Source: Methanobacteriota archaeon (GTDB lineage: Archaea; Halobacteriota; Methanosarcinia; Methanosarcinales; Methanogasteraceae). Taken from it: a stretch of DNA of 50,185 nucleotides. Of the stretch, positions 1 to 50,185 are shown piece by piece. The stretch covers positions 1,759-51,943 of the forward strand of contig JAYEGZ010000024.1 in NCBI GenBank assembly GCA_034659315.1, read 5' to 3'. Each line of letters begins with the position of its first letter. Positions within the stretch are counted from its first letter, which is position 1. Below the pieces are notes generated by a model. The model saw nothing but the letters and a program-made list of their open reading frames with translations. It was not told the DNA's origin and did no database searches. The position numbers were made by a program, and so were the translations under genes.

Positions 1-126
1 GCGAGAAGCATAGCAAAAATCACAAGTATGCACTACAACAGCTACTTTTGCTAAAAACGAGGTCACAAAAGCATGGCTGACAAGAACGCTGGGAAAAAAC
101 CCGTGCGCCACCAGTTCCCTCATTGC

Positions 127-975
127 TCATCTCTGCGCAAGCCTCCAGACCCACTCAGGAACCCGTGCGCCCGGCATATCCAGCCCCGCCACCGGATGAG
201 CACCCCTGTCCAATTGCGGGATATACGGCTTCACGTCCAGCACCGACGTCCCATCGATCGCATCAAGCCCCTTTACTACAAGCCGATTTTCATCTCTTTT
301 GATGATCTCAACTGTGGTTATGCCAATCGGGTTTGGTCGGCGTGGCGTGCGCAGGGCAAAGATCCCTGTAAGCGGAACGTCTACCATACCTCGTGGATGC
401 GCCTTCATAACGACTTTGCGACGTGCTTTATGCATGAACATGACAATCACCGCGTGAGAGAACTCATCAAGCCCGTCCAGACCTTCGGTGTACTCTTTAT
501 CCAGAACAACCTCTGATACAACGTCATCCCATCCGCAGGCAGGCTCTTTTGCAGGAGATCTCACGATTCCAATACTTTTTACCGTGAAATTCACAAGCGT
601 ATCTGCAATCATCCTGCCGTGATCAAAAGCAAGCTCTGGTAGCGTGTTTTGATCGAAGAGTTCAGCACATGCGGCATCAGAGCCTGCTTGCAGAGTACCC
701 GATCCTTCCGCAAGATAGCACGCTGATACGGTATGTCTGCGCGGGTCCCTTGCAGGATCCGAGTATATGCCAACCAGCCGGATGATCTCGATGTCAAGCC
801 CGGTCTCCTCCTTTGCTTCACGCCGCGCTGCATCCTCGACAGTCTCCCCGACATCTACAAACCCACCAGGAAGCGCGTAACTTCCCTTAAACGGCGGATT
901 CTTGCGTTTAATCAGCACGATCTTCTGCTGGTGCAGGATTATAGCATCCACGGTCAGTGCGGGCGTGGACATCAT
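127..975 (-). CDS. Nudix hydrolase fused to a TrmO/TsaA-like (UPF0066, YaeB) domain
   Basis: ORF 127..1068. The N-half carries the Nudix box GGFVDVGETVEDAARREAKEETG and ELAFDHGRMI. The C-half fits the TrmO/YaeB pattern (VKSIGIVRSP, NPIGITTVEII, VLDVKPYIP). The track start at 1068 is TTG, so I chose the first ATG (ATGATG, MMSTPAL) at 975. Confidence 0.75.
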   Translation of the reverse strand: MMSTPALTVDAIILHQQKIVLIKRKNPPFKGSYALPGGFVDVGETVEDAARREAKEETGLDIEIIRLVGIYSDPARDPRRHTVSACYLAEGSGTLQAGSDAACAELFDQNTLPELAFDHGRMIADTLVNFTVKSIGIVRSPAKEPACGWDDVVSEVVLDKEYTEGLDGLDEFSHAVIVMFMHKARRKVVMKAHPRGMVDVPLTGIFALRTPRRPNPIGITTVEIIKRDENRLVVKGLDAIDGTSVLDVKPYIPQLDRGAHPVAGLDMPGARVPEWVWRLAQR

Positions 976-1074
976 GTTGAAAAGTATAGCACCGACAGCG
1001 AAAGCAGCGCCATCACAAGGAGGACTACCATCACCTTTTCTTCCTTCTGCATCATCACAAGTCACCAATATCCA

Positions 1075-2184
1075 TCAGAATTCTCTCTGCCCTTCCGGTT
1101 CATCTGATCTATTTGATCCTTTGGATCCACCCGATTCGTCTGTTTCATCCAATTCCTCCAGTTGCAGCGCGATCAGTCGCCCGACCTCGTCCGCTTTACA
1201 CGCATAACCGTTGACCGCAAGCAGATTGACCAGCATCTCCTTGATTGCGCCAATCGAAACAGGATCCCTGTAATCATGGTTGACCAGTATCTTGCTGCCA
1301 TCCACATCGATGTGCTTGACGACGCGCGTGGTTTCACAGAGGTGCTTAAAGTCTCCTAAAAACTCAGAACGGCTGACCTCGCCGGGTTCTCGTGCACGCC
1401 GCTCTATAAGGGTTGTGTCAAGCGGTATCCGGTTTGCAAGCAAATCCTCAAACTCGCGCCTGTGAATTGTAACCATGTTGTAGTCGGATTCTGTGTGCAG
1501 ATTGATCAGAGCCTGCCAGAAATCCTGGTTTGCGCACACAGCCTCAGTCACCCGGTGCAGATTCCCGAAATACCGGAGAAGATCGTCCTGCGCAACCCCC
1601 TCGCGATCCCTTCGTTGTAGATCCATGCGTATCGACCTCGTCCGCCGACCAACCTCCGTAATCCCGAGATGCTTCTGTCTTGCAAGGAACAAACCGACCA
1701 TCCCTGACAAAAACTCGTTTAAATACATGCTCTTCCCTGAAATCGTGCAGATGGCAGTTTCCGGCGCAACATCATTGTCATATTCTATAATCAGGGTCGT
1801 CTGCCAACCATAGTCTTCCCATTTCCGGTTGAGGTGATCTGCCAATTCTGACATACGGTTGATGATGAGCGGATCGATGATGTCATCCAGCATATCCGGG
1901 CTGACCACGATGTCTTTTGTGCGCTTTAAGAACCATTCGAGCATGGGATAATCGATCATTGCGCAGAAACCGTCCTCGATCATCAATTCGCGTGGGGATT
2001 TGTACTTGTCAGCCACGCTTGCATGGCGCGCCTCTTCGAGAGATCCGTGACGTTCAGTCATCAGTTCGGCAAACTCGATAAGATCCCGTATCGTCGCGCT
2101 GAGGTTGCCGCTGTGTTCTGTTACAAGCGGTTCGAGAAAGTCCAGATGATTCTGCTCAAGCGAGATATTTCTTCTGACGACCAT
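1075..2184 (-). CDS. Hypothetical protein with a ribbon-helix-helix-like N-terminus and an acidic C-terminal tail
   Basis: 369-aa ORF with an ATG start and ordinary composition. The N-terminus RRNISLEQNHLDFLE...LSATIRDLIEFA resembles CopG/RHH folds. I recognised no family for the remainder. Confidence 0.55.
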   Translation of the reverse strand: MVVRRNISLEQNHLDFLEPLVTEHSGNLSATIRDLIEFAELMTERHGSLEEARHASVADKYKSPRELMIEDGFCAMIDYPMLEWFLKRTKDIVVSPDMLDDIIDPLIINRMSELADHLNRKWEDYGWQTTLIIEYDNDVAPETAICTISGKSMYLNEFLSGMVGLFLARQKHLGITEVGRRTRSIRMDLQRRDREGVAQDDLLRYFGNLHRVTEAVCANQDFWQALINLHTESDYNMVTIHRREFEDLLANRIPLDTTLIERRAREPGEVSRSEFLGDFKHLCETTRVVKHIDVDGSKILVNHDYRDPVSIGAIKEMLVNLLAVNGYACKADEVGRLIALQLEELDETDESGGSKGSNRSDEPEGQREF

Positions 2185-2204
2185 TGTGTGCCCCTACGCC
2201 GAGG

Positions 2205-2227
2205 ATTATCGGTCAATAATTATCGGT
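2205..2227 (-). promoter_or_regulatory. Two direct ATTATCGGT repeats (14-nt register) inside an AT-rich TATA-like region upstream of the RHH-like gene
   Basis: attatcggt occurs at 2205..2213 and 2219..2227, 21-43 nt upstream of the ATG at 2184. On the minus strand this reads TATAACCGATAATTATTGACCGATAATCC. Confidence 0.3.
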
Positions 2228-2407
2228 TATACTTACGCTTTTGTCAATTCTGACAGATATGTCTTTCGAGGTATGGGTATATCGACGGCTCATTTGGCAT
2301 GTACATATACGCCTTGCAATGTGCAGCACGCCTCACTATGGCGGCGCGGCATGTCCCCTGCATCCAAAAAGCAAAAGGTTGGTGAAGAATAATCAGAAAG
2401 CAACGAC

Positions 2408-2845
2408 ATGACCCGAATACTTGCAACAGGAACATTTGATATACTGCATCCCGGACATCTCTTTTATCTCTCGCAAGCTGCCGCTCTCGGCGATGAGCTG
2501 TATGTCATCGTTGCACGGGCGAGCATGATAAAACACAAGCCAAAGCCACTACTCCCCGATGAACACCGCCTTGAGATGGTGCAGGCGCTAAAGCTTGTGG
2601 ATCATGCAGTCATCGGTAGTGAGACTGACATATTCGAGCCACTATATGAAATCATGCCTGATATCATAGCGCTTGGATTTGATCAGTATTTTAACACCGA
2701 AAATCTGAAAAAGGAACTGGCAGATCGGGGGTTTACCGCAGGCGTAGTCCGGGTTGGGGAGACAAACTCAGGCAAGCTATGTAGCACCAGAAGGATCGTT
2801 GAACGGATCGTTGATGTGAACAGGGAGTTTAGTGGATCTGGATAG
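2408..2845 (+). CDS. ribL: Archaeal FAD synthase (cytidylyltransferase-family FMN adenylyltransferase)
   Basis: The N-terminus ATGTFDILHPGH plus LGDELYVIVARASMIKHKPKPLLPDEHRLEMVQALKLVDHAVIG fits archaeal RibL over its whole 145-aa length. Confidence 0.8.
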   Translation: MTRILATGTFDILHPGHLFYLSQAAALGDELYVIVARASMIKHKPKPLLPDEHRLEMVQALKLVDHAVIGSETDIFEPLYEIMPDIIALGFDQYFNTENLKKELADRGFTAGVVRVGETNSGKLCSTRRIVERIVDVNREFSGSG

Positions 2846-2929
2846 GCTGATCCCGGGGTCTGGAATCCAGGTGGTTGGAATGATGAACTACCCCGGATTG
2901 CCTGATCAGAAAAGTTTAATGTATCTCGC

Positions 2930-3205
2930 GTGTCTCTGATTTATAAATCGGGTAATGTAACAGTTACTGATAAAACGGTGATCAATTTGTGCAACGAAGG
3001 CGAAGAAATTGAGTTGTTCGGCAAATCCGAATCAACAGTGCAACTGGACAACGGAATCACGGTGTCGGTGGGCGATATCGAGATCAGCGTCCACAGCAAT
3101 GAACTAACATTCGGCGAACTCGAAGAGCGACTGCTTGGTCTGATTGACAAGATCGACAAGCGTTTCGAGAACAAGAGCAAAAATTATCTGAACTATACTT
3201 CTTGA
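2930..3205 (+). CDS. Small acidic hypothetical protein
   Basis: 91-aa ORF with a GTG start and no internal ATG. Composition is plausible, but I saw no clear SD and recognised no family. Confidence 0.3.
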   Translation: MSLIYKSGNVTVTDKTVINLCNEGEEIELFGKSESTVQLDNGITVSVGDIEISVHSNELTFGELEERLLGLIDKIDKRFENKSKNYLNYTS

Positions 3206-3214
3206 GGAACCACA

Positions 3215-4108
3215 ATGGATTTAAACGAACTCAGGCACGGTACCGAACTGTTAAAGCGAGGATTTGCCGCCATGCAGAAGGGCGGTGTCATTATGGATGT
3301 GACCACCCCGGAGCAGGCGGTCATTGCAGAGAATGCGGGCGCAGTCGCGGTGATGGCGCTTCACGCAGTCCCATCCGAGATCAGGAAAAGCGGCGGCGTG
3401 GCAAGGATGGCTGACCCACAAGTCACAAGTGCGATCATCGATTCGGTATCGATTCCGGTGATGGCAAAAGCCAGGATAGGGCATATCATGGAAGCACGAA
3501 TTCTCGAGGTGCTGGGCGCTGACATGATCGATGAGTCAGAGGTGCTGACACCGGCAGACGGGACCCACATCGACAAGACTCTATTCACGGTGCCATTTGT
3601 TTGTGGCGCCCGTGACCTTGGCGAGGCGTTGCGGCGTATCGCGGAAGGGGCTGCAATGGTCCGGACGAAAGGCGAAGCAGGCACAGGGGATGTGCGCGAG
3701 GCAGTCCGGCACATGAAACTGATCATGGGCAGCATCAGGTCGCTTATGGGCAAGAACGACGAGGAACTGCGTCTGGTAGCGCGGGAAATTGAGGCACCTT
3801 TCGAACTGGTTCTGGAGACTGCACAGATGAAGCGTCTGCCTGTTGTGAACTTTGCGGCGGGAGGCGTTGCGACACCTGCTGACGCCGCGCTGATGATGCA
3901 TCTTGGTGCTGACGGAGTTTTTGTCGGTTCAGGTATTTTTACGGCGGAAAATCCTGAAAAGATGGCGGATGCGATCGTTGCGGCGGTCAGCAGCTACGAC
4001 AAGCCCGACGTTCTTGCTGAGATCTCGGAGGGGCTTGGCGCCCAGATGAAAGGAATCGACATCAGCACGCTATCTGAAAATGATATTCTGCAGACTCGTG
4101 GATGGTGA
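3215..4108 (+). CDS. pdxS: Pyridoxal 5'-phosphate synthase, lyase subunit PdxS
   Basis: Full-length match to the PdxS pattern: [102 protein letters not shown]. Confidence 0.95.
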
Positions 4109-4288
4109 TGCCCGGACATCGACTGAGTGATCGATCGCACATAACGCAAATTGCAGGGAGAATCCTGCTATTTGCTTGATTTATCCGGGAAATCAGTATC
4201 ATATGAACTGCCAGAGAACCAAAAATGGTGACAGCAGGGTTGCGGGGAGTATATCAACTCTCCTGCGCTCCATCTCTCTGGCAAATTC

Positions 4289-4888
4289 TTATCCGCGGAC
4301 CATCTGCATTATGATTGGTGTGATAAACGTCTCGATCAGAGCTGCGACGAACAGAAGCGGAAGAATCCACCGCAAATAGAAGCGTACCGACCATTTGATC
4401 TCAGATATCAGGTCTTCGTTGGAAATAGTCTCTTTCATCCTCAAGAAAGCCAGCATCCCAAGCCGCGTTCCGAGAGCCGCGCTTACAATGATCATCGGAA
4501 GTTCGATGATGCCGTGCGGCAGGATCCCTGCTACCACAGACATATAACCGGATGTGCGTACTTGCTCGCAGACTACGATGCCAATAATCCATCCGTTGTA
4601 TGCGACAAATCCGACCGGAACAAAGATCAGCAGTCCGAATATGATCACAAGCAGCGCTTTGATCGAATTGTTTAAAAATATGACAAGGAATATCTGGGGC
4701 AGGCTTAGCTCCATGAGCCATCCGAAGTCGGCTCTGAGTTCCTCCATAAACCTCGCGGATTCGGTTGGATTTAAGACCGCATGCCCGTAGCCTGCTATCA
4801 GCGAGGCTACAAAGATCAGTGTGATTGCTGCTATGTATTTCCAGTGCATTCCATATCCTCCGTATTCCCCCGATGAGTTCAACTGCAT
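4289..4888 (-). CDS. SpoIIM-like (DUF95) integral membrane protein
   Basis: Multi-TM ORF with FLNNSIKALL and LPHGIIELPMIIVSAALG, typical of the SpoIIM family. The ATG at 4888 overlaps the upstream TGA by 1 nt. An alternative ATG at 4849 is preceded by GGAGGA. Confidence 0.65.
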   Translation of the reverse strand: MQLNSSGEYGGYGMHWKYIAAITLIFVASLIAGYGHAVLNPTESARFMEELRADFGWLMELSLPQIFLVIFLNNSIKALLVIIFGLLIFVPVGFVAYNGWIIGIVVCEQVRTSGYMSVVAGILPHGIIELPMIIVSAALGTRLGMLAFLRMKETISNEDLISEIKWSVRFYLRWILPLLFVAALIETFITPIIMQMVRG

Positions 4889-5706
4889 CACACCCCGAAT
4901 AGAATGCTCAGCGTGTTCCTACATGCAGGAGATAGCCCGAGCACAAGGATCGTGAGCTTCAGCAGATCACGGAGTTCATCGTCATCAAAATCGCTGTCAA
5001 TCAGGTAGAGCAGGGGTATGAAGACGAGCAGCTTTAGCGGATACATCACCGCGCCCGTGCCTGTGATGCCGATCAAGTAATTCTCCACAACATGCTTGCC
5101 GTAATAGTTGAGCAGATCGACACCAACCGTGGTTGAGGATGCATCAAAGAGATGCGCCCCAAGGATTGCGATGTTGAATTTGCTTGACAGGAACCTGATA
5201 TTCATGCGCCGGGAAGATATATAGATCGCTGATGTGATCAGGGCGGTGAGTATCACGATCAGTAACGCTTCCACTGGATTTGTGATGCCCTCATGCCACA
5301 ACAGCACACAGATGTTTATGGCAGTGAGGAATAGCCCGACGCGGGAGAATGCGACGTGGTATTGTTCATGATATATTCGGAGCGATATGGCAAGTGATGT
5401 TACGGTCACAAAAAACACAACAAAATATATAATCGGCGTCACGAACAGGTAATTGAGCGGTGGCGCAAACATCTCGGCATCCTCAAATACACGGAGACTT
5501 GATCCAAAGAGCACGTAGCATACGACCCCGATGACAAAATGTCGATCGATTACGATGTTAAGATGCCGGAGTACCTTCTGCACGCCAAAGATGCAGACGC
5601 CAAGCACCAGCGCCCACGTGACTGTGTTTACTATGTTGTAGCCCGAATCACTGATGATTGGATCTATATAATATTTATATATAATATCTCTAATCTCTAA
5701 TTGCAT
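4888..5706 (-). CDS. DUF63 family archaeal membrane protein
   Basis: YYIDPIISDSGYNIVNTVTWALVLGV followed by several TM helices matches DUF63. I preferred the start at MQLEIRD (ATG 5706) over the ORF-track start at 5757. Confidence 0.65.
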   Translation of the reverse strand: MQLEIRDIIYKYYIDPIISDSGYNIVNTVTWALVLGVCIFGVQKVLRHLNIVIDRHFVIGVVCYVLFGSSLRVFEDAEMFAPPLNYLFVTPIIYFVVFFVTVTSLAISLRIYHEQYHVAFSRVGLFLTAINICVLLWHEGITNPVEALLIVILTALITSAIYISSRRMNIRFLSSKFNIAILGAHLFDASSTTVGVDLLNYYGKHVVENYLIGITGTGAVMYPLKLLVFIPLLYLIDSDFDDDELRDLLKLTILVLGLSPACRNTLSILFGV

Positions 5707-5841
5707 GGTGCATGTTCTCTTGAATATGTAGTTATATGGATGTGTGCAGACATGCATGAATATATGTGTTGCCTTACACGTCTCGATTTCAGGTCAAGAC
5801 TTTAATACTTGATGATCACATCAATCAAAAGGTGAAAAACA

Positions 5842-6291
5842 ATGGAACTTGACACTACCATCACACTTATAGGGGTGCGCCTCGCAAAGATCGGAACCGA
5901 ATTTATATATAAAGGTCCTGCCTCGGAATGCGAGGAATGCAGATTCAAGAACAGTTGCATGAACCTATTAAACGGAAGGAAATACCGGATCGTAAACATT
6001 AGAACCACGACAACACACAACTGCCAGGTGCATGATGGGGGTGTGCAAGCCGTGGAGGTTGTGGAGTCCCCGACCATTTCCGCAATCGAATCAAAAAAAG
6101 CATTCGAAGGTTCAAAGATTGTTTTTGAACCTCTGTCGTGTAATAAAAACGAATGTGGTATGTATGACCTGTGCCACCCGATCGGGCTGGAATTTGGCGA
6201 TAAATGTACAATCACCACCATAATCGGAAATGCGCCCGACGACTGCATAAAAGGACTGTCGCTCAAGTTAGTTGAATTGAAACACGCCTGA
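5842..6291 (+). CDS. UPF0179 family Cys-rich archaeal protein
   Basis: 149 aa. AGGTGA lies 8 nt upstream of the ATG. The cysteine clusters CEECRFKNSC and CNKNECGMYDLC and the overall layout fit UPF0179. Confidence 0.7.
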   Translation: MELDTTITLIGVRLAKIGTEFIYKGPASECEECRFKNSCMNLLNGRKYRIVNIRTTTTHNCQVHDGGVQAVEVVESPTISAIESKKAFEGSKIVFEPLSCNKNECGMYDLCHPIGLEFGDKCTITTIIGNAPDDCIKGLSLKLVELKHA

Positions 6292-6685
6292 AACTTCTGT
6301 TCGGGGTACCGGATTTGTGGGGAACTGGCAATCTGTGTAATTCGCTTGTTGACAGGAAGTTGCATCTCAGATTGCCCAACCAGCTACCCTTCACATTTGG
6401 GGTAATCATACCGCAGAATGCATGGGTGTCAACGTCCACGAGATTCGAGCATGCGGAACAACGTGGAAAATCATAAAGTCCGGTTTCCGGATCAACTTAT
6501 TAAATTCCCCACACAACAGCGAAGGATCCTCGAAAATGTCTGTAGGGAGGTTATCTACATCCAATCCCCCCATCCCCCGGACAACCTCTTCGTCTATCAC
6601 TGTTTTCATGGTTTCTGCTCCCCTGCCGTCTTCTTCCCCTTCCTTGCAATACGTTCCTTCTTCTTTTCGATCTTCATCTTCATTT

Positions 6686-7609
6686 TCAGCTATGCATATC
6701 CCCCTCCAAATCCTGCACCAATTCACTGGACGCCATCTGCAAAGCCCTCCTGCCTGCCACCTCATAAGCCTTTACGAGCAACGCGCTGAGATTGTCTTTG
6801 CCTACCCCATACGGAGCATCCCCGAGTCTCTTTAGGATTGCAGCAACAACTATAGGGGGCGCGGGCTTGACCGAGAACGAGTCCAGTGAGACACCAGCAT
6901 CCCAGAAGCAATCGAGACAGGAATCGAGTGGTTTTGTGATCTCATCGGATAATATTGGCGATGCCGTCCCCGCATCCTCCTCCGCGGAGACTCCAACGTC
7001 AGGTGCACGCCATCGCATGTGGGACTCGACGATCTCCTCCTTTGTTCTGCCCCTGAGCTTGAAGATCAGGAACGGGTCATCGTCAAAGCGCTCTGCAAGG
7101 AGGTAGTAGACTGCTGCGATATGCTTGCACGGGTTTGCGTAGTCCGGGCACGAACAATCCGTTTCGAGATCCTTTTCCTTCGTCGGGAAGAGTGAGACAC
7201 CAGCCTCGGCAAAAGCATTCTCAATTCCAGTCGGCATCTCTCCTGAGAGAAGTTTGGCTGTGAATATTGCTTTTGACGCCATAACATCCAGAACCTTCTC
7301 CCATTCGTCCTCGGAGATCGGTTTCAGCCAGATTGTGACCTCGTATGGTTTCGATCCTGTGCCCTGCACCTTCGCAGCAACAGCACCCTTGCTGACATCA
7401 ATTGAGATGACTTGCCCTTTCCGGGCGTAAGAGCGCCCTCTGGTCAGTCTTGTACCCATGTTGAAGGATTCGAGAACATCGATCCACCGTTTCGACCACC
7501 ACGTCTCTCCGATTGCGCCCCGCTTGCTATTTGCTTTTATACCGTCCTTGACCTCCCTTGGCTTTGCCGGCGTGTAATGATAATAGTCCCAGTAGCCCTG
7601 TCTGCCCAT
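6686..7609 (-). CDS. SWIM zinc-finger protein, partner of the SNF2 helicase
   Basis: SWIM motif CSCPDYANPCKHIAAVYYLL, with the usual N-terminal WWSKRWIDVLE...RGRSYARKG region. The ATG at 7609 overlaps the SNF2 TGA by 1 nt (GTGATGG). Confidence 0.85.
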   Translation of the reverse strand: MGRQGYWDYYHYTPAKPREVKDGIKANSKRGAIGETWWSKRWIDVLESFNMGTRLTRGRSYARKGQVISIDVSKGAVAAKVQGTGSKPYEVTIWLKPISEDEWEKVLDVMASKAIFTAKLLSGEMPTGIENAFAEAGVSLFPTKEKDLETDCSCPDYANPCKHIAAVYYLLAERFDDDPFLIFKLRGRTKEEIVESHMRWRAPDVGVSAEEDAGTASPILSDEITKPLDSCLDCFWDAGVSLDSFSVKPAPPIVVAAILKRLGDAPYGVGKDNLSALLVKAYEVAGRRALQMASSELVQDLEGDMHS

Positions 7610-10600
7610 CACTGGTCACCTCCTGCCCGGTCCCCTGCCACGCCACACACTGCATCCCGGCTCAGCGTTAAGATGTCCTTGAGTTCGCGGGTGGAAAGTT
7701 CGGTTAACCATGCCTCGCCAGCACCAACGATTGCATCTGCAAGCTCTTTCTTCTCTTCTAATATCTGGTCTATCCGCTCCTCCAGTGTTCCAATGCAGAC
7801 GAACTTGTGGACAAAGACGTTCCTCTCCTGTCCAATGCGAAAAACCCGGTCAGTAGCCTGATTCTCGACAGCAGGGTTCCACCAGCGGTCAAAATGAAAG
7901 ACATGTTTTGCAGCGGTGAGGTTCAGCCCAAACCCGCCTGCTTTGAGCGAGAGAACGAATAGCTGCGGGCAATCCTGGTCATCCTGGAACCGCCGGACCA
8001 TCTCATCCCTCTGTTTTCGTGGTGTTCCACCGTGCAGGAAGAGTACCTCACAATCGAAGCGCTCCTGGAGGTGATGACGCAGCATAGCGCCCATTCCCGC
8101 AAACTGCGTAAAGATCAGCGCTTTATCACCCTCTGCAAGCACCTCGTCGATCATCTCCTCAGTACGCGTCAGTTTTCCTGATCGCCCCGAGAGTGCACTT
8201 CCGTCCTGGAGAAAGAGTGCGGGATGATTGCAGATCTGCTTCAGTCTGGTCAGTGTAGCCAGCACAATACCTTTGCGCTCGATTCCTTCGGAGTTATCGA
8301 TCTTATCGAGCATCTCATCAACCACCGCCTCGTAAAGCGATGCTTGCTCGTTTGTGAGGTTGTGATAGACCTTAAGCTCCATCTTCTCTGGTAGATCCTG
8401 TATGATCGTGGGATCGGTCTTCATACGCCTGAGAACGAATGGCTGAATTATGCGCCTCAAAACCTCTGCACGTCCCTTGTCCTGATACTTCTCGATCGGT
8501 ATTGCGAAGTTCGTGCGGAAGCTCCGTGCACTACCGAGGTATCCGCTGTTTAAGAACTCCATAATCGACCAGAGCTCGGAGAGGCGGTTTTCGACAGGAG
8601 TTCCTGTGAGCGCAATCATCTGACCAGCTTTGATCCTCTTTATCGCCTGTGTCTGCTTAGCTCCCGGATTCTTGATATTCTGTGCCTCATCGAGGACGAT
8701 GTGCTGCCAGAAAACCCGCGATAATATCTCTTCGTCGCGATGCGCAAGCGAGTATGTACTGATCACAAGGTCATTTTTTTCTGCCTCATCTGAAAATTCG
8801 CTGTCAGCAAGCCTGTCAGTGCCGTGATGGATCATCACCCGAAGATGCGGTGCGAAACGCTCAACCTCTCGCTGCCAGTTGCCGACAACAGACATCGGGC
8901 AGATCAGGAGTGTCGGATCTAAATTTGAATCCGATTCCGTCTTCTCATGAACATGCAACAGAAAAGCGATCAGTTCGATCGTCTTACCAAGCCCCATGTC
9001 GTCTGCCAGACATGCGCCGAACCCAAACCCGCTGAGATACGCGAGCCACGAGACTCCCTTCACTTGATAAGGGCGAAGAGTGCCGTTGAAGGCTTTTGGG
9101 GGTGTGATGAGCGTTATCTTTGCACTATCACCATCACTATCACCTTTAGCCCCTGCCTCGGAAAATTTGCTCAGCATCTCATCGAACCAGCCCTCTGCCT
9201 CGAGTCCCACAATAGGGAGACCCATCCTGCTCTCTTGATGATCTGCGCCAGTTTCGCCGCCTTCACCACCCCGACTCAACCCGAGCCGCATCGCTTCGCC
9301 AAGCGTGATCTCCCGGGCGCTTCCCTTCTTCTCGAAGAAGTTGATTGCGGAATCTATATCTTCAGGTCGCAGTTCCACCCATTCTCCACGCACCTGAACC
9401 AGTGGGAGCTTTAGACTGGCTAAATGCGAAAACTCATCCTCGGAAAGCATTTTATCACCAATAGCTACCTCCCAGTCATAAGACATGATGGATTTGACGC
9501 TGAAGTGCCCTGAACCGATAGCGCCTTCCACCGCCTGCGCCGGCGACTTTATCTTGAGTTTTAAGCCTATGCGTGCGCCGGGCTTCTCCCACCACGGCGG
9601 GAGGAGGATGCCAAAGCCGTTTTGCTCGAGGAGCGGGGCCGACTCCCGCAGGAAGGTGTATGCCTGCGAAGTGGACATACCAAACCCCACAGGACATGCA
9701 TCTTCCAGACTCGCCTCAATTTCCGGGAAGACCCGGGAGGCTCTGACAAGATCGGCAAGCAATTGCTCATGCGGGTTTTTGAACTTCTGTTGTAGGAACG
9801 TGAGCGTTTTTGACCGTGTCTTCCACACCGTATCTGCAGGGATCAACAGACTCGGGTCGTCCGTAGCCTGAAGGAAGAAACGGACCGACCATATAGCATA
9901 ATCCCGGTTTGCAGCTCTCTTTCGCTCCCCTCCATCCTCTGCCTCATTCCCTGAACTCTCTTCATCTCTGTCTGGATCATCGCTCCGTTCCGGGGGCGGA
10001 TCGAGCCTGAAACAAGTGCGAAACAAAACATCCGGCGCAGATGGCTTGAGCCCCGAGAGCCAACCCCTAATTTCGTCTGAGAACGTATCGAGCAATTCGG
10101 CGGGCGCATCGAGCGCACGGTCTCCTGACGAGAGCGCAGTCAGGAACTGCTGTGGTAACGGGGTTACCGCGGGGCGGCGACCACGACGCGGCGGGAGCAG
10201 AGAAGTGGATTCAAGGCTCCTGCGCACGAATGCGTCAACAGTCGAATCTATGAAGCTCATGAGCAGGTCTCGCGGTGATAACGAGGATAATTGTGATTGT
10301 GATTGCGTCGCCACCTCCGATCCAGCATTGTCCTGTAGGGCAAATGCCCGGCACGCAGGAGGCATCGCCTCTGTAAGTGTTTGCACCCGTTCTAAATTGT
10401 CCCCGTTAATCACCGACTTCCAGACCGCCGCGTTCCCTTCGACTACGGGTATAAATTGCTCTCTTGCGACAAGATCAAGCGAAAATATGGCTGCCTCGAT
10501 CAAGAACCTGAGCGTTCTGCCAAAGGCTATGCCATCGGGTGGATGAGCCGGCAGACCGAGCAGCAGATCGAACGCATGGTGCGGCGCAAACGCCAGTGTC

Positions 10601-10917
10601 TCGATATTCCAGGCAGAGAGCGATTCTGGCCTCACGCTGACGCGTTCATCCTCCCGGATGAGCCATGGCGATGGCAGCGGACCTTTTTTGGTTGACGGGA
10701 GGAGAAATGTCCCGGTTATGATCGTAGAGGGAGTCTCTCTGAATATGTCAATGATCCCGCCTCTTAACATGCCGCCGGGAAGCGAGAACGGGTGAGCTTT
10801 TGGCTTCGCTTTCTTTGGCGGTCTGCCACGGCGTGGCGGCACGGTTAATGGCAGCGTAGAGGATTCTACCCAGAGGTGCAGCCGCTCCGTGTCCCAGATT
10901 GCATGTAAGACCTGCAT
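7609..10917 (-). CDS. SNF2-family DEAD/H helicase with an SNF2-helicase-associated N-terminal domain
   Basis: 1102 aa. Motif I is [10 protein letters not shown], motif II is DEAQNIKN, and C-terminal helicase motifs are [54 protein letters not shown]. The upstream segment ([13 protein letters not shown]) is typical of the associated domain. Confidence 0.95.
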   Translation of the reverse strand: [1102 protein letters not shown]

Positions 10918-11302
10918 GTGTGCACTCCTTTGAAATTATGGTGATTGATGGGTGGTCTGTTCTCATAAACATGACCCCGGTTGGGGTGATTCTGTGATCT
11001 CTTCCGGTCAAGCTTGAAGATATCCGAAGTGGCTATACGTCCTGGTTTCGACGTTTTCTGTGATCTATATCGGTAACACCATCACGTATGCGGAAAATCG
11101 CGGGCATCACCTCATACCTTTGCGTTAAACTTGAGCACGAGAATGCAAAAGATTGGAAATCACAGAATCACGAAAATGCAACGATTGCGGATAACTAAGA
11201 TTACGACCAATAAATAACCAAAATTTCGAAGATAGGTGGTTGCAGGATGGTGTTTATAAGTAACAGCGCATGCACCAACCAAAGCACACAACAAACACGA
11301 TT

Positions 11303-11476
11303 TTAGGGCCAGGTGTTGTAAGTAAAACCGAGTGCAATCGCAAGTATACCAAAGACAACCCCAACAATGAGCACAGTCTTCGGATTGAGACGTATCGCCG
11401 ATTCGTCCGCATCATAGTATCGCATCAGACCGGCTGAGGACATAAGCCCGCCGCCACTACCTTTTTTCTTAGCCAT
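11303..11476 (-). CDS. secG: Preprotein translocase subunit Sec61-beta (archaeal SecG)
   Basis: Hand translation of the minus strand gives MAKKKGSGGGLMSSAGLMRYYDADESAIRLNPKTVLIVGVVFGILAIALGFTYNTWP*, 57 aa and below the ORF-track cutoff. The SAGLMRYYD motif plus a single C-terminal TM helix is the Sec61-beta signature. Confidence 0.8.
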   Translation of the reverse strand: MAKKKGSGGGLMSSAGLMRYYDADESAIRLNPKTVLIVGVVFGILAIALGFTYNTWP

Positions 11477-11595
11477 TGAGCTATTCTTCTTTGATCATGC
11501 AATATAAGTGTTTCCAAACGCTATCATTATATACTGGTTGGTGATATAGAATCAAACTGAATTTGCAGGTGCGATTTCAGAGCGAGGTTGTTTAT

Positions 11596-11937
11596 ATGAT
11601 GCCAGAAACAAGCAGCGCAGACACAGTCACCCTGCCCGACAAAACAGATGACAACGCGGTATTTGGAAGGAAGGGTGTGATGGATTACGTCATGGCGATC
11701 AGGATGCCGTTTAACAAGGGTGCGACTGACATCAAGATCGTGGCGAACGAGGCATGGGCAAAACAAGTCGGCATGATCCGGGCATCACGGATTGAACTAT
11801 TTTTATGGCATATACACTATAGCGTCCAGTCACTCTACGCACCATTTCCATTTACGAGAGAGTATATTGCTAGCCCCACCCGAAGGGCAGTTTTTACTCG
11901 ATTTTTTGTGAAAAAATCGTTTTTACCCATAAAATGA
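11596..11937 (+). pseudogene. Alba-like N-terminal half followed by non-homologous, AT-rich sequence; a possible decayed Alba paralog
   Basis: DNAVFGRKGVMDYVMAIRMPFNKGATDIKIVA aligns by eye with the Alba consensus NxVFIGxKPVMNYVLAVVTQFNxGAxxVxIKA. The expected ARGRAISRAVDVAE continuation is absent in all three frames, and the rest of the ORF looks non-coding. The stop overlaps the next ATG (ATGA). Confidence 0.3.
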
Positions 11938-12695
11938 GCGAATACAACTGTAGCCTCATTGATATCGCACCTGCGATCGCCGAACTGCTCGGTGTGCCGC
12001 TTCCGGGTGCGGATGGTGTGGTGAGACCTGAATTATCTGACCCGATGCGGCGGTGCAGCCGGGAGGGGGTGGTACTGATCATCGTTGATAGTCTTGGTTA
12101 CTCAACATACCAGCGGCTGAAGCCCTCGATGCCATCTGTGTCTGTGAAAGGCACGCTCCTTCGGTGCGAGGCGGTCGCAGACCATACTACGCCCGCAATT
12201 GCCTCAATTCTGTCCGGATGCTACCCGGAGACCCATCGCGTGCTCACCACCGCTGATGTGCTTACTTCGTCGATCAAATCGGTGCTTGAGCGTGCAGAGG
12301 AATGTGGAGTTAAGACCGCGGTCGTCATCGAGACTGATGGCGCGGCAGCCATGAAGACAAAGATCGAACTCTCCAGAGGCGTGCCCGACAGCAGAGATAT
12401 CATTGCATACGACGAAGCGATCAAGGGACATGCAGTCGATCTTCTGAATCATAAACCCATCCTCATGGCGCTGCACTTCAGGGCGATCGATCGGTATGCG
12501 CATGAAGGCAGGAGCTTTAAGGATCTGGCTTTTGCAGCCGGGAGCATCGATCGACACATAGCAGAGATCTGCGAATGCCTCCCTGAAGATACCTGTGTGG
12601 TCGTCTGCGGAGACCACCCGATTCATGGAAAACGCATCGAAGATGACCGTGGCGTGGCGCTGATCATATTTCGGGCGGGTGATGTGAGCGATTAG
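11934..12695 (+). CDS. Alkaline-phosphatase-superfamily metalloenzyme (type I phosphodiesterase / nucleotide pyrophosphatase-like)
   Basis: The metal and nucleophile motifs appear in order: IIVDSLG, HTTPAIASILSG, AIDRYAHEG, VCGDHPIHG. Confidence 0.7.
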   Translation: MSEYNCSLIDIAPAIAELLGVPLPGADGVVRPELSDPMRRCSREGVVLIIVDSLGYSTYQRLKPSMPSVSVKGTLLRCEAVADHTTPAIASILSGCYPETHRVLTTADVLTSSIKSVLERAEECGVKTAVVIETDGAAAMKTKIELSRGVPDSRDIIAYDEAIKGHAVDLLNHKPILMALHFRAIDRYAHEGRSFKDLAFAAGSIDRHIAEICECLPEDTCVVVCGDHPIHGKRIEDDRGVALIIFRAGDVSD

Positions 12696-12757
12696 GTGAT
12701 ACGACGAGTAGCATACGTAGTGGTATCATAGAATAAAACCCCCGATCGACAGATTGG

Positions 12758-13123
12758 CTACATTGCTGCGATCAGCTCTTCGATCTCCAGCAACAGATCA
12801 CTCACAGGAAATGGCTTTGCCAGAAAATCACACGCGCCCGCGGCAAGCGCATCATCCATGACCGCCTTGTCAGCACTCGCAAATACAATTTTCATATCAG
12901 GACTGATTTTCAGCAGTTCTTTTGTGGTCTCGATCCCGTCCTTGCCAGGCATTCGGTGATCCATGATCACAATCTCAGGAGGTTTGTCCATCGTTTTGAG
13001 TGTTTCAACCGCCTCATCGCCGTCATACGCATTTGCAACGATATCATGTCCGCTCATCTCAAGAATGTCACTATAGAGTTCGTGAAGCATCGGTTCGTCA
13101 TCCACAATGAATATCGCTGCCAT
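12758..13123 (-). CDS. Stand-alone CheY-like response regulator receiver
   Basis: IFIVDDEP, IVIMDHRMPGKDG and FLAKPF are receiver hallmarks. I chose the ATG at 13123 (GGAGTGA 7 nt upstream); the track start at 13129 is TTG. Confidence 0.9.
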   Translation of the reverse strand: MAAIFIVDDEPMLHELYSDILEMSGHDIVANAYDGDEAVETLKTMDKPPEIVIMDHRMPGKDGIETTKELLKISPDMKIVFASADKAVMDDALAAGACDFLAKPFPVSDLLLEIEELIAAM

Positions 13124-13129
13124 GATCAA

Positions 13130-14578
13130 TCACTCCTTTGGAAGCAGCATGATGAAATTGCTACCCCTCGCCCGGTCTCCACTGACCCGATCCTCTACCC
13201 AGACGCTTCCGCCGTAGCTCTCGACGATGTACTTAACGATAGTAAGCCCAAGACCCGTGCCCTGTGCACTCTCGCCAGCCCGCTCCAGACGGTTAAATAT
13301 GATCTTCTTATAGGGATCGCCGATGCCACGCCCCCGATCCTTAAACTCAAGCTTCCAGCACTGGTTATCATCTGACGGACTGATATCAACATCGATCTTG
13401 ACGATCTCGTGTTGATCAAACTTGACTGCATTGGTCAGGAGGTTTGAGAAGACGCTAAAGAGCATCGCATTGCCGCGGATAAAATATCTGCCTTCAGTTA
13501 TATCCGCGTTAATCTCGACATCTTTTGATTGTGATAGGGCAGTCTCAACTGCGCTTGCAAACGCCGGGTACATATCGATCCTTGCAAGTTCCGCCTCACC
13601 TGACTGAAGCTCTGAGAGTGTCCTCACATCGGATATGATATTAGCACTTTTTCTGACATGATTAAGAGCGATCTCCACATGTTTCCTGAATTCGGAAGGG
13701 AACTCCCGCGTTTGGAGTAATAGATCAAGATATCCACTCGCGACCTGACTTGCGTTGTTTATGTCGTGGCTCATGAGGTCGATATAAAATTCTGCACGGC
13801 GATATTCCTCTTTGATACGTTTCTCTGCTTGTTTGCGACTGGTAATATCTATAAGGACTCCTCTCAAGCCAACATGTTTATTTTTGTAACTAATGGGGCT
13901 AGAATATACAATGGCAGGGAATGTGCTGCAGTCTTTCCTCTGCATCAGGTATTCCACGCCACCCAGATCATCATCTCTCATGACTTTCCCAATATTTTCT
14001 TTAGCCATGCCCCGGTCTTCCGGGGATATCATCCGGAGGATGTTCAAACTTCCCTCAAAGTCATCCCGGGTATAGCCGAAAAGGTCAAATCCAGCACGGT
14101 TGGTAAACGTGAGATTACCTCGTTCATCCGTTTCAAAAACGGTTTGTGGCAATAACTCAGTCAGATCTCTGAATTTTGCCTCGCTCTCTCTCAATCTCCT
14201 CTCTATCTGGCTTTTATACAGAGCCATCTCGATTGATGCGAAGAGTTGCCTCTCCTGAAACGGCTTAACGATGTATGCATAAGGTTCGGTGCTCTTGGCT
14301 CTATCGACCAATCTAAGATCGGAATATGCGGTCAAAAATATAACAGGGATGTCTAATTTCTCTTTTATTTCGTAGGATGCGTCTATGCCATTTTTCTGCC
14401 CCTGGAGGACGATATCCATCAATATCAGGTCGGGCTTAAGTTCACTTGCGGCATTTACGGCAGCGTCTGCATTGTCGGCGCGCCCGACCACAGCATAGCC
14501 GCCATCGCTGATCACCATTTCCAGGTTTTCAGCCACGACAGCCTCATCCTCAACAATCAATATCTTTACTTTCCGCAT
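13130..14578 (-). CDS. Hybrid sensor histidine kinase (REC-PAS-HisKA-HATPase_c)
   Basis: N-terminal receiver (KILIVEDE, LILMDIVL, VKPF), a PAS segment, the H-box MSHDINNASQV, and GHKL boxes (NLLTNAVKF, DRGRGI, GTGLGLTIV). Confidence 0.9.
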   Translation of the reverse strand: MRKVKILIVEDEAVVAENLEMVISDGGYAVVGRADNADAAVNAASELKPDLILMDIVLQGQKNGIDASYEIKEKLDIPVIFLTAYSDLRLVDRAKSTEPYAYIVKPFQERQLFASIEMALYKSQIERRLRESEAKFRDLTELLPQTVFETDERGNLTFTNRAGFDLFGYTRDDFEGSLNILRMISPEDRGMAKENIGKVMRDDDLGGVEYLMQRKDCSTFPAIVYSSPISYKNKHVGLRGVLIDITSRKQAEKRIKEEYRRAEFYIDLMSHDINNASQVASGYLDLLLQTREFPSEFRKHVEIALNHVRKSANIISDVRTLSELQSGEAELARIDMYPAFASAVETALSQSKDVEINADITEGRYFIRGNAMLFSVFSNLLTNAVKFDQHEIVKIDVDISPSDDNQCWKLEFKDRGRGIGDPYKKIIFNRLERAGESAQGTGLGLTIVKYIVESYGGSVWVEDRVSGDRARGSNFIMLLPKE

Positions 14579-14589
14579 TCAACCCGCCA

Positions 14590-16869
14590 TTAGTATCTTA
14601 TGTTAAATTCTATATTAAAGGTTGTGCCTTCCTCACTGATGACCTTTAGGGTCCCACGCAACTGGTCTTCCGTGAGGATTTTCATCAGGCGCAAGCCCAA
14701 CGTTACGGCTTTATTGATATCGAATCCAGCAGGCAATCCCACACCATCATCGCTCACGGTCAGGTTGATTCTGTCTTCCTCTGATGCAGTGAGACTGACC
14801 TTAACCGTCCCTTCATTTCTGCCGACAAAAGCGTGTTTCAGGGCGTTTGAGAGCAGTTCATTGACGATTAATCCGACCGGCACTGCCGTAGCTATCGGGA
14901 CGGGATAATCGGCTACGGCAACAATCGGGGTAATCTCTGTACCCTGAACCTGATGACTCTGTAAGAGCTGCATAAGCAACTTACTTACAAAAACCTTCAT
15001 ATTGATCTCTGCCAGATCACCGCTTTCATACAATTGGGAATGGATGAGTGCCATAGCATTTAACCGATCCTTGGATTCAGTGAGCGCATCGACCACGTCT
15101 TTGCTCTTGGCACCTCTTGCCTGCATATCGAGCAGGCTTGACACAATCTGGAGGTTGTTCTTTACACGATGGTGAATCTCCTGCAGAAGTACTTCCTTTT
15201 CCTTCAGGGATGCTTTGATTTGTTCCTCCGCCCGCACCCGCTTGGTAACGTCCTGATGGGTGCCGAACATCAGGAGGGGTTTGCCATCTTCCGTCCATGT
15301 CGCAACTTTCCCTCTGTCGAGCACCCAAACCCAATTCCCATTCTTGTGACGCATGCGTGCTTCACACTCATAGTAATCCGACGTGCCATCAAAGTGTTTT
15401 TCCAACAACTCGTCTGACACCTTAAGATCGTCGGGATGAGCAAATTTCATCCAGGTATCAATAGAAACCGGAGAAAGCTCTTCCAGGGTGTAGCCGATAA
15501 TATCCGCCCAGCGCTCATTGAATGCGGTCTCTCCGGTCCGGACATTCCACTCCCATGTGCCCGCATTGGTGCCTTGGAGTGTGTCCACAAGTCTGCGCCT
15601 TTCTACTGCCACGGCTTCCTCTACCCGCTTGCGCTCATTGATCTCCGCGCTTAACTCCATGTTCGTATCTTTAAGGTCGTGCGCAATGTTCATCATCGCA
15701 GCCCTTTGCCGCTCACTTTCCCTGAGTAGCTCCCCCAGTCTCACAGTTCTCTCTTCTACCTCCTTTTCGAGACCTCTACTGTATTCTTCCAGTTCTTTAC
15801 CGGATTTTTTCAGATTGACCGTCATTTTATCGAACGTTCTTGACAATTGTCCAATTTCATCTCTTGCCCGGGTACTGACTTTACAATCCAGGTTCCCTTT
15901 CATGATCTCTTCAGTGCCATGATGTAATCTTACAATCGGATTTGTTATCGTTTTAGATACCCGGATGCAGACCATTACCCCCAGAAGTAAGAGACCTATA
16001 AGGGCAGAAAACATCATGGTAGTTAGTCGGGCAACTGTTGCAAACGCTTCCGTTTCATCAATCTCTGCCCGCAAGCACCAGTTCATCGCAGGTATGAGTG
16101 CGTGAGCCCCAATGACTGCCAGACCACGATAATTATTGTATAAAGCTGCTTCTGGTTTGTGAGTCTCCCTGCCGGTGAAATGCTCCGGATCAACATCTTG
16201 TTTCGGGAGCGTATCATTAGTAAACCTCAATGGCGTTATCAGGCAACCGTCCCTGTTTATGATAAATATCTCCCCAGTCTCGCCAAGACCGATTCTGTCG
16301 GTTGCTATCTCAAATATTTCTTCTGCATCGAAATTTACAATAATAACCCCTGAGAACTCTTCATCAACCATGATCGGCGATGCTACACTCATGACCTCAT
16401 TTCCAGTGAATACGGAAGTGTGAATATCCTTGACGTAAACTTCTTCTCTCCCTTTCAAGAAAATTTCACTCGCACTTTTATTGTATCCCACGTCCACATG
16501 ACTGGAAGCAATCACGATGCCATTTTTATCAAGAACTCCAATCCTTGAAATATCTTCATGGGATTGTAGTATACTATTTATTCTTCTGTTAACCGAATCC
16601 ATACTCTCTGTATGATTCTTGCTCCCATCCACTGCATCTATAAAGACATTTCCTGTTGCAATCATACTAGCGGACTCTTTATATCCCTCTAAAACCGTCT
16701 CGACATGGTGCGCTCTTGATTGTGCGGTGGTCTCCAGATGATTGCCAACCTGTTCCTCAATGATGCTTGTTGAAACGGTTCTACCAATCAGGATTACAGT
16801 CATGCCTGTAATCAACACAAGCGAAAGCATAACGACAAGAAACTTTGTTCGGATGTTCATTTTGCCCAT
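14590..16869 (-). CDS. Membrane sensor kinase: TM-Cache-TM-HAMP-coiled coil-PAS-HisKA_2-HATPase
   Basis: N-terminal TM helix, a Cache-like periplasmic part ([19 protein letters not shown]), a second TM helix, HAMP ([18 protein letters not shown]), PAS ([11 protein letters not shown]), the HisKA_2 H-box [17 protein letters not shown], and the ATPase ([19 protein letters not shown]). Confidence 0.9.
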
Positions 16870-16895
16870 CTCCCCATCTTTCCACTCTCTATCAA

Positions 16896-18326
16896 CTATT
16901 CAGGTACCTCATAGCGAGGTTTCTCCCCCATTTCCTGAAGTAGGTCGTTTATTTTCTTCTTTAATTCCACCATTTTCAGCTCCCGGTCTACCGCCATTCC
17001 GTTAAATCTTCTAAGTTCCCCTATTTTCATCTCGAGTACCTCTTGCGCCCGCTTATGTTCGGTGATGTCGCGGAAGATTTCCAGCTTTGATATGCTGCCA
17101 TCCGGGTTTTTCAGGGGAGTATCAACGAGGTCATACGTCCTTTGATTTTTGAGGGAATGCCATTCCCAACGAACGTTTTCTCCTGCAAAAACATCCGAAT
17201 TCTTACACCATGGACAGGCATCATCCAGGTCGTGGAAGTATTTATAACACTTACGCCCCTCGGACGAGCCAAAATCTTTCTTAAGCACGGAATTTACGTA
17301 CTGGATGTCGTATTGTTGATTGACGATGTAAACCCCATCCACCATGGACTCCAGAATGTTGGTGAGATTGTCACGCTCGATGCGCAGCGCATCCTCAGCC
17401 CACCTGCGCTCGGTAATATCCTCTCCGGAACAGAGGGTGGCGTAGATTTTCCTATTTTCGTCCCTTAGTAGGGTATTGTGCCATGCGACGATTCTCTCCC
17501 GGCCATCTCTGGTCAAGACTGGGTTTTCATAATGTTCAACTGGCTCAATCTCTCCTGCCATCAACGATTCGAAAACCTCTGCCACCCCGCCGCTCAATCT
17601 CTCAGGTAGGAAATTATCGAACCAATCTTTGCCAATAATCTCGCCTTCCTTTTCGTATCCCAAAATCTCGCAGCCCTTCCGGTTCACAAGGATGACCTTC
17701 CGATCGGCACCAATGACTATGAGTGCAACCCCTGCGATATCAAAGTAGTGTTGCGCCCTATCTCTCTCCTTCTGTAGCGCATCCACTACCTGCAACCCAT
17801 CTGCGACCATGAGCTGGAGACGTTCATTTGTCGCTTCAAGCTCGCTTACCTTCTCTTCAAGCCTCGCTGCCACAACATGGCTGTATCTCCTGAGATACTC
17901 TTCCTCATCCAGAGCCAGCCCCGCCATTACAGTCTCCACCCCATCGCTGGCACCCTCGATTGCAACCTCTACCTTCTTCAGGAATTCCCCTACATCGAGG
18001 GGTTTTGGGATGAAATCACTTGCTCCAAGCAATAGGGCAAGTTTCTCATCATCGTAACCGGTGTAAACCGCAGAATAGATGATGCAAGGTATTTTTTTTG
18101 TCTTTTCGTCTGTTTTAATGTTTTTCAGGAACTCAAAGCCATCCATCCTCGGCATCAAGGTATCGGCGATGATCAGGTTGGGCTCATAGAACCTTGCCAT
18201 CTCAAGCCCCTCCTCGCCGTCGGCTGCTTCCAGAACCGTGTAGCAGCGTCTCTCAAGCAGCTTTCTTATGAGAAGCCTGTCAACTCCCCGGTCATCCACC
18301 ACGAGGACGGTCTGTTTTATTGGCAT
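16896..18326 (-). CDS. Response regulator receiver fused to two PAS domains, with no recognisable output domain
   Basis: Receiver motifs [19 protein letters not shown] and IPKPL, then a coiled coil and two PAS-like blocks. The second block carries C-x10-C-x2-C ([15 protein letters not shown]). The protein ends in an amphipathic helix. Confidence 0.85.
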
Positions 18327-18513
18327 ATTCCTCGATCTCCTTTACTATTGTGTGCGGGTCAATGGGCTTCACAATGTAGTCATCAAACCCTTGTGAAAGG
18401 AACCTCTCCCGATCTCCTGCCATCACACAAGAGATGATTGCGATTATCGCCCTGCTACCACCAACTGCAGCCCTTATCCTCTTTGCTGCCTCAACTACCC
18501 GCACTTTTTTCAT
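18292..18513 (-). pseudogene. Isolated C-terminal half of a receiver domain (remnant or mini-ORF)
   Basis: 73 aa. IIAIISCVMAGDRERFLSQGFDDYIVKPIDP corresponds to beta4-alpha4-beta5 of CheY-like receivers. The acidic pocket and the phospho-Asp region are missing. It overlaps the next gene by 35 nt and sits 75 nt from the RNase P RNA 3' end. Confidence 0.4.
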
Positions 18514-18587
18514 GGTATACCCACCATATCACCCAGTCATTCTGCGCACCATTTCCATTTTGTGTTGGTGCCATAGATCGGTATGAT

Positions 18588-18900
18588 TTGAGTGAGGAGA
18601 GTAAGCCCCCTTCTGTTCTCAGCAGCATTCGACTAAAGCGCCATTACCCGGGAAATACAGCCGGACGCTGCCAGCAATTTCTCGCTGATCCCGTACAGGC
18701 TTGCACCCATGGGGTTTCACCGTTTCATCCACGATATGTGACCTCAGCCTATACGGCATCACAGCATTGCCATATCATGGTATCGTTTCTGTGTCAGAGC
18801 CAGAACTCTCGCCCTACGCCATTTCGGCGTCCATGTATCCGGAGGTGGAGGGACTTTCCTCACGACACGGATGTCGCGGCGGCTGCTCTTCCTCTCTCAA
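18588..18900 (-). ncRNA. rnpB: RNase P RNA, archaeal type A
   Basis: The minus-strand transcript contains GUGAGGAAAGUCCCUCC (CR-I), GACACAGAAACG, ACGGUGAAACC, CCCGGGUAAUGGCG and GAGAACAGAAGGGGGCUUAC (CR-V). AGUCCC can pair with GGGGCU to form P4. The ends UUGAGAGAGG / CCUCACUCAA form a 10-bp P1 with one mismatch. Length is about 313 nt. Only spurious plus-strand ORFs cover the region. Confidence 0.85.
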
Positions 18901-18922
18901 GCCATGGAATTGTCCGCAGGTG

Positions 18923-18930
18923 TTATTATG
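18923..18930 (-). promoter_or_regulatory. TATA-like box (CATAATAA) upstream of the RNase P RNA
   Basis: It lies 23-30 nt upstream of the predicted P1 5' end at 18900, the usual archaeal TATA spacing. Confidence 0.35.
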
Positions 18931-19047
18931 TCTTTGGATGAACTTGGGAATGCTCAAAATCGCCCTTGACATCAATGCCTCATTCGGGTCGAAGGGGGCT
19001 ACCCCCTAACAAGCGGCGACACCACCTGAGTCTTTATCATCCGCCAT

Positions 19048-20502
19048 TCAGTCATCCACGTTCGGACAACTCCTGATATCAGCAATCAGCGGATGCTCCC
19101 ATTCGCAGACAACAGTGAACCGTGCATCCGGATTGAGTTTGATCAGGCGAAGCACGTTTCCGAGCGCAACTAAAGCCGCCTCCCAGTCCGGTTCTGACAA
19201 CTCTGGCACCTCTGCGTTAAACGGGTAAGTCTCGCCAAGCTCCACCGGATACGCACCAAAAGGTGCTTTCAGGTTGAGCACATGGTCAAATTGATCCTCC
19301 CCACGGGTCTTCCGTGTACGGATGAGCACCGTTCCGTGCAAATCGAATCGATCAAGTCGATCTCCAAACCTCAGAACCTCTGCACGGCGTGCGGATTCGC
19401 TTCCGCAGTAGAAGAACGTTGATTTCCGGATTGGGTCAAACCGCTCGATCCAGCCCGCATGGCTGACCGCACGCTTGAGTCCATCAAGCAACCTCGGATG
19501 CGCCCTGCATCTGCGTTCAACAAGCTCCCAGAGGTTTCCTTCAATGATGCATTGTTTTATCAGGTTTATTTCTGCAAAAGTTGCATAAAGATTGTGTTTT
19601 GCAAGAGAAATATAATTTTCACTCCGAACTTCCTCTTTTAATTCCTCTGCGGTGTATGACGTACATACAGGGCATGAGCACGGGAGATGCTGGAGATCGT
19701 TCAGATGGTACGTCCCGTCAGTAGTGAAATACCGCCCGTCCTTCGCATAAAGTGCGTAAGCAGCCGAATCGAAGAGATCGCACCCGAGTGCAACCGCAAG
19801 AGCAAACATAGCGGGATGCCCCGCACCAAAGAGATGAACCGGTGCTGCTGGAGAAAGCCCTTTCTTTGATGCGACGATCACGTCTACCATCTCCGCAAAC
19901 CGGTAATTTGCGAGCAGCGGTACAACCGCACCTATCGGGTAGACGTCAAACCCGATCCCGGAGAGCGTGCGTGCGCATTCGTGCCGCAAATCAGAGTAAG
20001 TTGCGCCCTGCACGGGTCCCGCAAGAAGCATAGAACTCTGCGTCAGACCACGCGCATCCTTGCACCGTTCGATCGTCGTTCTCATCTCGGATTCTGACTG
20101 TTCGTGTGATACGTCTGGCGGCGTTGGGATATCGAGCGGCACACCGATGTCTGAGCCGATTTCCTGCTGAAACTTGACAATTTCATTAGATGTGATCTCG
20201 ATATCATGATACACCGAGAGCTGGTACGATCCGGAATCGGTCATAACTGCACCATCGAAATTAAGCAGGGAATGCACGCCATTCTCGATTGCATACTCTC
20301 TTAATTTTGGGTTACGGTATATGATGTATGCGTTGGTGATGACAATCTCTGCTCCGAATTTCGCAAGTTCGGGTGCATCCACCATCGATATATTCGGATT
20401 GATCACGGGCATGACGGTAGGAGTCTCAATTCTCCCGTGGCTGGTGTAGAGTCTGCCGATTCTGCCGGCTGAGTCCTTATGCGCGATTTCGAAGCAAGGC
20501 AT
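19048..20502 (-). CDS. tgtA: Archaeosine tRNA-guanine transglycosylase (short form)
   Basis: FEIAHKDSAGRIGRLYTSHGRIETPTVMPVINPN, MTDSGSYQ, HLFGAGHPAMFALAVALGCDLFDSAAY and the zinc motif CSCPVC...H match ArcTGT. At 484 aa it is shorter than the roughly 580-aa PUA-containing forms. Confidence 0.9.
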   Translation of the reverse strand: MPCFEIAHKDSAGRIGRLYTSHGRIETPTVMPVINPNISMVDAPELAKFGAEIVITNAYIIYRNPKLREYAIENGVHSLLNFDGAVMTDSGSYQLSVYHDIEITSNEIVKFQQEIGSDIGVPLDIPTPPDVSHEQSESEMRTTIERCKDARGLTQSSMLLAGPVQGATYSDLRHECARTLSGIGFDVYPIGAVVPLLANYRFAEMVDVIVASKKGLSPAAPVHLFGAGHPAMFALAVALGCDLFDSAAYALYAKDGRYFTTDGTYHLNDLQHLPCSCPVCTSYTAEELKEEVRSENYISLAKHNLYATFAEINLIKQCIIEGNLWELVERRCRAHPRLLDGLKRAVSHAGWIERFDPIRKSTFFYCGSESARRAEVLRFGDRLDRFDLHGTVLIRTRKTRGEDQFDHVLNLKAPFGAYPVELGETYPFNAEVPELSEPDWEAALVALGNVLRLIKLNPDARFTVVCEWEHPLIADIRSCPNVDD

Positions 20503-20532
20503 AGCGACATGATTTGTCGGGTGGCATCTATA

Positions 20533-20579
20533 GTCTTTCTGGTGTCTTTCTGGTGGTTTTTAGATATGTGAAAACCACC
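20533..20579. promoter_or_regulatory. Tandem 11-mer (GTCTTTCTGGT x2) merging into a 9-bp-stem hairpin, in the tgtA / MCP divergent intergenic region
   Basis: Perfect repeat units at 20533..20543 and 20544..20554. ggtggtttt (20552..20560) pairs with aaaaccacc (20571..20579) across a 10-nt loop. TATA-like ctataga lies between the element and the tgtA ATG. Confidence 0.35.
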
Positions 20580-20738
20580 GCGACGCCGATTTTATCAGAC
20601 CCCGGGCATCACCCGAAAAGATCCGGAAGTCTTGCCCGCGCGAAATGATTATATGCCACGGCTATCATAGAATAATAATAGTGGGGTGAGGTAGACACCA
20701 TAACTGTTCTACCATATCGATCCATAAGGGGGTTAAAC

Positions 20739-23363
20739 ATGGAAAAACTAAAAGACATCAAGATAAAGACGAAACTGATGGCTATATGCCTTATACTCGT
20801 CACGATTCCCGTTTTAGTTCTTGGACTTGCAAGTTACAATGCCACAAAGATTGGGATTAACGATCAATCCAGTGTGCTCTTGCAGCAGGAGGTGCTGCTT
20901 GCAAAAGCGCAGGTTGAGAGCAATTACGACATGATCCAGCAGAAGCTCAGGAGCGATCTTCAGGTAGCCCGGTCGCACTATCAGGAGCATCTTGGGTATG
21001 CGGACCGGAGAACAAATAGAGTCGCAGTGCACCCCGATGTGATAAGCTCATTCGGCGATCCGGGGGGCATGCATAACGTGCTTGCCGGAATTGCGCAAAA
21101 AGAGGGTTTTGATATTCTTACAGTAACTGACACCAGAGGAAAAGTGATCGCAAGGGCGAGCAGCACAAAGACTGGTGATACGTTCGTGCCCGGTCTGGTG
21201 CGTAAAGGGGTTGGCAGCGGTTTCGCGGCAACAGAGATCATAGGCAGCCAGTACATCGCAAATGAGGGGCTTTCGGGACAGGTTGGTGCAGGCAATGACG
21301 GCATGGTGCTGACCAGCGTCTATCCAATCGTGGTCGATGGAACGACCGCGGGGACTGTTGTCGGAGGCTACGTGCTCAATTACAACTATGAAATCGTTGA
21401 TGCGGTGCAGTCGATTGTCGGTGGCACAGCAACGATCTTCCAGGGCAACCTCCGGATATCAACAAATGTCCTTAAGACCGACGGGAACCGGGCGGTTGGA
21501 ACAACGGTCTCAGGCACTGTGTATGATACGGTCGTGAAGGGCGGAAAGACATACTATGGCACGGCGTGGGTCGTGAATGCCGACTACCAGACAGCGTATG
21601 AGCCAATCAAAAACTCGGACGGAACGGCGATCGGTATCCTCTATGTCGGAGTCAAGCAGGCAGAGTTTCAGGACGATATGATGAACAGCCTTGCGGAGGT
21701 TGTGATCGGAAAAACGGGTTACGTTTATATACTTGACACAGAGGGCAACTATGTCCTGTCAGGCGGCAGGATGCGTGACGGAGACAACATCTGGAGCGCA
21801 AAGGACGCATCCGGAGTATACTTCATCCAGGAGATTTGCAACAAAGGGGCGGCACTGAAAGGGGACGAGACTTTTGTGCAGAAGTACCTGTGGCAGAACC
21901 CGGGCGAGAACAAGCCACGAATGAAGCTTGCAGGGATCGCATACTCGCCTGCGTTTGACTGGGTAATCGGAGCCAGTTGCTATGACGAAGACTTTGCAGA
22001 CCCGATAACGAAGGTCAGGAATGTAGCGATCCTTGTGTGCCTTATTGCGATCATTGCGGGAGCGATCATTGCGTACTTCTTTGCAAACAGCATAACAAAG
22101 CCCCTTAACCGGATCATGACTGACGCCAACCGGATCAGGGACGGGGACTTTGACTATGATTCGGGTGTTGACTCAAAAGACGAACTTGGGGCGCTTGCCA
22201 GTACGTTTGTGGAGATGAAAGCAGATCTAAAAGCGATCATTGATGAGGGGGACCGTATTGCCGGAAAGGCGGCTGAAGGCGACCTGACCGTCAAACCGGA
22301 GATCCATGCAAAAGGCGAGTACGCCAAACTTGTGGATTCGGTGGACTCGCTGGTCGGTGTGCTCTCAGGCACGGTCACGAGTGCAAGGGGCGTTAGCGAG
22401 CGGGTGCTTGGCACGGCGCAGGCGCTCTCAGCGGCAGCGCAAGAGATGGGTGGCGGCATGGAACAACTCTCATCCGCATCGCAGCAGGTCGCCGATGGCT
22501 CGCAGAAACTTGCAGAACTTGCGCAGGTCACGGCACGGAATGTTGAAACTGCGGCAGCAGAGATCATGCAGACCTCCACGAACGCCAACCGATCAGCAGA
22601 GCGGGGGCATGAGGCTGTCGATGCGTCGAGTAATGTGCAGGATGCTGCAAAGAAGACGCTCGAAGGTCTGGCGCGTATCCAGGAAGGGATCGCAAAGACG
22701 TCAGAGACCGTTTCCGAGATGAACACCGCGATTGAGAAAGTCGGTGAGATGGGGGAGGTCATCACCGATGTTGCAGACCAGACTAATATGCTTGGACTCA
22801 ATGCATCGATCGAAGCCGCAAGAGCAGGCGAAGCAGGCAGGGGCTTTGCGGTTGTGGCTGATGCCGTGAAGAACCTCGCAGAGAAAGTCAAGGAGGCAGC
22901 GGCTGAATCAGGTGTTGCGATCGAACGCATACAGAAGTCAGGAGCGCATGCGATAACCGCGACTGGCACGGCGGTGGATGAGGCGACCGAGGGTGATGAA
23001 TTGCTACATGCCGCACTGGGCGGGGTCGATGATGTGGCAGGGGCGATCAATGAGGTCAGTTGCATGGTGCAGGAGATCAATACTGGTGCCCAACATGCTG
23101 CCGAGGTCATGGAACAGATCGTTGACGGCATGAACGAGGTCGCAAGTATATCCGAGGAGAGCGCATCCGCATCAGAGGAGAGTTCGGCTGCTGTTGATGA
23201 GCAGATGTCTGCTATCGAGGAGATGACTGCTGAGGCACAGGGACTTGCTGATGTGACACAGATGCTGATGAATGAACTTGACAAGTTCACGGTGCGAGAG
23301 GTGGGGATCGGGGCACAACCGGAATCCTCCAAACCTGCGTCAGCACCGACCGATCAGTTTTAA
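20739..23363 (+). CDS. Methyl-accepting chemotaxis protein (TM - double Cache-like sensor - TM - HAMP - MCP signalling domain)
   Basis: AAGGGGGT SD before the ATG. Two TM helices flank a Cache-like domain of about 400 aa. HAMP ([19 protein letters not shown]) is followed by the invariant MCP hairpin region [38 protein letters not shown] and an Ala/Glu-rich coiled coil. Confidence 0.95.
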
Positions 23364-23372
23364 GTTTAGAAG

Positions 23373-23414
23373 CCACGGGTCCGGAAGCGTGTATCCGTGG
23401 TCTCCGGTTTTTTT
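23373..23414 (+). terminator. Hairpin plus T7 tract downstream of the MCP gene
   Basis: ccacgg (23373..23378) pairs with ccgtgg (23395..23400), followed by tctccggttttttt with T7 at 23408..23414. It starts 10 nt after the stop codon. Confidence 0.45.
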
Positions 23415-23628
23415 GCCTGCGTAACTGCTTTTCATGGTCTATGAAGCGATATATATATATATATTGGGATGCAGGGGTCGATGCGTGGAATAATGAATCG
23501 CACACATAAGTCAAGTATTTAAGTGCAGGGTTTGGTGACTTTTGGCGGCTGGCATGATGAACGCCGAATGTTGGGATGGTCGCGGGCAAGGGTTGGTTTT
23601 TTCGCTCAGCCAAACACATACGTCAATT

Positions 23629-24483
23629 TCACATCACATCACTCTTGTGTTTCAGCACCGCGCCCCTGAGCTCGACACCAAGATCGGCTGCGATCACAGG
23701 GCATTTCGCAAGCAGCATGAAGAAAATGTTACCACTCTCTTCACTTAGCGATTCATAGTTTCCCTGCCCCTTGCTGATGATCATGTCCGCCGATCGATAC
23801 GTGGCAACGAACCCGGGATCGCATCGCTCAAGGATCGTGCCCGGCGTATCCGCGGTCGTGACGATCTCTGCAAGCGAGTCGATCCCACAGAAGATCGCAT
23901 CATCCGTCGTCGCATCGTTGATGATCGGATTCTTTTTGACTGCATATATAATATTAGCACGATTATTGATCTCTTCAATTAATAGCCGATCAAAAACCAC
24001 CTCTCCTGCATTGTCTGCAAGATAAAGAATATTATCTGATTTTTCGAGTGATTCTACAAACTCGGGATAGTCATTTATTGCAAATTCACGAGTCAAAGTA
24101 TCTTTTATCGTCGTTCTGATGTTGAACTGGATATCTGCCCCAAAATCAATGATATTTCCGGCAATCGCAAGTTTTATCGCGGTAAAAAGCCGGTCTTTCG
24201 ATTCATCTATGATCCCCTTGAGACATGGATACATTTCCATCGCAATGCCGTTATATTCTACTTTAAGCGCACTGTACGGATCATCGCAGCCAGTAATGTC
24301 ATGTACTATGGAGTACACGGTGTGCGCAATGGCTGGCGGACTCTTGTTGAGCGGCATGTCCTGTAACACCCTCATCACAGATTTCAGCACTTTTTCCTGC
24401 ACTACCGGGTCGTCGGTCACAACCCCTGTGGCGTTGAGCGACTGTTTCAGAAGGCAGGGGATACATTCAAGTTTTGATTTCAT
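23629..24483 (-). CDS. DUF89 family protein (damage-control phosphatase, ARMT1-like)
   Basis: The N-terminal ECIPCLLKQ motif, LYLADNAGEVVFD, ISKGQGNYE and the 284-aa size fit subfamily I DUF89. The start is coupled to the upstream gene through an ATGA overlap. Confidence 0.75.
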   Translation of the reverse strand: MKSKLECIPCLLKQSLNATGVVTDDPVVQEKVLKSVMRVLQDMPLNKSPPAIAHTVYSIVHDITGCDDPYSALKVEYNGIAMEMYPCLKGIIDESKDRLFTAIKLAIAGNIIDFGADIQFNIRTTIKDTLTREFAINDYPEFVESLEKSDNILYLADNAGEVVFDRLLIEEINNRANIIYAVKKNPIINDATTDDAIFCGIDSLAEIVTTADTPGTILERCDPGFVATYRSADMIISKGQGNYESLSEESGNIFFMLLAKCPVIAADLGVELRGAVLKHKSDVM

Positions 24484-25142
24484 GACAGTCCCTCCATGAT
24501 CTCTTTAAGTTTTAAGATCGCCTCGTTCTCACGAGTTCCACCACATACCTGGACAATTTGCTCATAATGCCGGATCAAGTCAAGATATTTTGGATCCCGC
24601 TTCAATTGGTACCGCGTGGCGTGTATGATCGATTCAATGACTGCATTAAAACCCCGGTTCACGCTTACCACTGGTTTATTGCAGACTACCCCCTTTACAG
24701 GGGTCAATTCAAACAAATTCCCCTTTGACTGCTCGCACGAAAACAGCAGCCACGCATCCGCATGTTTCAGGGCAGGGCACCCCCCATTATCCGGATGTTT
24801 GAACATACCCGGATCAAGATCCCCGAATGTAGACTCTACATACATAACCGGATCGTGGATAATGTTTGCAACGATTTCACCCGTTTCAATAACGTTTTGA
24901 CGCGTGTGCGATCCGGAAAAGAGTCGCACACAGATTCGGTCGCCGCTGCTGCCACGACTGCCGTGGCTGCGATTGTTTCTGATGATGCCGATGGGTGCGG
25001 CATTCTGAATGCCTGATTCTGATCTCGTCGTTGCGATCACTTCAGAGATTCCGTCGAGGATTCCGAAGTCGCCCGGGTCTATGCGAGTCACGTTCAACAG
25101 TTGGTTCTCTACATTCTTAAAATGCGCTACCAGCGTCCCCAT
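24480..25142 (-). CDS. DUF447-like (FMN-binding split-barrel) protein
   Basis: ISEVIATT...NAAPIGII and the overall size resemble DUF447, with a Ser/Gly/Arg-rich insertion. The assignment is by eye only. Confidence 0.5.
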   Translation of the reverse strand: MGTLVAHFKNVENQLLNVTRIDPGDFGILDGISEVIATTRSESGIQNAAPIGIIRNNRSHGSRGSSGDRICVRLFSGSHTRQNVIETGEIVANIIHDPVMYVESTFGDLDPGMFKHPDNGGCPALKHADAWLLFSCEQSKGNLFELTPVKGVVCNKPVVSVNRGFNAVIESIIHATRYQLKRDPKYLDLIRHYEQIVQVCGGTRENEAILKLKEIMEGLS

Positions 25143-25200
25143 AATTTCATCTACGGTTATTCTCGTGCCTTTGATAACAGGATTTCCATGTCTTATATCT

Positions 25201-25222
25201 CAACTTTGAGCTCTCAAAGTTG
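25201..25222. promoter_or_regulatory. 22-bp palindrome (10-bp perfect arms, 2-nt centre) abutting a TATA-like element upstream of the DUF447-DUF89 operon
   Basis: The sequence is caactttgag-ct-ctcaaagttg. On the minus strand it is immediately followed by AGATATAAGAC, about 45 nt before the ATG at 25142. It is also 29 nt downstream of the STAS gene stop. Confidence 0.4.
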
Positions 25223-25250
25223 GGTTAAATGTACGATTCACACCCATTAA

Positions 25251-26861
25251 TTAATTCAGCCCCTCTGCGGCGTCAACCACTTCTCCCCCCGTAATCTTCT
25301 GCGCATACCGCAAACCATCTTGTAACGTCCGCCTTGTCAAGAGTTCTGACGTGTCCACGCCAAGCTCAACGAGCGTATGCGCAGACTCAGGACGCACTCC
25401 TGTGACGATGCATGTTGCGCCGAGCAGTCGCACGGCTCTGACAATCCGGATCAGTTGACCGGTCACATAAGTATCGATCTCGTGAACGCCTGTTACATCC
25501 AGTATCACGACATCGGACTGCGTCTCTGTGATCTTTGAAAGAAGCGTCTCCATGATTTTTGCGATCCTGTGCTCATCGATCATCCCGATCAGTGGCAGCG
25601 CAAGGATTCCGTCCCCGAGCTGAACAACCGGTGCAGACAAACCCTCCTGCGATATTCGCAGCTTATCGACGAGTTCTTTTAAGTATCCCTCTGATTCAGT
25701 GAGTTTTCTGGTCCGTTCCTCGACCTGCTCCTCAAGACTTACGTTGTGCGCCTCCAGTTCCATCTTCGATCTCTTGAGTTCACCGGTCATCCGGTCGATG
25801 GATCTTGAGAGCTCCCCGATCTCATTATCAGCGTCCGTTCCGACTTTGTAATCGAGATCGCCCTTCTCGATCTTTTCAACACCCCTGGAGAGATTCATAA
25901 GCGGTTTTGAAAGTACTTTGGTGACAACGATGGAACATACAAGCCCCCAGACAACAAGAATTGCGAGAATTGACAACATCATGCGCGTAAGCCTGGTAAC
26001 CGGAGCGAACGCCTCTTCTTCACTCATCTCAGCGACCACTATCCAGCCTGTCCCATTTATGTGCGTATGCGTCCTGATAACATCTGTTCCCAGATAATTC
26101 TTGCATGTGATGAGTTCATGCCCGTATCCCCCGCCCCCTATATCTTTGCGGTCTTTAGGCTCATCTCCGAGATGCCCTGTTGCGACCTTCTGTTCCAGGA
26201 ACGTGTCATCCGTAAACCGCGAGGGCGTTATCATGTACTCATTCATGTTTACGAGGTATACCTCCCCGGTCTCGCCAAGGCATATTCTGTCTGTTGTGAT
26301 TGCGTCCAGATCGTTCATTTGTATGACTATGACTATGACGCCCACTACCTCGTTCTTGATTACAGGGGCGGAAAATCGAATAGCTGGTAGTCCGGTACCT
26401 CCGCACACACGAACATCACCCACATAAGTCCGTTTGCTCCCTTCCAGGAAAATATACTCCGAACTTTTGTCGATCCCGACAACCGTCTCGTCAGTTGAGG
26501 CGACAACAGTCCCGTTTCTGTCAAAAAGAGAGATCTTGCAGGTCGTATCGTCGGTTGCTACGAGCGTATGCAGTCTTGCAGTCACCTGTTCGTACTGTGC
26601 AGCATAGCACTCATCGTCCACGTCCGTTGTCAGGAAATCTTTGATTATGCAACTGCTTGCCGTTCTTTCGACCTCCAGTTTGTGCATATCCAGAAACGTC
26701 TCGATATGATTTGCTCGTGATTGCACAGTCAGAACCAGCTGATTACAGATCTCCTCTTCCACGATCTCCCTTGAGACGATATTGCTTGCTATGATCCCCG
26801 CCGCGCCTGTGATCAGTATGGCGACAACCAGTACGATACGAACTCTTGTCCGAATCTTCAT
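25251..26861 (-). CDS. Membrane Cache-HAMP-coiled coil-STAS (RsbR-type) protein
   Basis: TM helix, Cache-like domain (LGETGEVYLVNMNEYMITP), second TM helix, HAMP (KPLMNLSRGVEKIEKGDLD), then STAS: PVVQLGDGILALPLIGMIDEHRIAKIME...VVILDVTGVHEIDTYV...LLGATCIVTGVRPESAHTLVELG. The ATG overlaps the upstream TGA (ATGA). Confidence 0.9.
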   Translation of the reverse strand: MKIRTRVRIVLVVAILITGAAGIIASNIVSREIVEEEICNQLVLTVQSRANHIETFLDMHKLEVERTASSCIIKDFLTTDVDDECYAAQYEQVTARLHTLVATDDTTCKISLFDRNGTVVASTDETVVGIDKSSEYIFLEGSKRTYVGDVRVCGGTGLPAIRFSAPVIKNEVVGVIVIVIQMNDLDAITTDRICLGETGEVYLVNMNEYMITPSRFTDDTFLEQKVATGHLGDEPKDRKDIGGGGYGHELITCKNYLGTDVIRTHTHINGTGWIVVAEMSEEEAFAPVTRLTRMMLSILAILVVWGLVCSIVVTKVLSKPLMNLSRGVEKIEKGDLDYKVGTDADNEIGELSRSIDRMTGELKRSKMELEAHNVSLEEQVEERTRKLTESEGYLKELVDKLRISQEGLSAPVVQLGDGILALPLIGMIDEHRIAKIMETLLSKITETQSDVVILDVTGVHEIDTYVTGQLIRIVRAVRLLGATCIVTGVRPESAHTLVELGVDTSELLTRRTLQDGLRYAQKITGGEVVDAAEGLN

Positions 26862-27244
26862 CTGCGCAACCCCTCTGTCCCCATGTCGCCTTCACCAACC
26901 CTCAACATCGCATACGCGAGTCCCTCCTGCAGGCTCCCGCGTGTCGCGGGATCCACCTCAACAAGCATCTCTTCGCCGTCCATCACAATCTTTGTCACTG
27001 TCTTCTCGATTGCGACCTCCCCGCGGTCTTTTGATATAAGCACCGCCTCTGCACGGTCAAGAGTTTTTCCGTGGTCGTAGACCGGGCAGTCATTCTCTTG
27101 CATCGGGCAGACGAACTCATGGCATACTCTGCCGAAAATCTCTTCCTTCGATATGCCGACAATATCCGCAGCGGATTTGTTGATGTTCCTGATCTTTCGG
27201 TTGCAATCGACCAACATGACCCCAATTGGCATCTCTTCAATCAC
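26858..27244 (-). CDS. Small single-PAS protein with a Cys motif and a STAS-tail remnant
   Basis: The PAS start is EEMPIGVMLVDCNRKIRNINKSAADIVG, with the cysteines in CHEFVCPMQENDCPV. The last 25 or so residues (EVDPATRGSLQEGLAYAML) are homologous to the extreme C-terminus of the neighbouring STAS proteins. The track start is GTG at 27244; the first ATG is at 27232. Confidence 0.6.
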   Translation of the reverse strand: MIEEMPIGVMLVDCNRKIRNINKSAADIVGISKEEIFGRVCHEFVCPMQENDCPVYDHGKTLDRAEAVLISKDRGEVAIEKTVTKIVMDGEEMLVEVDPATRGSLQEGLAYAMLRVGEGDMGTEGLRR

Positions 27245-27277
27245 CGTCCGCCACTTCTCATTTGTTTCGTTCAGGCG

Positions 27278-28762
27278 TCAACTCACCTCCGCCCCTTCGA
27301 TCTTCAGCGCATACTTTAGCCCTTCCTGCATCGACCGCTTCGTTGTAATTTCTGACATATCTACGCCAAGCCCGACAAGCGTATGCGCAGCATCCGGCTT
27401 TATTCCTGTGACGACGCACTTTGTGCCGAGCAGCTTCGCCGCTTTCGTCACGTTTATCAGATGGCTTGCAATATTCGTATCAACGGAACGCACGCCTGTC
27501 ACGTCGATTATCACAACTCTTGATTGTGTCTCGACAATCTTCACAAGCATTGTCTCCATCAACCGGTTGATCCGCTCGCGGTCAAGAACGCCTATGATCG
27601 GGAGAACGAGCACACCGCCCCACACCTGGATCACGGGGATGGACAACTCCTCGTAGGACGCTTTCAGTTTACCGAACGCCCGCTGCAACTCTCGCTCAAG
27701 TCTTTTGCGATCGGTGATGTCCCGCGCGAAACCCACAATACCATAAGGCTTGTCTTGTTTGTTCTTAAGTAGACTAACTACCATCATTGTCGGAAATGTT
27801 GTTCCGTCTTTACGCATGTGCGCTACTTCACCAGCGTTGTGCCCACTTTGCTTGACCTCCTCGTTGAACGGGATTACCTCAGTCTTCAAATGCTCTTCAG
27901 TGTGAAATATGCTTAGATGCTTGCCTACCAGTTCGTTGCTGTTCTCATATCCGTGCATAGCTGCCCACGCTTGGTTGGCGAACTGTATATTGCCCTCAAT
28001 GTCTGCAACGGCGATTCCTTCCGCCGCCTGTTCCACTATTGTTGCCAGCCGCCGCGTCTCCTCTTCTTCCTTCTTGCGCTCGGTGATATCCCTGAATATC
28101 AACATGTCTGCGGGTTGTTCGATATCTGTATGGGTGATCTGTGCCGCATTCACCTCGAAAGGTAGTTTTCTCCCGTCCTTCGTGAGCACCTCGACCTCAC
28201 ACGGGGCAACATTCACCCCTGACCTCTGTTTTGCCAGATTTTCTGCTATCATGGCTTTACTTTCTTCAGTCACGATTCCGGTCTCTGAAAAACTTCTGCC
28301 CAGTAGTTCTTCCTTTTCAAATCCTGTGACCTCTTCTACATTATCAGTGGTCTCCACGAGTACGCCTCTGCTATCAATTATGACCACTGGATCAACCATT
28401 GCGGAAAAAAGTGTCTGAAAATGCTGTTTGGATATATTCAGCTCTTCATTTGTCTCGGTGAGTTCCCTGGTTCTCTTCTGCACCAGTTCTTCCAGTTCTT
28501 CTCGCGCCACATATTCCAGCTGAACTAGAAAATTTTGAGCAAGTATTCTGATTAAGCCCCCGTCCCGCATCAATTCACCGCATAACCGTGCAATTTCTTC
28601 TCTCGTGTAAGTTTCTTTCTCTTCGAGGTGCGCTTTTCTTATCCCCCCCTTGATTAACTCCTCGGCAGATGTTGCACCCATACTCGATGCATAAGCGCCT
28701 ATCAACTCACTTATCTTTATTTCAAACATTTTGCACCATATCCCTGGTTCATCTACAGTCAT
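27278..28762 (-). CDS. Soluble RsbR-type protein: unknown N-domain - coiled coil - PAS - PAS - STAS
   Basis: Two PAS blocks (MVDPVVIIDSRG...; IVEQAAEGIAVADIEG...), then IPVIQVWGGVLVLPIIGVLDRERINRLMET...VVIIDVTGVRSVDTNI...LLGTKCVVTGIKPDAAHTLVGLG. The track start at 28768 is TTG; ATG candidates are 28762 and 28729. Confidence 0.85.
   Translation of the reverse strand: MTVDEPGIWCKMFEIKISELIGAYASSMGATSAEELIKGGIRKAHLEEKETYTREEIARLCGELMRDGGLIRILAQNFLVQLEYVAREELEELVQKRTRELTETNEELNISKQHFQTLFSAMVDPVVIIDSRGVLVETTDNVEEVTGFEKEELLGRSFSETGIVTEESKAMIAENLAKQRSGVNVAPCEVEVLTKDGRKLPFEVNAAQITHTDIEQPADMLIFRDITERKKEEEETRRLATIVEQAAEGIAVADIEGNIQFANQAWAAMHGYENSNELVGKHLSIFHTEEHLKTEVIPFNEEVKQSGHNAGEVAHMRKDGTTFPTMMVVSLLKNKQDKPYGIVGFARDITDRKRLERELQRAFGKLKASYEELSIPVIQVWGGVLVLPIIGVLDRERINRLMETMLVKIVETQSRVVIIDVTGVRSVDTNIASHLINVTKAAKLLGTKCVVTGIKPDAAHTLVGLGVDMSEITTKRSMQEGLKYALKIEGAEVS
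27306..27720. repeat. Copy A of the duplicated STAS-module DNA (pairs with 30194..30608)
   Basis: It aligns without gaps to 30194..30608 at a constant offset of 2888 nt. By hand count there are about 49 mismatches in 415 nt, or about 88% identity. Confidence 0.85.
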
Positions 28763-28851
28763 CCCCAATGATTTTTACGACCCCATCCGCTTTCGCGCAT
28801 ACTGCAAAATCTGCGTCACGATAGTATTCCCCAATCTGTAATTCCCACTTC

Positions 28852-30054
28852 TTACTTCGGTATTATCATGACTACCGACGTGGTGTTGTGAAAACCGCTG
28901 AACTGCCCGGGTTCCATACAGATCTCGCCATACGTCTCCCAGCCAAGCACAGGAACATCTCCAAGTAACTCCTTGAACTGGTCTACGCCCCTATAGAACT
29001 CATCGCCCAGAATCAAGTGCCTGCATGCGCAGTCGAAGACAATCGCACCTGCAATTTCACTATCACCGGAATTTTCCTTCGCTATTTCTGCTGCAACTCT
29101 CGCGGATACGATCTGATTTTCCTTATTGCCCTCCATTATGCGAAAACTGATGCCTTCCGGAATAGCGCAGCCGAAATTTAAGGAACCGTCTTCATTCTTG
29201 CCAAGTGGCACTCTTATCTTGTACTGTCCATCTACATTTGGTAAACCGAGTTCAAACCTGATCAGGTGCGCGCCTATATCTACCCCCTCGATCGCTCCGA
29301 CATCAACACCGATCTTACTGGCTGCTTTTGCAGTCCTCTCTTTCCAGACGTCCCATGCGGGTCGTCCATCGATTTCATGCAACACGCATCCCTCGGCCCT
29401 GGTTGTCCGCAATAGCTCGCTTACAGGCGTGTGACCGTGTTGCACACCGGTGTAAAGCGGCTTTTTTGAAGCGAAGAGACATACACTGACCGCATCGGTT
29501 GATATGCTGTCATCAGAGAAGACGAACGTCTCTTTGAATTTCAGGTCATCACCCGCAGCACCACCTGCAAGTTTCACGTTCTTACCGAATGTCTGGTTGA
29601 AGACTGTGGATGCCAGCACTGTCATCTCCTCGCCGACCCCTGCCAGCCCATCAATGAAGAAAATAGCAGATAGGTGTGGACAATTCCCCATTTCCAGCGG
29701 AAGTTTGTTTGCGACCGTTCTCACCGCGCGCTCAGGATCTTCTTTCACGCCATCCGCGATCGCTGTTGCGAACTTGATGTCATCCGAAGCAATCAAGCCA
29801 ACAGCAACACTTCCTTGTTCCACGTTCTCCTCGGTAAACTCGCCTGATGACGAGCAGCCGATCAGAGGTGCATTGCCAGTGGCTGCTCTTACTGTATCAA
29901 CTACCGCTTGATAGTCGTAGTCACTGGATGAATACACGAGCGATATGTCCACACGACCTCCGCCCAACTTATCTTTCGCCTGCATAACAGCTTTTTCAGC
30001 CGCTACGACACTATAGGCACCTTTACCCAATCCCGTTGCTAATATTGTTCCCAT
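28852..30054 (-). CDS. FIST (FIST_N + FIST_C) sensory domain protein
   Basis: ISLVYSSSDYDYQAVVDTVRAATGNAPLIGCSSSGEF and the C-terminal AIVFDCACR...GWETYGEI fit FIST architecture. The gene has an ATG start and an AT-rich upstream region of its own. Confidence 0.85.
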   Translation of the reverse strand: MGTILATGLGKGAYSVVAAEKAVMQAKDKLGGGRVDISLVYSSSDYDYQAVVDTVRAATGNAPLIGCSSSGEFTEENVEQGSVAVGLIASDDIKFATAIADGVKEDPERAVRTVANKLPLEMGNCPHLSAIFFIDGLAGVGEEMTVLASTVFNQTFGKNVKLAGGAAGDDLKFKETFVFSDDSISTDAVSVCLFASKKPLYTGVQHGHTPVSELLRTTRAEGCVLHEIDGRPAWDVWKERTAKAASKIGVDVGAIEGVDIGAHLIRFELGLPNVDGQYKIRVPLGKNEDGSLNFGCAIPEGISFRIMEGNKENQIVSARVAAEIAKENSGDSEIAGAIVFDCACRHLILGDEFYRGVDQFKELLGDVPVLGWETYGEICMEPGQFSGFHNTTSVVMIIPK

Positions 30055-30180
30055 GTCAATTACCCCATTTTAAGCAGACCCAATTTATCATTTGTAGCAA
30101 TGTCCATAAATTCTTTTCTCAGGTTGTTCTGGGATTTTGGTTGCTGGTAGTCTCGTTCATGCATCAACCCCAGTCCCTGC

Positions 30181-32007
30181 TCATGCGGTCTGCAGCGCAT
30201 ATTTAAGTCCCTCCTGCATCGACCGCTTCGTTATAATCTCCGACATATCCACGCCAAGCCCGACAAGCGTATGCGCAGCCTTCGGCTTTATTCCTGTGAC
30301 GACACATCTTGTACCGAGCAGCTTTGCTGCATTCGTCACGTTGATCAGGTCGTTTGCAACATCCGTATCGATGGAATGTACACCGGTTACGTCGATGATC
30401 ACAACTCTTGATTGTGTCTCGACAATCTTTGCAAGCATTGTCTCCATCAACCGGTTAATCCGCTCGTTGTCAAGAACGCCTATTAGCGGGAGCACGAGCA
30501 CACCGCCCCACACCTGGATCACGGGGATGGATAGCTCCTCATAAGACACCTTCAGTTTACCAAACGCCTGCTGTAACTCTCGCTCAAGTCTTTTGCGCTC
30601 GGTGATGTCGCGGGCGGTGCCAGTCCTGCTGATGATCTCTCCATCCGCATTAAGTAGTGAAGTCACATTTAATTCTATCGGAACGCTTTTTTTATCCTTA
30701 TGTATGAGTTCTACCTCATAAAGTGAGATCTCTTCGCCTGAAACTCCGTGTTTGAAGCGGTTGACCGTTGATTCGATGTATTCCGGAACAATGACTTTGG
30801 TGAACGAATGCCCTATAAAATCCCTGACCGGGTAACCGGTAATATCTTCGAAGATTGGGCTGAGATATGTAAACCTATCTTCCATATCTATCGTGAAGAC
30901 GAGGTCGGTCAGGGTCTCAACCAGTGTGCGGTGTTTCTCTTCGCTATCAGCGAGCGATTCCTCTATCTGCTTTTGCTCGGTCACATCGTCATAAATCGCA
31001 ACGATTTCGCCGGATGGCAGCTTGTAGACGTAGTTCTCTCTCCAGCCAGAAATTTTTTTACCCTTGTAAAGAGAGATGGGGTGGTGCTCCGGCTCACCGG
31101 TCCGCCATACCCTCCGGAAAACATCAAAGAGTCCGAAATCCACAACTCCGGGGAATACGTCGAGCACGCTTTTACCGATTAGGTCTTCTCTCTTCACACC
31201 ATCGATCGTCTCTCCGGTCCGGTTGAAATCCTTGAAGATGAAATCCTTTCCGCCGTCAACTGACTCATAGATGGCCACGGCGTCGTTCATATTCTCAAAC
31301 ATCATTCGAAACCGCTCTTCGCCCTCACGAAGCGATTCTTCTGCGCTTTTGCGCTCGGCAATTTCCTGCTGCAGTCCGGCGTTTGCTTCCGCAAGTTCCG
31401 ATGTTCGTTCCTGCACGCGTTTCTCCAGTGCACCATGCGCATCCTGTAGTGTGTCCTTTGCCTGACGCAGTTCCCCTGCCTGCGAGCCCAGCTTCGCAAT
31501 AACCCCGACTATCCGGAACAGGAGACTCGAATAATTCCGGACCACATCTTCCCGGACAACACGCATCTGCTCTGCTTCAGCGATGAGCAGTTCAGGATCT
31601 ATTCCTATTTCCCCCGCTATCTGTCTGATATTATCCAGTTGCTCCCCGGAAAACTCCACCGGTGTAAATTGTCCCGCAAACATCGTCCCTTTGTGCTCGC
31701 AACCAATTATAATCGGCGCAACGAAATGACCGCCATGTGCAAAGCAATACATAATTCCAGGCTCTTCTGACTCGAGCGCACCCTTTGCCATCTCCTGAAA
31801 CGATTGGAAGCAGCGCTCTTTTCCGGCAGTAGTTGACTGGATCAGGGAACAGAAACCGGTCGGGTTGCTAAACTCAGTCAAAGGCTTGCATTCCGCTGAA
31901 AAAATGACCGAAGATGTGCCAACCGTCTCTGCAAAGTTATCCTGAATCAACTGCAGTTCACTGAGGTCCACGAGTTCCTTTAACGGTGGATTTTTCTCCT
32001 TATTCAT
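30181..32007 (-). CDS. PocR - coiled coil - PAS - PAS - STAS (RsbR-type) protein
   Basis: The N-terminus fits the PocR pattern (LQLIQDNFAETVGTSSVIF...FCSLIQ...GKERC...MYCFAHGGHFVAPIII...GTMFAGQF). Two PAS blocks follow, then a STAS module nearly identical to that of 27278..28762. Confidence 0.85.
   Translation of the reverse strand: MNKEKNPPLKELVDLSELQLIQDNFAETVGTSSVIFSAECKPLTEFSNPTGFCSLIQSTTAGKERCFQSFQEMAKGALESEEPGIMYCFAHGGHFVAPIIIGCEHKGTMFAGQFTPVEFSGEQLDNIRQIAGEIGIDPELLIAEAEQMRVVREDVVRNYSSLLFRIVGVIAKLGSQAGELRQAKDTLQDAHGALEKRVQERTSELAEANAGLQQEIAERKSAEESLREGEERFRMMFENMNDAVAIYESVDGGKDFIFKDFNRTGETIDGVKREDLIGKSVLDVFPGVVDFGLFDVFRRVWRTGEPEHHPISLYKGKKISGWRENYVYKLPSGEIVAIYDDVTEQKQIEESLADSEEKHRTLVETLTDLVFTIDMEDRFTYLSPIFEDITGYPVRDFIGHSFTKVIVPEYIESTVNRFKHGVSGEEISLYEVELIHKDKKSVPIELNVTSLLNADGEIISRTGTARDITERKRLERELQQAFGKLKVSYEELSIPVIQVWGGVLVLPLIGVLDNERINRLMETMLAKIVETQSRVVIIDVTGVHSIDTDVANDLINVTNAAKLLGTRCVVTGIKPKAAHTLVGLGVDMSEIITKRSMQEGLKYALQTA
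30194..30608. repeat. Copy B of the duplicated STAS-module DNA (pairs with 27306..27720)
   Basis: See copy A. The similarity stops where the PAS regions begin. Confidence 0.85.
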
Positions 32008-32059
32008 CTATTTGCCCCTATAATCCCCCTGTATCCCTTAATTATTATTGTTATCCCTG

Positions 32060-32920
32060 TCAGTCAGGATAGGCATTATATGGAAAACCGCCTGCCGATT
32101 TATCCATGCCCGCAACCATCGCCTGGAATACCGACAACGGCATGCCAAGACCCATCATGTTGCCGCCCCATCCACCCACTGCTCTTGCTCCGAGACAGAA
32201 GAACGAGCCGTTTAACCTCTGCTCCATGTATGGCTGCGCTGTCAGGTCTGCACACACACCCCGAATCCCGATGGTGTCCATCCGAAAGCGATTGCCATTC
32301 TGGAAGTTGTAGCCCTGAATCGCAAGCAACACCTGCTTTGGCAGGAGTCCGAGAATCACGAGATCAGGCACGATCCCAAGTTTTCCTGCAGGATATGCCA
32401 CAGCCGCGTCCATGATTGCAGGCTGTATCGACACCATCCCGGAAATGGCATTGAGCGCTGCGCCGTGGGTCTCATACCGCCCGGTGTCATCCTCGCCAAA
32501 GAGTGCAAATTGCATATTGCCGCTTGCTTTACATGCATAGACCAGCCCGTCAGTAAAATCTGCCGGAGACGCCGCAGTCTCCATCATGTCGGTGTATTTG
32601 CGCGTGCCAGCAAGCGATTTACTCTCCCGCTCGTCGACAAGACCAAGAGCGATAGCGGATGCCGGACATCCCACATTCTCCCTGTTGATCACTACCACTT
32701 CATCATCCATCGCTGCGAGTCTCACCGCTTCACACCACGGAACTCCCTGATACTCTGCAGGAGATCTCGTGCCCTCCGGAACTGCCTGCCCCTTCAGAAC
32801 CAGTTTTACCCCTACTGGCTGAACTGGCTGCTCTTCTTTGCCAAACATGTGCATGAACCGTGCACTCGCATCCTCAAAACCGATTTTGATATCTTCTTTT
32901 AGGTTACTCACCTTTACCAC
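32060..32920 (-). CDS. DUF169 family protein
   Basis: 286 aa. PVGVKLV near the N-terminus, VGCPASAIALGL and FFCLGARAVGG resemble DUF169 (COG2043). The start is GTG. The assignment is by eye. Confidence 0.55.
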   Translation of the reverse strand: MVKVSNLKEDIKIGFEDASARFMHMFGKEEQPVQPVGVKLVLKGQAVPEGTRSPAEYQGVPWCEAVRLAAMDDEVVVINRENVGCPASAIALGLVDERESKSLAGTRKYTDMMETAASPADFTDGLVYACKASGNMQFALFGEDDTGRYETHGAALNAISGMVSIQPAIMDAAVAYPAGKLGIVPDLVILGLLPKQVLLAIQGYNFQNGNRFRMDTIGIRGVCADLTAQPYMEQRLNGSFFCLGARAVGGWGGNMMGLGMPLSVFQAMVAGMDKSAGGFPYNAYPD

Positions 32921-33268
32921 ATCCTACTTTTGGATTCTACACCTGCAAACTGGCAACCGTGCTGATGACCCCATCACAAGCATAATTGTTGCCCTTTCCC
33001 GGATATACCCAATATATACTATGAGGTGCTGGGTATTAAGTTTGTTGTGCTCAGGGGAATCCTCATTATTATGAGCTGGAAACGCTCCCGCCACCTCATA
33101 CTTTCTCGTAGAAATCTGTGAGATCTTGTGGTTGTACAAACACGCACAACGAAACATAAGATGATTTAAAGAAATCAGATGGCTAATATCATATTGCATC
33201 ACGGCACGGTTTATCAAAACCCCGCAGAAGGGGGTAATCGGCACGTGAGTTATGGGATGGTTTGATCT

Positions 33269-33847
33269 ATGATCGCACACATCAACGGAACCCTGAATAC
33301 AAAATCCCCTGCCCGCGCAATAATCGATGTTAGCGGCATCGGGTATGAGCTGTACATTCCCGCATCAACATACGTCACGTTGCCCGAAATCGGAGACCGG
33401 GTGCGGCTGCACACACACCTCCATGTAAGGGAGGATGCACTTTTACTATATGGGTTTGCAAGCACAGGGGAGCTTGAGTTTTTCAGGTTGTTGCTCAGCG
33501 TATCAAGGATCGGACCGGGCGTTGCTATAAATATATTATCTGGAATATCCTATAATGAATTCAAATCTGCAGTATACAACGAAGACCCGGGGGTGCTAAG
33601 CAGCATCTCCGGTATCGGGACAAAGACCGCAAAACGCCTCATTCTCGAATTAAAAGACAAAATAACAAAAATACCGGCAGAAATCGGGCAGCCGCCGGAT
33701 CTTGCAAGCTCTGCGATCGCGGGCATGATCTCACTTGGATACACGAGGGCTACGGCAGAGGCGGCTGTGCACGGGGCGTTACGGTCAGAACATGTTCATG
33801 GTGTTGATGTGGGAGAACTGATCAAAGAAGCACTCAAAAATGTGTAG
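33269..33847 (+). CDS. ruvA: Holliday junction branch-migration protein RuvA (bacterial type)
   Basis: It is collinear with bacterial RuvA: IDVSGIGYELYIP, HVREDALLLYGF, helix-hairpin-helix regions SRIGPGVAINILSG and ISGIGTKTAKRLILELKDK, and a domain-III-like tail (ISLGYTRATAEAAV). Confidence 0.85.
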   Translation: MIAHINGTLNTKSPARAIIDVSGIGYELYIPASTYVTLPEIGDRVRLHTHLHVREDALLLYGFASTGELEFFRLLLSVSRIGPGVAINILSGISYNEFKSAVYNEDPGVLSSISGIGTKTAKRLILELKDKITKIPAEIGQPPDLASSAIAGMISLGYTRATAEAAVHGALRSEHVHGVDVGELIKEALKNV

Positions 33848-33875
33848 TTAATAAAAGTAAACAAGGTGAACCGGG

Positions 33876-34319
33876 ATGCAACCACAAAACCACCCGCATA
33901 TCGAGTATCTTGATCATCCTGCTGATGTCAAGTTCCGCGTCTTGGGAAAAACAATTGAAGTGGCGTTCGAGTATGCTGCGCTTGCTATGTTTGGCGCGAT
34001 GATCGATACCGACACAGTGCAGCCGATAACAACGCTTGATATCGATCTCGATGCCGATGATTGTGAGGGTCTACTTTACGACTTTCTTTCGGAACTGTTG
34101 TACCTGTTTGAAGTTGAGGAGATTGTGTTTTGCAGGTTTCGTGTTGAGCAAATTAAGCGGCGTGGTGACCAGTATCATATCCATGCGCACGCAACCGGGG
34201 AGGCAATTGACCTTGGCAAGCACATGTTCGATGTCGGTGTAAAGGCGGTCACCTTCCATGATATGGTGATCGAGCGAACCGATGTCGGGTACGTCGTGCA
34301 GGTGGTCGTTGATACTTAA
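33876..34319 (+). CDS. Archease (RtcB tRNA-ligase activator family)
   Basis: YLDHPADVKFRVLGKTIEVAFEYAALAM and the C-terminal VKAVTFHDM are archease signatures. AAGGTGA SD precedes the ATG. Confidence 0.85.
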   Translation: MQPQNHPHIEYLDHPADVKFRVLGKTIEVAFEYAALAMFGAMIDTDTVQPITTLDIDLDADDCEGLLYDFLSELLYLFEVEEIVFCRFRVEQIKRRGDQYHIHAHATGEAIDLGKHMFDVGVKAVTFHDMVIERTDVGYVVQVVVDT

Positions 34320-34522
34320 GGTACCTCACCTGCGCAAGTTCCGGGCGCAGTCTCACCTCAACCGGGAGAGACTATCCTGAGTTTGTTGTATCCTCTGAAA
34401 CTTGGGTATGTTTAGGCGAAAAAACCACGAGATTGACACACGGGGATGGTAGTGCATCAAGATATTGATAATATGTTTGCATTGTATGTGTTTAGCTAAA
34501 CACGCACAAAACCAGTAGTGCC

Positions 34523-35332
34523 CTACCCACGATCGTATCGCCTCCACCCTGACGAGATCGCCCGCAATGTGATAAATATTGCCAGACAAACGACGATCAT
34601 CAGAACGGCGATTGGAGATGAGGCGGAAAGCCCGTAAGAGATATATCGCTCGTAGATCAGGGTCGGCGTGATCATCGGGTAGTATGCAATCACGATGACT
34701 GCGCCAAACTCGCTCATCGCCCGCGCCCAGCACATGATTGATCCCACAAGGATGTGCCGCGCGGCAAGCGGAACCGTAACCAGCGTGAATGCACCCCAGT
34801 CCGATGCTCCGAGCGACCTGGCAACGTTTTCTAGGCGTGGATCCACACTCTGAAACCCTTCCCGTGCCGAGTTGATCAGGAATGGCACCGAGACAAAGAG
34901 CATCGCAACCACGACTCCGGGCATCGCGTCCCTGAACTGGGTGACCTGTGCCAACGGCTGCCCGAGCAATCCATGCAGCCCGAAAACCGTGAGGAGTGCG
35001 ATGCCTGCCACCGTGTGCGGAACGATGATCGGGATATCCACGATGCTCTCGATTATACCTTTGCCAGGGAAGTCGCGTCGTGCAAGGAAGTATGCGAGGG
35101 GCACGCCGAATACGAATGCTATGGCGGTTGCGGCAAGTGCGGTGTACATCGTAAGGAGCATCGCTTTCCAGACCGCGGAATCGTTGATTGCTTCTGCCAT
35201 GCCGGGTTGGTTGGAGATGAGTTGACCTGCGGTCAGGTTCAGAAGCGGGATCAGTATAAATGCAAGTATCACGAGCCCGAGTAAGAGGAAGATGACAAGC
35301 AGCCGGTCATGCCCCACGGTCAATTTTTGCAT
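34523..35332 (-). CDS. ABC transporter permease, molybdate/tungstate/sulfate (ModB/WtpB-like) type
   Basis: About six TM segments. FPGKGIIESIVDIPIIVPHTVAGIALL and the EAA-like loop SAREGFQSVDPRLENVARSLGAS fit this type. Confidence 0.8.
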   Translation of the reverse strand: MQKLTVGHDRLLVIFLLLGLVILAFILIPLLNLTAGQLISNQPGMAEAINDSAVWKAMLLTMYTALAATAIAFVFGVPLAYFLARRDFPGKGIIESIVDIPIIVPHTVAGIALLTVFGLHGLLGQPLAQVTQFRDAMPGVVVAMLFVSVPFLINSAREGFQSVDPRLENVARSLGASDWGAFTLVTVPLAARHILVGSIMCWARAMSEFGAVIVIAYYPMITPTLIYERYISYGLSASSPIAVLMIVVCLAIFITLRAISSGWRRYDRG

Positions 35333-35401
35333 TATGGCACATCACCATGGGCAGACATCAAGTAATCGGCAGGGACGCTGTAATTCACAGGTAATAATCG
35401 A

Positions 35402-37789
35402 TCATTCAGCGAAATTCGATGTCCATTCCGGCTTCTCTGGTGGGCTCGCAGCAAGAATCTCTCGCCATGCCTCGTCGGTGAGTCTCTCACTCATCGGCTG
35501 CTTGAATTCGTAATAGCTCATAACAGGACCTGCTCCGATGAGGATTCTCCCGTCGGGGAGCTTGTATGCGACAACGATCAGATCAACGTATCCAACGCCC
35601 TCTTCAAGAACCTGCTTTGTATTGCCGTCCGTATGCACATCGGCAACAATCGTCGTCTTCTTTGCCTTATCCTCAACACCAGCGATGACGCCATCCAGAT
35701 TATCGCCAAAGTTCTTGATAAAATCGTAATCAGCCTCTGTTAGCTCCTTGTTTTCCAGTTCCTTTGACGAGATCTCAACAAGCCGCTCAAGTATCTCTTC
35801 CAGACTTTCCAGCCGGTATTTCGCAGAACCGTCGAGAACACCCATCTCGCCAAGACCGCTGTTCGTCATCCGTGTAAGCGCAAGCAACCGGTTGTAGAAC
35901 TCAGGAACCGGTTCGACGTATCCAACAACGGGTGTCTCCTTTTCAAGAGGCATACTGGTAGTCATCGCGGTGTAGCTCTGCTTGGCATAGAGAATCGTGT
36001 CGTGCCTGAGTTCTGTCCATGATGCAAGAGCAGTGGTCAGTTCCTTATCTTGCCACGCGCTGGTCTGCATGAACGTTGGATAACCCGCGCCGCGGTCATT
36101 GAGCAGGGGCTTTAATGCAAAGAGCCATGACCAGTAGAGGTTCCTGTTCCAGTCCGCATAATCAAACGAGTCAAATTCTCCCTTCAACTCGTCATACTGG
36201 TGAGTATACTCCTTGTAATTGGAATCGTCCAGTTCATCCAGTAGTTCCCTCGACCGATCAGACCCAAGGAGCGCCATTACATCAAGACCTCGGGGAAATC
36301 CCCTGACCGGTCTTCCGGCACCATCGATTATGAGCGTGAACGGCTCTCCGTCTCCTTGATAAAGGTCGGTGTATGTCCCGACAAGGTTTGTGAACATGTA
36401 CGAGTCAGGAATGAACCGCTGCCCCATCATCCGAAATCCTTTGGTGTTTTCGAGGCACTGATCCGCCTGCTCCGGGGTAAACGGTGGCAGTATCACGCAG
36501 GCTCCGGTCCCGCCGTATATTTCAGGAGACCTGTGCTCTGCCAGTTTCGCTTTCACTGCCCCGATCGTCTCCTCGTTTAAGTCACTTCGGTCGAATGTTT
36601 CCCCGAAGACATGGTTCAACGCATCTATGTACTCATAAGGTCCAAGATCATCAGATAATCCCACATAAAAAGCTGTTACCGCGTAAATTCGATCCCACTT
36701 GTCCATGAGCTCCTGATTCCCTCCAAATTCGGATGATATCAGGCAGGCAGCCATCGTCTGGATTCTTGCGTCCTCTGTGGAGATTAGACCCTCCTCCGAG
36801 TACGGGTCGGTCGTCCCGGGCGGTATCGTGTCAGAGCCCTTGAGTAACATGCTCATCCTGCCGTACCACATAAACGCCTTGAAATAGTTCTTCAGCTTCT
36901 CCGAGCGCGTGTAGTGCCCTCTCGGGACGTACTGGGAATAATCTTCACTGTAAATGAAAATAGGAGACTCTGCAAACCCGGAATGCTCGTCGATCAATTT
37001 TAATTCATCTTCAACATCATCAGCGACAAGCGACGGGACTTCAAAACGGTATCGCGCCAGATCCTCTTTCTCAAAGTAAGCGTCTGTACACTCCCACTCG
37101 TTCTCACTCTGGCAGACCTGTTCCGGAGATGGCTTGAGTAAGTTTAATCCGACTGCAAAGTATGCAACATTCCTCCTTGATGCCTCTTTCAGCTCGCCGT
37201 CCGAATTTTCGTAAGATTCCATCGAATCGTTCAGTAATTCCCCGCTGATCTCCCAGATCAAGTCATAGAATTCCTGCTCCTCTATCTGCCGCAGCGTCTC
37301 GTCGAACTGGATGTGATAAAGGTGCAACAGTGAATCGGTGGTGACGAATACCGGTATCTTGTCATCAGCGAGCGTCTTGTATGGCTGGATAATATCATCT
37401 TCCGCCCGGTAGACTGGATTTTCGATCACAACAAAGCCGTTCTCTTCAAGCAGACTCGTGGCACTGTTGCTGAGCTGGATTTTTTCTGAAAACGAATCGT
37501 AATTTGAGATCTGGTCTGTTTGTAGTGGCAAATCGTACTCTGGAACCTTCAGATCGATACTCAACGGTTGCAGCGAGTAGTGTCTGGCAAAATCCATGGT
37601 ATCTGTTGCGGCGCTGGACAGATCAATTGGTTCTGTAGCGAGTTTTGCTTCCTGAACCGGTTCTGATTCTGATTCCGGTTGATGTTGACCTTGGTCCGGG
37701 TCCGGTTGAACCGTTTCGTGAGCACCCTGATCAACACAACCACTGATAACTATCGACAGGACGACAAGCGCCAGAATTACACCCCTCAT
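35402..37789 (-). CDS. DUF3160-like large secreted lipoprotein
   Basis: Signal peptide with a lipobox-like VISGC, then a Pro/Glu/Gln-rich linker. IPVFVTTDSLLHLYH and YVPRGHYTRSEKLKNYFKAFMWYGRM resemble DUF3160. I chose the ATG at 37789; the track start at 37846 is TTG. Confidence 0.65.
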   Translation of the reverse strand: MRGVILALVVLSIVISGCVDQGAHETVQPDPDQGQHQPESESEPVQEAKLATEPIDLSSAATDTMDFARHYSLQPLSIDLKVPEYDLPLQTDQISNYDSFSEKIQLSNSATSLLEENGFVVIENPVYRAEDDIIQPYKTLADDKIPVFVTTDSLLHLYHIQFDETLRQIEEQEFYDLIWEISGELLNDSMESYENSDGELKEASRRNVAYFAVGLNLLKPSPEQVCQSENEWECTDAYFEKEDLARYRFEVPSLVADDVEDELKLIDEHSGFAESPIFIYSEDYSQYVPRGHYTRSEKLKNYFKAFMWYGRMSMLLKGSDTIPPGTTDPYSEEGLISTEDARIQTMAACLISSEFGGNQELMDKWDRIYAVTAFYVGLSDDLGPYEYIDALNHVFGETFDRSDLNEETIGAVKAKLAEHRSPEIYGGTGACVILPPFTPEQADQCLENTKGFRMMGQRFIPDSYMFTNLVGTYTDLYQGDGEPFTLIIDGAGRPVRGFPRGLDVMALLGSDRSRELLDELDDSNYKEYTHQYDELKGEFDSFDYADWNRNLYWSWLFALKPLLNDRGAGYPTFMQTSAWQDKELTTALASWTELRHDTILYAKQSYTAMTTSMPLEKETPVVGYVEPVPEFYNRLLALTRMTNSGLGEMGVLDGSAKYRLESLEEILERLVEISSKELENKELTEADYDFIKNFGDNLDGVIAGVEDKAKKTTIVADVHTDGNTKQVLEEGVGYVDLIVVAYKLPDGRILIGAGPVMSYYEFKQPMSERLTDEAWREILAASPPEKPEWTSNFAE

Positions 37790-37842
37790 ACGACTATGAT
37801 CAGGGATGCATTGGTTATAAGTGTTTTGCTTTGATACCTCAG

Positions 37843-38334
37843 TCAATGAACCCCGCTCTTAAGCGTGTGCGCTATTGCACCGCCGCTAACAAGGATTTCA
37901 GAGAGGACAAACGCCCATGCAAGCAAGTATCCTGCGGTACCAAGGACGTTGCAGGCAGAATGCGCAAAAATTGCGCCGTCCAGATCACACAGCGGCAGCG
38001 CGTCGATCCATGCCCTGCACAGGAAGACGACACCGATCATATGCATCATCCTGCTGTTGCATGAATATATCAGCGCTAATCCAACCAGTATTAACCCAAC
38101 ACTGCCCGCGGCAGCGATGAACAGCGTGTCGATCGAGGTCATCTCCCCGTGCACAAACATCGAACCTGTAGTGAGTGTAATATCCCCGAGTGACACCGTA
38201 TATCCAAGTGTAATCGCAATTGCTGAATGGAACCACTCGTGCCCAAGCGTCGCCGAACCCCATCCAAAGACAAGACATATCGCACCAACGATTGCATCAT
38301 CAATGTTACTCCACAGTTTTTCTGTTTCCCCCAT
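37843..38334 (-). CDS. Small polytopic membrane protein with HExxH and LDG motifs (M50 / site-2-protease-like)
   Basis: 163 aa and about 5 TM helices. It carries LGHEWFHSAIA (HExxH) in a TM region and LPLCDLDGAIF (LDG), the arrangement seen in M50 intramembrane metalloproteases. Confidence 0.5.
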   Translation of the reverse strand: MGETEKLWSNIDDAIVGAICLVFGWGSATLGHEWFHSAIAITLGYTVSLGDITLTTGSMFVHGEMTSIDTLFIAAAGSVGLILVGLALIYSCNSRMMHMIGVVFLCRAWIDALPLCDLDGAIFAHSACNVLGTAGYLLAWAFVLSEILVSGGAIAHTLKSGVH

Positions 38335-38544
38335 TTTGCTTATACCCCAATACTACATTATCATCACACCACATAACCCTGCACCCACCGCCTATACAAA
38401 CGCACAATGACGATCAACCCCAGAAGATCATCATCATTATAATAATTGTCACTTATTATTTAAAAACATTGTGGTCACACATACGATGGGTTTAACTATA
38501 GGGGGCTACCTTCAAACATCCGACATAAAACATGGAGGTAAATT

Positions 38545-38940
38545 ATGAACGAAAAGACAGGTATACTGCTACTTGGACATGGGAGCACGCGCCCCCACAA
38601 CAGGGAGCTCGTTGAGAATATGGCAGAAATGATCGCCAATCAGAAGAACGTCCTTGTGCGAACAGCGTTTCTGAACATGGACAAGCCAGACCTCAAAGAT
38701 GGTTTGGAGAGTTTCAAGGGAACGGGTATCGACAGAATTGTCGCGCTCCCGCTATTCCTTGCACATGGCGTTCACACACTCGAAGACATCCCTGAGGAAC
38801 TGAATCTGGGCGATGACAAAAAAGCGGTGGTTGATATCGACGGAACAAGTGTCGAGGTTCTGTATGCAGAGCCGCTTGGCGCCGATCCACGCATAGCCGA
38901 TATCGCATACAGCAGGGCAGAGGAAGCACTCGCCCGCTGA
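38545..38940 (+). CDS. cfbA: Small CbiX-type chelatase (sirohydrochlorin nickel/cobalt chelatase)
   Basis: GILLLGHGSTRPHNRELV, RIVALPLFLAHGVHTLEDIPEEL and the 131-aa size fit CbiX(S)/CfbA. GGAGGT SD precedes the ATG, and the cfbE-like gene is adjacent. Confidence 0.8.
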   Translation: MNEKTGILLLGHGSTRPHNRELVENMAEMIANQKNVLVRTAFLNMDKPDLKDGLESFKGTGIDRIVALPLFLAHGVHTLEDIPEELNLGDDKKAVVDIDGTSVEVLYAEPLGADPRIADIAYSRAEEALAR

Positions 38941-38942
38941 AC

Positions 38943-40286
38943 ATGTATATTGCGGTGCTCGATCTGACGCATGGCGGCAGTCTGATCGCGCAGTGTCTTG
39001 CAGGGATTACAGAGACTGGCACACAAACAGTCACTGCTGTTGATGTGTATCACACGCTTGACCGGGGCGTGAGGGCGGGTCTCGAATCACGCGGCATATC
39101 TGTGCTGGCAGAACCGCCTGATGCGAGCAGTTTCGATCTGATCGTCTCGCCCGTGCATCTGGACTCTGCATACCCAACACTTGCTGGTGCTCGTGCGGCA
39201 GAGGTGCCGGTAATCACACACCATGCTGCTGTCTGCAAGATTATGCAGAGCCACCTTCAGGGCTACGAGGTGATTGAGGTCACCGGCACGACCGCGAAGA
39301 CAAGCACTGTGCGAACGCTTGCAGAGATTATATCATCGTGTGCCGGCAGGAGCGTTGTATCGCATTCAAGCGCGGGTGTAGAGTACTGGGACGGCTCAGG
39401 TGGCAGCAACCCGCAAGTGATCGCCAAGTTTAGCATCACGCCCGCAAGCATCATTGAGGTTGTGAAGTCTGCCAGAGACGCGCACGATCCGGATGTGTTC
39501 ATATTTGAAGTCTCACTTGGTGGCACAGGTCTTGCAAACATAGGTATCGTCACCACGTTTGCAGGTGACTACCTGATCGCAAACGACACGACAACAGCGT
39601 CCGGTGCAAAGATGCAGATGGTGCGGCAGGCAAAACCCGGATCAACGCTGATTCTGGGACGCGATGTTGTGTCAGTGCCTGTTTCAGACCTGGTTGCAGA
39701 CACCTTCACATTTGGAGATGGTGGTGACATATATTTTGAGAGTGTCACACCGGAACGCTGTGTGATCGCGGCTGCTGACACACGCATCGAGTTTGCAGTC
39801 CGGAATTATGATATCTTCTCGTACAAAACAGCGATTCTTGCTGCGGTGGCTGCTGCGATCTCGATGAATGTTGACCCTGGATGTATAGAATCGTTTCTTG
39901 GAAATTTCTGCGGCGTAAGCGGTAGGATGAAAGTCTCAGAGGTCGAAGGTAGAACAATCATTGATAACTCGAACTCTGGCATGAATATGCCGTCAGCAGA
40001 GTCTGCGATAAATCATGCCAGACGCATCGCAGGAGATACGGGGGAATTAGGTAAGATTGTCCTGATTATTGGAATCGAGGAGTACAACGTCTGCGAGGGG
40101 CTTGATTCCGGGAGAGTAATCGAATTAATCACAGAAAACAGGGATTTTGTCAATGAGGTCATCACAGTTGGCATAAATACTGATTTTGCACAAGAAGTGC
40201 CCGGTCTGGACGAAGGAATGGATCTTGCAATGGATATGACCAGGGCGGGCGATCTGATTATATCGTGCGTCAAGTGCTTCAGGTAG
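38943..40286 (+). CDS. cfbE: Mur-ligase-like coenzyme F430 synthetase
   Basis: The N-terminus IAVLDLTHGGSLIAQ, the Mur-ligase P-loop variant VIEVTGTTAKTST, the 447-aa size and its position directly after cfbA support the call. Confidence 0.7.
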   Translation: MYIAVLDLTHGGSLIAQCLAGITETGTQTVTAVDVYHTLDRGVRAGLESRGISVLAEPPDASSFDLIVSPVHLDSAYPTLAGARAAEVPVITHHAAVCKIMQSHLQGYEVIEVTGTTAKTSTVRTLAEIISSCAGRSVVSHSSAGVEYWDGSGGSNPQVIAKFSITPASIIEVVKSARDAHDPDVFIFEVSLGGTGLANIGIVTTFAGDYLIANDTTTASGAKMQMVRQAKPGSTLILGRDVVSVPVSDLVADTFTFGDGGDIYFESVTPERCVIAAADTRIEFAVRNYDIFSYKTAILAAVAAAISMNVDPGCIESFLGNFCGVSGRMKVSEVEGRTIIDNSNSGMNMPSAESAINHARRIAGDTGELGKIVLIIGIEEYNVCEGLDSGRVIELITENRDFVNEVITVGINTDFAQEVPGLDEGMDLAMDMTRAGDLIISCVKCFR

Positions 40287-40962
40287 GTGGCGTCACTAAT
40301 CTCACACACGTCCCGAGCTCCTCTCCGCGCACGGCGCTAAGAACGTTTGACGGGTCGCTCCCGTCGATCACGACTGTGGGAATCCCTGACCGTTCGATGA
40401 TCTTTGCCGCAAGCATGTCAAGCGGCAGGTTCGCGCCAGCACCCATCTTTTCCGCAGCGATAAGCCCGACCAACTGTTCCGGGGAGATCTCGTCCATTTT
40501 CACCGCATCGGGATGTTTCTTCGGATCTTTCGTATATATCCCGTCTGTTGCGGTGGCATTGATCAAGATGTCCGCATGTGCGCATTCGGCGAGTATGGCA
40601 GCAACCGCATCGGTTGTGTGCCCGGGGATTGTCCCCCCCATAACAACGATCCGCCCAGAGAGCGATGCAACCACGGCATCCTCCTGTGTTTCAGGTGGAA
40701 CCGGGTACGCATCATGCCCCATAGCGGCGATGAGGATGCGTGCATTTAACCGGGTAACTCCAATTCCAATCGCATCACAGAACGCCTCGTCTGCTCCGAA
40801 TGTGCGGGCTTTCTCTATATAATCGCGGGCAGTTGCTCCGCCACCGACCACCACAAAGACCGTGTGATCCGATGACAGAGTCTTAAGTACCTTCGAATAT
40901 TCGGCGAACCGGTGCTGACCGTGACTGATTACCGAGCCGCCGACCGACAGGACAATGATCAT
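40279..40962 (-). CDS. pyrH: Uridylate (UMP) kinase, archaeal type
   Basis: IVLSVGGSVI, FVVVGGGATARDYI, VMGGTIPGHTTDAVAAILAE and TDGIYTKDPKKHPDA match. The ATG overlaps the atpE TGA (ATGA). Confidence 0.9.
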   Translation of the reverse strand: MIIVLSVGGSVISHGQHRFAEYSKVLKTLSSDHTVFVVVGGGATARDYIEKARTFGADEAFCDAIGIGVTRLNARILIAAMGHDAYPVPPETQEDAVVASLSGRIVVMGGTIPGHTTDAVAAILAECAHADILINATATDGIYTKDPKKHPDAVKMDEISPEQLVGLIAAEKMGAGANLPLDMLAAKIIERSGIPTVVIDGSDPSNVLSAVRGEELGTCVRLVTPPT

Positions 40963-41516
40963 GTCTGTTCAAACAGGATCTGCGATACCTGTTTCATCGA
41001 CCGCTCGCTGACCTCATCCATGATTGTATCAAACGTATAATCCAGCCTCACAGTTCTATCATCAGTTTCAAGGAGGATTCCACCTATACAGTCGATGTCG
41101 CCTGCGTATTTGATCGATCGATCGGTACAGAGTTGCTCAACGGTCGATCGATCCTGCTGACTTGAGTACACACGGGTAGCATCGCCACTATGTGCATCGA
41201 TCAATGACTGCAAGAGCGCTGTGCTATCCTGCTCGCGAATACGCTTCAGTGCCTGACGATATGTCTCATCCAGTATCTCTTTGCGCATGTTCAGGATCAT
41301 CCTTCTCACCTCGAGATTCGCGCCTGAGAGTTCCTGCTTGCTGATACGCCCTGCCTCAGTCTCGGCGGATGCAACCATCTCGCCGGTTGTCCGTTCGCCG
41401 GTGCGCTTCGCCTCCTCGATGATTTTTGAGACCTCGCTGTCACGTTCCGCAGTGATTGCAGAGACCTCATCCTGTGCGCTTTTCAGGATGTCAGAAACGA
41501 CGTTTTCCAGTCCCAT
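40959..41516 (-). CDS. atpE: A-type ATP synthase subunit E
   Basis: 185 aa. The N-terminal charged coiled coil (ILKSAQDEVSAITAERDSEVSKIIEEAKR) and a globular C-terminus fit, as does its position after atpK. Confidence 0.8.
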   Translation of the reverse strand: MGLENVVSDILKSAQDEVSAITAERDSEVSKIIEEAKRTGERTTGEMVASAETEAGRISKQELSGANLEVRRMILNMRKEILDETYRQALKRIREQDSTALLQSLIDAHSGDATRVYSSQQDRSTVEQLCTDRSIKYAGDIDCIGGILLETDDRTVRLDYTFDTIMDEVSERSMKQVSQILFEQT

Positions 41517-41518
41517 GG

Positions 41519-41782
41519 TTAGATGATCATCATAATCGCGATAACGAATCCGAAGATTACGATGGTTTCCGGAATGACGGTCATAATCAAGCCCTTACCA
41601 AAGAGCTCCTCTTTCTCGGTGAATGCTCCGACCGCTGCGGAACCGATGTCTTTCTCAGCGAGACCTGAGCCAAGTCCTGCAAGTCCAACTGCAAGTCCTG
41701 CGCCGATCGCGATCAAACCGTTCTGGTTTGCTATCAGTTGTTCAGCTGATGCTGCTGCTATATCTACTGGTATTGTCATCAT
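41519..41782 (-). CDS. atpK: A-type ATP synthase proteolipid subunit K (c)
   Basis: 87-aa two-helix hairpin with Gly-rich helix 1 (GAGLAVGLAGLGSG) and the carboxylate motif IPETIVIFG in helix 2. Confidence 0.85.
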   Translation of the reverse strand: MMTIPVDIAAASAEQLIANQNGLIAIGAGLAVGLAGLGSGLAEKDIGSAAVGAFTEKEELFGKGLIMTVIPETIVIFGFVIAIMMII

Positions 41783-43713
41783 TATTCCTCTGTGTATGTT
41801 CTGTTATATCCAAATGGATCGTATATTCTGCCCCCGCCGTCGTAGAACTTGGTAAAGAATTCCACATACTGCAGCCTGAGCGCATGAAGTCCGGGGGCAA
41901 TCACGCTCAGTGCGGTATTGATCGCATGTCCAAGTATGAATATGAGCACTGCGACGATTATGAAGACACCTCCACTCGACCACATCATTCCGGCCATGAT
42001 GTTGACTGCCGACGCGATGCCGATCGATGATAGACCCACTGCAAGCAGTCGTGAGTACGAAAGGATGTTACTCAAGATGGATGGTATCTCAATTATTGCG
42101 GTGCCACCCTCTCCTGCAATCAGCATGATGACTGCAACCACGAATACAGCTGCACCCGGCAACATGCCTGGCACAATATCCATCATCCCGAACAGGAGAA
42201 GGAATATACCAAGTTGCAGCACCATCCAGCCGCCCTTTTCGAGTATCGCCGCTTTCATGCCGTGTTTCGTGAGCACATTTCGGAACCCAAGGATAAACCC
42301 TGTGTTGATATGTATCACACCGATTAAGAGGGTCACGACCAGAAGGGTGGTCACGAGGTGTGTTCTGTGGATCGGGTATGTGATATGCTCATTACCCAGA
42401 CCGGCGAAGAGTTCAATTGTGTGCCACCCCGGAATCAATCCCGGATGTCCGTGAAGCCCTGCCAGCGGAAACCCGAGGAATTCCGCATATAATATCCCGA
42501 AGAAGAGTGTGGATATGTTGCAGTAGATCAGGACGGTAAATAGTGAGTTCCACCCTTCGCCATGCAGTTTGGATCTGCCGTAGAGGGCTATTCCAAGTAA
42601 TATTAATGCATATCCAATGTCTCCAAGGATCATTCCATAGAAGAGCGGGAATGCTATAAATACAAATGTGGTCGGGTCTATCTCGTGGTATTTCGGACGG
42701 GCATAGAGATTCATGACCGCTTCAAACGGCTTCACGATCTTCGGGTTGTCGTATTCTATCGGGATATTTGCATCGTCAGCGGCAACCCCGTCAGTTGCTC
42801 CTTCGTGTAGTGTGACATGAACCCTGTCGCCGGTCGCCTCTTTGACACGTGATTCCAGTGTCTCGAACTCGTCATCCGGAACCCAGCCGTCGATTATGAA
42901 AGCGTGCTCGGATGTTGCAAAGAAGAGTGGTGCCTCCTTCTTCTGGGTCTCGATGGAGAGCAGTTCCTCGCTTGCGAGAATGAACTCCTCGTACTGTGCT
43001 TTCATCGAATCGATCTCAGAAGAGAGAGATTCAAGATCGTTTACAAACATGTCGTGCCGGGTTTTAAGTTCGCCAAGCAGTTCATCGGGCACACCAGACA
43101 TCGCGGGTATAGCAACCTCATTAAATAGAGCGTCATTTAGCAGTTTGGCGACCTCATCAGTGTATTTAGCCGGAACAAATAACACGATCGTGCCGGTGGT
43201 GCCGACATATAACTGGTAATCAGTAGTGATCCGGTTCAGGCTAGCTTCAATCTCTGCACCCTTCTTGATCGTACCGGCAAAGACGTGAAGTGTGTCATAT
43301 CCTCTACAAAGATTAAAATTTAAAGGAATTCCTGAAAAAACTCTGATTTCATGTATGTTTGTCTCTGCGCCCTTTACATTTGCCTCGATCTCGGATTTTC
43401 TCTTCAGTTTTTCCGAAACCGCGGACTCAAGTTCGTCGAGTTTCCCAACGAGTTCCGACGATACTTTTTCGGCGCTGGTTGGCTCAAGATATGGTTTTTT
43501 GATGCCAAGAAAATTTGCGATCGAGCGCAGTTTAAGCAGCATCCGTGAGTCCTGATCCGCGCCGGCAAGTGGTTTGCCGATGCTGAAATACTCCTCTTCG
43601 GTATACTCCTCGATATGCACAACATGCATGTCGTGCATGACCTCTATGGTCGGTTCAAGATAATCCTTGTGACCAACGAACAGCACCCTACTCATCTGCT
43701 TTGGCTTCAGCAT
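41782..43713 (-). CDS. atpI: A-type ATP synthase subunit I (a)
   Basis: Cytoplasmic N-half starting MLKPKQMSRVLFVGHKD, and a polytopic C-half with SYSRLLAVGLSS and LHALRLQYVEFFTKFY. I chose the ATG at 43713, which overlaps the atpH end by 26 nt. Confidence 0.9.
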   Translation of the reverse strand: MLKPKQMSRVLFVGHKDYLEPTIEVMHDMHVVHIEEYTEEEYFSIGKPLAGADQDSRMLLKLRSIANFLGIKKPYLEPTSAEKVSSELVGKLDELESAVSEKLKRKSEIEANVKGAETNIHEIRVFSGIPLNFNLCRGYDTLHVFAGTIKKGAEIEASLNRITTDYQLYVGTTGTIVLFVPAKYTDEVAKLLNDALFNEVAIPAMSGVPDELLGELKTRHDMFVNDLESLSSEIDSMKAQYEEFILASEELLSIETQKKEAPLFFATSEHAFIIDGWVPDDEFETLESRVKEATGDRVHVTLHEGATDGVAADDANIPIEYDNPKIVKPFEAVMNLYARPKYHEIDPTTFVFIAFPLFYGMILGDIGYALILLGIALYGRSKLHGEGWNSLFTVLIYCNISTLFFGILYAEFLGFPLAGLHGHPGLIPGWHTIELFAGLGNEHITYPIHRTHLVTTLLVVTLLIGVIHINTGFILGFRNVLTKHGMKAAILEKGGWMVLQLGIFLLLFGMMDIVPGMLPGAAVFVVAVIMLIAGEGGTAIIEIPSILSNILSYSRLLAVGLSSIGIASAVNIMAGMMWSSGGVFIIVAVLIFILGHAINTALSVIAPGLHALRLQYVEFFTKFYDGGGRIYDPFGYNRTYTEE

Positions 43714-44032
43714 GAACCGTCCTCTCAAATTCTGCGAGTAAAAAATCAACCGCGGCATCGATCCTGCCCGATGCAGCATCTTTCAGTGCTTTTGCATCAA
43801 CCTCTCCCTTCTGGAGGATCGTTTTCCGCTCTTCAGCTATCCTATTTTTTTCGGCATCCATCAGGTGATCGGCATGATCCCGTGCGCGCTCTTCAGCACT
43901 GTTTGAGATTCCACGCGCCTCTGCTCTGGCATCGGCGATTATCTTCCGTGTGTCCTCGTGTGCCTGCGCAACCATTGCTTTTGCATCGGATTCCGCCTGT
44001 TTGATCCGTTCAAGGATTTCGCTTTCACTCAT
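43688..44032 (-). CDS. atpH: A-type ATP synthase subunit H
   Basis: All-helical charged protein (ILERIKQAESDAKAMVAQAHEDTRKIIADARAEA...) immediately upstream of atpI. The ATG at 44032 is preceded by GAGGGA. Confidence 0.7.
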   Translation of the reverse strand: MSESEILERIKQAESDAKAMVAQAHEDTRKIIADARAEARGISNSAEERARDHADHLMDAEKNRIAEERKTILQKGEVDAKALKDAASGRIDAAVDFLLAEFERTVHAEAKADE

Positions 44033-44074
44033 CGATTCCCTCACTGGTACATGTACCATGATAAATGCTTCGTT

Positions 44075-44353
44075 TCAGATGTTTGCTTGCTCAAGGAACA
44101 CGCCCTTGAGTTCATCGCACATCGCAGTCACTTTAGCAAGCGCGCTGCGTACCGCCTGTATCGGATCCACGCCGCTTGTGCGCACATACATGATCGGTTC
44201 GCTGATGCCGAGATACCTGATATCATAGCTCGCAATCTCGACCGCATCATCTTCCAAAAGGGTTGATTTTAGCAGGTTCAACAGGGTGTGCGTCTCGCCT
44301 GCAAGTTCCATCTCCAGTTCAGTATCTGTTTTATTCAGGATCTTCAGATTCAT
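44075..44353 (-). CDS. rpoL: DNA-directed RNA polymerase subunit L (Rpo11)
   Basis: MNLKILNKTDTELEMELAGETHTLLNLLKSTLLEDDAVEIASYDIRYLGISEPIMYVRT fits the RpoL pattern (GE.HTL.NLL, A.Y...HP-like). I chose the 92-aa version starting at ATG 44353. Confidence 0.8.
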   Translation of the reverse strand: MNLKILNKTDTELEMELAGETHTLLNLLKSTLLEDDAVEIASYDIRYLGISEPIMYVRTSGVDPIQAVRSALAKVTAMCDELKGVFLEQANI

Positions 44354-44492
44354 CAGGTTACATACTCCATGTCTTTGCAATTGCCTTGTAGTGCAGTATT
44401 GAAGTATTCTATGCTTCAAGGTATCGTTTGTTTCGGTGGCGGTGATGTATGGCTGGACTGGGGGGAAGATCGGAGATGGGTTTGTTTCGGCG

Positions 44493-44511
44493 AAAAATGG
44501 GGTGACGCCCC
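44493..44511 (-). terminator. GC hairpin followed by T5 on the minus strand, downstream of the glycoside operon
   Basis: The minus strand reads GGGGCGUCACCCC AUUUUU. It lies about 120 nt after the stop of the beta-PGM-like gene (44632) and before the rpoL promoter region. Confidence 0.4.
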
Positions 44512-44631
44512 GTGCAGGCAGAACCTGCCAGACACCATACGCGCGGTCGCGCTATATGGGGACTGGTAAATAAGAGATTAACTAGCTCCAAGTGGACCGG
44601 TCCCCGGGATACTCATGATAATCAGAGACTC

Positions 44632-45405
44632 TTATACCGCCTGATGTCCCGCCTCAATAAACCACGATCTCAGCGCATCATAACTCAGTTCACCGAGATC
44701 ATCGACCACAATATCTGCACCAGCCCCAACAAGGATGGATGGGTCACCGATCCTCCGTATCCCAACACAAAACATACCGTTATCCTTACCCGCCCCTATT
44801 CCGGACGGCGCATCCTCAAACACGATGTAATGCTTGATCTTACCGCCAGATAACTCGTGCATCCGATCCGCCGCAAACGCAAATAGTTCTGGCTTGCTTT
44901 TGCCAGATAATCCTGACGCGTCCACCTCAAAGAGTGAATAAAGCGTATCCGGCATTCCGGACCTGTGATCGCCGGTTATCCGTGTGATCAGGTTCTTTGC
45001 ATTCTTCGAGGCTGATGCCATCGCCTGAACCACCCCCTTAGTATGCGCTTCAATGATCATCGCAACCGAGGTCTCAAAGACTTCGAATCTGCCCTCACCA
45101 ACCAGTTCTGTGAACAGTTTGTTCTTGCGGGTGCAGTATTGTTCAAGCATCTCCTCTTTCGCAGCATCTGTTCCCACACCGAGCCGCTCATACACCCCTA
45201 AACGCTCAAGAATTGCATTTCCACCCTCGTATCTGGGTCGCCCGGAGACATAATCATGATAGAATCCTGAATCAAGTCTGCCCTCGCCAACACTCCAAGG
45301 CGCCATCTCCGCGGTGAGCCGCCATGCCATTTCGTGCGGGCTATCCACGATGACGCCATCGACATCCCAGATAAAACCAACCTCGCTTTCAAAATCAATC
45401 GTCAT
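44632..45405 (-). CDS. HAD-superfamily hydrolase, beta-phosphoglucomutase-like
   Basis: HAD motif I is WDVDGVIVDS, motif III/IV is FEDAPSGIGAGKDNGMFCVG. It overlaps the GH65 gene by 11 nt, the classic GH65 / beta-PGM pairing. At 257 aa it is longer than typical PgmB. Confidence 0.75.
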   Translation of the reverse strand: MTIDFESEVGFIWDVDGVIVDSPHEMAWRLTAEMAPWSVGEGRLDSGFYHDYVSGRPRYEGGNAILERLGVYERLGVGTDAAKEEMLEQYCTRKNKLFTELVGEGRFEVFETSVAMIIEAHTKGVVQAMASASKNAKNLITRITGDHRSGMPDTLYSLFEVDASGLSGKSKPELFAFAADRMHELSGGKIKHYIVFEDAPSGIGAGKDNGMFCVGIRRIGDPSILVGAGADIVVDDLGELSYDALRSWFIEAGHQAV

Positions 45406-47800
45406 ACGTTATCGCCGTCCTCTTGTTTCCGGGGATCTCATAAAGCATGCCCCTTATTTCAACTGGAACCGTGACGCCAACAGCATTATCGTCACCACTA
45501 TCACCACTGCCAGCACGATCGCCTGTCGATTCAAAGAATACGTCCACACCGCCTGCTGATATGTCGAATTCGAGTTTGAATCCCTGCCAGCACAGGTTAA
45601 ACTGAAGCCGCTTCCAGTTTTCCGGTAATCTTGGGTTCACCGTGAGTAATTCACCGGCTTCCCCCTCACCACGGCTTTTCATGCGCACGCCGGCAAACCC
45701 GAAGACCACTGCCTGCCAGACGCCCCCGAGCGAGGCTGCATGGATGCCGTGCTTCACATTGCCATAGTTGTCATAAAGATCGCCATATAATGAGTATTTG
45801 AGGTATTTATACGCCCGATCCACATCTCCTGCCTCTGTACACAGGATCGTGTATATGCTCGGACTGAGCGAGGACTCATGCGTAGTCCGGTGGTCGTAAT
45901 AGTCCAGGTTTACCGTCTTTACGTCATGCGTGAAGTCTTCGTTGAATAGATGCAATAACAGTACCACATCTGCCTGTTTTACCAGTTGCGACTCGTGCGC
46001 ACGCTCAAGCGGCACTGTATCCGGAAATATTGGCATTCCACGTTCATTCCACTTCTCAATCGTCGCATCAATCTTTTCAAAATATCCTGAGAACTCCTCG
46101 ATCATCCCGTCTCCGAGAACCGTAAATTCGATGTTGTCTGCGATCTTCTGCCATCCATCAATCTCCAACTGCTTTAGACCAATCTTTTCGCAGAGGATTT
46201 TTCGTTTATCGGGATACCTCTCGAGAATTTCGGTGTACAACAGGACACCGCACCTCAGATTCCACCTGGCAAGGTAATTGGTGTATGCATTGTTATCAAC
46301 GCACTCCTGATACTCGTTCGGACCGATTACGTCTTTTATCTCGTATTTTCCGGAAGTATCGTTATATACTACCCTGCCCGCCCAGAACCGGGCAGTTTCA
46401 AGAATAATCTCAGCTCCGTAATCCAGCAGGAACTCGGTATCAGCCGTCGCTCTGTAGTACTGGTACGCTGCATACGCAACGTCGCCGGCGATATGGTGCT
46501 CACGCTCCATTGTATGCACGTCGATGATCGTTCCTTCTGGATTCACCCATGTTTTCGGAGTAACCTCCTCACCCGTCTCTGCTGACTCCCATGGGAATAG
46601 TGCGCCGGGTAAATTCTGCTTCCTCGCGTTTTTCCGGGCTTCATCCAGCCGGTAATACCGGTACATCAGCAGATTTCTTGCGATACCAGGGTATGTGAAC
46701 GTAAAGAAGGGGAGCACGAAAAGTTCGGTATCCCAGAAGAAATGCCCGTTGTACCAGCTACTGGTCAGTGCTTTGGGCGCTATGCTGACCTGATCATCGG
46801 ATCTGCTGCCTGCGATCATCAGATGGTACAGGTTGAACCGCAGCGCTTTCATTGCACCGGGATCGCCGTCGATCACAATATCTGCCGCAGACCACGATTC
46901 ATCCCAAACATCTGTGTGTGCTGCAAACATTCCGTCAAAGCCGGTGTCCAGACTCTGTTTCAGGGCATCAACCGTCACATCACGAATATTGCGGGCATCT
47001 CCCGGCGGAACGTCGCGTGAGGTATATATCGAGACGATCTTTTCGAAGGTGTAGAGCGTTCCTTTACGGGCTTTAAATCGCACACTTTCGGTTAATTTGC
47101 CGTCAGCAAACTCAGATGTACGAACAACGCCGTCAACCACCTCGCCACCATTGTTGCCATCCCCCTCACCGCCGCCCCCTATCGAGAGATTCGCTGCATA
47201 AGCAACACTGCGTCCGGAATCGTTCAATTTCGCAACCAGACAACTGACACCGTCTGCGTGATCAGCTTCCACAACGCTGTAGTGCGCAACTTCGGTGCCC
47301 ATCTCCTTTCTTATGTTCAGCGTCGATGCATCAATGCTGCTTTCTACGCGAATGTCAACGTCTGAGCCAAGTGCGATGAAATGAACTTGCATCAGCATAA
47401 TATGCTCATCCGCCGCACTGAATGCACGAAGCGACCGATACTCATACGATCCACTCTTCTCCGATCGATAGTTGGTTCTGCGGTCAAGCGTTCCCTGTCT
47501 CATGTCAAGAACTCGTTCGTGCCCGGTAACCCCCATCTGATCTATCGCAACCGGCTCACCATCTGCGTATAACCGGAAACCAACCGGATCAGGCAGATTC
47601 ACGATCTCGACTGTTTCAGCCTCTGATTTATCAAAAATACCCGCAACGTACGTTCCCTGACTGCTGCCCGCGGGCATCTCTTCGAGGACGCCGCGGCTGC
47701 CAAGATAACCGTTTCCAAGCGAAAAAACAGATTCACATTCGGCTTGCCGGTCCGGATTAAAGCCACGCTCTCGGATCAGCCATTCATAGTCTGATAACAT
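45395..47800 (-). CDS. Glycoside hydrolase family 65 disaccharide phosphorylase (trehalose/kojibiose/maltose phosphorylase family)
   Basis: GNGYLGSRG, FPWESAETGEEVTP, the catalytic-acid region VIGPNEYQECVDNNAYTNY, the phosphate-site THESSLSPS and GGVWQAVVFGFAG. GGAGGT SD precedes the ATG. Confidence 0.9.
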   Translation of the reverse strand: MLSDYEWLIRERGFNPDRQAECESVFSLGNGYLGSRGVLEEMPAGSSQGTYVAGIFDKSEAETVEIVNLPDPVGFRLYADGEPVAIDQMGVTGHERVLDMRQGTLDRRTNYRSEKSGSYEYRSLRAFSAADEHIMLMQVHFIALGSDVDIRVESSIDASTLNIRKEMGTEVAHYSVVEADHADGVSCLVAKLNDSGRSVAYAANLSIGGGGEGDGNNGGEVVDGVVRTSEFADGKLTESVRFKARKGTLYTFEKIVSIYTSRDVPPGDARNIRDVTVDALKQSLDTGFDGMFAAHTDVWDESWSAADIVIDGDPGAMKALRFNLYHLMIAGSRSDDQVSIAPKALTSSWYNGHFFWDTELFVLPFFTFTYPGIARNLLMYRYYRLDEARKNARKQNLPGALFPWESAETGEEVTPKTWVNPEGTIIDVHTMEREHHIAGDVAYAAYQYYRATADTEFLLDYGAEIILETARFWAGRVVYNDTSGKYEIKDVIGPNEYQECVDNNAYTNYLARWNLRCGVLLYTEILERYPDKRKILCEKIGLKQLEIDGWQKIADNIEFTVLGDGMIEEFSGYFEKIDATIEKWNERGMPIFPDTVPLERAHESQLVKQADVVLLLHLFNEDFTHDVKTVNLDYYDHRTTHESSLSPSIYTILCTEAGDVDRAYKYLKYSLYGDLYDNYGNVKHGIHAASLGGVWQAVVFGFAGVRMKSRGEGEAGELLTVNPRLPENWKRLQFNLCWQGFKLEFDISAGGVDVFFESTGDRAGSGDSGDDNAVGVTVPVEIRGMLYEIPGNKRTAITYDD

Positions 47801-47841
47801 TATTTACCTCCAAATTCCCAACATATCCAACATGTAACCAT

Positions 47842-48888
47842 CTAACTGTTCAGGATCTGCGTGTAGACTCGCTCATAGCCATCAACCATCGCATCCACGC
47901 TGAAATGTTTCTCCACATATTCCCGGCACAGTTTGGGATTTATATTCTGCACCCGCCCGATACAATCGAGAAGATCCTCAAAATCATCTGCCAGATAGCC
48001 GTTCACCCCGTTTTCAACAAGTTCGGGTGCAGCACCGCGTTTGTAAGTCACGACAGGTGTGCCGCACGCCATTGCTTCGATCATAACAATCCCGAACGGC
48101 TCTTCCCACTGGAGCGGGTAGACAAAAGCAGTTGCACCAGCGAACAGCTGCTTCTTTTCCTCATCGCTGACTTCGCCTGCGTACTCGATCTTGTCGTTCA
48201 GATACGGCTTTATCATTGTATCAAAGTATTCGTGTTCGTCAGGTTCTGACACCTTGCCTGCCAGAATCAGTCGCATCCCGAGACGTTTCGCAGCCTCACA
48301 TGCAATATGCGGCGCTTTCTCATGGTTGAACCTACTTAAGTACAATAAATAGTCCCCTTTCCCCTCCGAATACGGGTAGCTCTCTATTTCGATCGAGTTA
48401 TAGACGGTTCCAGCATAATTAAGACCGGGCAGAACTGTCTGCTGGAAGTCGCTGATCGTTGTGAAATGGAGATCCTTCTTGCCAACGAACAGCTTGTAAA
48501 ACTGTTTATTTGACTCATCGAGAGGGCTATGAAGTGTATGTACAACCGGGATGTCAATAAAGAACGCACTTGCCAAACCCTCTTTCCATGTGTTGTCATG
48601 TATAATATCAAAGTCGCCCTGATCTGCGATCTCGATATAAGATCCAAGCGAGTGCGTGATCGCGGCATTCAGAAATATGGACGTCTGTCCTGCCAGGAGG
48701 CTGCACTGTTCGTGTTCAAAGAAGTGGCGGACCTGAGCGTCCGACACAGACTCCAGGACTGTGAACAGTGTCACGTCATGCCCTCTTTCGGCGAGTCCGT
48801 CTGCAAGCAGAGCGATAACCGCCTCTATACCTCCATAACGCGCTGGGGGTATCTTGATCCATGGTGGTGCTACTATTGCAATTTTCAT
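47842..48888 (-). CDS. Glycosyltransferase family 4 (group 1)
   Basis: The N-terminus KIAIVAPPWIKIPPARYGGIE and the C-terminal EPFGIVMIEAMACGTPVV are GT4 hallmarks. Confidence 0.85.
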   Translation of the reverse strand: MKIAIVAPPWIKIPPARYGGIEAVIALLADGLAERGHDVTLFTVLESVSDAQVRHFFEHEQCSLLAGQTSIFLNAAITHSLGSYIEIADQGDFDIIHDNTWKEGLASAFFIDIPVVHTLHSPLDESNKQFYKLFVGKKDLHFTTISDFQQTVLPGLNYAGTVYNSIEIESYPYSEGKGDYLLYLSRFNHEKAPHIACEAAKRLGMRLILAGKVSEPDEHEYFDTMIKPYLNDKIEYAGEVSDEEKKQLFAGATAFVYPLQWEEPFGIVMIEAMACGTPVVTYKRGAAPELVENGVNGYLADDFEDLLDCIGRVQNINPKLCREYVEKHFSVDAMVDGYERVYTQILNS

Positions 48889-49093
48889 GAGTTGACTCCC
48901 TCTGTACTAACGTAGGCATTATATCGTTTTAGTCGTTTATTACTCTATCGATCGTTATCGATCTTTATTGGTCTTTAGTGGTCTTCGCGGCGTTTTGCCA
49001 GCCGAGGGTCAAGTAGGTACAGCACGCGTGGGCAGGTATTATATGTGATACAAAACATGTATATATCGCGCATGTATACTTTCACGAGAAAAG

Positions 49094-50185
49094 CATGACA
49101 CAACCAAAAGTATGTCTGGCTACGCAGACGCCGCTGATCAGGCTCAAACTCCAGTACAGTGAGTTACTCGATAAATATGGATCGCTTCCTGATCCGGTGC
49201 CGTTTACGTGCCTTGAGGAGGGGGAAGATTATGAGTTTACCCCGGGCGGGGTTCCGAAGATGGTTTACCCGCTGCAAAGGATGTTGCTTGAGAAGAATCT
49301 GGTGGAGAGCGTACACTGGATATCACTTAACATGATGGGACCTGAGCGCGTGCTTGTTGATGATATTCTCATCCACAACATCATGCTTGAACAGAAGTAT
49401 GTCGCGCCATATTCCCGATTTAAGGAGCGAATATGGGCGGAGATTCACAATATCGACCGAAAACCGGTTGGTGTTGTCGAGTTCTCTGCCTACGCAAGGT
49501 ACAACTGGCTCTGCGCGGAGAAGATGTTTGAATTGTCACCGATCGATATCTTTTATATCCACGACTTCCAGCAGTTGCTTGTCGGGGGCATGCTCGGGCT
49601 TGCTGCGCCAACTGTCTTCAGGTGGCACATCCCGTTTGATCTGGACAACACATCGAGCTACGTCAGGCGGTTCATTGTCAGGTGCATCGAGTCGTTTGAC
49701 GGAGTCATCGTCAGTTGCAGGCGCGATCTCGAGGGTTTGATACGGGCAGGATACCATGGCAGAGCTTATCAGGCATATCCTTACATCAACCAGCACGAGT
49801 GGGCCAAGCCATCAGACCGGGAATTTGACGAGTTTTGCGACCGGTTTGGGATAACAGACGATGACAAGCTCCTCGTGATTGTAGCCCGGATGGATCAAAT
49901 AAAAGGTCAGGATGTTGCGATCAAAGCACTCTCGCAGATCGATGGCGCAAAATTGATGCTTATAGGGAATGGTAGCTTTACAAGCAGTGACAGAGGTGGT
50001 TTGGCACATCCAAAGGCGACAATGTGGGGCACATACTTAAAAAAGCTTGCAAGAGACCTTGGAGTTGCAGACCGAGTTATATTTACAGGATATATCCCGG
50101 ATAACCTCGTGAAAGCGGCGTACAAGCGGTGCGATGTGCTGGTCTTCCCGTCCCGCAAAGAAGGATTTGGTCTGGTTGTGGTGGA
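49094..50185 (+). CDS. GT4 glycosyltransferase, TreT (trehalose synthase)-like; 3'-partial at the window edge
   Basis: The frame is open from ATG 49094 to the end of the window (364 codons), and the ORF track does not list it. IFYIHDFQQ...FRWHIPFD...RRFIVRCIESFD parallels TreT VHDPQP...WRCHIDLS...RRFVEKYD. ARMDQIKG and SRKEGFGLVVVE are GT4 motifs. Confidence 0.7.

Follow-up and report, generated by a model that had tools for sequence, protein, structure and literature searches.

What do RsbR-type STAS proteins signal to in an archaeon, a host without sigma factors, when several of them are clustered with none of their usual partners beside them? We have analyzed a stretch of 50,185 nucleotides (the window) that raises this question. 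The RNase P RNA encoded in the window is archaeal, which agrees with the archaeal host assumed for it. The cluster consists of six ORFs on the minus strand, g1 to g6, found at the same coordinates as in the original prediction, which had described six co-directional, tightly spaced genes with one ATGA overlap. The intergenic gaps are indeed 52 nt (g1/g2), 126 nt (g2/g3), 83 nt (g3/g4) and 33 nt (g4/g5), and an ATGA overlap joins g5 and g6. An AT-rich, TATA-like element (GTATATATTGGGTATATCC, 33001-33019, minus strand), picked out by eye ~80-100 nt upstream of the g1 start, is a possible, if weak, candidate for the cluster promoter. Our answer, which we regard as rather probable, is that the cluster is a multi-input array of ANME-2c archaea and their close relatives, in which a STAS domain replaces the kinase transmitter and the inputs converge on a partner encoded at an unlinked site.

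The domain make-up expected of the six proteins was recovered by Pfam profiles for DUF169, PocR, FIST_N/FIST_C, Cache, PAS and STAS (all coordinates below refer to the minus strand). The first gene, g1 (32060-32920), encodes a DUF169 protein of 286 aa (DUF169, 1.4e-34). It is followed by g2 (30181-32007), a PocR-PAS-PAS-STAS transducer of 608 aa (PocR 7.8e-35, two PAS, STAS 1.9e-11) with its PocR region at ~31486-31977 and a class A STAS domain at ~30184-30519. A stand-alone FIST protein of 400 aa is encoded by g3 (28852-30054; FIST_N 5.4e-40, FIST_C 3e-29). The 496-aa ORF of g4 (27278-28768) specifies a second transducer, with two PAS domains and a class A STAS domain at ~27281-27631 (STAS 4.4e-14) behind an N-terminal domain at 28490-28729. 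Conservation among g4 orthologs starts at MFEIK, and the true start is probably the ATG at 28729. The last gene, g6 (25251-26861), encodes a 536-aa TM-dCache-TM-HAMP-STAS membrane sensor (dCache_1, HAMP, STAS 2.1e-15), with its Cache domain between two hydrophobic stretches (residues ~5-30 and ~290-320) and a class B STAS domain at ~25254-25628. Orthologs of g6 (77-83% identity) bear the STAS domain, apart from one partial sequence without it; the nearest relatives lacking STAS are Cache-HAMP-HisKA-HATPase kinases, 45-48% identical over 73% of the length. The Pfam matches and hydrophobic segments thus bear out the idea of three STAS proteins with different inputs, namely TM-Cache-HAMP, N-domain-PAS-PAS and PocR-PAS-PAS.

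The fifth gene had been listed as a PAS gene of the cluster, a view that alignment corrects. The called ORF (26858-27244, 128 aa, a partial PAS in Pfam) lies in a segment, 26858-27277, that keeps the first PAS and the last ~30 aa of the STAS domain of a 387-aa PAS-PAS-STAS paralog, as seen against its counterparts in two related contigs (L001, 8841-10004; L005, 8745-9908). The ancestral start codon is CTG here, and the in-frame peptide RLNETNEKWRT upstream of the ORF matches the N-termini of the orthologs. Judged from this alignment, g5 is what a deletion has left of a fourth STAS paralog. The g5 ortholog is also fragmented in another locus (L012); as the fourth paralog has decayed both there and in the window, not every channel of the array is indispensable.

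The STAS domains of g2, g4 and g6 share 62 invariant aligned positions, including the PV.Q, LP.IG and DVTGV motifs. A sequence search of the PDB placed Vibrio RsbR first (7o0i_B, 1.5e-26), with Listeria RsbR (6qcm/7b0u) at ~1e-24; the RsbR chains, at 1.5e-26 to 5e-23, outrank RsbS (3e-17) and YtvA (1e-14). By sequence, these modules are therefore of RsbR type and not of SpoIIAA or SulP type, and this ranking, together with Pfam and the alignment, upholds the claim that the three proteins end in one common RsbR-type module. The threonine of the D(V)TGV motif, proposed as a kinase target, is present as described, but its role as the RsbT target does not hold, the Listeria sites being T175 (IDTER) and T209 (VVDTMV). 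The priming site T175 of Listeria corresponds to T171 of B. subtilis (PMC12154155). Its equivalent is E in g6, R in g4 and N in g2, and among 33 non-redundant relatives it is N in 8, D in 8, E in 7, S in 6, K in 2, R in 1 and T in 1. The second site (T205/T209, equivalent to S56/S59 of RsbS) is Thr in all three proteins (EIDTYV, SVDTNI and SIDTDV), and Ser or Thr in 31 of 32 relatives (T 25, S 6, A 1). Retention of Ser/Thr at the canonical site, with a priming site that is lost and often acidic, points to an RsbT/RsbW-type GHKL Ser/Thr kinase as the partner; no gene for such a candidate output kinase was found.

In known stressosomes the core is a pseudo-icosahedral STAS assembly of ~1.8 MDa, in which RsbS, a STAS-only protein of ~115-125 aa, serves as scaffold and is the component that binds RsbT. 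A six-frame translation of the window searched with a STAS HMM yielded the three fused domains and a weak match to the g5 tail, and nothing else. Pfam scans of all large ORFs and the ten largest unassigned small ORFs of the window revealed no STAS-only, RsbS-type protein, no RsbT-like small GHKL kinase (HATPase_c_2 type) and no PP2C/SpoIIE phosphatase; HATPase_c domains are confined to two ordinary full histidine kinases at 13130-16869. The reported lack of RsbS-sized, RsbT-like and PP2C genes in the 50 kb is thus correct. Nor were rsbS or rsbT found in ~60 kb of Pfam-annotated ANME-2c contigs (L001, L005 and L022), and rsbS, rsbT and PP2C are absent from the annotated parts of L001 and L005.

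Absence from 50 kb nevertheless says little, because rsbRB, rsbRC, rsbRD and ytvA of B. subtilis are unlinked to rsbST, such unlinked RsbR paralogs being normal in Bacillus. It says little also because some archaea are reported to have rsbRSTX modules (PMC9237108). Both points count in favour of an ordinary stressosome, with the proteins of the cluster as extra RsbR paralogs that plug into an rsbS-rsbT(-rsbX) core encoded elsewhere, in the manner of RsbRB, RsbRC, RsbRD and YtvA in B. subtilis; so do the RsbR type of the STAS modules and the canonical phosphosite conserved in 31 of 32 sequences. We consider this explanation somewhat unlikely, since neither rsbS nor rsbT occurs in the window or the ~60 kb of related contigs, and the threonine that RsbT phosphorylates first (T175/T171) is missing from g2, g4 and g6. 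In addition, our literature search found no report that connects ANME archaea with STAS or anti-sigma modules.

The gene set is present in at least 8 genomes of ANME-2c-like species, and in two of the loci (L005 and L011) it has stayed together even though the order of sub-blocks and both flanks have changed. The conservation of a neighbourhood of STAS, FIST and DUF169 genes in related genomes, which was to be checked, is therefore real. Within the cluster, the final 431 nt of g2 are 88% identical to g4. STAS-coding segments of g2 and g4 from the same genome share 88-91% identity, at least as much as g2 shares with its orthologs (86-87%); outside STAS the N-terminal sensor regions of the two are unrelated and their PAS regions have diverged. 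This pattern suggests that the two STAS segments have been homogenised. These observations bear on the possibility that the proteins are independent, one-component-like sensors, clustered by duplication and without a shared hub, whose STAS domain is a generic output for binding proteins or nucleotides. STAS domains work with many unrelated partners (PMC8256260), PAS modules have been freely shuffled among the paralogs, and the cluster persists where one paralog decays, all of which would fit such sensors. We judge them improbable: the set has been held together through rearrangement and in differing contexts, g2 and g4 keep near-identical STAS domains under unrelated sensor regions and diverged PAS regions, and the STAS domain is that of stressosomes rather than that of SpoIIAA or SulP.

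Versions of the genes of the proposed array that carry kinases occur elsewhere. One contig, L064 (Ga0255426_10081), has the order DUF169, PocR-PAS-HK, FIST, N-domain-PAS-HK and is a kinase version of g1-g4, with identities of 72% for DUF169, 59% for PocR and 52% for FIST. In both of its transducers the place of STAS is taken by HATPase_c together with HisKA or HisKA_2, and it differs further from the window in having no Cache-HAMP-STAS gene. As far as could be found, this type of kinase block has not been described before.

The pairing of g1 with g2 recurs in this way. A DUF169 gene lies directly upstream of a PocR gene in the ANME-2c loci, in L027 and in L064. In L027, DUF169 is followed after a 13-nt gap by a PocR-GAF-HisKA-HATPase-REC kinase, to whose PocR domain the PocR region of g2 is 63% identical; in L024-L026 a PocR-PAS protein is encoded near DUF169 on the opposite strand. 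In another locus (L048) the order is DUF169, FIST, N-domain-HK. The g1 protein has five invariant cysteines in 40 homologs (C63, C85, C130, C223 and C242), and its AF2 model (pLDDT 86.6) matched no fold in the PDB. We propose g1 as an auxiliary partner of the PocR sensor g2; apart from the STAS clusters, no more than three contexts show this link.

The second pair, g3 and g4, centres on the N-terminal ~100 aa of g4, which match no Pfam family, in line with the earlier label of unknown domain; a predicted fold and a candidate partner can now be given for it. The domain shares 53-56% identity (E ~1e-22) with the N-terminal regions of proteins encoded beside FIST genes in L022 and L023, and it belongs to a small family (54 clusters among 1.84 billion representatives) that always occupies the extreme N-terminus. 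In all 33 metagenomic loci that could be assessed, the gene immediately preceding that of the domain-bearing protein, on the same strand, encodes a FIST protein, and nine of ten carriers sampled are histidine kinases. The AF2 model (pLDDT 93.9) comprises ~75 aa in four helices, and the fold it matches best is that of the STAC prototype Af1502 (5a1q; TM 0.70/0.80, rmsd 1.9 Å, Foldseek E 2.7). At the junction of helix 1 and helix 2, G18 and A22 hardly vary. A sequence profile of the domain did not retrieve Af1502, so that we call it STAC-like on the basis of predicted fold and motif. The FIST protein g3 scores 108.5 bits against the NCBIfam NosP model (NF041558), below its cut-off of 450, and we propose it as a putative auxiliary sensor for g4. 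A literature search found no paper that names both the FIST and STAC domains. The suggestion that FIST and DUF169 stand in place of RsbS and RsbT has to be dropped, as each accompanies one type of transducer, whatever its output domain.

A different relation to kinases is seen in a sister archaeal clade, where FIST and DUF169 are missing and a Cache-STAS ortholog is accompanied by a PAS-STAS protein and a PAS-HisKA-HATPase kinase. In five loci (L002-L004 and L006-L007) an 8-nt overlap joins the kinase gene to the PAS-STAS gene, and this is conserved in two different contexts. The output may thus be a different one, perhaps a histidine kinase, a point that counts against the array we propose. 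As this kinase-STAS-STAS operon suggests, the STAS proteins of the window could act directly on a histidine kinase and so have a two-component output, for example through the kinase/regulator array at 12758-18326, 7-12 kb from the cluster; in bacteria, too, two-component genes often follow RsbRST modules (PMC9237108). We think this quite improbable, since the kinase of the sister clade is just 24-30% identical to the window kinases, in L001 and L005 the cluster has no kinase gene closer than 10 kb, and unrelated housekeeping genes separate the array of the window from the cluster.

We thus return to a multi-input array whose common partner would be unlinked. The cluster holds three transducers that are intact (PocR-PAS-PAS, STAC-like-PAS-PAS and TM-dCache-HAMP) and a PAS-PAS remnant, and all intact ones end in RsbR-type STAS; helper genes lie upstream of two of them, DUF169 before the PocR type and NosP-like FIST before the N-domain type. 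Elsewhere the same two pairs carry histidine-kinase transmitters, and the kinase transmitter may have been swapped for the common STAS module in this lineage. There is a precedent in NosP, a FIST protein that binds NosK, the kinase next to it, and governs the autophosphorylation of that kinase (PMC12570481). By analogy, FIST and DUF169 would respond to bound ligands or to redox state and act on their partner transducers through physical contact. The shared STAS domains could then build a stressosome-like core as hetero-oligomers or be rivals for a single partner, so that the inputs converge, and the output partner would be encoded elsewhere. Of the original idea of an uncharacterised archaeal multi-input complex, the clustering of RsbR-type sensors and its conservation stand, while FIST and DUF169 as output stand-ins do not.

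ANME-2c archaea carry out the anaerobic oxidation of methane in consortia and are not known to grow in pure culture, and the cluster offers a defined, conserved multi-sensor module to seek in their metatranscriptomes and metaproteomes. The occurrence of the DUF169/PocR and FIST/N-domain pairs on histidine kinases and on RsbR-type STAS proteins amounts to a natural swap experiment, which poses the question of how STAS serves as a "transmitter" where there are no sigma factors. It is possible, though doubtful, that ANME-2c possess an RsbR-only, stressosome-like hub that dispenses with RsbS and RsbT and signals to a partner new to STAS. If so, STAS would stand in for the kinase transmitter in three or more sensor families, of which two have helpers (DUF169 and FIST), and STAS signalling would follow a new output logic in a domain of life that has no sigma factors. 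The N-domain looks like a marker for proteins that partner one FIST subfamily and could be where NosP-like sensors dock, and the cysteine-rich DUF169 subfamily gains a first functional context as a putative partner of PocR sensors.

Among known systems, the cluster resembles the RsbR paralog family (RsbRA-RD and YtvA of B. subtilis, RsbR of Listeria and Vibrio) in its variable N-terminal sensors with C-terminal STAS, in having several paralogs per genome and in keeping Ser/Thr at T205/T209; the PAS-linker-STAS layout of YtvA is also similar. It differs in having no RsbS, RsbT or RsbX nearby, in its archaeal host, in the replacement of the priming threonine by E, R or N, and in its sensor heads, which are PocR, dCache-HAMP and STAC-like-PAS and not a non-haem globin. 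YtvA_fam scores are 80-134 bits, below the cut-off of 250, and the LOV motif NC[RK]F[LI]Q is found in none of the six proteins. In Vibrio vulnificus, Moorella thermoacetica and others, rsbRSTX modules are uncoupled from sigma-B and have two-component or c-di-GMP outputs (PMC9237108). Like them, the cluster would signal through RsbR-type STAS without sigma-B, although in those modules RsbS, RsbT and RsbX are always found beside RsbR, and none of the three is in the cluster of the at least eight related genomes. The g3-g4 pair recalls NosP and NosK (NahK) in that a stand-alone FIST_N+FIST_C gene lies immediately upstream of that for the transducer which its product presumably controls; in L022, L023 and 33 metagenomic loci, relatives of g3 precede kinases. 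However, g4 ends in STAS and not in DHp-CA, g3 falls far under the equivalog cut-off and is predicted to be NosP-like only, and its partner bears a specific N-terminal domain of ~75 aa. That domain, in turn, has no detectable sequence similarity to Af1502, is found with FIST and not with SLC5 transporters or Af1503-type receptors, and forms the very N-terminus of soluble proteins. In its predicted fold it nevertheless resembles STAC, a four-helix module of ~70 aa (Af1502, and the linker in the SLC5-kinases CbrA and CrbS) that couples upstream sensing to two-component domains: stand-alone versions of 70-90 aa occur, and its [LM]-G-x3-A motif at the junction of helices 1 and 2 resembles the LGPx(x)A of STAC.

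The six genes of the cluster (g1 to g6, from the most upstream to the last) occupy the minus strand at 25251-32920, with intergenic gaps of 52, 126, 83 and 33 nt and one ATGA overlap. Pfam assigned DUF169 to g1; PocR (residues 11-174), PAS, PAS and STAS, in that order, to g2; FIST_N and FIST_C to g3; PAS, PAS and STAS, preceded by ~100 aa without a family, to g4; a partial PAS to g5; and dCache_1, HAMP and STAS to g6, in which the Cache domain lies between two hydrophobic segments. Coordinates, gaps, overlap and domains agree with the original prediction of a co-directional six-gene cluster. A perfect 22-nt palindrome, CAACTTTGAGAGCTCAAAGTTG (25201-25222), is found 29 nt 3' of the g6 stop codon and may act as a binding site or form a terminator-like hairpin. 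The window is archaeal, since it encodes an archaeal RNase P RNA (18590-18898), A-type ATPase subunits, an archaeal-type tRNA-guanine transglycosylase and archease; its nearest named relative is "Methanosarcinales archaeon isolate ANME-2c-GOS" (L001).

The STAS modules of g2, g4 and g6 have 62 invariant positions in common. Their best matches among PDB sequences are solved RsbR chains (Vibrio 7o0i_B, 1.5e-26; Listeria RsbR, ~1e-24), with RsbS (3e-17) and YtvA (1e-14) ranked lower, as expected of the RsbR-type domains originally described. A SulP-type STAS was rejected because RsbR gives the best matches, and a LOV/YtvA photoreceptor because the flavin-binding cysteine motif is absent. The threonine of the DVTGV motif had been proposed as the kinase target. 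In Listeria RsbR the RsbT targets are T175 and T209 (PMC12154155); these align within LIGTIDTER and VVDTMV, respectively, and the DITGV threonine corresponds to neither, so this proposal was not sustained. At the position of T175, g6 has E, g4 has R and g2 has N, while at that of T209 all three have Thr (T467, T434 and T551, respectively). Among 33 non-redundant STAS domains of the archaeal family, the first site is occupied by N (8), D (8), E (7), S (6), K (2), R (1) or T (1); the second is T in 25, S in 6 and A in 1 of 32 domains, one truncated sequence being left out. These counts indicate that the priming site has been lost, often in favor of an acidic residue, as in YtvA, and that the canonical STAS phosphosite is retained. 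As for the output, one option is that the STAS modules signal to an RsbT/RsbW-type kinase encoded elsewhere, which the conserved DT/DS site would fit.

Within each genome the STAS-coding ends of g2 and g4 (both class A; g6 is class B) are 88-91% identical, as compared with 86-87% between g2 and its orthologs, and in three genomes the identity of this segment within the genome equals or exceeds that between orthologs. The 3' 431 nt of the two genes (30184-30616 and 27281-27711) share 88% DNA identity. Beyond these ends the sensor N-termini are unrelated, and the PAS regions exhibit only ~30% protein identity. Near-identity of the STAS segments despite such divergent sensor regions suggests that the segments have been homogenised or that an interface common to both is under strong constraint; gene conversion between the two segments is suggested by the same comparison.

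Homologs of g3 (55-60% identity) occur widely among both bacteria and archaea. A signalling protein lies downstream of FIST in two of the three contexts examined: a PAS-GAF-HisKA protein with REC in Ca. Methanogaster (L022) and PAS-rich proteins in WOR-3 (L023). Over their N-terminal ~75 aa, these partners share 53-56% identity with g4 residues 16-91 (E ~1e-22), a module that we refer to as the N-domain. Scanning metagenome contigs with an N-domain alignment yielded 37 loci, of which 4 lacked upstream sequence; in all 33 assessable loci a FIST gene is located directly 5' of the N-domain on the same strand, at a distance of a few tens to ~270 nt (mostly ~30-60 nt). Nine of the ten N-domain carriers scanned are histidine kinases. 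FIST had been thought to stand in the cluster instead of the missing output, a role that its regular position beside N-domain transducers, mostly kinases, does not bear out. Many stand-alone ~400-aa FIST proteins containing FIST_N and FIST_C only are labelled "methyl-accepting chemotaxis protein" by JGI, which is probably a propagated misannotation.

The N-domain family is small, with only 54 clusters in an exhaustive search of 1.84 billion representatives. The domain is nearly always at the extreme N-terminus, and some members are stand-alone proteins of 70-90 aa. No Pfam model was found for it, the only matches being chance ones, each in 1 of 28 members, and there were no PDB sequence matches for the N-domain, g1 or g3. 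The AlphaFold model is compact, helical and confident (pLDDT 93.9), and the PDB structure closest to it is that of the STAC prototype Af1502 (TM 0.70/0.80, rmsd 1.9 Å). STAC domains are 60-90-aa adapters that link sensing components to two-component proteins and carry an LGPx(x)A motif between helices 1 and 2 (PMC4834066). The N-domain has [LM]-G-x3-A at the junction of these helices, but its sequence profile did not retrieve Af1502 from the PDB sequences. Since sequence profiles do not connect the two, the modelled N-domain is termed STAC-like only. A literature search gave nothing specific on STAC together with FIST.

The subfamily of DUF169 to which g1 belongs has five invariant cysteines and shares 65-77% identity across ANME-1, ANME-2c, other Methanosarcinales and Desulfobacterales/Deltaproteobacteria MAGs. 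For a comparison between domains of life this identity is unusually high, which suggests that the gene was transferred recently among members of methane-seep communities. In one locus beyond the STAS clusters (L027) DUF169 is followed after 13 nt by a PocR-GAF-HisKA-HATPase-REC protein whose PocR domain is 63% identical to that of g2; in three others (L024-L026) a PocR-PAS protein lies ~2 kb off on the opposite strand. Locus L064 encodes DUF169, PocR-PAS-HisKA-HATPase, FIST and N-domain-PAS-HisKA_2-HATPase, the arrangement of g1-g4 with kinases replacing STAS, and in L048 a distant DUF169 is directly 5' of a FIST and N-domain-kinase pair. DUF169, also suggested originally as taking the place of an output, thus accompanies PocR transducers, including kinases (L027, L064). 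The g1 model is confident (pLDDT 86.6); Foldseek found no solved structural relative (best E 0.26, TM 0.17), and a literature search on DUF169 function gave nothing specific.

The set of DUF169, PocR-STAS, FIST, g4-type STAS, in some cases g5-type STAS, and Cache-HAMP-STAS is conserved in at least 8 ANME-2c-like species-level genomes and several metagenome contigs, which establishes the STAS, FIST and DUF169 neighbourhood as a conserved one; a scan of genome contigs with the STAS alignment, using very specific patterns, returned 10 loci. In L005 and L011 the two sub-blocks occur in reversed order and both flanks differ, and the genes nevertheless remain together, which favors a functional link over synteny that has merely been retained.

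At the position of g5, which had been described as a small PAS gene, ANME-2c-GOS and L005 have a 387-aa PAS-PAS-STAS gene. The g5 product is 72-73% identical to its first PAS and also matches its final ~30 residues (TRGSLQEGLAYA...GLRR), with ~260 aa between them missing; the conserved N-terminus extends in frame 5' of the called GTG to the ancestral start, here CTG. By these matches g5 is a remnant of this paralog, which is fragmented in L012 too. Its STAS forms the most divergent class, C (DLTAV, DS at the second site). Related genomes shuffle PAS and STAS modules among paralogs (L010, 1848-2948; L014, 355-2382; L015, 701-2605; L017, 1-1110): for example, the g4 N-domain and PAS are fused to a class C STAS, and a 675-aa protein combines the g5 PAS with a STAS of class A.

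In a sister archaeal clade, with g6 orthologs of 51-54% identity, Cache-HAMP-STAS is instead accompanied by a PAS-STAS protein and a PAS-HisKA-HATPase kinase; this grouping recurs in two distinct contexts, neither of which includes FIST or DUF169. This clade offers a model for a second option, that the STAS modules signal to a histidine kinase. Its kinase was rejected as an ortholog of the kinases in the window (24-30% identity). Downstream of the Cache-STAS gene in one sister-clade locus (L002) lie the genes for a Cache-HAMP-PAS multidomain (MCP-like) protein of 1542 aa and for CheW. On a Chloroflexota contig, two PAS-STAS genes with this type of STAS lie side by side, and neither rsbS nor rsbT occurs in the 10 kb upstream of them.

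An HMM derived from the three STAS domains and run against the six-frame translation of the window found no further STAS domain save a weak match to the g5 tail, and Pfam searches covering every large ORF in the window, together with the ten largest small ORFs left unassigned, found no STAS-only protein, small GHKL kinase or PP2C. RsbS, RsbT and PP2C genes are thus absent from the 50-kb window, as predicted. This absence is limited in meaning, since RsbR paralogs encoded apart from rsbST are normal in B. subtilis. It is limited further by reports of rsbRSTX modules in "even some archaeal species" (PMC9237108), and a canonical rsbST module elsewhere would be the ordinary explanation of the STAS target. 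The Cache-HAMP protein P0099, which matches HATPase_c_2 weakly, was considered as a possible RsbT-like fusion and rejected: it is a bacterial histidine kinase of the ordinary kind, in a GGDEF/PilZ/BamD context. A literature search on archaeal or ANME stressosome components gave nothing specific.

Several other genes of the window were noted. A two-component array on the cluster strand (12758-18326), 7-12 kb from the cluster, comprises REC-PAS-PAS, dCache-HAMP-PAS-HisKA_2-HATPase, REC-PAS-HisKA-HATPase and a stand-alone REC; in neither L001 nor L005 is it conserved next to the cluster. A methyl-accepting chemotaxis protein (Cache_3-Cache_2, HAMP, MCPsignal) is encoded on the plus strand at 20739-23363, with no che genes in the window. 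Diverging from the cluster is a complete RuvA-like gene (33269-33847, plus strand; RuvA_N 2.5e-23, HHH_5, RuvA_C), followed by archease; RuvA is normally bacterial, and no RuvB was found in the window. The minus strand also encodes a SWIM zinc-finger protein and SNF2/DUF3670 helicase pair (6686-10917) and a cluster of GH65 phosphorylase, HAD hydrolase and GT4 glycosyltransferase (44632-48888), possibly for compatible-solute sugar metabolism.

Each of g2, g4 and g6 has close sensor relatives with histidine-kinase transmitters, and the ANME-2c lineage versions carry RsbR-type STAS. Together with the near-identical g2 and g4 STAS ends, this leads us to read the cluster as a putative multi-input array converging through a common STAS module, in which DUF169 and FIST would serve as auxiliary sensors for two channels; signalling to something new is a further option for its output. 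Overall, the original observation holds except for the phosphosite, and its interpretation is supported in part. The pairing of FIST with the N-domain, the pairing of DUF169 with PocR and the kinase-to-STAS swap are robust new points. The experimental precedent is the FIST protein NosP, which binds and controls the adjacent kinase NosK (PMC12570481); the cluster would combine STAS signalling of the RsbR type with auxiliary sensing of the NosP type.
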